IMG/VR virus record: IMGVR_UViG_3300048599_000868
Location: 1-38,203 of that record
Origin: a virus
Taxonomy: Duplodnaviria > Caudoviricetes
Strand: one strand, 5' to 3'
DNA: 38,203 nucleotides
Program-made: the position numbers and the translations under genes
The notes under the pieces: model-generated
The model's input: the letters and a program-made list of their open reading frames with translations, nothing else
Database searches by the model: none
What the model was told of the DNA's origin: nothing
Shown here: piece after piece, positions 1-38,203 of the stretch
How the letters are laid out: every line of letters starts with the position of its first letter
Position numbering within the stretch: position 1 is the stretch's first letter

Positions 1-1407
1 TCATTCCCTGACCGCGATCCCCACCCAGTACCGTGCCTTGTTCGTCCGGTCCTTCTGAATACCCATATTCTGCAGATGAATCCCGAACATCCGCTGCGAG
101 TACGGGCGCTCGGAGTTCCGCTCGCACCATGCGAGGTAGGAACGGAAAAGATCGCCGGACGAAATCCGCAAATACCCCGTCGGATCGACGATACAGCATT
201 CCTGCAAGAATGAGCCGATCAAGTCCATCTCGTCCTGGTATTCATTCGTCGCGAGCCGTACCTCCTCCGGTTCCCCGAGGCGTTCCTTTTGCCATCGAAT
301 ACAACCCTCGACCATCCAGTTGAGAATCCCCTTATGCTCCTTCCTGAGCTTCTCCATGAGATCCGGATCACGCTCCTCGTACGGAATGGTCACGGTAAAC
401 GGGATGAGCTTGATTCGCCGCCATATACCATGGTCGTTTCCCCGGATCACCGGCTTGTGGTTGGTCGCCATGAATATCTTGAACGTCGGCAGGAAGTCGA
501 AATACTCGCCATAGAGGAATCGCGCGGTCATCATATCCTGTCCGGTCACCTGCTTGATGAGCGGTTCGCTCATCCGCTTTCCTTCCTCGGCCTCGACCGT
601 CGTCACGAAACGCGTCCCCCGAAGACGCGCTATATCGTTCGAGATGCCGTCACCATGTTTCTTCATGAACGTCTCGGTCGGCGTCGCCATTGAGTACTCG
701 CCCATGATCTCCATGATAGTATTGATAAAAGTACTTTTACCGTTCGCTCCCGACCCATACAGAATGAACATAACCTGCTCACTCATGTCCCCCGTCATTG
801 CCCATCCGACGGCCTTTTGAAGGAAGTAGATCAACGGGGCGTTGCCGTTCATGATACGGAGAAGGAAGTTATACCATTCCGGGCACTGTTCGCCCCGGTC
901 AAACGAGACGGCCGCGCACTTGGTAATAAACCTCTCCCGCATCGGCGGATTCAGCTCGCCGGTACGGAGATCGAGCGTTCCATTCCTCACGTTCAGGAGA
1001 AAGGGCTCTCGATCGACTTGTGCGGGAAGTATCCGCACCGAACGCTCAAGGCTAGCGCTCTCCACAAGCGCCTGCCGCCTCCGCAAGGATTCGCATTTCA
1101 CGAGATGCTTCACGAGCTCGACCGCGCGCTGATGATCGCTGATCCGGGTAACGCGAAGGAACATGCTTCGAAGGAATTCCTTCGCGAGCGCGAAAATCTC
1201 TCCGCAGTCGTCTGGCCGCCAGGTATTCCCGTCCCAGATGAGCCATTTCTTCCAGGGCATGCAGTATTTAATCTTCTCGCGGTATTCGTTTACGAATAGT
1301 TCCGCGTTGGTGAGATCGGTAAATTGTTCCTTACCCGCGATGAGATCGTCCAGTTTAAGCTGGAGCGCGTCATACATCGTCGCGAGTTCCTTCTCTTCGT
1401 CGGTCAC
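1..1407 (-). CDS. Phage/plasmid P4-family D5-like SF3 helicase (D5_N + NTPase + C-terminal winged helix); no N-terminal primase domain
   Basis: D5_N-like TDLTNAELF..WLIWDG..W; Walker A GSGANGKST; LIKQVTGQD..ARFLY; ATNHKP..DHGIWRR. Confidence 0.9.
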   Translation of the reverse strand: MTDEEKELATMYDALQLKLDDLIAGKEQFTDLTNAELFVNEYREKIKYCMPWKKWLIWDGNTWRPDDCGEIFALAKEFLRSMFLRVTRISDHQRAVELVKHLVKCESLRRRQALVESASLERSVRILPAQVDREPFLLNVRNGTLDLRTGELNPPMRERFITKCAAVSFDRGEQCPEWYNFLLRIMNGNAPLIYFLQKAVGWAMTGDMSEQVMFILYGSGANGKSTFINTIMEIMGEYSMATPTETFMKKHGDGISNDIARLRGTRFVTTVEAEEGKRMSEPLIKQVTGQDMMTARFLYGEYFDFLPTFKIFMATNHKPVIRGNDHGIWRRIKLIPFTVTIPYEERDPDLMEKLRKEHKGILNWMVEGCIRWQKERLGEPEEVRLATNEYQDEMDLIGSFLQECCIVDPTGYLRISSGDLFRSYLAWCERNSERPYSQRMFGIHLQNMGIQKDRTNKARYWVGIAVRE

Positions 1408-1706
1408 AGAAACCCCCGGTCCTTAAGCGCAAGATAGTATTTTTCATACCTCTTCTCGAAGTCGACGCACGGTCCGTCTCCGGTATGCGCCTCGCGATAG
1501 AGTGTCACGAGCGAGCCCGGCTTTTTCGCGTATTCGTCCTTGAGGATAAAGACCATGGCCGAAAGAACCTTAAAGGGAAATTGCCGCGCCATCTTCTCAT
1601 AGCACATCTCGTAAAAACGGCAATCTTCCTGTTCTTTACGAACGAATGCCTTGAGGCGCGATACCTGCCAACTATACGGGTTACCCCTTCTTCTTCGAGC
1701 GGTCAT
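1404..1706 (-). CDS. Hypothetical protein (~100 aa) coupled to the helicase gene
   Basis: ATG at 1706 overlaps the upstream stop (ATGA) and has a purine-rich SD. Its stop overlaps the helicase start (GTGA). Confidence 0.65.
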   Translation of the reverse strand: MTARRRRGNPYSWQVSRLKAFVRKEQEDCRFYEMCYEKMARQFPFKVLSAMVFILKDEYAKKPGSLVTLYREAHTGDGPCVDFEKRYEKYYLALKDRGFL

Positions 1707-1993
1707 GTCCCTTCCTCTCGCACAAAAACCCTTACCGCGTCCCCGCACGCGGATCGCTCATCTACGAAGGTCACGAAAACCCAGAGGCGCCACCAGCCTG
1801 CCTGATCGACTTCATTCCCCGTCAAATCGTGCGACACGACACCCCTTCCCTGATCGCTCACGAACGCGGGAAAGTACCCACGCGTCCCGTCGGGCTTCTC
1901 GTACCGGATCTCGCAGGATAAGACGTCCGAAAGAGCGGTTCCGGTACGGGCACTGATTCGCAATGCGGTCTGCCCCGCGAAAATCGACGTCAT
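1703..1993 (-). CDS. Small virion protein, BppU N-terminal-like beta-sandwich
   Basis: Pattern IRYEKPDG...DQAGWWRLWVFVTF resembles baseplate upper-protein domains; ATGA coupling on both sides. Confidence 0.5.
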   Translation of the reverse strand: MTSIFAGQTALRISARTGTALSDVLSCEIRYEKPDGTRGYFPAFVSDQGRGVVSHDLTGNEVDQAGWWRLWVFVTFVDERSACGDAVRVFVREEGT

Positions 1994-3513
1994 ACCAACG
2001 TACTCCTTATTTCGATCTCCCTTGTAATCCTCGAAACGAATACAAGTTCCTCTTTCTTCAGGATCATCCGGGGAAGCATTCGCTCGAGAAAATCAAACGC
2101 GCTATCGACAAAACGTGAGAACCAGATTCTCCGAACGGTTTCGCCTTGCGGCTGAGCATTAGAAATGCAGAATCGTATTAATTGCTGTACGATTCCCGAT
2201 GACCTTGTAACATCGAACACATCGGTCAGTGTTCGAAGAAACGAAAAGACAGTCTGTTTTATCTCGTCCACAGAGACGGAATCGCTACCCATCCGGTTGA
2301 CACCGATACACCTGTTTACGATATGTTCGGCGCCAACCGACGCGGGAGCTGCTCGCGCGATGCCAGCGCGTCTGGCCGCAGTGCCCGTTACTCCCGCGTT
2401 GCCCGCGCACGTTCTCGTATAGTTCACGGAGCTCGTATACGAGAAATACGCGCTCATGATGACGCTCCATACATCACCGTAATCGCTGAATGTCTCAGGT
2501 ACATCGGTAAAGGTATCGGTCCACATTTTCCGGAACGTCCCGGCAACGTCATAGTACGTGTTGATACCGTATTTCGCGTTATAGCCGTACCAGAAGGTCT
2601 CCCCGGCCGCGATCGCGCGCGATAGAGTAAATGTCGAAGGCACCCATCCGCCGGTTGTCCGATCCAGATCGACGATCGTCTCATTCCGCGAAACCCTAGT
2701 CCCCGGGAAATTGGATACATCAGAATACAGAACAGCCTGTCCGTCACAGTCATTGGACATGTACGAGTAGATATAGGAGGTGCAGATTCCCGCGATCGCG
2801 CTCGCCGCGGTGAACTTGCTCAATCCCATCTGGCAATCGAGGTAAAACGGTTGCGGATCACCCTCCCCATACCAGTCAATCGTATTGAGCGCGCCCCGTG
2901 TCTGCGTGCCGATCACTGGATCGACGACGACGGGATACGCGGCGTCGGCAAGCCAGTCATCCGGAATCGTCACGGACATCGACCGACCGTTTATCTCAAG
3001 TTTTCCCCAGACTTCACGTCCCCGCGCGTCCCGGATTCTCGGCCGATAGATATGGCAAAACTTCCCCGTCTTGTATCTGCCGTTCCGCTCCTTCCAGTAC
3101 ACGGCGTAACTATCGAGAACCTCAGGAGCGCACCGAAGGCCGTGCCTTCGCGCGGCATCTTCGGATGGCTGCCGGAAGAACTCGAGACCGTCGGGAACCG
3201 TAAGGTCGATCGAGACAACATTCGTTTCGGGCTCCCGGAGAAGCACCACGTCATATTCAAAGCGGTCGCCGTCGAGTCGCCTGAAAACGTGGTGCGTCTT
3301 CGGGGTTTCTTCCGGCTTCAGAAGAATCTCATTTCCCCGAACATACGTTTTTCCCCGGTAGTCACCTTCCGTTCCGAAGGCAAGCGACACCGAGCCGGAC
3401 CACCTCGAAAGCGAGAAGAGGGAATCCTTTCCCGTGAGCCGAACGCGACAGGGTGAATCCCTGACCGATTGGTCAAGGAATAGCGAGGAGCGATCTTGCT
3501 GGAATCTACCCAT
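1990..3513 (-). CDS. Putative tail fibre / receptor-binding or baseplate protein
   Basis: 507 aa; N-terminal domain ending in WLADAAYPVVVDP; Thr/Ser/Tyr/Gly-rich beta middle region; lies among tail-like genes. Confidence 0.45.
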   Translation of the reverse strand: MGRFQQDRSSLFLDQSVRDSPCRVRLTGKDSLFSLSRWSGSVSLAFGTEGDYRGKTYVRGNEILLKPEETPKTHHVFRRLDGDRFEYDVVLLREPETNVVSIDLTVPDGLEFFRQPSEDAARRHGLRCAPEVLDSYAVYWKERNGRYKTGKFCHIYRPRIRDARGREVWGKLEINGRSMSVTIPDDWLADAAYPVVVDPVIGTQTRGALNTIDWYGEGDPQPFYLDCQMGLSKFTAASAIAGICTSYIYSYMSNDCDGQAVLYSDVSNFPGTRVSRNETIVDLDRTTGGWVPSTFTLSRAIAAGETFWYGYNAKYGINTYYDVAGTFRKMWTDTFTDVPETFSDYGDVWSVIMSAYFSYTSSVNYTRTCAGNAGVTGTAARRAGIARAAPASVGAEHIVNRCIGVNRMGSDSVSVDEIKQTVFSFLRTLTDVFDVTRSSGIVQQLIRFCISNAQPQGETVRRIWFSRFVDSAFDFLERMLPRMILKKEELVFVSRITREIEIRSTLV

Positions 3514-4064
3514 CAGGAACCCGTAAAGGTAATTTGCCAGTCCACCTGAAGGGTATCGACGCTCGTCACGTTCGCCGCAGGCGTTATCTGGGCGTACGCG
3601 AGGGATATCGCCCCCGCCGTATTGCCATTCAGGAGACAGGCTTCGTTGATCCCGTTCGTATTGAGCTTACCTGCCTCGAAACTCGCCCGGTAGGTAAGCA
3701 CATTGTCCCCGGTCGAACCGAACGCGGCGCCCCGTACGGGATACCCCGCATCAAGGGCTTCCATCGAACCGGTTGCGGTATTGCACCGGGTGTTCGTCTT
3801 TGGGCTGCTTCCCGTCCATCCCGTCCCCACCTGGATATACCCCGTCGCCGAGGTAATCTTCGTCAGGGTCGGTGTGCCAAGAAGGAGATCGGCAATCAAG
3901 CCTTCCCCCTGCCGGGTTATCGTATTATGGTGACGCGAAATCATCGGCTTCCCGGGAATCCCGAGTAGCCTCCTGAAAAAGCCGGGCTCCTGCCGTTTCA
4001 CTGATCCGTCCGGCGCAATGACGCAGACCCTCACCTTCCCTTTCAATCTGTATTTTGCCCTCAT
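3513..4064 (-). CDS. Tail-collar/baseplate-like structural protein
   Basis: HNTIT..G..LIA..YIQVGTG...INEACL...DTLQVDWQITF matches tail-fibre attachment domains; AAGGAG SD upstream. Confidence 0.55.
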   Translation of the reverse strand: MRAKYRLKGKVRVCVIAPDGSVKRQEPGFFRRLLGIPGKPMISRHHNTITRQGEGLIADLLLGTPTLTKITSATGYIQVGTGWTGSSPKTNTRCNTATGSMEALDAGYPVRGAAFGSTGDNVLTYRASFEAGKLNTNGINEACLLNGNTAGAISLAYAQITPAANVTSVDTLQVDWQITFTGS

Positions 4065-4074
4065 ACGTCTCTCC

Positions 4075-4488
4075 TTATCTCGCCAGTCCGTAGAAAAGCA
4101 ATCCGCCGAGTATTACGGCGGTTTCAACGATCGCGCAGGAACGCCACGCGATTCGCTCACCGTCGATTCGTGTGGCTTCCTTTCGCCAGCTTTCCGCGAT
4201 GCTCTTCTGGACCGCGATCTCGCCTGAGTCCTCGGCGGCGACCTCGCGCGCGGCTTCCTGCGCCGTCCGCTCGATCTCCTCGTCGGCGTCAGTCAGTATG
4301 TTGCTCATCAACTCTGCGACCTCCTGCCGTGAGAATTCGGTTTTTGACCCGAGAAGCGAATCGATTTCTGCCTGCGTCAACGGCGTCGCCCACGCCCTCG
4401 TAGCGTTCGGCAACTGTACGAGCAGGAGTAGCGCGCACAGCGTCCACAGCTTCCTGTCGTTTTGATCCGGCCAGTGCGGTAAAATCAT
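4075..4488 (-). CDS. Putative exported/membrane protein (signal-like N-terminus, coiled coil, C-terminal TM); spanin-like candidate
   Basis: From ATG 4488: RKLWTLCALLLLVQLPNATRAWA, acidic helical middle, C-terminal AIVETAVILGGLLFYGLAR. Start uncertain (shorter alternative at 4308). Confidence 0.5.
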   Translation of the reverse strand: MILPHWPDQNDRKLWTLCALLLLVQLPNATRAWATPLTQAEIDSLLGSKTEFSRQEVAELMSNILTDADEEIERTAQEAAREVAAEDSGEIAVQKSIAESWRKEATRIDGERIAWRSCAIVETAVILGGLLFYGLAR

Positions 4489-4624
4489 CGTTCTTTTTCT
4501 CTCCCCGGATTTCTCCTGATCGTCCTTTCTTCGAAAAGACAGTAAGCGCGAGAAGCAGAATCGCACCAGCGCCTACGGCCATTCCGGCAAGGAAACTCTT
4601 TGCCTTTTTCATGAACTCTTTCAC
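4289..4624 (-). CDS. N-terminally membrane-anchored protein, i-spanin-like candidate
   Basis: KKAKSFLAGMAVGAGAILLLALTVFSKK TM segment then soluble helical region; directly after a holin-like gene; GGAG SD. Confidence 0.55.
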   Translation of the reverse strand: MKEFMKKAKSFLAGMAVGAGAILLLALTVFSKKGRSGEIRGEKKNDDFTALAGSKRQEAVDAVRATPARTVAERYEGVGDAVDAGRNRFASRVKNRILTAGGRRVDEQHTD

Positions 4625-4902
4625 TCAATCTCCCCTCCTGATGGGCGTCCACCCCTCATCTGCGCGAGCACCTTCAGCCCGACAATACCGAAGAGCACTG
4701 AGACCATCACCGCGAACCAAACGCCCTCGCCGATCTTGTCCGTCACGAGAAGCCAGGTCGCAAGGTAGAGACAGAATGGCTTGAAGCCGATCATCTTCGA
4801 GGGAAGCGCGAGCAGGCGTTTGCCCAAGATCGCGAGGTGCTCTCTGAAGGTGTAATCGCATACTTCGCGGTATCCCGTTTCCTCCGTTTGTTCTCTCACC
4901 AT
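4621..4902 (-). CDS. Holin-like small membrane protein
   Basis: 93 aa with two hydrophobic segments (FCLYLATWLLV; VWFAVMVSVLFGIVGLKVL); adjacent to the endolysin. Confidence 0.55.
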   Translation of the reverse strand: MVREQTEETGYREVCDYTFREHLAILGKRLLALPSKMIGFKPFCLYLATWLLVTDKIGEGVWFAVMVSVLFGIVGLKVLAQMRGGRPSGGEIE

Positions 4903-5474
4903 ATTTCCGGTTTCTCCTTCACCGCATTCGCGGCCACTACGAACGCTCCGAACTCGGGATCGATGCCGAATAGGTCTTCTCCCGCTTTCTCTCCCTCGTC
5001 AAGTGCCTTCCGGTTCAATCCGCGGATTACCATCTCGCACCCCATGAGCGAGTACGAATGGCGCATTGAGCTCGTAAGCCGGATGTCCGCCCTCGGTTCC
5101 ACGACGTTCATGACGACGCCTTCATGGATCACCCCTGCGACGTGGACAACCTCGCCGCGTTTCGCGAGCCGGTCACCGTGCTGCCGGTCATACTGCGTCA
5201 CGAAGAACACCGCCTGGATGTCGTCGATCTCCGGGTTCTTCACGGTGAAGTATTTCTTGAAAAGCCCGTCGGCGGTTGTCCTGATAATCCTCCCCGTCGC
5301 GGCGGCGATCGCCAGGCACACGGCGCCCGAGCAATCCGCGCCCGACGGCAACTCCTTTCCCCAGAGGTACGGGCTTCGGTACTGGAGAAGGAGAAAGTAC
5401 ACGTACTTCTCGCGTTCTCCCATTTCCCCGAATTGCCGTTCCTCGACCTCGAATATCTTTTTCCAATTGATCAC
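4896..5474 (-). CDS. NlpC/P60-family peptidoglycan endopeptidase (endolysin)
   Basis: PYLWG..GADCSG catalytic Cys motif, RTTA, HVAG His. Confidence 0.8.
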   Translation of the reverse strand: MINWKKIFEVEERQFGEMGEREKYVYFLLLQYRSPYLWGKELPSGADCSGAVCLAIAAATGRIIRTTADGLFKKYFTVKNPEIDDIQAVFFVTQYDRQHGDRLAKRGEVVHVAGVIHEGVVMNVVEPRADIRLTSSMRHSYSLMGCEMVIRGLNRKALDEGEKAGEDLFGIDPEFGAFVVAANAVKEKPEIW

Positions 5475-5480
5475 GTCGGC

Positions 5481-5795
5481 TTAACTCCTTTTCGTGAGCG
5501 TCATCACGATCGTAAACACGCACATCGCGGTGGAAACGCATACCGCCCAAATCGAAACGGCAAGGCTTTTCCCGCCTTTGTGCCCTGAAATATGGCTTTC
5601 AACGAGACGGGCGGTCGCGCAGACGGTAGGGTTCTTCTGGCATTCCACCTGGTCATTTTCGAGCGCGGTAATCCTCGTAAGCGTGTTTTGCTTGAATTCC
5701 CGCATCTCTCCCCTGAATTCCTGCATATCGGATCGAAGTCCGTTCATCACGGAGACCGTCTCTGCGATCAGTTTCCGGTCCTCTTCGTTCATCAT
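5481..5795 (-). CDS. Holin/XhlA-like protein (coiled coil plus C-terminal TM)
   Basis: Heptad-like LRSDMQEFRGEMREFK..RITALE; C-terminal hydrophobic LAVSIWAVCVSTAMCVFTIVM; directly upstream of the endolysin. Confidence 0.55.
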   Translation of the reverse strand: MMNEEDRKLIAETVSVMNGLRSDMQEFRGEMREFKQNTLTRITALENDQVECQKNPTVCATARLVESHISGHKGGKSLAVSIWAVCVSTAMCVFTIVMTLTKRS

Positions 5796-7330
5796 TCCTC
5801 CTCAAGAAAGAACGTGGCATGAAACGCCTCACGCGCTTTGTACCGCAGTTCCATCTCGACAATCTCCGCACGGTCGGATACCAGTCCGTTCGGCAGTCTC
5901 ACCGCCACGGCGGCCCCGACGCGCGCGTGAAAGACGCCGCGGTTCGTCTTCAGGAAGAAGCCCTTCCGTGCCCGCACGAGTTTCGAGAGTAGTCTCGACG
6001 CAAACGCCCGGTAGTATGGAATCCCGTCGCGAAGGCTCTCCGACAGGTAGGGTGTCGTGATGTTCTCCGCGACCGTTCCGTTCAGGGCAACTTCGGCGGG
6101 TTCGTCGATGTAGTGAGAAAAGCTTGTCTCTCCCGCGATCGCATCGCCCGAGATCGTCGCCGAAAGCAGCACGGTATCCGTTTCCGTTCCGAGCCGTACG
6201 CCAGCCCGATCGCGGCGCGTGGTCACGTCATACGCAAGGACCCGTAGGGGCGGTCCCGAAGTCACGATCTTCGCGGCGAACTCATCCTGGGAATCAATAT
6301 TCTCCGCGTAGACGACCGCAAGGCTCTTCCCTTCTGCTGTTTTCACGGTATAGTGCGCGTCGTTTCCGGCGTTTTCGATTGCCCGCTTTTCCCCGTCGAC
6401 GACGAAGGGAAATGTCGGTACCAGTCCGCCGGTGTAGAGTACTGGCGGGTCGGTATAGTGCCAGAGTTCGGCATTCGAGAATTCGCGATACCGTGTCCAG
6501 CGGAGTCTGATGGTATTCCGGTATTGATCACGCAGGTCATGCATGCGGATATGGGTCACGTTCGATGAATCGAAGGTGTACTGAACCTCGTCATCGGTGT
6601 TCACGAAGACGAGCGGCTTTTCCATCGCGGTCTCAAGGTGTGCCCCATAAATCAACGCAACATCGGAAAGCTCGTCCCAGACCGATCGCGTTAGGTTCAC
6701 GTACGGAAGGTATTCGGTAACGGTCGAGCAGTCGATGTCACCCACGGAAAGCCCTGCCCGTCCGGCGATCAGGTGCACGATGGAGCTTTCGGGAAACTCC
6801 TTGTCGCAGATACGCGCATGGACGATCACCTCTGGATTGGTCCAGTCTTTTTCTTTGTCAGTTTCCTTGAGCCTATTGGCGAGGTCGACTAGACCGACAG
6901 TGCAGACGCGCCCCATATAGCCGGTCGCGGTTTGCTGAAATCCGTTATCGTCCACATAGAGGAGGAATCGCTTCACGAACGGAATGTCATTCCCCGTCGT
7001 GTACGAGATCTGCACCATGCGTCCCGGCCGGAGGTTTCCGAGTCCGTCCGCCTGAGCGGGTCCGTTGTACTTGTTATAGTCCGGCCGGTAAGCGTCAAAG
7101 AACCGGGGACAATATGAGCCCGTGGTATTGTCGAGAATGAGGGTTCCCCGCGTCACAGTCCCCCCGGTTTTCTCTTTCAAGCTCGTCACGACGAGTTCGA
7201 GTATGTCGCTTTCGGGTATGGGTACGTATTCGCCTATACCGGCAAAGTCGAAGGCTGTCTGGACGCGGACTTTTGTGTGTCCTTCGGCTATGGCTTCGTT
7301 GAGCCGGTCTTCGACGGTGTAGAACATCAT
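5792..7330 (-). CDS. Putative tail tip / baseplate hub-like protein (~512 aa)
   Basis: ATG 7330 overlaps the upstream stop (ATGA); hub-like layout (LILDNTTG..., SVWDELSDVA..., RVGAAVAV..AEIVEMELRY). Confidence 0.45.
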   Translation of the reverse strand: MMFYTVEDRLNEAIAEGHTKVRVQTAFDFAGIGEYVPIPESDILELVVTSLKEKTGGTVTRGTLILDNTTGSYCPRFFDAYRPDYNKYNGPAQADGLGNLRPGRMVQISYTTGNDIPFVKRFLLYVDDNGFQQTATGYMGRVCTVGLVDLANRLKETDKEKDWTNPEVIVHARICDKEFPESSIVHLIAGRAGLSVGDIDCSTVTEYLPYVNLTRSVWDELSDVALIYGAHLETAMEKPLVFVNTDDEVQYTFDSSNVTHIRMHDLRDQYRNTIRLRWTRYREFSNAELWHYTDPPVLYTGGLVPTFPFVVDGEKRAIENAGNDAHYTVKTAEGKSLAVVYAENIDSQDEFAAKIVTSGPPLRVLAYDVTTRRDRAGVRLGTETDTVLLSATISGDAIAGETSFSHYIDEPAEVALNGTVAENITTPYLSESLRDGIPYYRAFASRLLSKLVRARKGFFLKTNRGVFHARVGAAVAVRLPNGLVSDRAEIVEMELRYKAREAFHATFFLEEE

Positions 7331-8097
7331 GCAGGGGTCACCCACTCGCCTTTTGCATTTCGCACGGTAATGAGGCATTCTCCGTCGACGCGGAAACGCC
7401 TGACGACGAGGATTTCCTCGGCATTGTCGGTGTTTGCGTTGAACGAAAGGAGTACCAGCCTCGTCAGGGTTACACGAAGAAGGTCGCCGAAGGTCAGGGT
7501 AACGAGGTTGAAGTTCCGGCAGTCGTTGAGTTCGTCACTTTCTTTCAGGGGGTAATGCAGCTGGAGTACGGTTGAGATGGCGTCGCCGAATAGGCGCGTC
7601 AGGGAAAAGCGGTACATATTGGTAGAGGGTTTGCCGTCAAGGATGATGTCGTTGTCGAAGAAGGAGAGGGTTTGGTTCTGTTCCCAGGGGATATCGGGAG
7701 TCTGGTAGTCCCAGTCGGCGGCCTCCTCGCCTTCCATGTCGAGTCTTACATAAAGGGCTTCGTCGCGGTCGGCGCGGACTTCCCATCCGGTAAGGATGAG
7801 GCTCTGGTAGATGCGCTTTTCGACGATTCTGTTAAGGTACAGGATAAAGGTGTGTTCCGAGCCGAGCCGGAGGAGTCCGGCTATCGCCAGGAGGGATGAT
7901 CCGCAGACGCGGGTCACGACACAGCCCAGGACGGCGAAACCACCGCGGACGAGGCCGATCGGCATGATGTAGCCGACTAATGGGTCAAGTTCAGCCCATT
8001 GGGTTTCCTCTCGGAGAGTCTCAAGAGTATAGGGGATGGCGGTGAGTTCGTCGTTCCGGGAGAGGGTTATCGTGCATTCCGAGCCGAGTATGTACAT
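7327..8097 (-). CDS. Putative tail-tube-like structural protein
   Basis: 256 aa beta-rich ORF with GGAGG SD; first gene of the tail/lysis block; fold call is inference from position and size. Confidence 0.4.
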   Translation of the reverse strand: MYILGSECTITLSRNDELTAIPYTLETLREETQWAELDPLVGYIMPIGLVRGGFAVLGCVVTRVCGSSLLAIAGLLRLGSEHTFILYLNRIVEKRIYQSLILTGWEVRADRDEALYVRLDMEGEEAADWDYQTPDIPWEQNQTLSFFDNDIILDGKPSTNMYRFSLTRLFGDAISTVLQLHYPLKESDELNDCRNFNLVTLTFGDLLRVTLTRLVLLSFNANTDNAEEILVVRRFRVDGECLITVRNAKGEWVTPA

Positions 8098-8117
8098 GGA
8101 TGGCCTCCATGTAGCAC

Positions 8118-8184
8118 ACGGTATCAGAAGAGATTATTCTCGGGATGGGCTATTTTTTCGACAGGAATGGGTCTGTTGTAGAAA
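8118..8184 (-). promoter_or_regulatory. Phage promoter copy 1: palindrome TTTCGACA-N13-TGTAGAAA plus extended -10 (TG-a-TACCGT)
   Basis: 8143-8166 is 22/24 identical to 35182-35205, with the same spacing to the -10 as the copies at 33.9 kb and 35.2 kb. Confidence 0.75.
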
Positions 8185-8283
8185 GAAACCTAAAAAACGA
8201 CCTTATTTGCTTTATTTTCAAGCTAAATGTCCACAGTCTTAATAGTATCAGTATTGCATAGATTCAGTTGAGGGCGAAATTTA

Positions 8284-9081
8284 TCACACGCTTACTATTG
8301 TAAGTGTTTTTCCATATGATCCGAGATTTATTATTTCTTCACTTGCCCATACAGAACTTCGGCATTCGAACCAGTCGGATAACCGAACATCTGTCTTTGT
8401 CACAATACCTGACGGGTGTGTCGAGGTATCACAAAGTGAAGCCGTACTAGTCTCCTTCGGTACTTTCCAACCCTTTCGAGGAAAAACCATTTCAGGTATG
8501 CGTTTCATCTTCTCGGACAAAAAACAGTAATCAATTACCCCATTTGAACTAACAATGATACCTATCTTTGTTTCTGCCAAAGTAACATAGCGTATTGCAG
8601 TAGATGTGAGTGATGTTTGGCATAATTCAGCCATTTTAGAAATTCCGTCATACCCTGGTTCATACTTCCATAGACAATTCCTGAACCAATCCTCTGGCAT
8701 CAGTAGATTTGAAGCGAATAAATCTGCTTGTCTTTCAAAAATATCACCAGTTGGATTTCCTGCTGATGACTTATGAATTTCTGAACTCGAGAACATGGAA
8801 TCAGTGTGTCCTTCGAGAAAAAAATGTCCAAGTTCATGTGCGATGCTAAAATGCTCATAACCCCGGTTATTCAAACGAACTGCATATGAAATCCCAAAAT
8901 TATTACCCGACATTAAAAGCATTCCCGAAACACCTTGTTCTTCCTGCTCCATAGGGAAAACAGAAATTTCGTTTTTCTTTGCGACAATAATAGGGTCAAC
9001 AGGAAAAGATTCTATTGAATTGTCCACAAGAACTCGTTTGGCTACTTGTGGAATTATAGAATCATCAAGTGTCTTTTTCAT
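8284..9081 (-). CDS. ImmA/IrrE-family zinc metallopeptidase (CapP-like)
   Basis: FSIAHELGH (HExxH), ERQADLFASNLLMP, TSLTSTAIRY; ATGA overlap with the upstream HTH gene. Confidence 0.9.
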   Translation of the reverse strand: MKKTLDDSIIPQVAKRVLVDNSIESFPVDPIIVAKKNEISVFPMEQEEQGVSGMLLMSGNNFGISYAVRLNNRGYEHFSIAHELGHFFLEGHTDSMFSSSEIHKSSAGNPTGDIFERQADLFASNLLMPEDWFRNCLWKYEPGYDGISKMAELCQTSLTSTAIRYVTLAETKIGIIVSSNGVIDYCFLSEKMKRIPEMVFPRKGWKVPKETSTASLCDTSTHPSGIVTKTDVRLSDWFECRSSVWASEEIINLGSYGKTLTIVSV

Positions 9082-9428
9082 TTGGTATTGGAGGAATTAC
9101 GTTCAGCAAGCATTTTTAAGAAACTTTCTGCAAGCTGTTTATCAGTATCTGTAAGATTACTGAAATCTCTGAATGCCGCATGCCCTTCAGGTCCGACCCC
9201 GGTATCGTCAGTCCTCCCCAATAGATAATCAGTTGTTACATCCAGAGCTATCGCCAATTTACGCAAATTTGCAAATGATGGCTTTCGATTTCCTGCTTCA
9301 AAATGTGCAATTGAGCTTGCAGGTAATCCTGCCTTCGTTCCTAAGTCGCCTTGCGTCAATTGTCGTAGTTCCCGAGCACTTTTCAACCGTATTGCGAATA
9401 AATCAGTATCATTTTCTTCAGAATTCAT
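9078..9428 (-). CDS. XRE-family HTH repressor (CapH-like)
   Basis: RLKSARELRQLTQGDLG..SSIAHFEAGNRKPS..LAIALDVTTDYLLG. Confidence 0.9.
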   Translation of the reverse strand: MNSEENDTDLFAIRLKSARELRQLTQGDLGTKAGLPASSIAHFEAGNRKPSFANLRKLAIALDVTTDYLLGRTDDTGVGPEGHAAFRDFSNLTDTDKQLAESFLKMLAERNSSNTK

Positions 9429-9527
9429 GTCGTTTCCGCCATATTAAACTTGACGCTTTATGCAAAACATCATTATATTGGTTTCAGAAGTGAAACTTCG
9501 ACAAGTATAATATGTCTTTAACGACAT
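9427..9527. promoter_or_regulatory. Divergent promoter region with candidate operators
   Basis: Plus-strand TTGACG (9450-9455)-N18-TATATT. Two near-copies of ATGTCG-N4-CGACAT (9427-9442, 9512-9527). Perfect GTTTCA-N4-TGAAAC (9481-9496). Confidence 0.55.
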
Positions 9528-9734
9528 TTCAAGTAAGAATTATGGAGAGAAAGGACATGGCAATTTCATTTATTACCTTTTTTTCGGTAGGCCGCAAAAA
9601 CAGCGGAATGTCACTGATCAAGCTTAGAAATTCAAAAGCCAGCACAATTCCGATCAATTGTGCCATCGGAGAAAATCTTGGCGCAGATTATTGCAATGTA
9701 AATATTAATTCATTTAACAATCAAAGGAGTCACT

Positions 9735-10544
9735 ATGAGATCTTCCGTTGAAGGAACAGCAATTTTTTTGGATATAAGAAATTTCACGAGTAATCTAAAC
9801 AACTTATTCACCGATGACTCATATCTCTCATTAATAGAAAAAGTTTATGAAAAAGGTATCGAATTAGGTATCGAATTTTGCTCTGAAAAAGAATTTTACA
9901 TAAATACAACAGGCGATGGTTTCCTGGCCATTTTCTTGGGTAAAGATAATTGCATTAATGCCTATTTCTATTCGTTATTGTTGCATCATTGCCTTAGTAA
10001 ATTATTCGTGGAGTATTTTAAGAGTGAGTTAATGACAGGCCAGTACTATTTCGGAATTGGTCTTGAATTTGGAGAAATGAAAAATGTCAGAACAAAGCAA
10101 ATAGACAAAGAAATTAATACATATCTCGGGAATGTAATCAATATTGCTGCAAGGCTTGAAGCGTTATCGAAGGATCACACGCGGTCCCCAATAATATTTG
10201 GCCCATGTCTTAATGAATGCTTAGTAAGAGAAATATTTGGAGAATGTTATACCGAGCTCATGGATCAAGCAAAAAAATCTGACAGTACAGAGAATGCCCA
10301 AGCACTCCATCAAAAAATGACCATGATTAATTCCAAATTACTATCTTCATACATATTTGAACATAAATTGAAGGGTGTTGATAGTCCTGTGCCTGTTTTC
10401 CGGGTATCACCAACTTTATTCAATATGGATACGAGTCACTTCAAAGATCTTGTTGGCTTACTACCAGATAATAAGATTAACAAAATACATGAAGTGCTAG
10501 ATAAACATTTGTGCAAAAAAGATACATATAAGGAGTGTCTATGA
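9735..10544 (+). CDS. Class III nucleotide cyclase (adenylate/guanylate cyclase fold; PycC-like candidate)
   Basis: FLDIRNFT, TTGDGFLAIF, FGIGLEFG and GNVINIAARLE contain both metal Asps and the Asn/Arg pair; AAGGAG SD. Confidence 0.85.
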   Translation: MRSSVEGTAIFLDIRNFTSNLNNLFTDDSYLSLIEKVYEKGIELGIEFCSEKEFYINTTGDGFLAIFLGKDNCINAYFYSLLLHHCLSKLFVEYFKSELMTGQYYFGIGLEFGEMKNVRTKQIDKEINTYLGNVINIAARLEALSKDHTRSPIIFGPCLNECLVREIFGECYTELMDQAKKSDSTENAQALHQKMTMINSKLLSSYIFEHKLKGVDSPVPVFRVSPTLFNMDTSHFKDLVGLLPDNKINKIHEVLDKHLCKKDTYKECL

Positions 10545-11470
10545 AACAAGTAATATTTAACGTGGGTGGTGCTCTGGCAAGTTATTTGGAATATGATAAC
10601 AAGAAAATACTAATTGATATTGGATCATGCAATTCCTTTAATCCCATCACAGATTTTTTAGTTCCGCTTTCTGAGAAAAGATCTGCTAAAACAAATAACA
10701 AGTTTAACATCGATCAGTTAATAATAAGCCATCCACATAACGATCATTTGTCTACAATTGAAGACTTTGATAAGTATTTTACTGCAGATCTTGTTACCTG
10801 TCCCAATGATAATCCAGGTCAAGAAGAAAAACACAAAGTGAAATGGAGTTTGGTTGATAATCCTTCAGAGGAATATGTGACATATTTACGGGATTCAATT
10901 CTTCCTGGACGCAAACCTCCACTTAAACCAACAAACCCAATTAATCAGTTTCTATATTATATTCCCCCCAAGGAATGTGAGGGTAATAATGATCTTGATG
11001 GAAAGAATTATACTAACAACCTGAGCGTTGCTTTCTATTTCAGAATTAATGGTTATAAACTTTTTATGCCGGGCGATTTGATGAAAGACGGAATGGAATA
11101 TTTAATCAAACACGAAAGCAGCCTGCGATCAAAGTTAGCCGAAGGAGTTGATATTCTGGTTACACCACATCATGGTTTAAAATCTTCATTTTCAACGTAT
11201 TTATTTGATCATATAAAAGATAAAAAAACCAGGTGTCTTAATATTGTGCCCGAGCAATCAACAAGTGAAGATAGTAACAGAATTGTTGATTCACGATACA
11301 GTAGCACAGAATACTGTATGGGTATTAACAATTTCAGTACAAGAGAATCTGTTGTTTGCCAGAAAAAAACTTCAACCGGACATATCTATATTGATTACAA
11401 CAAATCAAGTTATCCAGTAATCGAAGTTATCAACAACGACAAGGAGTTGATTAAGAGATTTGCTAATTAA
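10541..11470 (+). CDS. ComEC/Rec2-like metallo-beta-lactamase-fold hydrolase (soluble)
   Basis: FNVG, ILIDIG, SHPHNDH (HxHxDH), NNLS, PGD, PHHG; ATG 10541 overlaps the cyclase stop (ATGA) with AGGAG SD. Confidence 0.85.
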   Translation: MKQVIFNVGGALASYLEYDNKKILIDIGSCNSFNPITDFLVPLSEKRSAKTNNKFNIDQLIISHPHNDHLSTIEDFDKYFTADLVTCPNDNPGQEEKHKVKWSLVDNPSEEYVTYLRDSILPGRKPPLKPTNPINQFLYYIPPKECEGNNDLDGKNYTNNLSVAFYFRINGYKLFMPGDLMKDGMEYLIKHESSLRSKLAEGVDILVTPHHGLKSSFSTYLFDHIKDKKTRCLNIVPEQSTSEDSNRIVDSRYSSTEYCMGINNFSTRESVVCQKKTSTGHIYIDYNKSSYPVIEVINNDKELIKRFAN

Positions 11471-11530
11471 ATCGTACTGATATCAGTGGACAGATTATTT
11501 TCAATTAGGTTTGCCAGTTATCTGTCAAAC

Positions 11531-14077
11531 CTAATTACTCGATTCGACAGCAACCACGGTATCATACAGTCCATAACTAGTAAGTCCTTCATGACTATTA
11601 ATCCCCGTGTATCGTAGCGAGGCGTCTTCGTACCTTCTGAATGCAAATACCGCTTGATTCATCTGCTCTGTATTGAACACTTTAAGGCGAACGAGCAAAT
11701 GGAAATCATTCACATTAAGCCCTGTGACTGCTAGAAATAAATCAGGTTCTATTTTGGTAATAACATCTTGAAGTGTGTTTTCTCGAAAGTCAGTTAAATA
11801 CATGAAAGCCGGAATACGGGTAGCAAACTTGATAAGCCTCTCCTGTACAAGTTTACGTTTTGATTTGTACTCTTTTTCTTCCTCAGTAAGTTCTTTCTTA
11901 TCGGCGAAAGAAAGCTCCTTCTTCTTTGCTTTGTTTTTCAGTTTTTTTACTATATCGCTTTTATTGATGATTGTTTCGATTACATTATCACCGAGTGCTC
12001 GCCATCCTTCGATGCGTTCGACGGCTGCCATAGCATCAGGATTATCCATTATACGACGTAACGTGTCGTTGTCCACATTGACGAGTAACGCTGACTCCCA
12101 TTTTCGTGCCAAAAGAGTTGCGGATGTTCCAGCCATTGCGATATCAAGGATTCCTCCTGCGTCAATCTGCGTCATATTCGCGCCATCATAGGCAAGGACA
12201 GGTAGGAAAGAGACAAGGTCTTTTACTGCATTTTCAGGATTAAGCTCATTTGGTGAAAGTCCAATTCCATATTCGGAAAGTTGTCGGAGAGCTCTAGTCG
12301 GTGCAAAGTCGAACACAAAACAGGCTGGTTTAAGTATTTCTTCTTCATTCGGATTATCCCCATTGGGATTTTTGATTGACCATGGAGATTGTACGCGGAA
12401 AGCTGCTTGGAAATAAGTCTCGGGAGATTTTAGATTACGAAGCATTAAGATTGATGACCACTGCGGTACAGTCACGCCGGTTGTTAATTTGCCACATGAC
12501 AGCGTGATTGTCTTTGTCTCAAATCCGCTGCCGATCGCTTTTCGAACAGGCGGCAGTGCCTCCAATCCGATACCGGCAGAAATGCCTGCTGCGACGATGA
12601 CTGTATAATCGTGCCAAAAAGTATTATGCTTTTCTGCTAACAGGTTGGCCATTGCACGGCAAGAAGCGACGTTTGGCATAAACCAAAATGAATGTTGGAG
12701 GTATGGCAGTAACCGAACATCGGAATAGGGAAAAGGTGGGCGAGTTCCCGTCTTCAAGCTTTCGACGGCATTCGATGTATATGATCCCCTAATTATTTCC
12801 AGCCATTTTTGCACATCTCTCTTATATTTGAATTGTACATCAATACCAGTATCTTCGGCTGCGAAGAACTCGTTCAGATCGAACTCATCGAATTCTCCAG
12901 CGCTTGCGATTGTCACTAATTCATCCGGCATTTGGTAAGTTAATAGTCTCATCTGAGGAAGAGCGCCATAGGGATTTCTCTCGCTGGGATGTTCAGCCGC
13001 ATAATCTTCCTTGGCTCGTTGTTCGTCAGTATAGGTCCAGTTGAAAATTTGTTCTTCGATAAACTCACCGGTTGCCAGAGCTTTAAATGGCGTACCGGAT
13101 AGGTAGAGATAAGCCTTTGTTGTGATCGGGAGAAATTCCATTTCTTTCTCTGAAAGAACACTAAGGTCTTCATTAATTATATCCAAGTCGGCAGCGTACT
13201 CAATCTTTGCTTCTTTTTTTGCAGCCGCCTCATCTTCGCCTTCAAATAGCTCCTTTGATGTTTCCCTCCAAGCTCCAAAATGGTATTCATCAAAAACAAC
13301 CAGATCCCAATTTACTGTGTGTATCCATGTATTATTTGGTTTTATGTTTCCGGCATCGTCCCGACCAAGTAGATCTTGAAAAGAACCAAAATATACAACC
13401 GGTTTTTTGTTATCCACCTCTGTCGGATCCATTTCTGACTTACGGGATAAATATTGCCAACCATCGAAGTCAATATGGGACTCCAGGTCTGTCTGCCAGG
13501 CATCTTCAACAGCAGGTTTAAAGGTTACGACGAGTACTCGTTTTGCTCCTAATTTTCTAGCTAATTGATACGTGGTGAATGTTTTTCCGAAACGCATCTT
13601 AGCATTCCAGAGAAAACGTGGAGCTGATTTTTGGTTCTCTTTCCATATTGAGTAGTAATACTCAAAGGTCTTTTCAACGGCCTCAGCCTGCTCTTTGCGC
13701 ATAGGGAATGTTTCGTGATGGCTACCGGTATATCGCTTTCCAGTACGTAGTTCCGTAAGTACTGTTCGTACATCAGCGACAGAGCATTTCATCCATTCCA
13801 GTTCAGTATTTATAAATCCTTTCTTAACAAGAGCCGAACGAACCTGATGATCAGTTATTAGTGACCCGTCCAATCGTTCTGCTGATTCATCTAGTTCAAT
13901 TTTGTAATTCTTAATGGCAGCTGTTTTTACTTGCTCAGCAATTCGTTGCTTCACATCTCTTGTCGTCTGTCCAACTTTTAGAAGCCCTTGATGTGCTTTA
14001 TCATCTATTCTGTACGCGTAGATTCGCGGACTCACTTCCGGTTTACGTGCTAGAATATCATCAATCGATTTATTCAT
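11531..14077 (-). CDS. GIY-YIG nuclease fused to SF2 helicase (restriction subunit)
   Basis: IYAY..LLKVGQTTR..RI..E; Walker A-like AKMRFGKT; DEYH; SGT; QAAFRVQS; ATG 14077 overlaps the MTase end. Confidence 0.8.
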   Translation of the reverse strand: MNKSIDDILARKPEVSPRIYAYRIDDKAHQGLLKVGQTTRDVKQRIAEQVKTAAIKNYKIELDESAERLDGSLITDHQVRSALVKKGFINTELEWMKCSVADVRTVLTELRTGKRYTGSHHETFPMRKEQAEAVEKTFEYYYSIWKENQKSAPRFLWNAKMRFGKTFTTYQLARKLGAKRVLVVTFKPAVEDAWQTDLESHIDFDGWQYLSRKSEMDPTEVDNKKPVVYFGSFQDLLGRDDAGNIKPNNTWIHTVNWDLVVFDEYHFGAWRETSKELFEGEDEAAAKKEAKIEYAADLDIINEDLSVLSEKEMEFLPITTKAYLYLSGTPFKALATGEFIEEQIFNWTYTDEQRAKEDYAAEHPSERNPYGALPQMRLLTYQMPDELVTIASAGEFDEFDLNEFFAAEDTGIDVQFKYKRDVQKWLEIIRGSYTSNAVESLKTGTRPPFPYSDVRLLPYLQHSFWFMPNVASCRAMANLLAEKHNTFWHDYTVIVAAGISAGIGLEALPPVRKAIGSGFETKTITLSCGKLTTGVTVPQWSSILMLRNLKSPETYFQAAFRVQSPWSIKNPNGDNPNEEEILKPACFVFDFAPTRALRQLSEYGIGLSPNELNPENAVKDLVSFLPVLAYDGANMTQIDAGGILDIAMAGTSATLLARKWESALLVNVDNDTLRRIMDNPDAMAAVERIEGWRALGDNVIETIINKSDIVKKLKNKAKKKELSFADKKELTEEEKEYKSKRKLVQERLIKFATRIPAFMYLTDFRENTLQDVITKIEPDLFLAVTGLNVNDFHLLVRLKVFNTEQMNQAVFAFRRYEDASLRYTGINSHEGLTSYGLYDTVVAVESSN

Positions 14078-15725
14078 CATCATCTTCTTCAATAACTACA
14101 TCTTCATCATCAACATCACCTACAAGGTCCATTGGACGTACAACTTTTTCTATGAAGGCGATCTCATTTTCTGATAAACCATACTTCTTATAAAGGTCAA
14201 TATCATTCCACTGCTTTGTCCATATTTGTGTTGGGACAAATGTATAAACCTTCCGTGTTGTGTGCTGTGATGGCTTATGAAGTAAAATAAGTAAACGCGT
14301 TAGCCTACAGGACAGATAAGATAATACACTTTCTGCTTGGCTTTTCGTGTCAAATGGTCCTAGACAGAGATATGTCTCGGAGCAAATCGTTCCTGGTTCT
14401 CCTAAAAATGGAGTACTAAGGATTTTATGTGGATAAGTGTCCTTGTTGCCTGTTCCAGGAGCAGCTGCGCCAACATATACTTTCCAATTATCAATTAGAT
14501 TCATTCCTATGGTTATTGAGGATCTACTGATATATGCTTTACCGCCGTTTTGATACACAAGAATATCACCAGGGGATTTAGTCGCCTTTCCTTGAAAAAA
14601 AGTTCGGAGACCAAACGGTCTACTTGAACTGACTAGTTGATCGAATCGTTTATCTTCTGGTAATAAGAGTGAATTACTCTGTTCACTTTCAAATGCAATG
14701 ACTTTTTTTAGAATTGAAAGGCCTTCATTAAAACGGATAAATATATCTGCACCTTTCTCAAGAAGGGGACGTAAATCCGTTGAAGGCGCATCGTTTTTAA
14801 AATAAGTGTTGACTTTACAAAGACCGTGATTATCTCTGTCCCAAAGAAAGAAGCAAACACCTCCTTTAAGGCCTATTCCTGGAAAAACATCTGATGCATT
14901 TAAATAATCGTCTATAGAACGAATTCTATCATCACTGAGCATCGATTCTCTAAAGTCATCCAATCCTTTACCACCGGCAAACCATCTAGCAGGAATAATC
15001 ATAGATAAATAACGTGGTTCAAGATTTTTTGCTTGTTGTACGAATCGTTGGTAAATTGGCGCGGCACTTGTGCCATAGCCGCCATCTTCTAATTGGTATG
15101 GCGGATTACCGATAATAACATCAAATTGCATATTGTCTCCAAACATCTCATTTAGGTAAGTCTTGATATCATTAGTATGTATGAACGCATAGGCATGCGT
15201 CTCGAATCCTTCACCTCGCTCGAGACTTTTCTGACTTGCTCCGCAAAACGAACACTTACCGTCAACCCACTGATGCATAGTTCGTTCAAACCATATATTC
15301 CCGACATCTGTTGTAAATGACTTCGCAATAGAATGCTTCCCATTTGCATACTTTGAGCAGTACACACTGCGTCTTGCAAGTAGGCTTGTAAGTTTAGTTA
15401 TGCCTATTCCGTAAACCTGCTTAGTTAAAATATGATCGACACGGTCTTCAAGGGTAGGAATTTTATCAGTTAATCCGACTGTTAAACGTCTAGTTATCTC
15501 TCGTAAGAATACACCTGATTTTGTAAATGGATCTAGAAACTTGACTGTACTGTCTGCCCAGATATTTGCCCCTTTATGATCTTCAGCCCATGTATTAGTG
15601 AGTGTATCCAACATCTTGTTAGCAAATTCGGGAGGTGTAAAAACCTCGTCATTAGAAAGATTCGCAATACAGGTAAGCACGTCAGGATTACGTCCCCTGA
15701 GGGATATACTCACTTGTTCGCTCAT
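14070..15725 (-). CDS. Eco57I-like N6-adenine DNA methyltransferase / specificity protein
   Basis: EVFTPP, degenerate motif I FLDPFTKSGVF, motif IV GNPPY, C-terminal TRD-like region. Confidence 0.85.
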   Translation of the reverse strand: MSEQVSISLRGRNPDVLTCIANLSNDEVFTPPEFANKMLDTLTNTWAEDHKGANIWADSTVKFLDPFTKSGVFLREITRRLTVGLTDKIPTLEDRVDHILTKQVYGIGITKLTSLLARRSVYCSKYANGKHSIAKSFTTDVGNIWFERTMHQWVDGKCSFCGASQKSLERGEGFETHAYAFIHTNDIKTYLNEMFGDNMQFDVIIGNPPYQLEDGGYGTSAAPIYQRFVQQAKNLEPRYLSMIIPARWFAGGKGLDDFRESMLSDDRIRSIDDYLNASDVFPGIGLKGGVCFFLWDRDNHGLCKVNTYFKNDAPSTDLRPLLEKGADIFIRFNEGLSILKKVIAFESEQSNSLLLPEDKRFDQLVSSSRPFGLRTFFQGKATKSPGDILVYQNGGKAYISRSSITIGMNLIDNWKVYVGAAAPGTGNKDTYPHKILSTPFLGEPGTICSETYLCLGPFDTKSQAESVLSYLSCRLTRLLILLHKPSQHTTRKVYTFVPTQIWTKQWNDIDLYKKYGLSENEIAFIEKVVRPMDLVGDVDDEDVVIEEDDDE

Positions 15726-16393
15726 AGAGTATCCTTTGGCGAAATATTTGAATATATGGAGGCAAGGTCTTCTATTGACATTGGAGGATACGTCTTTGTT
15801 GGTGTAAATATTTCATGTTTCCCGAGATCAGCAAAGAGACTATCCTGTTCACCAAAGGAAGACATTTGCGTAAGCGAGTCAAAACGGAAATCTCTGCGTT
15901 GAAACTTTCCTTTACCAAGATAGCCCCACTCTGCAAAGGTGATGGGATCTCCATGAGGTGTCTTCATAGTGAGAGCATCACCCTGCACAATATTCTGTGA
16001 TAAAACGAAGGATGCAGCTCTGTATAATGAATCCGCCTCGCCAAGATGTAGGTAGTCGGAAAAGATCTCGAGTATGTTTTCACGGCATTCAACAATGTTA
16101 TCAGCTAGTAATTCGATGCCGTATGCGCTCATCAAGGCAAGAAGGGCATAATGCTGTTTCTCGAAGTCTGATTTACCATATTTTATCTCGACGGCAGCTA
16201 GCTTCCGTTTAAGTATCTGTACAAGAAAGTTACCGCTTCCACATGCCGGTTCCAAGAATCGGGAGTCAATACGCTCTGTCTCGTCTTTGACCAGATCAAG
16301 CATCGCCTCAACCATCCAAGCCGGTGTAAAAACTTCACCATGATCAGCGACACGCTGTTTTGATTTTACAAGTCTATCGGGTTCTTCATTCAT
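15722..16393 (-). CDS. Small SAM-binding methyltransferase-like subunit
   Basis: HGEVFTP, FLEPACGSGNF (motif I), YGIEL; no NPPY motif. Confidence 0.8.
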   Translation of the reverse strand: MNEEPDRLVKSKQRVADHGEVFTPAWMVEAMLDLVKDETERIDSRFLEPACGSGNFLVQILKRKLAAVEIKYGKSDFEKQHYALLALMSAYGIELLADNIVECRENILEIFSDYLHLGEADSLYRAASFVLSQNIVQGDALTMKTPHGDPITFAEWGYLGKGKFQRRDFRFDSLTQMSSFGEQDSLFADLGKHEIFTPTKTYPPMSIEDLASIYSNISPKDTL

Positions 16394-16707
16394 ATTTTTG
16401 TTAAAAACACTCCAAATAGCAAAAAATATACATTGTTTTAGTAGGAATACATATATAGAATTGAAAACTCTACTTCCTCTTAGTATATCACTCTTCGGTT
16501 TCCTTTTGTGGTGTTTCTATATCCCATAATCATTATTTGATGGAGACCTCATCACGTTCGATACAAAAACGTTTTCGAACTGGCAGAAGGTAGCTAAATA
16601 TCAATTAATTGTTTGGAATTGAAAAAAGCCTAAGCATGATAAGTCTTCAAATCTTATCGTAATTTGAAAAATAACCAATCGTGGCTCATATTCAATTTTC
16701 ACATATA

Positions 16708-17256
16708 CTACTCATTCCAATCCCAAAATTCCAAAGCTTCCTCAGCCTCACCATCCCCTTCATTAAATGCTTTCAGAAGCCAAAATCTTGCCATGCCGCG
16801 ATTAGGCGGACGATCTGCGCTACCGTCATAGTACCTTTCTGCTAAATTGAAAAATGCGTCATAACATCCAGCTTCTGCTGCAGAAAGAAGAAGAGAAAAA
16901 CCTTTTTTTTCATTTCGCGAACATCCACAACCCATTAAAAAAAGTTTTGCCAAATGCACCTTTCCTTGTAAATCGTTTTGATTGCACGACTTACTATACC
17001 AATGGAAAGCCTTTAGACTGTTTTGTGGAGTACCACAACCATATTGATAACATGCTCCAAGGCGCCATTGAGCCTCAGAATTACCATAACGCGCTGAGAG
17101 AGTATAATAATGAACAGCATTTTCAAGGTTCTTTTCCGTTCCTACTCCACAGAAATAACAGTAACCAATTAACAAGAGTAGATCAGGACTCTTCGTATCT
17201 AGACTTTGTAAGAACAACTGAGCATCACATTCCTGAATGTCTTTTTCATTTCTCAT
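16708..17256 (-). CDS. Sel1-like repeat protein
   Basis: Repeated G..Y..G.G...N...A..WY..SA..G...AQ units. Confidence 0.9.
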   Translation of the reverse strand: MRNEKDIQECDAQLFLQSLDTKSPDLLLLIGYCYFCGVGTEKNLENAVHYYTLSARYGNSEAQWRLGACYQYGCGTPQNSLKAFHWYSKSCNQNDLQGKVHLAKLFLMGCGCSRNEKKGFSLLLSAAEAGCYDAFFNLAERYYDGSADRPPNRGMARFWLLKAFNEGDGEAEEALEFWDWNE

Positions 17257-17315
17257 AATTCATCCCTTTTGGTAGTTACAATCCTATTGTAGGTTAAGAT
17301 TAACTTGCCATACCG

Positions 17316-17336
17316 CCGTGTCATATATGGACACGG
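17316..17336. promoter_or_regulatory. Perfect palindrome CCGTGTC-N7-GACACGG, candidate WYL-regulator operator
   Basis: Lies in the divergent Sel1/LRR intergenic region; same core as 20910-20932. Confidence 0.65.
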
Positions 17337-17380
17337 TAGGAATTGCGTTACTAATTGATGATTATTCATGGCTATTCATG

Positions 17381-17399
17381 TGTATCCGATTCTGACACA
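17381..17399. promoter_or_regulatory. Imperfect second operator TGTATC-N7-GACACA
   Basis: One mismatch to GTGTC-N7-GACAC; ~34 nt upstream of the LRR gene. Confidence 0.5.
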
Positions 17400-17432
17400 T
17401 CTCAAGGTTACTCTGATTAAGGGAGGGTAACT

Positions 17433-18536
17433 ATGGAAATTGATGGCACAACACTCATAATAACGGATGCAAGAGAAAGATTCGATACGGATACCCTTAA
17501 TAGACCCGATACAAACTCGAAAAATAAAATATGCCAGAAAATAAAAAAAGTAATGATCGGTAAATCGTTGTCAGTCCTCCAGTCGTATGATGGAAATCCA
17601 GATCCTTTCAATGAATACTCCAATCTTGAGAGGATTACAGTATCACCTGAGAATATGGTGTTTCGTGATATTGACGGTGTACTCTTCACAAAAGATGGAA
17701 CAAGACTCATTACGTTTCCTGACTGTCATTCATCGGAATATATCATACCTGATTCTGTTATTCACATAGAGAGATCTGCATTTGATTATGCAAAAAAACT
17801 TGAAACAATTACGTTTGGAAAGAACGTGAAGACTATCGGCCTTGCTGCTTTTTTCCATTGCGTGAAGCTCAAAAGCGTCTGTCTCCCAGCGGGGTTAATA
17901 TCGATAGGTCCAGGAGCATTCTCATTCTGTTCAAGCCTCAAGGATCTGGAACTCCCCGCCAGTATAGAAGAAATCGGACATTCCTTATTTTATGAATGTT
18001 CATCTCTTCAAAGAGTATCAATGATTAATGATACGGGGCAAAAGTTTCGAACTACCGAAGGTGTGGTTTTTGAGTCAACTACAAACACCCTAGTTCGCGT
18101 TCCTCCGGGGTATCCAGCTCCAGTGTATGCTATTCCTCCAGATACAGTTATTATCGATGATTATGCATTTGCTAACTGCAATAATCTCGAGGAAATAATT
18201 ATCCCTGCCTCAGTTTCTATAATTAGCGGAACGTCACTTACGATGACTACGAATCTTCAGCGATTTACCGTATACAAACAAAATCGCTTTTTCTGCGATA
18301 TTGACGGGGTCCTTTTCAGTAAGGATAAAAAAAGGCTTATTGCGTATCCAGGTGGAAGATATGGTTCCTATGCAGTACCTGACTTTGTTCAGGAGCTCGG
18401 TGATTTTTGCTTTTTTAGTGTGATATTTGTCAAAAAAAACTTGAGTGTAACTATCCCGAATGAAGGGTCCATCAAAAAAGGTTTATCGATATTCAATCCA
18501 AAAACAGAACTTAAGGAGGAAGGAGAGGAGTCGTAG
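17433..18536 (+). CDS. BspA-family (TpLRR) leucine-rich repeat protein
   Basis: Repeats IP.SV..I...AF..C..L..I and DIDGVLF(T/S)KD..RLI..P; GGAGG SD; no obvious signal peptide. Confidence 0.9.
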   Translation: MEIDGTTLIITDARERFDTDTLNRPDTNSKNKICQKIKKVMIGKSLSVLQSYDGNPDPFNEYSNLERITVSPENMVFRDIDGVLFTKDGTRLITFPDCHSSEYIIPDSVIHIERSAFDYAKKLETITFGKNVKTIGLAAFFHCVKLKSVCLPAGLISIGPGAFSFCSSLKDLELPASIEEIGHSLFYECSSLQRVSMINDTGQKFRTTEGVVFESTTNTLVRVPPGYPAPVYAIPPDTVIIDDYAFANCNNLEEIIIPASVSIISGTSLTMTTNLQRFTVYKQNRFFCDIDGVLFSKDKKRLIAYPGGRYGSYAVPDFVQELGDFCFFSVIFVKKNLSVTIPNEGSIKKGLSIFNPKTELKEEGEES

Positions 18537-18553
18537 AAGATATAATATAAGGT

Positions 18554-18997
18554 TTATGCGTGTATCATTGACATAAGGGAGTCCGCTTTTGAGAATAATT
18601 TGAAATAGATTTCATCATGTCTGAATCGATCGTCAAACTCCCCCTTTTCTCCAACGTTAAAAGAAGAGTGGAATACATTCCGGTTAAAATCTTTAGGATA
18701 GATTAAATACTCTGATAAGCTATCTGAATACTGACCTGCCGTAAGATCGAAGACAATGTCCTCACATTCGCCCCAAACATGCGATCCAGTCGATTCACGA
18801 TTTCCAAGCACCCAGTAAACGGGCCAATGCCCCATTCGTTCTAGCGTGATTGCCGCGAAATATGTTGAATAAAAGCAACAGTCCTTGGGGAATGCTCTAA
18901 AAAATGGATCTTCCTCGGTTTTGTTTTCATGAAGGAAGAAGTAGATTTTTTTAAGTATTGATAACAAAGAAAGCTGTATCTCTTTTTCTCGAGACAC
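18554..18997 (-). CDS. Hypothetical protein with papain/transglutaminase-like Cys-His-Asp pattern
   Basis: FPKDCC...SHVWGE...FDLTAGQ; the GTG 18997 start is chosen to avoid overlap and is uncertain. Confidence 0.5.
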   Translation of the reverse strand: MSREKEIQLSLLSILKKIYFFLHENKTEEDPFFRAFPKDCCFYSTYFAAITLERMGHWPVYWVLGNRESTGSHVWGECEDIVFDLTAGQYSDSLSEYLIYPKDFNRNVFHSSFNVGEKGEFDDRFRHDEIYFKLFSKADSLMSMIHA

Positions 18998-19016
18998 AGC
19001 CCTATCTCTTGTTTTA

Positions 19017-19319
19017 TCAACCAGCACGTTCGCTAAGCTTCTTGCAGTTCTCATCATACGTCTGGATCCAGCTTCCATGTTTTACCGTAAACGTAGATCC
19101 TGAAGCCCCTCTTACCACCCTGTCAGAAGAGGGCATCTCTGCTATCTTTTTACAGTTAGCGTCATAGGTCTGTATCCATGAGCCGTGTAGAACGACAAAA
19201 AAGTCTGAAGCTACACCTACGACTTCTTTTCCCGATGAAGGCATTTCACTAATCTTCTTTCCAGACTCATTGAATACCTGATACCAACTACCCTTAAGCG
19301 AAACATCAGAGATCTCCAT
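19017..19319 (-). CDS. 100-aa protein built of three internal beta-rich repeats
   Basis: GSWYQVFNESGKKISE / GSWIQTYDANCKKIAE / GSWIQTYDENCKKLSE; GGAGG SD before ATG 19319. Confidence 0.75.
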   Translation of the reverse strand: MEISDVSLKGSWYQVFNESGKKISEMPSSGKEVVGVASDFFVVLHGSWIQTYDANCKKIAEMPSSDRVVRGASGSTFTVKHGSWIQTYDENCKKLSERAG

Positions 19320-19358
19320 AATAACCTCCATACATATTGATACCCCATACGGGGTCAC

Positions 19359-20381
19359 TTATTGATGCGAATAACGTCCAGCAATCCTTGCTATATCACC
19401 CATTAGTTCATCCCGGAGCCAGCCGGGTTCGAGTAGTTCGGCGGACTGCCCAAAGCCGAGAAGCCATTTCTTCAACTCGTAACCCCCAGCTGTTTCAATC
19501 TTGAGGATAATTGAACCATCTTCAAGCTCCTCTATTTCAGTGCCTTCAGGCCAATCCCTTTCCTGGATGTATCGTGCCTGATCCTCATCAAACTGAATGC
19601 GCGCAATAAACGGTTCTTCGCTTAATACAATCCCGAATGGATCTGAGAGTCGTTTTTCAGCGTCATAACCTTCGGGTATCTCGAAGTGCTCATCCGAAAT
19701 CTGTATTGTTTGAATGCGTTCAAGGGCAAGGATGATAACTTTTTCATAGTAGGGTTGAAAAACAAACACATAGAGTCCACCGTTATGTTCAAAGATCGTA
19801 AGCGGATGGATCTGATACGTCCGAATTGCACCGGATGAAAAAGATTCATAGGCTACGACGCAAACGTGCTTTTCCCTTATTGCTTTCAGAATATCATGAA
19901 CAATCTGATTCTGATTCACGCTCTCTTTCTTCCCGACAGGGACATCCATTATGATTGTCGGTCTTGACGTAATTGTCTTACTTGGGCCATGCTCTTTTTC
20001 TGCGATTGAATAGCCATAATCCGCGATCGCCATGGCGAGTTTTTTCCTGAGTGATCCGGCTTGTTTTGCTAGAGAAGGTGTGTCGGCTATTTTTCTGAAA
20101 ATGTAATCGAGCAGGACATGGTCCTCAACGTCAAAGGTCATGGTTGGCAACGGCTGCCAATACCGCATCTTGTCGAGCTCTTTATTCAGGTAATATCGTG
20201 CTTCCTTTCCATCCATATCGGGATAAAGAAGATACCCAAGCTCGTCCAGCGCCTCAAAAAGCCGGTATACTGTCTTCCGGCTCACTTCTAGATGGTCCAT
20301 GAGTTCTTTAATGCTCGCGCCTTGTGGTCGGGCAATAAGCCGCGCCCCGGTTAAAAGCTGAACCACCTGATGGTACATCAT
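19359..20381 (-). CDS. HTH-WYL-WCX transcriptional regulator
   Basis: N-terminal wHTH (SIKELMDHLEVSRKTVYR); WYL region (IHPLTIFEHNGGLYV..LALERI); WCX (ELKKWLLGFGQSAELLEP..LR). Confidence 0.9.
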   Translation of the reverse strand: MMYHQVVQLLTGARLIARPQGASIKELMDHLEVSRKTVYRLFEALDELGYLLYPDMDGKEARYYLNKELDKMRYWQPLPTMTFDVEDHVLLDYIFRKIADTPSLAKQAGSLRKKLAMAIADYGYSIAEKEHGPSKTITSRPTIIMDVPVGKKESVNQNQIVHDILKAIREKHVCVVAYESFSSGAIRTYQIHPLTIFEHNGGLYVFVFQPYYEKVIILALERIQTIQISDEHFEIPEGYDAEKRLSDPFGIVLSEEPFIARIQFDEDQARYIQERDWPEGTEIEELEDGSIILKIETAGGYELKKWLLGFGQSAELLEPGWLRDELMGDIARIAGRYSHQ

Positions 20382-20890
20382 GTATTTGCCTCAATAAATA
20401 TCTTCGCGCACGCTAACGCATCACTTAATGCTTCGTGATGTGTCAAATCGATTCCAAGAAAATCGCTTACGGTATCAAGCCGATGATTTTCAAGCTCCGG
20501 CCACTTTCTGCGCGAGAACTGCACAGTGCATTCAAATCGTGGCACTGTATACTCTATTCCGTAGTAATCTAGGCAGTATTCTAATACGCTTTGGTCAAAA
20601 TTTGAGTTGTGCGCAACAAGGAAGTCATCACCGATGAACTCCCGGATCTTTGGCCATATCTCCCTAAAATCAGGAGCTATCTCGACGTCATCCATTGTAA
20701 TTCCATGGATATCGGTAAAAGAAGGGATTATGTCCATACCATCAGGTGGTTTGATTAACGTATAAAAATCCTCAACAACAATGCCATTGCGAATACGAAT
20801 CAACCCAACCGCGCAGGCACTTGCCCGCTGATAACAAGCGGTTTCAAAATCTATTGCACAAAAGTTTAAACCATTTTTTTTGTTGTTCAT
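20378..20890 (-). CDS. DEDDh 3'-5' exonuclease (DnaQ/PolIII epsilon-like)
   Basis: AIDFET, VAHNSNFD, HHEALSDA; ATGA overlap with the WYL gene. Confidence 0.92.
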   Translation of the reverse strand: MNNKKNGLNFCAIDFETACYQRASACAVGLIRIRNGIVVEDFYTLIKPPDGMDIIPSFTDIHGITMDDVEIAPDFREIWPKIREFIGDDFLVAHNSNFDQSVLEYCLDYYGIEYTVPRFECTVQFSRRKWPELENHRLDTVSDFLGIDLTHHEALSDALACAKIFIEANT

Positions 20891-20909
20891 AGTTATATCA
20901 TAATATCAT

Positions 20910-20932
20910 TGTGTGTCATAAACAGACACACA
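20910..20932. promoter_or_regulatory. Perfect palindrome TGTGTGTC-N7-GACACACA upstream of the exonuclease-WYL operon
   Basis: Lies 20 nt upstream of the exonuclease ATG; a TATGAT -10-like hexamer sits 6 nt before the ATG with no SD (possible leaderless mRNA). Confidence 0.7.
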
Positions 20933-21158
20933 TAAGACTTCACCACGTACTTTCTTAAAACATAATTGCAACCCTTTCTGTAAATCCCAATAATCATTTA
21001 CGAATAATACAATTCCCTAAAACAAGGTTTCAGATTTAGCATACTACTCATTTGATTAATAATTCAGGTCAGAATAGCATTTAGAGATATACAAACGGAA
21101 GGTCCAAAAAGCTTCTCATGTAGATCTTTCATTTTATTCCTCACTGGTGTTATCCTGA

Positions 21159-23489
21159 TCACTGGGTTAATAGTTTAGAAATAATACTTCTCCCTAATTC
21201 AATTCTATCTTCACTGTCAATCCCCATGCTCTGTGAAATAGGATATTCAATTTTTTGGTCTTTTTGAAAACAAACATACTTATCATTCTGACATAATATT
21301 TCGTAATCAGTATTTGCTATTTTCAACTTGTCGCCTTGATATGCATAATCACCTAGTAATAATTTCCCTGAAAACTCAGGTGATTTATATAATGTATATA
21401 GGAAAATATTCCAGTTTTTACCGCCCATACTTTTTTCAGTATTCATCATAATTATATTGTAATTCTTAATATTTCTAGCTTCCCAATAATACATCCCGAA
21501 ATTGCTTTGTCTCATTGGTTCGTATTTAATCAAATAGTAACGCCAGTCTTTTTGTGTTTCTTTAGCTTCAAGATATTTACTAATATAATTCTCTAAGTAA
21601 TTGTCATTTATATCTGATTCTTCAAGAGTAGATAAAAGTTTATTTAGAACAATAAAAGTATTGTCAAAAGAGAGCCTTTGCTTTGTGGGGTGAAATAAAT
21701 CGAACCAAACAGAGTCATTGTATCTTGCGCCCAACTGGAAACGCCATGAAATAAATTGAGAATAATCGCTAAAAGTTAATAGAATTCTACTAATGTGGTC
21801 CTTTTTACAGTTATTGAATAAAAGTCTGAATTTCAGAAAGTTACTACTGTTGTCCAAATCCACAATTGCTATACATCCTTTCAATAACAAATGGTCTTCT
21901 AATTGATACATTTCTTCTTTTTTGTCTGGATTAGCAACCAGCCATGTGATCTTATTTTGTTCTTCCTCCTTCTGCCTAGTGTTATAACCAAGACCTCCAC
22001 CCTCAGAAAGAGGAATTACTCCAGAAAGAATAATTGCTTCAGTTTCTACTAACAATGTTTTCATGCGATCATCACGAATCTCATCAGTAGAATTCCATAT
22101 TAAATTTCGTATTATTCTTATTCTTTTACGAAATTGCACATCGGAAATGGTCGCTTTATGTTGAAGATAAGTGACAATGGCGTAAAGCAACAACATCTTA
22201 CTTAATGGGAACTTTCTGTTTCTGCCGGAATACTCTCCGTAATTGTTAAGGCATTCTTTGAAGATGTTTACATCTTCTTGATATATCATTACTTTATCAA
22301 CTTGATATTCATTTTTAGAAAAAATGTCTTCAAAAAAACCAAGAATGTTCATCTTATACCAACAATCAAAAGATTGAATGAAATATTGAATATTTTCTTT
22401 TGACTTCTCATTTATATAACCAACCGATTTGAGCTTATCAAACAACTCTTTGTATACGGTTGTATCTAGTTTATTTTTACTGACAAAATGTGTGTCGACA
22501 TTGTTATAATGTTTTAAAATAAAGTCTGTATCTATATTTACACATTCAGCTGATTCAATAATATCGGGAATATAACCATATAACCACCGAGCTACCATAA
22601 ATTCATCTCTTCTCAATTCAAGCCCAGATTTATAAGAAATAATATCACTAATAAAATGAAAATAACGCATAAACTCATCATCAATAATATTATTGTCACC
22701 ACGGAAAGGGAACAGCATATCTGTCCAATTAATATCAAATTTATGATTAATTTCTTTTGAAAGATCCTCTGAGACATGCTTAATAATCTCTTCAAACTCA
22801 GCTTTAAAATGTTCAAAAGGTGTTAAAGGTTTTCCTCTAGAGTTCATCTTAATATATAGATCATCCGTAAGTCCCATTTCTGTAAGTGGGAGAAAATAGA
22901 AGCTAATAATTTCGCCTGTAATCAATGTTTCCCATAATCCTGATTGATCTTTAAACTTCTTATGAATTGCATCAATCATTACCAGCATGCTCTGTATAGT
23001 AGGATCATTTTTCCATTCATAAGGATACCAGGACTGATCTTTTATGGCGTCAGATAGTTTCTCGGCACAAAATTCGACCGAATATTTTACCAACTCTTGG
23101 CAAAAATCACGTGAACTAAATCGAGTAGCATAGGAGAAAGAAATCAGAAAAATATATTCAGCTTCATCAATTTTCTCTTTTTTTGCAATGTACCAATACA
23201 ATAGAAATAGTGTTGTTAATCGCTGTTGTCCATCAAGAGGGGTTAGAACTCCACTGTTAGAAACATCACCGTATACGAAATCCAAAGTGATATGACTTTT
23301 ATTAACGATAGCATTAAACAAGGCATCTAAAAAACGTTCTCTAATTCTTTTTACCTCGTCATTTGTTCTGCCTTGCGCATAATCCCTTTGAATAATTGGA
23401 ATTTCGATTTTGTTTAATGTAATACTATTCCCTTCATACTCAAAAGTGCTACCAAAAAGATTTCGAAATGTATATTCTCTTGTGTTCAT
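21159..23489 (-). CDS. DUF262 (GmrS-like) domain protein, 776 aa
   Basis: IPIIQRDYAQG, DGQQR, KMNSRGKPLT; no clear HNH motif in the C-terminus. Confidence 0.85.
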   Translation of the reverse strand: MNTREYTFRNLFGSTFEYEGNSITLNKIEIPIIQRDYAQGRTNDEVKRIRERFLDALFNAIVNKSHITLDFVYGDVSNSGVLTPLDGQQRLTTLFLLYWYIAKKEKIDEAEYIFLISFSYATRFSSRDFCQELVKYSVEFCAEKLSDAIKDQSWYPYEWKNDPTIQSMLVMIDAIHKKFKDQSGLWETLITGEIISFYFLPLTEMGLTDDLYIKMNSRGKPLTPFEHFKAEFEEIIKHVSEDLSKEINHKFDINWTDMLFPFRGDNNIIDDEFMRYFHFISDIISYKSGLELRRDEFMVARWLYGYIPDIIESAECVNIDTDFILKHYNNVDTHFVSKNKLDTTVYKELFDKLKSVGYINEKSKENIQYFIQSFDCWYKMNILGFFEDIFSKNEYQVDKVMIYQEDVNIFKECLNNYGEYSGRNRKFPLSKMLLLYAIVTYLQHKATISDVQFRKRIRIIRNLIWNSTDEIRDDRMKTLLVETEAIILSGVIPLSEGGGLGYNTRQKEEEQNKITWLVANPDKKEEMYQLEDHLLLKGCIAIVDLDNSSNFLKFRLLFNNCKKDHISRILLTFSDYSQFISWRFQLGARYNDSVWFDLFHPTKQRLSFDNTFIVLNKLLSTLEESDINDNYLENYISKYLEAKETQKDWRYYLIKYEPMRQSNFGMYYWEARNIKNYNIIMMNTEKSMGGKNWNIFLYTLYKSPEFSGKLLLGDYAYQGDKLKIANTDYEILCQNDKYVCFQKDQKIEYPISQSMGIDSEDRIELGRSIISKLLTQ

Positions 23490-25195
23490 AATTTAATTTC
23501 CTTTTGGATTAGTTTCAAATACATTTTTAAGACTTTATCCATTTCAGCAATATACCCATCTCTGTCAGCTTTTCCCCAAAAATGAACCTGATTGGATTCT
23601 GATGGCGTGTAATACTTTAGAAAAATGTGTCTTGTACAAACGGGAATGTAATCACTTGTTTTATCCATCTCGAGTATTTTATTTCGCTTCACATCAAATG
23701 TAGAATTATTCAAAGCAGAATTATCAGATTGTTCCAACAAAGCTAAATTGGACAATGAATGGGTATATTCTATACTTCCTTCTTCTGTAAGAATGGCGGT
23801 GACTCGGTTGAACAAACTGGAAAATGTATCCCCTGTGAGTTTTTCATCATTAATAGCATTTTCTATGTCCTGAATAATATTTTTATCAGACTTACAGTTA
23901 ATACTCATCAATGATTTCTCATGTAAATTCAACCAATCCACCCATTGCTCTCTTTTATTCATGCCTTGAGATTGTTGTGCATGAATATGCTCTAAGCTCC
24001 AATCTTCCTGTTTATGCTTATCGAATGGGAATCGCATAGTTTCATCGGATTTCTTCCTGATGGTTTCTACATTAAATAGAAGCAACAGCTTTTCAATTAA
24101 TCCGTAATCTGTTTTATTCTCATACGATAATTCGCAGTAATCCTTATCGTAATCTATACTATTCGCAATTAATAAGTTCAATTTATCTTGAAAAACCGTT
24201 TTAGTCATATCGTTTGATTTACTAATTAATGACTGCAAGTTTTCCGATTCTGAAGCGACTAAATAACCAATTTTGTGGTATAAATCAATGTTTTCGTACC
24301 ATTCTTTTAATCGTTGAAAGTAGCGTACTATATCCGTCCAAATATCAGCTTTTTCTTTCCTTTTTTTAATCTCATTATCAAAATGAAAAAAAGTAAAATA
24401 CTTTTCGCGCAAACCTTTTTTATCTGCCATCAAATCAAAAAGCAATTCAATCCGGGTAGGGTATAAATTTGGATTTTCATTTGTAATAAAAAACCATAAA
24501 CTATCATTGTGCAGTTCCTTTTCAATAATGTCCCATTCTGTAGCTATTTCCAATTGCTTTCTATCGTCAATACCATTGTTTCTGCTAAGGAATAGGGCTT
24601 TTACAAGTTCTGCGTTCGTTAGTAGAATACGCCCAATATTTAAGCGAGTAAATAAAGAAACAGAGCTTTCTGTAGAATCAACCTCATACCAAATCACACG
24701 TATCTTTCTGTTTAATTTCGAACTTAATTCAATCGCGGTTTGCGATTCATCATCTTGCTCGCCAAACCACTTAATAATTGTTTTAGTAGCTTCATTGAAA
24801 AAATATGTATCAATATTTTCAGTTAGAATATCGGTGTTTTTAAAATCAATAGATTCCAAGAATATTTTACTACTAGATCTTGTTTGATAATCAATAGAGA
24901 ATTTAACTTCACTTTTAGGCAAGAACTCTTTTATGTACTTGAGAATTATGTATATGGTTGTCAAACGCTGTTGACCATCGATTAACTCATAATTTTTCTC
25001 ACTTAATTTTCTTACGACTATAGGTTGCAGGCTGTAATTTTTTCCTTCCTGTACTTCATGAATATCATTGAGCAACATCTCAACTTCTTCTTTCCAACGA
25101 TAACCCCGCTGATAATCAGGTACATAAAAATTGCCTTCAATGTTACCAACTAATTTCGGCTCTAAATTAATATTACTCATTGCATTATACTCCAT
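23486..25195 (-). CDS. DUF262-DUF1524 (GmrSD-like) modification-dependent nuclease
   Basis: VPDYQRGYRW, DGQQR, FTRLNIG; C-terminal SLEHIHAQ...SNLALL...N His-Me nuclease motif. Confidence 0.85.
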   Translation of the reverse strand: MEYNAMSNINLEPKLVGNIEGNFYVPDYQRGYRWKEEVEMLLNDIHEVQEGKNYSLQPIVVRKLSEKNYELIDGQQRLTTIYIILKYIKEFLPKSEVKFSIDYQTRSSSKIFLESIDFKNTDILTENIDTYFFNEATKTIIKWFGEQDDESQTAIELSSKLNRKIRVIWYEVDSTESSVSLFTRLNIGRILLTNAELVKALFLSRNNGIDDRKQLEIATEWDIIEKELHNDSLWFFITNENPNLYPTRIELLFDLMADKKGLREKYFTFFHFDNEIKKRKEKADIWTDIVRYFQRLKEWYENIDLYHKIGYLVASESENLQSLISKSNDMTKTVFQDKLNLLIANSIDYDKDYCELSYENKTDYGLIEKLLLLFNVETIRKKSDETMRFPFDKHKQEDWSLEHIHAQQSQGMNKREQWVDWLNLHEKSLMSINCKSDKNIIQDIENAINDEKLTGDTFSSLFNRVTAILTEEGSIEYTHSLSNLALLEQSDNSALNNSTFDVKRNKILEMDKTSDYIPVCTRHIFLKYYTPSESNQVHFWGKADRDGYIAEMDKVLKMYLKLIQKEIKL

Positions 25196-25280
25196 TAATT
25201 CACACCACCGACTAGCGAATGGTAAAATTAGTTTTCTCTTCGATTTTCTGTTTTAACCTTTCTTTACCTTCGAAGCGTAC

Positions 25281-25329
25281 ATTGTTGCAAAACTTTCCGA
25301 GCAAAGCGACTAGTAAGTTTTGTTACAAT
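25281..25329. repeat. Intergenic inverted repeat (15-bp arms, 2 mismatches)
   Basis: ATTGTTGCAAAACTT ... AAGTTTTGTTACAAT. Confidence 0.6.
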
Positions 25330-25350
25330 ATTAAAATCAGGTCGAAGCAC

Positions 25351-26163
25351 TTATTTGAAGAAACATTCTTTATTCAATAATTCTATAACCGGATTATAGA
25401 AATAATCATCATCTGATCCAGGCATTGAGAAATGCCATAGATCAACTATTTTTAATAATCGATTATTATGTTTCATTTCATAATAATTCAATTTATTATC
25501 CATACTTGATTTGAGTAATATATTCGGAAATATCACAGATAAATACTTGTTTTCAATTTTTCCATCCCATAAGTTAGCTGTTATTATTATATCGGGTTCC
25601 AATAGTTCAATTTCTTCGAGTATAAAATTTCTTACATCTAGTTTTGAGTCCTCCAAAAAACGATTGATTAATTTTACATCAGCTTTTGCACCATCTTTTC
25701 TGTCATTTGAATATTTGGATATATTTATAAGTGCAAATCCGAAATTATTAGTTTTTACCATTTCTTCAACAATTTCATTTGCGCAAGGTATATCTTGAAA
25801 AGAGATTTTACCATTATTTCTAATTCCATAAGTAATATATAGTATTCTTCTGAAAAATGTGCTTGCATTTATATTTGTAGTGTTATTAAAATAATCAAGT
25901 GTCCCAAGTACAGAATCATTACCAGAATTGTATCTAGATTCTCTACCAATAAATAAAACCTTGGTTTTTTGATTAAAGTAATTAGGAAAGAAACCATCCA
26001 TTCCGAAATAATCTATTGCTTTATATAACTTATTATCATCATGAAACAAAATAGGTTGGCATTTTAAAATCTCAGCTTTCCACTCATTCATTAATGTAAG
26101 TATTGATAGACGCTTTCCTCTTTCATTCACTTTGAAATATTTTTCTAGTTTATCAGCATCCAT
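25351..26163 (-). CDS. Uracil-DNA-glycosylase-like fold protein
   Basis: KVLFIGRES, ALINISK, EEIELLEPDIII and C-terminal WHFS follow UDG-superfamily motif order; AAGGA SD before ATG 26163. Confidence 0.55.
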   Translation of the reverse strand: MDADKLEKYFKVNERGKRLSILTLMNEWKAEILKCQPILFHDDNKLYKAIDYFGMDGFFPNYFNQKTKVLFIGRESRYNSGNDSVLGTLDYFNNTTNINASTFFRRILYITYGIRNNGKISFQDIPCANEIVEEMVKTNNFGFALINISKYSNDRKDGAKADVKLINRFLEDSKLDVRNFILEEIELLEPDIIITANLWDGKIENKYLSVIFPNILLKSSMDNKLNYYEMKHNNRLLKIVDLWHFSMPGSDDDYFYNPVIELLNKECFFK

Positions 26164-26359
26164 ATTTTCCTTTTCTCTGCGCGAGCAGCGTCCATCGAAC
26201 ACATTAATAGCGTGTTTTCTATATTAATTTATTATGGTAAATATTTTTTACTATAAGCTTTCAACAATGCAATATTTCTATCGTATTAATTATTTAAAAA
26301 AAGTATAGCACTAATTGTTTGAAAGTGTGTTTTTATTTATTGAAAAAATCTCAGTATTA

Positions 26360-26755
26360 TCATTTTTTAATCTTATAGACTATGATTCCAACATTGCTAG
26401 TCCTTTCTATATCTAGTCGGTATTGTTTTTCACTATTATTGAGAGCTGTTTTAATCGCAGTGATATAACGCCAGAGGGGTCCGGTATCTACCATTTTGAT
26501 TGTAATTTGCAATGTGTAAATGACACTTTTAATTATTCTGTCTTTTGTAGTATAAGTACCTTCTTCAATGTCCAATAAAGCATAAGGATAACTCGTTCCC
26601 GTCGGAAGCTTGTCGCGAATTCCGGCGTACCGAAAAGGAGAGAGGTTAATGCCATCTTCCGAGTGTTCCTCCAATTCCAACAATATTTCAGGTAATTCAT
26701 TCATAAGAAGGTTCGAGATATCCGCAATAAGAGTCTCCTCGAATACCACTATCAA
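26360..26755 (-). CDS. Putative head-closure / tail-terminator protein
   Basis: 131 aa with LP...YPYALL motif; coupled to the head-tail connector gene. Confidence 0.45.
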   Translation of the reverse strand: MIVVFEETLIADISNLLMNELPEILLELEEHSEDGINLSPFRYAGIRDKLPTGTSYPYALLDIEEGTYTTKDRIIKSVIYTLQITIKMVDTGPLWRYITAIKTALNNSEKQYRLDIERTSNVGIIVYKIKK

Positions 26756-27273
26756 AGCCGGTTTACCCTCCGATAGACATTTATCTCATCGAGTCGGTTT
26801 ACGACACATTTCTCGATTTCTTCGATCGGATCGGTCACTGAAAAGGCTATCCAGATTTTGGTCATCTCGACGATCTTCGCCTTGATAAGCATGGGCATTT
26901 CTTCAATGGTATAACCATAGCGATATGTCGCTCTGACATTCCGGTCTTTCGGGCTTTCTATCTGATAAACCCGGTATTTATGGGCATCGGGTCGTGATAT
27001 GTCTCGAAGTGGTGTTTCCGGCGATAGAGAAAGATTCTCGCCGGTATCGGCATCGACCAGTTCAAGGATTTCTCTAACCGGGAACTCATCAAAATCCAAT
27101 ATCAAATCAAACGTCTTTTTTGTTTCTGTCTTGGTCGAGAAAAGCAGATTTCGATCCAGATACAAGCAAATCTTCTCGCAGACAGCCCCGAAAAGCATCT
27201 TGTTTCGTCCCTCATCGCGGGAGTCGAGGTTTAATAATTCAGTGACTTCCTCAAATTTCATCAATGATTCCAT
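26752..27273 (-). CDS. Head-tail connector (gp6/gp15-like)
   Basis: EEVTELLNLD...AVCEKICLYLDRNL...VRATYRYGY..MPMLIK; follows the capsid genes. Confidence 0.7.
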   Translation of the reverse strand: MESLMKFEEVTELLNLDSRDEGRNKMLFGAVCEKICLYLDRNLLFSTKTETKKTFDLILDFDEFPVREILELVDADTGENLSLSPETPLRDISRPDAHKYRVYQIESPKDRNVRATYRYGYTIEEMPMLIKAKIVEMTKIWIAFSVTDPIEEIEKCVVNRLDEINVYRRVNRL

Positions 27274-27329
27274 GAATTCCACCTTTCGTGTGTGCTTGAC
27301 AAAAAAACAGGATTTGGAGTAGAGTAAGG

Positions 27330-27354
27330 AAGACCGGCTCGTCGAGCCGGTCTT
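27330..27354. terminator. GC-rich hairpin after the capsid operon
   Basis: AAGACCGGCTC-gtc-GAGCCGGTCTT perfect 11-bp stem; the T-tract is better on the plus strand. Confidence 0.7.
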
Positions 27355-27360
27355 TTCATT

Positions 27361-27924
27361 TTAAACGCCGATGTATGCGATGGTGCCTCCTTCTATTTCG
27401 GCATTCCCGTCAGTATTAACAAGGAATAATCCTAAAGGCCATCCTTTCTCTTTTCCCGTGATGATACCGGGGCAATCGGCCTCAAGAATCGTTGAGGCCG
27501 AAGGCACAAGCGGATACTTGGTCGTTCCAGTGCTTGCCTCTATTCCAATAAGATAGAAAATGCACCGCTCCTGAGCGGGAATCGGGATATTCAAGGTCAG
27601 AACTTCACCAGTCTGCCCCTGAACAGTGACAGCCTTGCAGTCTCCGGAACTATCCCGAATTACCGCATTTCGCCCGGTAAGACCGGCAGGTATTCCAGGC
27701 ACGGTAACACTCGCGCCCGCCGTTGCCCCCTGTGTGAACCGGTAGACACCCTCAGTCTGGAGAATGGAGAGGTTCCCGCCTCCCGTCCCGGCTTTCAGAC
27801 GAAGAAAGGGGATGGTTATGCGCTGATCGAGGGCGGCGGTGATGAGATGTAGGATCGCCGTTGCTGCAGCTGCCTTCTTCGAAGGAATCGGGCTCACCTT
27901 TACGAGTTGTGCGTTATATCCCAT
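27361..27924 (-). CDS. Hypothetical virion protein (possible capsid decoration)
   Basis: 187 aa, Gly/Thr/Ala-rich; starts 3 nt after the capsid stop. Confidence 0.5.
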   Translation of the reverse strand: MGYNAQLVKVSPIPSKKAAAATAILHLITAALDQRITIPFLRLKAGTGGGNLSILQTEGVYRFTQGATAGASVTVPGIPAGLTGRNAVIRDSSGDCKAVTVQGQTGEVLTLNIPIPAQERCIFYLIGIEASTGTTKYPLVPSASTILEADCPGIITGKEKGWPLGLFLVNTDGNAEIEGGTIAYIGV

Positions 27925-27927
27925 ACC

Positions 27928-29241
27928 TTAAGCCCCCGTCTTCAGGGTAACCATGTTGCCCTTGGCTCTCGTCACGAGGAAGCCGTCGCGCTTCCTGAAC
28001 CGGAGAAAAAGTTCGCCGTACTCGAGGGCCTCGGTCGTCGCGTCAAAACGCTTGATCTCCACGCCCTTCCGGTTTCCATGGATAATCCGCTTCGGGTTCA
28101 TGAAGATCGCGAAGGCCTGATTGGATACGATGTCGCCCATCTGCGGGAGGATGTGGCTTTCCGTGTAGGCGTAGCCGTCAACCGTGCCGGGCTTTCCGTC
28201 CATCGGGCCGCGCCAGACCGGCCGGCCGTTCGCGTCGACGATCCCGGTCACGTGCGCGAGGACGGACTCATGGAAGAACCAGCGGCAGTCCTTACGTTCC
28301 TCGGCGGGCACCATGAGGACCGCCTCGCGGAGATCCTTGTAGGTGAGCGCCGTGGCGGCCACCCCACCGATCGTCTTCGTCTTGATGTCTGCCGCGTTGA
28401 AGGCTCCCGTAAAGGGGGCGGCATTCGCGAGGAGGCACTGCTTGTCGAACTCGAGCGCGTAGGTCTCGGTGAACTCGTCCATGAACATCGAGCCGAGGTC
28501 GACGAAGACGTCCTCCTCGAACTCGTCGAACCAGGGGATGAAGCCCGCGAGGGTGTAGGCCTTGAGCTCGACGCGCGTCGCGCCCTGGGGTTTCGAGCCA
28601 TCGATCTTCTGGCCGTAGGCGGTAAGCCATTTGAGCTCGACGCCGCCCCGCTCGCGCTGGGGAAGGAAGATACTCGGGCCGGTCATCGGGCGGTGTTTCA
28701 CGAGGTTCATCATCACCGACTGCTTCGCCGCGTCCTGCATGATCGCGGCTTCGTAGATCGGGTTGATGAGGTACTGCTCGTTCGTCGCCATATTGCCCAT
28801 CGGCTCGCCGAGGGCGGCCTTGTTGTTCGAGAGCTGGAAGCCTTTTTCTGCGGTCCAGTTGAAGTCTCGCGGATTATTCCAGTTGTCGCTCTTGAGGTTC
28901 GGGCTGCATTTGAGTTCGCCGAGGGTCTGGAGGTTTCCCGTCCAGGCGGCGGCGATCGCTTTCCCGAGCTGGTAACTGAGCTCGCTTCGGGTCAACTCTT
29001 TCGGGTTCGCGGACTCGCCCTTGAGGTTGAGCCGCATCTCCTTGAGCGTCCCCTTCAGGGCTTCAAGTTCGGTCGCCGTCGCGCTCTTCACTTCGGCGAG
29101 GCTCTTTCCCACCTCGTCGAGAATGCCTTCCTTCTCGGCAAAGTAATCGGCCGCCGCTTCCTCGGTCGTAAAGCCGGTCTTTTCCACGCGCTTCATGCCC
29201 TTCAATCGTTCTGTAAGGGTTTGAAGCATTACGTCTCCCAT
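27928..29241 (-). CDS. HK97-fold major capsid protein with N-terminal delta/scaffold region
   Basis: Coiled-coil N-terminus; YLINP, VELKAYTLAG, IVDANGRPVW..GTVDGY, LRFRKRDG; GGAGG SD. Confidence 0.9.
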   Translation of the reverse strand: MGDVMLQTLTERLKGMKRVEKTGFTTEEAAADYFAEKEGILDEVGKSLAEVKSATATELEALKGTLKEMRLNLKGESANPKELTRSELSYQLGKAIAAAWTGNLQTLGELKCSPNLKSDNWNNPRDFNWTAEKGFQLSNNKAALGEPMGNMATNEQYLINPIYEAAIMQDAAKQSVMMNLVKHRPMTGPSIFLPQRERGGVELKWLTAYGQKIDGSKPQGATRVELKAYTLAGFIPWFDEFEEDVFVDLGSMFMDEFTETYALEFDKQCLLANAAPFTGAFNAADIKTKTIGGVAATALTYKDLREAVLMVPAEERKDCRWFFHESVLAHVTGIVDANGRPVWRGPMDGKPGTVDGYAYTESHILPQMGDIVSNQAFAIFMNPKRIIHGNRKGVEIKRFDATTEALEYGELFLRFRKRDGFLVTRAKGNMVTLKTGA

Positions 29242-29254
29242 GTCATCCTCCGTT

Positions 29255-29908
29255 TCAGTTAATGATTGAAAGCGGCCAGTAGCCGCTTTTCACTGAACGG
29301 GCGGTAGGGTCGCCGGTTCGTTTCTGTTTCTGCGAGTCCTCGTCGCGCAAGGCGAAAGGATTCGCAGGAACGTTACAGATCGAGAACTCGAGCAGTTCCT
29401 GCTTCCTGATGATGAGGTCGCAAGAATCCTCAGGGTTCTTTTTGTGATCGATCCACTCGATTTCCTTCACGAGCATTCCGACGCTTCCCGCGCGGATCAC
29501 GCCCGCCTTCACGCGCTCGCCGATCGACCAGCCGAACTCGTCTATCTCCTTTGCGTTGAACTTGATGCGCCCGGAAAGCTTATCCGTTGCGGTCAGATTG
29601 TCCGCGAGTCCTATCGCCGGTATCGAATGGCAGTGTGCCCAGAGTACGACCGGATTCTCCAAGTAGCGATCAAGCTCCCATCCGGAGGGATCAACGCGCT
29701 CGTCGAAGCGGTCATTGTCGTAAGTCGAGAACACCCAGGGAAACCAATCACCGTCAGCATCTGTCTGCTTCGCGATGTATCCGGCCATCACGATCTCGAC
29801 CGGTTCCTTCAGTTTTCCGTTTTCGCCTGTTTGAAGCTTCAGGAAGTCAGTGAATGACTTTCGATCGATAGTTTTAAAACTTTCGTATCTTTTAGCTCTA
29901 TACAACAT
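29255..29908 (-). CDS. HK97-family prohead protease
   Basis: NPVVLWAH, GSVG (Ser), ELLEFSICNVPANP; ATG 29908 with AAGGGG SD. Confidence 0.88.
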   Translation of the reverse strand: MLYRAKRYESFKTIDRKSFTDFLKLQTGENGKLKEPVEIVMAGYIAKQTDADGDWFPWVFSTYDNDRFDERVDPSGWELDRYLENPVVLWAHCHSIPAIGLADNLTATDKLSGRIKFNAKEIDEFGWSIGERVKAGVIRAGSVGMLVKEIEWIDHKKNPEDSCDLIIRKQELLEFSICNVPANPFALRDEDSQKQKRTGDPTARSVKSGYWPLSIIN

Positions 29909-30551
29909 ATTCGCAATCCCCTTTCGTTGAGAACGTATAGATGAAGGCAAGGTGAACCATTTCAATGAACGAATGCGCGCCGATGCGGTGCATGGTCCGT
30001 TTGCGCAGGTTCCCCACGCTTCCGATCGAGATGCTCATCTCTTCGGCGATTTCCTTCACCGACAATCCCTTCATCGTAAGATTGAGGCACTCGGTCTCTC
30101 GCGCGGGCATCCTGATTCGTATCTCGCTGGAATTGAGATTCGAGTCATTGAAAGCCTCGCGCACGTTCGGTGGGTAGTACTTGAGATTGTTCTCAACGGC
30201 GTCTTGGAGTTTCCTGAATTCATTCGCGTCGTCGACGTTCGCGAAAAGGATATCGACGCCGCTTCGTATGAGGTACATGCCGATATAGTTGCTCATTGAA
30301 TGCATGGCAAGAACGACGATCTGAACCCTTGGTCGCATATTCCTGATTCGCGCTATTATCGAGTCGCATTCAAACCCGAGATATGAAGCGCTCATGAACA
30401 GGGAATCGATCATGTCCGTATACTCGGCCAGATCATCTATTGTCTTACAACTGATAAAGTTTTCCACGCGATACAGCTGCTTTACTAACGGTGCAAAGAT
30501 CAATTTTGTTCTCTCGCTGAAACCCACCATCACAACCTTCTGTATTCTCAT
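29898..30551 (-). CDS. LuxR/NarL-type regulator with degenerate receiver-like N-terminus
   Basis: C-terminal RETECLNLTMKGLSVKEIAEEMSIS..SV...RKR LuxR HTH; N-terminal alpha/beta domain lacks the usual acidic pocket residues. Confidence 0.85.
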   Translation of the reverse strand: MRIQKVVMVGFSERTKLIFAPLVKQLYRVENFISCKTIDDLAEYTDMIDSLFMSASYLGFECDSIIARIRNMRPRVQIVVLAMHSMSNYIGMYLIRSGVDILFANVDDANEFRKLQDAVENNLKYYPPNVREAFNDSNLNSSEIRIRMPARETECLNLTMKGLSVKEIAEEMSISIGSVGNLRKRTMHRIGAHSFIEMVHLAFIYTFSTKGDCEYVV

Positions 30552-30561
30552 GTGAGGTTCC

Positions 30562-31836
30562 TCATGATTCAGAATTAGGGTAATTTACGGGAACGACGTT
30601 CCCCGGGCGATACCAGGTATCGCCCCAGCTTTTTCGAGGTTTGCCGCGTTCGACGAGGACGTCATTAATTGTTTTAAGGCCGGCATTGATTTCCGCAATG
30701 TCGCGTTTCGACTGTTCGTCCTCGCTTCGTTGCAATTCAGGTATGCAAGAAAGATCGAACTTTCCGCGCTCATTGAGCGCGAATCGCCTGAAAAACTGCG
30801 TTTCCACTACCATCTCGAAGTTCTTGAGTACGGGAATCAACGTGTATTTCCAGAACGCCGCGTGCTGGTTTTCGGTATCGGTTCCCGAAAGGTTTGCCTT
30901 CGCGTCCTGGATGTTTGCCACCCGTGGAGGGATGCCGTACTTCGCGAGAATCGTGTATAGATTCCATCGCTTCAGGTCGAAGAGCTTCAGGACGTCCGGC
31001 GAAAAGGTCAGGGGTTTGAATTCAGTTCCCTTCCCGATCACCGCGATCTTCCGATTCTTCGAGTCCTTGCCGTACTTCCGCTCCCACCGGGCTTCGATCA
31101 GATCGGCCTCTTCCTCCCGGATAAGCTGATCGGTCTTGAGTATTCCCTGCGGAATCGCATTATGCTTAAGAAGGTCTGTGTTTGATCGGTTTGCCCATGA
31201 ATCCTGATCGAGCTCGTACTTGAGGGAGACGAGAGGGGATACGCCCCTCCAGGGATTCCATGGATTCCAGTCGCGGAAATGAATCACCTCGTCAGGCAAG
31301 ATCGGGACGATGTCAGTGTCGCTCGAGTAGAACCAGCGAATGACTTTACCATCCTCGACGCGCATGGTCATTCGACGTGGATTCAGAATATGAATCGCGT
31401 CGGGTAAGCCGCCCGCATACTCGTTCCCGAAATACCAAAAGGCTTCGCCTTCGAGAGACCACCACGCTCCCGTTTCTTTCCATAGATCGAATCCGCTCAA
31501 GCGGGGATTTGGCTCTCTGAAGAGGCGCACTACGGGGCCGTCGGTTACTGGTTTCCCGTCCTTGACGATCGTGAACTCCGTTCGGCCGATATTACGCATG
31601 AGAATGCCGATCGCGATATTGACCCATGCGTGGGTCAAATAGTAATCCTGGTGTCCGGGTCCTTGCATTGCCTCAGAAAAGGGATCGTGATCCCAGGGGT
31701 CATCGTCCCCCTTTTGGGCCGCAACAGAAAAACCTTCGAGCGCTTTTCGTATCCCGGATAGAAAGGTTCCAACGCGCATCAGGCCCGATACTCCTTCTGT
31801 GTACCGTGTCCGAAGCGGTTTGTCGAGAATTGGCAA
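30562..31836 (-). CDS. HK97-family portal protein
   Basis: PNP.LSGFDLW, GEAFW, EVIHFR, GVSPL, YGIPP, GLKTINDV; start is either TTG 31836 or ATG 31779. Confidence 0.9.
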   Translation of the reverse strand: MPILDKPLRTRYTEGVSGLMRVGTFLSGIRKALEGFSVAAQKGDDDPWDHDPFSEAMQGPGHQDYYLTHAWVNIAIGILMRNIGRTEFTIVKDGKPVTDGPVVRLFREPNPRLSGFDLWKETGAWWSLEGEAFWYFGNEYAGGLPDAIHILNPRRMTMRVEDGKVIRWFYSSDTDIVPILPDEVIHFRDWNPWNPWRGVSPLVSLKYELDQDSWANRSNTDLLKHNAIPQGILKTDQLIREEEADLIEARWERKYGKDSKNRKIAVIGKGTEFKPLTFSPDVLKLFDLKRWNLYTILAKYGIPPRVANIQDAKANLSGTDTENQHAAFWKYTLIPVLKNFEMVVETQFFRRFALNERGKFDLSCIPELQRSEDEQSKRDIAEINAGLKTINDVLVERGKPRKSWGDTWYRPGNVVPVNYPNSES

Positions 31837-31929
31837 GCTCCTCCTGTAAGGTAGTTTGGTACGTTTTTAATTATATTCTCCTTTTTATGTCGTCACTTTT
31901 GCGCAAATAGTGCACCATATTTACACGCA

Positions 31930-33174
31930 TCACACGCACACGACCCCGTACTGCACTTGACTGAAAATCGCGTAGCGCATCGCATCCATGTAATGGTCGT
32001 TTATCTTCACGATCTGGTTTGACTCGTCCCGCGCGTAATCGCTGATCTCAAGGAGAACGCCCGTACAGGCGGCACTCACGAAAAACTTTCCCCGTTCCAT
32101 TAACGCGCTTATATAATCGATTCCTGGCTCGACGGAATTATTGGCCTTCACGCCGCCGGTTATCTCTTGTATTCTCTCCCCGCCCGCTGGATCGCAGAAA
32201 TTGGGAAAAACTCCCGTCGTTCCGTCCGCGTTCAGGTACCAGCCACGCTCGATCAAATCCTCATTGAAGGTTCTCGTCGGCACGTTGTACGCCCCGTGAT
32301 CGGCGATCAAATACACCGTGTCTCCGATCCATCCGACCTTCACGTTCGTGATGTTGAGCCCGAAGTCCTGCCCCGCAGTCACGAAATCGTATCTATCAGG
32401 CATATCCTCAACATTGAGGATCATGTCCTCGCTGAACTTCTCGTAGACGACGCCCTCAGCCTTCACCCAGAGCCCGTCCCTGAATCGCGCCTTCTGCTTC
32501 TCGGGCATCGTATCGAGGATATCCTCGATGTAATCCGCGGCAAGATGTTCCGCGTTGTCCTGCGGGTTCAAGAGCATCGAAGCGTACAGTTCCGGCTTCG
32601 GAAGCGGCGTGTCAGTTCTCGGCTCGATCTTCCTGATGAACACCTTATACGCCCAGTGCATTGGGCTCGCGGGATTGCAGTCGTACAGGAAAAGATTCCT
32701 GCATCCCGGAATGTTCATCGCAAGCCGGCTGTACGCGACGTTCACCGCCGCGTAGGAAATCTGACTCACCTCGTTGAAGTAGATCGTGTTGTACTCATGT
32801 CCCAGAATCTTGTCGACCTGTTCCCTGTCTCCAAGTCCGCCAATCCATATTTCCGATCCGTTCCAGAGCTTGATGTAATTGTCGTGAACGACGTATGTGA
32901 AGCGCTTCTTCCCGACTATCTTCTCAAGCCAGGGAATGAGCGTCTCATGCAAGACTGAACTTCGCGCGTCCTTCGTCCGCAATCGGCAGATCAAATGCCG
33001 CGAAGCTGAGTACCGAACGGCCCGGTAGATGATAACGATCACGAGGATCGTCGTCTTACCGCTTCGCGATCCCCCGAAAAGGAGGATGTGCTTCGCGCCC
33101 ATTTTCAGGAGTCGAAGCGCCGCGCGCTGAACTCGCGTTGGCCTGAAAACGGACTCAAGCGCCGCGATCATCAC
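31930..33174 (-). CDS. terL: Terminase large subunit (PBSX/Terminase_3-like)
   Basis: Walker A GGSRSGKT, Walker B-like IYFNE, coupling motif DCNP, nuclease GQDFG and NDHYMDAMRYA. Confidence 0.9.
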   Translation of the reverse strand: MMIAALESVFRPTRVQRAALRLLKMGAKHILLFGGSRSGKTTILVIVIIYRAVRYSASRHLICRLRTKDARSSVLHETLIPWLEKIVGKKRFTYVVHDNYIKLWNGSEIWIGGLGDREQVDKILGHEYNTIYFNEVSQISYAAVNVAYSRLAMNIPGCRNLFLYDCNPASPMHWAYKVFIRKIEPRTDTPLPKPELYASMLLNPQDNAEHLAADYIEDILDTMPEKQKARFRDGLWVKAEGVVYEKFSEDMILNVEDMPDRYDFVTAGQDFGLNITNVKVGWIGDTVYLIADHGAYNVPTRTFNEDLIERGWYLNADGTTGVFPNFCDPAGGERIQEITGGVKANNSVEPGIDYISALMERGKFFVSAACTGVLLEISDYARDESNQIVKINDHYMDAMRYAIFSQVQYGVVCV

Positions 33175-33641
33175 AGTCCTTCAAAGTCGTTCACGAAATT
33201 AATCTCAAGCTGGCCGGTAAAATCTTTGCTCTCGTCCCCATCGCCCGAATCTGACTTGCCGAACAAGGCACGTTCGATGTCGATCGAGTTCTTGAGCCAA
33301 TCCATCACGTTGACCTGGCTCAACTCCTCGGGGTCGAACTTCTCAAGCCGCTTCTCGACGATACTTAAGACCTTCTCGGTAATCCGCTGGTACATTTTCT
33401 CGCGCTCTGCGAATTCCCGTTCCCGTTCCGCGCGCTTCAATCCGTCGAGGTACGTGTCGTACGCGCCGCAGCGCTTCACCCAGTCGAACTTCGCCGACCA
33501 CTTGCACCACACTCCGTAGCGGGAAGAAGGAATCCCGTTCAGCGCGAGCGCCTTCAGGATTCCCCGGTCCCGTCCATGATCCCGATAAAGGCAGAACGCG
33601 TTCCATGCCGCGTTCGTCTCATCATCCTTTCTCTCCCACAC
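33171..33641 (-). CDS. Probable terminase small subunit
   Basis: WER..ET..AW.AF..Y...WSAKFDWVKR..AYD plus coiled coil; ATGA-coupled directly upstream of terL. Confidence 0.7.
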   Translation of the reverse strand: MWERKDDETNAAWNAFCLYRDHGRDRGILKALALNGIPSSRYGVWCKWSAKFDWVKRCGAYDTYLDGLKRAEREREFAEREKMYQRITEKVLSIVEKRLEKFDPEELSQVNVMDWLKNSIDIERALFGKSDSGDGDESKDFTGQLEINFVNDFEGL

Positions 33642-33670
33642 CTCGGAAATGAATCACCTCCCCTCGCGTC

Positions 33671-33856
33671 CTACCGCGCCGTTTTCTTAGCTTCCCCGGA
33701 AAGCTCCAATGTGCAGAGACCCCGGATAATCCTGACGGCGTTATCGAATTCTCCCGCCCACTCATCGTTACCGGTTTCAGCCGCATGCGCTTTTCGCTTC
33801 TCGAGGAAGACAACCGCCTTACTGATACTCTCGAGCGTCAGATACGGTTTCTTCAT
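33671..33856 (-). CDS. Small hypothetical protein (61 aa), first gene of the packaging operon
   Basis: Strong GGGGAGG SD; directly downstream of promoter copy 2. Confidence 0.6.
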   Translation of the reverse strand: MKKPYLTLESISKAVVFLEKRKAHAAETGNDEWAGEFDNAVRIIRGLCTLELSGEAKKTAR

Positions 33857-33936
33857 GATTCCGCTACCTCCCCGCCTGTGACCTCAAGCGTCCCTACTCG
33901 CCAAAGCCGCAAACTGTTCAGTCGTTTATCGTGATC

Positions 33937-34003
33937 AATGTACCCGTGTTTAATAGCCGTGAAATGATCTACTTTTTCGACAATACAAAGCGGTTTGTAG
34001 AAA
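33937..34003 (-). promoter_or_regulatory. Phage promoter copy 2: TTTCGACA-N13-TGTAGAAA plus -10 TACATT
   Basis: Left arm 33975-33982, right arm 33996-34003, -10 at 33937-33942; geometry identical to the other two copies. Confidence 0.72.
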
Positions 34004-34045
34004 TAAATACAAATCCCACGCATTGCGTAAGGCTGTGCCGCCTGC

Positions 34046-34196
34046 ATTTTTCTCCCGGGGGAGGTCCGGATTATGCGGCCAGTGCCGGAACCCCGCAAGG
34101 CCAAGGCAAGCTCACTCGTTCGCTTCGCTCCCTCGTTCGGCCTTGCGTGAACCCGGCACTGGCCAGGAATTTTTTTTCGTCCCCCGGGAGAAAAAT
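34046..34196. repeat. Triple-nested inverted repeat (17, 12 and 9 bp perfect stems)
   Basis: 34046-34062/34180-34196; 34077-34088/34153-34164; 34094-34102/34139-34147. Confidence 0.9.
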
Positions 34197-34278
34197 AAAG
34201 GGCGCGGTCCGCGTTTTTTATTTTGTACTTCACGTCCTTGCAACTTTGAAATCTCGTTCCGGACCAAAGGAGTTTTTT

Positions 34279-34704
34279 ATGAGTGATCTTGCATTAGTCG
34301 AAATTGAGCGCGTCGAAACGTTCGAGCGCGAGGAAAGCAGGTTTGAGCAAAAAGGTTCAAAGTCTCTTTATTGGCCGGAAGACTTGTTCTTGTTTCCGCG
34401 CGTGCTCGAGGATTGGGGCGTCACCACCATCGACGTATCGCAGACGGCTTGTCAGTTTGGCATACAAACGCCTGTCCACATCTCAAGCGGACTGTATCAC
34501 AAGTGGATAGCGAACGGCATCAAGAATCCGGTCAAGAACGTCGAAACGCTTTGTCACGCGTTTCTATATGCGGTCGACTGCGACCTGAAAGATTCCTGTG
34601 TTCTTGATTTCACCGTTCCGGGTAACGGTACGCCGCCTTACAAGGCAACCGCGATGCTCCACGGGTTCAGGATTAAAGTCATAAACCTGTCCTGGAAACC
34701 TTGA
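34279..34704 (+). CDS. Hypothetical protein (141 aa), weak resemblance to DUF6573-like mobile-element proteins
   Basis: AAGGAG SD before ATG 34279; IDVSQTACQFGIQTPVHIS segment; the only plus-strand gene in the phage core. Confidence 0.6.
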   Translation: MSDLALVEIERVETFEREESRFEQKGSKSLYWPEDLFLFPRVLEDWGVTTIDVSQTACQFGIQTPVHISSGLYHKWIANGIKNPVKNVETLCHAFLYAVDCDLKDSCVLDFTVPGNGTPPYKATAMLHGFRIKVINLSWKP

Positions 34705-34708
34705 ACAA

Positions 34709-34737
34709 AAACGGCCGGGAATTAATCCCGGCCGTTT
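34709..34737. terminator. Intrinsic terminator between convergent genes
   Basis: AAACGGCCGGGA-attaa-TCCCGGCCGTTT 12-bp stem with T runs on both strands. Confidence 0.8.
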
Positions 34738-34740
34738 CGC

Positions 34741-34908
34741 CTAACCCTCATGATACTTGATCGACACACAGTCCCGCTTCTCGACCGAAACCGGGACGCC
34801 TTCGTGCATCCTGATCTCGATCCCGAATGAACCGAATCTCTTTTCCTTAAGCTGCGCGTCGATCCATGAAAGAACCTCGGCGCGGACCTGCTCGGGCGTC
34901 AACGGCAT
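34741..34908 (-). CDS. Small DUF2292/YezD-like protein (55 aa)
   Basis: KRFGSFGIEIRMHEGVPVSVEK pattern; overlaps the end of the HTH gene. Confidence 0.55.
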   Translation of the reverse strand: MPLTPEQVRAEVLSWIDAQLKEKRFGSFGIEIRMHEGVPVSVEKRDCVSIKYHEG

Positions 34909-35126
34909 ACGAGATCCGCTTCCGTGCGTTCGACCTTGTCCAGCGTATTCTCGTTCAGGAAAAGCTCGACGTCGCTCCGCTTGAACAGAACCTTCCGCCC
35001 GACGACGACGCTCGGGATCTTCCCTTGCTTGCGCCAGCGATACACGGTCAGCCGCTTGCAATGCATCAGCGTCATGAACTCGCGCATATCCATCATGCGG
35101 TTACAGTCTTCCCTTTCGTCGATCAA
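34899..35126 (-). CDS. Excisionase/AlpA-like (HTH_17) DNA-binding protein
   Basis: LTVYRWRKQGKIPSVVVGRKVLFKRSDVELFL; AGGAGG SD before TTG 35126. Confidence 0.85.
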   Translation of the reverse strand: MIDEREDCNRMMDMREFMTLMHCKRLTVYRWRKQGKIPSVVVGRKVLFKRSDVELFLNENTLDKVERTEADLVCR

Positions 35127-35156
35127 CAAGTACCTCCTTGATTCGTCATGAATCAG

Positions 35157-35223
35157 AAAGTACCAGAGCATTTCAGGGAACGGATGGTCTAGTTTTTCGA
35201 CAGGATGAAACGCCTTGTCGATA
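35157..35223 (-). promoter_or_regulatory. Phage promoter copy 3: TTTCGACA-N13-TGTCGATA plus extended -10 (TG-g-TACTTT)
   Basis: Left arm 35195-35202, right arm 35216-35223, -10 at 35157-35162. Confidence 0.75.
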
Positions 35224-35228
35224 AACCC

Positions 35229-36143
35229 TCAATCTTCCCGATCGCCGGAAGACCATATGCCCAACGAGGGATTCCAGGAAGCATGCAACTCCGCGCCATC
35301 AGTGAACGCAGACCACACCGGAGAGAGAAACGATTCGATACCGTCAAGAACCGTTTTGAAATCAAGCTTCTCCAAGCCAAGACGCCTCAAGAAGAAACCC
35401 CATTTTCTCAGCATGTCCCGGTTATCCGCGAATGAAAGAATTACGGCGAACGTATCGCGCGTCCAGGAAGTGCCGCGATTCTCAAGAGTGTCCTTCACCG
35501 CTTTAAGAAGGATAGTCCCGTCAAAGGCGAAGGTTTGCGATAGATACCAGATGTCATAAAAATCCTTCATCCGGCTCGTCAGCTCGAGCCGGGAAACCAT
35601 CGCGTCAAGTTTCTCGGCTATCGTGCTTTCGAGCGAATAGGTGCAAACAATGGGTGCGGAGAAATCTTCAAGCTGTGTCGGAATCTTTCGTATCTCGCTG
35701 CCGGGAACGATCACGTCACCGACGCCGAAATCAACCGCGAAAGGAGTCCGCGTATTTGCAATCCGTGCGACGATGCGCGCACTCACGCCCGCGTATTCCC
35801 GCTGCGGAGTGATAGCCTCTAGCCCGCCTGTCTCGAAGACGATAAAATCATTCCCGGTATCGCACGCGACGATCTCGTCGATAACCCGGCGCACGTCATC
35901 CGGCCGGTTCGGAAAATCACGGAGAAGAAAATCAATATCGATAGTCGCGCGACTTTCAAACCGCGTCAGCGTATAGATGAAAAGCCCGCCTTTCAGGATC
36001 AGCTTCCCCGCGTACGGCGAGATCGAAAGACGCCGGAGGAATTCTTCCTGACAAAAAAGCTGGAGGCAAAGCTGAAACGGTTTCCCGCTTTCGCGCGCCT
36101 TATTCCGCAGTCGCGCAAGGACCGACGCAGCGCGATCGTTCAT
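35229..36143 (-). CDS. abiEii: AbiEii-family nucleotidyltransferase toxin (type IV TA)
   Basis: LKGG, SRATIDIDF, AEKL, SRMKDFYD; ATGA overlap with the antitoxin gene. Confidence 0.9.
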   Translation of the reverse strand: MNDRAASVLARLRNKARESGKPFQLCLQLFCQEEFLRRLSISPYAGKLILKGGLFIYTLTRFESRATIDIDFLLRDFPNRPDDVRRVIDEIVACDTGNDFIVFETGGLEAITPQREYAGVSARIVARIANTRTPFAVDFGVGDVIVPGSEIRKIPTQLEDFSAPIVCTYSLESTIAEKLDAMVSRLELTSRMKDFYDIWYLSQTFAFDGTILLKAVKDTLENRGTSWTRDTFAVILSFADNRDMLRKWGFFLRRLGLEKLDFKTVLDGIESFLSPVWSAFTDGAELHASWNPSLGIWSSGDRED

Positions 36144-36739
36144 AGCCACACCCCCAACACATCGCGAATCCGGCCCGTAACCCGCCGCCGCTTCGCGTAC
36201 TCAAGAAGGTTTGCCACGTTTTTTTTCGGATCGGCTATGTATCCTTGAACGGCCTTCGTGAACGTCTCGCGTTCCATCCGGTTTTCGTATTTCAGACAAT
36301 CGCAGATCACCCGGTCCCGGTCGAATACCCGAAGAGAAACGCCGTCGAAAGCGCCGCTCGTGACCCCGAGCGAAAGCGATTCCGCCGTCAGGAACCAGGG
36401 AACGATCGCAAGATCGGGAATATCGAATCGTCCGCGAAAGGTATTTTTATCGACCGCGAGATCCCAGGCAAGCGGGGTCCGGTCGCTGTAGCCCCAGTGA
36501 AACAGCGCCGAGTACATGCATACCACCGCGTCGGGAAACAGCGACGCGACCTGCGCCGACTCGCCCACCGCCCGCGGTTCCCCGGCAAGCCGATAATACC
36601 CGTTCCGGACCCGGACGAACACACCTTCGTCAACCAGCTTCCCGATCGCGCGACTATCGAGCTTCATCTCGGTGAGGCTTACCGTTTTGAGAATCCCGTT
36701 ACTGTCCCGAAAACGCTTTTTCAGCTTTTTAATATCCAT
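36140..36739 (-). CDS. abiEi: AbiEi-family antitoxin / regulator
   Basis: wHTH LVDEG.FVRVRNGYY, VCMYSALFHWG, RVFDRDRVICD; ATG 36739 gives a typical ~199-aa length. Confidence 0.88.
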   Translation of the reverse strand: MDIKKLKKRFRDSNGILKTVSLTEMKLDSRAIGKLVDEGVFVRVRNGYYRLAGEPRAVGESAQVASLFPDAVVCMYSALFHWGYSDRTPLAWDLAVDKNTFRGRFDIPDLAIVPWFLTAESLSLGVTSGAFDGVSLRVFDRDRVICDCLKYENRMERETFTKAVQGYIADPKKNVANLLEYAKRRRVTGRIRDVLGVWL

Positions 36740-36755
36740 ATCGCTTGTATCCACT

Positions 36756-36790
36756 AAAACTCCACTCACAAGGTTTACGAGTGGAGTTTT
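36756..36790. promoter_or_regulatory. Perfect 12-bp inverted repeat, probable AbiEi operator
   Basis: AAAACTCCACTC-N11-GAGTGGAGTTTT just upstream of abiEi. Confidence 0.7.
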
Positions 36791-36865
36791 CATGCAATCA
36801 GTATATCGCCCTTCGGGTATACCCGCAAGGGCCAATGAAGCATATTTTCTCATCTGCGCTAACCC

Positions 36866-38203
36866 CTAACCCGCTTCCGCAAGGCTTACCGGAATGATGC
36901 CCTTGAAGGTCTCCTCGCTTGCCTGAGCAACCTCAGAAAGATCGCTGTCGAGCGCATGATCCGCGTAACCGTCGAACACCGCGCGAGTCTTGTGACCGGT
37001 GACGAGCATGACCTTTCGCGCCTCGAGTCGGTCGGACATCCTCGACGCATAGAAATGCCGCCAAGAATGAAACACGATATTCCGCTCTTTCCAGTACAAG
37101 CGAGCTTCGCTCTTTTCTTCATCCGTCGCCCCGACACCGACGGACAGAACGACGAGCATATCCTGCAAGGCATACAAGCTCATTTGCTGATCCCAGGGCT
37201 CATCCTTCTTGGAGCACCAGAAAACGAAACCGTCAGGACTGTGAGGATTATCCTTAACGAGCGCGCGAAGCGCATCGCGCACCTGCGACATGATCGGCAC
37301 CCGCCGAGTCTCGCCAGTCTTCGTGCACTTGAGCCCGTCCTTCCGCGACCAGGAATGATTGATCGACAGGAACTCCTCGCCGATGTCGGAAGCCTTAAGC
37401 GCCAGAACCTCGCCAATACGTAAGCCCGTCGTCATCGCAGTCAGATTCGTGAGCATCGCGCGGCGATCATCCCAGTGAAGATCGAAAAGCCGCTTCGCTT
37501 CGTCAGGCGTGAGAACTCCCCGTTTCTTTGTCTTATTCGAATAACCGGCCAAGCCTTGCGTCGTGTCAAATCCTATCAAGTCATTTGCGAACGCCCATTT
37601 GAGCGCCGTCGTCCCGACCGTCATGATGCGGTTCAGCGTAACCGGATTGAGTCTCGGATTCTCCGTCGCAAGATGCACCGAGAACGTCTTTACGTCCGCC
37701 CGCGAGATTTCCCCAAGCCGCTTTCCCTTGAAATATGGAATCCAGTATTTTTCCGCGCGACCTAAACTCTCCTTCATGTGAGTCTTCCCCATCCGGAGAC
37801 CGTGCGCGTGCTTTTCTTTCACGTAAGGCGAAACGTCATAGTCCCAGAAACGGGATATATACGAATCGAAAAGCTCTGCTCCCCCGGCGTCCTTGAGAAC
37901 GAGCGAGGATACCAAGCCCTTCTCCGTCAATGCCGTTCCGATTTTGGAAACGTCCGCGGAATTGAGATTTGATTTCTTGATGATGGTGAGTATAGCCGCA
38001 AGATCAAGTGCTTCGGATATTTTCTTCGGCGGGTTTATGCCTTGAGCAGGGAGACCATGAACCAGCCAGCCATTTACGATAATGGCAGCTTCATCCCGAA
38101 TCGTTTGTCGCGTGGATTTCGCCGGCAACTTAACGCCAGTCGCCTTGTCTACAAGCTCCGCATACCAGATTTTACCGCGACGGTGCAAATAAAAACGGCG
38201 CAT
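36866..38203 (-). CDS. int: Tyrosine recombinase / integrase
   Basis: TGLRIGE (R), TKTG (K), FHSWRH (HxxR), GHKT..Y catalytic residues. Confidence 0.93.
   Translation of the reverse strand: MRRFYLHRRGKIWYAELVDKATGVKLPAKSTRQTIRDEAAIIVNGWLVHGLPAQGINPPKKISEALDLAAILTIIKKSNLNSADVSKIGTALTEKGLVSSLVLKDAGGAELFDSYISRFWDYDVSPYVKEKHAHGLRMGKTHMKESLGRAEKYWIPYFKGKRLGEISRADVKTFSVHLATENPRLNPVTLNRIMTVGTTALKWAFANDLIGFDTTQGLAGYSNKTKKRGVLTPDEAKRLFDLHWDDRRAMLTNLTAMTTGLRIGEVLALKASDIGEEFLSINHSWSRKDGLKCTKTGETRRVPIMSQVRDALRALVKDNPHSPDGFVFWCSKKDEPWDQQMSLYALQDMLVVLSVGVGATDEEKSEARLYWKERNIVFHSWRHFYASRMSDRLEARKVMLVTGHKTRAVFDGYADHALDSDLSEVAQASEETFKGIIPVSLAEAG

What the first reader, a model, noticed from the sequence alone, without database searches (positions are those of the whole stretch)
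8284..11470. Candidate new nucleotide-signalling defence system: class III cyclase plus ComEC-like MBL hydrolase under CapH/CapP-like control
Seen: a soluble class III cyclase with intact catalytic motifs is coupled by an ATGA overlap (10541-10544) to a soluble MBL-fold protein (HxHxDH, GD, PHHG). An XRE-HTH and ImmA/IrrE peptidase pair is transcribed divergently, all inside a defence-rich cargo. Known: CapH/CapP pairs sit divergently from CBASS and other defence operons and respond to DNA damage; classical Pycsar pairs a class III cyclase with a TM or TIR effector; MBL folds occur both as defence nucleases and as cNMP phosphodiesterases (Apyc1). No TM, TIR or cNMP-binding effector is visible here. 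Inference, three options: (a) a Pycsar-like system with a cNMP-activated MBL effector; (b) a toxic cyclase restrained by an MBL phosphodiesterase; (c) a decoy system in which a constitutive signal holds the MBL inactive.
Basis: partly seen in the sequence, partly recalled or inferred. Interest (0 to 1): 0.88.

Follow-up and report, generated by a model that had tools for sequence, protein, structure and literature searches.

The report
Cyclase-gated nuclease pair in prophage cargo
A prophage carries a rare nucleotide cyclase gene joined to a DNase-like hydrolase gene, a pairing that recurs with four different hydrolase subfamilies and likely forms an undescribed anti-phage system in which the cyclase's product would keep the hydrolase switched off, while giant phages carry the cyclase alone.

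Summary
The four genes, the motifs, the ATGA overlap and the divergent capH/capP pair are present. The cyclase belongs to a distinct, rare class III family. It keeps the catalytic D/D/N/R set, has Asn where adenylyl cyclases have Lys, and lacks the N-terminal helix of PycC. In 11 of 16 distinct non-phage loci it sits beside an MBL hydrolase, from four subfamilies and in either order; 9 of the 11 overlap or abut. It co-diverges with its commonest partner. The window's MBL is ComEC-like (Z 22.6), not Apyc1-like (Z 10.0). No TM, TIR or trypsin-type partner is present. Intact orphan cyclases occur in five cellular loci and form a phage clade that includes 483- and 635-kb phages. The one orphan found of the main MBL partner has lost its metal ligands. 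This argues against a toxic cyclase and slightly favours a guard in which the cyclic nucleotide represses the nuclease (0.35) over Pycsar-like activation (0.27). Against: two intact window-type MBLs occur without a cyclase, capH/capP was seen only here, and nothing is tested biochemically. My literature searches found no description of the pair.

The parts
8284..9081 (-). capP-like Zn metallopeptidase (265 aa; H82-E83-x-x-H86, E116; no Cys between them, so no cysteine switch)
   Evidence: PADLOC capP E 2.5e-56; Pfam Peptidase_M78; sequence
9078..9428 (-). capH-like XRE helix-turn-helix repressor (116 aa), overlapping capP by 4 nt
   Evidence: PADLOC capH E 5.9e-26; Pfam HTH_3
9427..9455 (.). 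left arm of a 29-nt inverted repeat, covering the capH start codon and a -35-like TTGACG; candidate CapH operator (inferred)
   Evidence: 23 of 29 matches, 0 of 300 shuffles reach it
9499..9527 (.). right arm of the inverted repeat, with a perfect ATGTC-N6-GACAT palindrome (9512-9527), overlapping -10-like boxes of both strands; candidate CapH operator (inferred)
9450..9532 (.). overlapping sigma70-like promoter matches: + 9450-9479, + 9483-9511, - 9532-9504, each 10 of 12
   Evidence: consensus matches only; not enriched over shuffles
9735..10544 (+). divergent stand-alone class III nucleotide cyclase (269 aa; D13, D61, N136, R140, T129; N57 at the adenylyl-cyclase Lys position; helical insert about 157-201; no N-terminal helix)
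10541..11470 (+). ComEC/Pce-type MBL-fold hydrolase (309 aa; H64, H66, D68, H69, N160, D179, H210, H211), predicted nuclease or phosphodiesterase

Best explanation
The cyclase and MBL genes form a recurring two-gene module that is likely an anti-phage system, in which the cyclase is predicted to make a cyclic mononucleotide that would hold a ComEC-like nuclease inactive until phage infection depletes it. Shown: the pairing, its recurrence with four MBL subfamilies, both folds, intact active-site residues, restriction-modification neighbourhoods, orphan intact cyclases in cells and in large phages, and one orphan MBL with lost metal ligands. Inferred: the product (probably a purine 3',5'-cNMP, since the adenylyl-cyclase Thr is kept; the base is uncertain), that the MBL cuts DNA, that the nucleotide binds at or near the MBL active site as an inhibitor, that cNMP-degrading or cNMP-sequestering phage proteins are the trigger, and that phage copies act as orphan antitoxins. 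In this prophage a CapH/CapP pair has probably been added locally to raise expression after DNA damage.
For: Linkage: 11 of 16 distinct non-phage loci have an adjacent MBL; 9 of the 11 overlap or abut. Cyclases paired with the window-type MBL are not one clade (AU p 5e-8), so partners were swapped, gained or lost repeatedly; partners only 25-29% identical, or less, argue for a small-molecule link rather than a fixed interface. Asymmetry: 5 of 16 cellular loci hold an intact cyclase without an adjacent MBL, and one of them nests inside the MBL-paired clade (95/84), whereas the only 350-type MBL found in 401 Spirochaetota genomes has no family cyclase in its assembly and has lost H77, H79, H82 and H268. 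Six phage or phage-like cyclases form a clade (100/99), keep D/D/N/R and have no adjacent MBL; phages are known to carry orphan antitoxin-like enzymes (PMC11825919, passages). The MBL fold is ComEC (Z 22.6, rmsd 3.2, 243 aligned) rather than Apyc1 (Z 10.0, rmsd 4.5, 205 aligned); characterised defence MBLs with ComEC homology are latent DNases (10.1101/2025.11.14.688446 and 10.1101/2025.09.03.673762, passages). Repression by a constitutive nucleotide has precedent in Panoptes (PMC13712596, passages).
Against: Window-type MBLs with intact motifs occur without any family cyclase on two viral fragments (L152, 8.6 kb; L153, 9.9 kb), and this MBL family is far larger (213 hits) than the close cyclase family (28 hits). 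A nuclease that needs the cyclase product to stay off should not be free-standing unless host cNMP does the job. The dead orphan MBL is a single case in an incomplete assembly and deviates at 22 of 100 conserved columns, so plain decay after partner loss explains it equally under an activating model. A DNA-damage-inducible promoter suits an activating system better than a constitutive guard. No ligand site was located on the MBL. One phage that carries the cyclase also carries an RNase Z/Apyc1-like MBL. In genome samples only 1 of 5 cyclase-positive genomes has the pair. No activity was measured.
Confidence: 0.35

Rival explanations
1. Pycsar-like activation: infection or CapP-driven induction turns the cyclase on, and its cyclic nucleotide activates a latent MBL nuclease, taking the place of the protease that licenses related defence MBLs.
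For: Most cyclase-effector defence systems activate (PMC13712596 passages; 10.64898/2026.08.12.744502 parts 1-2 of 9). CapH/CapP induce CBASS after DNA damage (10.1101/2022.04.27.489752, passages). The 355-aa partner scores best to PDC-M48B and LmuA profiles (E 1.7e-45, 1.3e-35) and has a cyclase beside it in L071 and L181. The cyclase has a conserved helical insert that could sense a trigger. Orphan MBLs and orphan cyclases would both be harmless.
Against: No cNMP-binding or other sensor domain in any of the four MBL types scanned; an allosteric site would have to exist in four divergent subfamilies. Phages carrying an active signal-maker would risk triggering the system.
Confidence: 0.27
2. 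The MBL is a self-contained defence hydrolase with its own trigger, and the cyclase is an accessory gene that shares defence hotspots and only modulates it.
For: Intact solo window-type MBLs (L152, L153); family-size gap of 213 against 28; 0 contig-length matches for 71 more distant 350-type MBLs; the cyclase also follows a PDC-M71 kinase-TPR pair or stands alone.
Against: Repeated tight coupling to MBL-fold genes of four subfamilies in both orders, and co-divergence with one of them, are hard to get from hotspot sharing alone.
Confidence: 0.17
3. Two-step nucleotide drain or signal timer: the cyclase converts an NTP to cNMP and the MBL hydrolyses it to NMP, either depleting the NTP during infection or ending a signal meant for an unlinked receptor.
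For: Any MBL phosphodiesterase could serve, which fits the partner swapping; no receptor would be needed; MBL-fold cNMP phosphodiesterases exist (PMC9117128, passages).
Against: The fold is ComEC/Pce-like, far from Apyc1 (Z 10.0) and yeast PDE1 (Z 10.7); the cyclase alone would already consume NTP, yet intact orphans persist.
Confidence: 0.13
4. Toxic cyclase restrained by an MBL phosphodiesterase antitoxin.
For: Tight translational coupling as in toxin-antitoxin pairs; the MBL gene is first in the 350- and 355-aa loci.
Against: Catalytically intact cyclases without an adjacent MBL in 5 of 16 cellular loci and 6 of 6 phage-clade loci; no window-type MBL found elsewhere in G001, G002, G844 or G948, which may be incomplete.
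Confidence: 0.05

Closest known systems
Pycsar (PycC + PycTIR/PycTM) and Pucsar (PucC, cGMP)
   Same: Stand-alone class III cyclase with the two catalytic Asp in a two-gene, defence-island operon; weak PADLOC PycC hits (best E 3e-8).
   Different: No TIR-CNBD or TM effector; no N-terminal PycC helix; base-pocket residues match neither family; structurally no closer to PycC (Z 14.6-16.1) than to housekeeping cyclases (CyaB Z 19.3). The Pucsar preprint's survey of immune cyclases has no occurrence of MBL or lactamase in its main text (supplements closed).
Panoptes (OptS/OptE) and related decoy-nucleotide guards
   Same: The proposed logic: a constitutive nucleotide represses a toxic effector until phage proteins remove it (PMC13712596, passages).
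   Different: Different synthase (class III cyclase, predicted mononucleotide product, against mCpol cyclic di- or trinucleotides) and a soluble MBL hydrolase instead of a membrane effector. The logic is inferred here, not shown.
Protease-activated MBL nucleases (HamMAB, Avs-associated MBL, 6A-MBL, DRT- and Lamassu-associated MBL) and PADLOC PDC-M48B
   Same: ComEC/Pce-like MBL fold with intact metal motifs; weak profile hits (PDC-M48B 6e-15, LmuA 5e-10, 6A-MBL 6e-7).
   Different: No trypsin-, caspase- or subtilisin-type partner in the window; scores far below cut-offs (6A-MBL 29 against 220 bits; Avs1a 24 against 420); the partner is a cyclase.
CapH/CapP regulators of CBASS and other immune operons
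   Same: XRE repressor plus IrrE-like peptidase next to a candidate immune operon; strong PADLOC capH and capP hits.
   Different: Controls a cyclase-MBL pair; no cysteine switch (present in 33% of CapP according to 10.1101/2022.04.27.489752); not seen at other loci of this family.
Apyc1 (MBL-fold cNMP phosphodiesterase)
   Same: MBL fold, HxHxDH.
   Different: Different MBL subgroup (Z 10.0 against 22.6 for ComEC); no PF23023 hit for the window protein.

Membership tests
Pycsar | Class III cyclase fold with two metal-binding Asp | tested here: met
   D13 and D61 invariant; fold
Pycsar | N-terminal alpha helix called a hallmark of PycC (PMC11224242, passage) | tested here: not met
   Model starts with strand 4-14; family median 13 residues up to the first Asp
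Pycsar | Adjacent PycTIR (CNBD-TIR) or PycTM effector | tested here: not met
   Neighbours are MBL, capH/capP and an RM helicase; no TM segment in either protein
Pycsar | Pyrimidine-selecting residues (EaPycC F100/R142/Q144; BcPycC Y50/D94/R97) | tested here: inconclusive
   By offset from the catalytic Asp pair of EaPycC the window has F11/N57/T59: one of three agrees; mapped by motif spacing, not by superposition
Pycsar | Makes cCMP or cUMP on infection | not testable with these tools
   Needs biochemistry
Pucsar | CNBD-TIR or 3TM effector | tested here: not met
Pucsar | Glu/Lys guanine-recognition pair at the positions of the adenylyl-cyclase Lys/Asp | tested here: not met
   N57 and T129 at these positions; T129 aligned to bPAC, N57 placed by spacing from the GD motif (spacing recalled)
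Panoptes | mCpol synthase | tested here: inconclusive
   Best matches are class III cyclases (Z 19.3) above GGDEF domains (Z up to 12.5); no mCpol row is listed, which does not exclude one
Panoptes | Transmembrane effector (OptE or CARF-TM) | tested here: not met
   Partner is a soluble MBL
Panoptes | Constitutive signal represses the effector | not testable with these tools
   Only indirect orphan-gene asymmetry
Protease-activated MBL nuclease modules | ComEC/Pce-like MBL fold with metal ligands | tested here: met
Protease-activated MBL nuclease modules | Adjacent trypsin-, caspase- or subtilisin-like protease | tested here: not met
   None among 42 window ORFs scanned; the only peptidase in the cargo near the pair is CapP
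Protease-activated MBL nuclease modules | Inhibitory loops over the active site | not tested
   Model coordinates were not examined
6A-MBL / Avs1a | Curated profile cut-off | tested here: not met
   29 against 220 bits; 24.3 against 420 bits
Apyc1 | PF23023 match and class II phosphodiesterase-like structure | tested here: not met
   No PF23023 hit at E 0.01; 7u2r ranks 43rd, Z 10.0
CapH/CapP | XRE HTH repressor plus HExxH IrrE-like peptidase next to an immune operon | tested here: met
   capH 5.9e-26, capP 2.5e-56; HELGH motif; the operon's immune role is itself inferred
CapH/CapP | ssDNA-stimulated cleavage of CapH and de-repression | not testable with these tools
   Candidate operator repeats only

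The most novel reading that the evidence does not exclude
A guard against anti-Pycsar evasion: a new class III cyclase family keeps a ComEC-like DNase blocked with a cyclic mononucleotide, phage cNMP phosphodiesterases or sponges release it, and megaphages have captured the cyclase as an orphan antitoxin that tops the signal up. This would be a nucleotide-gated MBL nuclease and a phage counter-defence that works by synthesising the repressing signal.
Probability: 0.2. Interest if true: 0.88.

Novelty: new variant of a known kind. Interest (0 to 1): 0.68.

Why it matters
The characterised defence MBL nucleases I read about are switched on by proteases, and the characterised class III immune cyclases signal to TIR or membrane effectors. 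A cyclase that repeatedly recruits MBL hydrolases points to a third kind of wiring. The two-gene unit makes a direct test possible of whether cyclic mononucleotides can act as repressing decoys, and whether an orphan cyclase on 480-635 kb phages is a counter-defence. The unusual base pocket may also yield an unexpected product.

Tried and rejected
Complex prediction of cyclase with MBL gave no verdict (score 0.00) and is used neither way. Window-type MBL: not found in 301 Spirochaetota or 401 genomes of a second phylum, that of the Mesoflavibacter locus L027, nor in the annotated phage set; only distant MBLs on plasmids. 350-type MBL: 1 of 401 and 0 of 231 genomes, none in viral contigs or plasmids. 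The distant cyclase clade (P0183 group) gave no locus, so its neighbours are unknown; 10 more distant representatives showed no contig-length match to the MBL lists by eye. A degenerate DNA scan of viral contigs gave 10 loci, none with either protein. No RNA holder listed; contigs of 4 runs covered the phage flank and parts of capP/capH, and only one run had depth over cyclase-MBL; not used as evidence. The ATGTC-N6-GACAT pattern at up to 2 mismatches is not enriched in the window (21 against 17.1 expected); only the 29-nt repeat is significant. The viral structure library gave only ordinary cyclases. The ESM Atlas gave only generic cyclase and MBL clusters. The one-clade test for 350-type partners did not finish. 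68 of 70 loci and 59 of 80 were dropped as ordinary class III cyclases (partial matches, E 4e-12 or weaker); 2 of them were viewed as controls. Rejected: frameshift or artefact (both ORFs have many full-length homologues); fused single gene (separate stop, start and RBS); membership of Pycsar, Pucsar, Panoptes, Apyc1 or 6A-MBL. Literature: 10 searches; the combinations MBL + adenylate cyclase + anti-phage + Pycsar, class III cyclase + jumbo phage + MBL, and Apyc1 + guard + class III + nuclease effector returned 0 papers. Subscription journals and bioRxiv supplements (for example Table S1 of the Pucsar preprint) were not visible and could list this family.
Full report
Setting. The window is a 38.2-kb provirus record with an integrase, an AbiE pair, terminase, portal and capsid on the right and a D5-type primase on the left. 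Between the head genes and the left-hand phage genes lies a low-GC cargo of about 18-19 kb with an Eco57I-like methylase and ResIII helicase, a WYL regulator with a DEDDh exonuclease, and two GmrSD-domain genes. The finding is the left end of this cargo.

Observation. All stated features are present. capH and capP hit the PADLOC profiles strongly. The cyclase has no Pfam or NCBIfam hit at E 0.01 and only weak PycC hits, but its model (pLDDT 91) is a class III cyclase: CyaB Z 19.3, uridylate and cytidylate cyclases Z 14.6-16.1, GGDEF domains 12.5 or less. The MBL model (pLDDT 93.6) is closest to the ComEC nuclease domain (Z 22.6) and Pce (Z 21), well above RNase J (15.4) and Apyc1 (10.0).

The cyclase family. 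A word-indexed search gave 28 hits; a profile search of 50%-identity representatives gave 61 at E 1e-30. The family signature is DIRNF, xSTGDG, GIGxExG, TYxGxxINxAAR and a C-terminal LKG after a helical insert. D/D/N/R is intact in 105 of 108 aligned rows, some of them duplicates. The position four residues before the second Asp is Asn in 66 of 108 rows; adenylyl cyclases have Lys there (recalled), while the adenine-contacting Thr aligns to T129 and is kept in 93 of 108. The pattern matches neither the PycC residues in PMC11224242 (passages) nor the PucC Glu/Lys pair. The N-terminal helix that PMC11224242 calls a PycC hallmark is absent. The product is unknown; a purine cNMP is my guess.

Partners. 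From I kept the 2 of 70 and 21 of 80 loci that match at family level, and added 3 from genome samples. Without the phage clade, and merging cyclases over 95% identical, there are 16 loci including the window. Eleven have an adjacent MBL: window type downstream (window, L085), 350-aa type upstream (L073-L076, L078), 255-aa type downstream (L073, L082, L084) and 355-aa type upstream (L071, L181). Nine of 11 overlap or abut; the others are 4 and 23 nt apart. The types share 25-29% identity or less. A restriction-modification gene lies within three genes in 6 of 11. Identities of 13 cyclase and 350-type pairs correlate (rho 0.76, p 2e-4), which shows shared history, not function. Cyclases with window-type MBLs are not one clade (AU p 5e-8; 4 of the 6 labels come from contig lengths, and I had seen a FastTree first), and the window's cyclase lies in a supported 16-row clade in which the 350 type is commonest. 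The window's MBL is therefore probably a replacement partner.

Orphans. Five of 16 cellular loci have an intact cyclase and no adjacent MBL: two after metK in Spirochaetota, one after a PDC-M71 kinase-TPR pair, two in G844 and G948. Among genome hits only 1 of 5 is paired. Six further cyclases form a clade (100/99): four on viral records, including LR745206.1 (634,780 bp) and a 483-kb contig 98% complete, and two on metagenome contigs that I judge phage-like from gene content and 22-26% GC. None has an adjacent MBL; 4 of 5 viral records have no PF00753 match, and the fifth has a distant RNase Z/Apyc1-like MBL about 46 kb away, below the Apyc1 cut-off. On the MBL side, the single 350-type gene found in 401 genomes has no family cyclase in its assembly and has lost four conserved histidines; it is the only one of 46 near-full-length close relatives lacking the motifs, but it also deviates widely (22 of 100 conserved columns). 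Against a strict dependence, two window-type MBLs with intact motifs stand without a cyclase on short viral fragments, and that family has at least 213 members.

Regulation. The intergenic region holds promoter-like sites on both strands and a significant 29-nt inverted repeat that overlaps them, as expected for a CapH operator (inference). CapH/CapP induce CBASS after DNA damage, and basal expression was enough for defence (10.1101/2022.04.27.489752, passages; 10.64898/2026.05.16.725639, part 1 of 3). No other locus screened had a capP hit; L078-L080 have an XRE-peptidase fusion two genes upstream. I read capH/capP as a local addition.

Mechanism. A harmless, often orphaned cyclase, a nuclease-type MBL without a protease, interchangeable MBL partners without a sensor domain, one dead orphan MBL and phage capture of the cyclase fit together best if the cyclase product represses the MBL (0.35). 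Free-standing MBLs would then have to rely on host cNMP, which is unshown. Activation in the Pycsar manner (0.27), an autonomous MBL with an accessory cyclase (0.17), a nucleotide drain or timer (0.13) and a toxic cyclase (0.05) follow. Summed over these, a functional cyclase-MBL defence module is roughly 0.7 to 0.75 likely.

Literature seen. Passages only: PMC13069673, 10.1101/2025.09.30.679545, 10.1101/2022.04.27.489752, 10.1101/2025.11.14.688446, 10.1101/2025.09.03.673762, PMC9117128, PMC11224242, PMC13712596, PMC11825919, PMC13640721. Parts 1-2 of 9 plus a term search: 10.64898/2026.08.12.744502. Part 1 of 3: 10.64898/2026.05.16.725639. Other titles were seen as search listings only. None of the passages describes a class III cyclase paired with an MBL; the two MBL preprints have 0 occurrences of 'cyclase'. 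No supplements were read, and they may list the family. The metal-ligand roles of N160, D179 and H211 are recalled from Pce and come from no call.

Verdict. Real, recurrent and not found in print by my searches: a new variant of nucleotide-signalling defence with an unresolved sign of control. Interest 0.68.

Noticed in passing
window 8200-27000: A low-GC cargo of about 18-19 kb sits between the head genes and the remaining phage genes of the provirus, either a defence hotspot or a disrupted prophage.
   Followed up: partly
window 11531-16393 (-): Three-gene restriction-modification-like unit: small methylase-domain gene, Eco57I-like methylase and ResIII helicase, convergent on the MBL.
   Followed up: partly
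window 19359-20890 (-): DEDDh exonuclease coupled to an HTH-WYL-WCX regulator, a second candidate DNA-damage-responsive regulator in the same cargo.
   Followed up: no
window 21159-25195 (-): Two overlapping GmrSD (DUF262-type) genes of 569 and 776 aa.
   Followed up: no
window 35229-36853 (-): AbiEi/AbiEii pair directly after the integrase.
   Followed up: no
window 16708-18536: Sel1-repeat and BspA-type leucine-rich-repeat genes inside the cargo; 25351-26202, 26360-26755 and 18554-19078 have no family hit.
   Followed up: no
L155 5977-6714; L157/L158 5983-6708; L156; L159; L086-L091: A phage clade of the same cyclase family, with intact catalytic residues and no partner, on phages up to 635 kb.
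   Followed up: partly
L001 5974-6765; L002 3586-4377; L077: Orphan cyclases directly after metK in Spirochaetota MAGs, with STGD changed to SKGD; possibly domesticated with altered specificity.
   Followed up: partly
L081 1243-4522; L083: The cyclase is translationally coupled behind a PDC-M71 kinase-TPR pair, inside a type I restriction-modification locus.
   Followed up: partly
L073 1-1921: One cyclase flanked by two different MBL types, 350-aa upstream and 255-aa downstream: a possible partner swap in progress.
   Followed up: partly
L164 1393-2235 (G712): RNase Z/Apyc1-like MBL on a phage that also carries the cyclase; PF23023 score 27 bits, below the cut-off of 50.
   Followed up: partly
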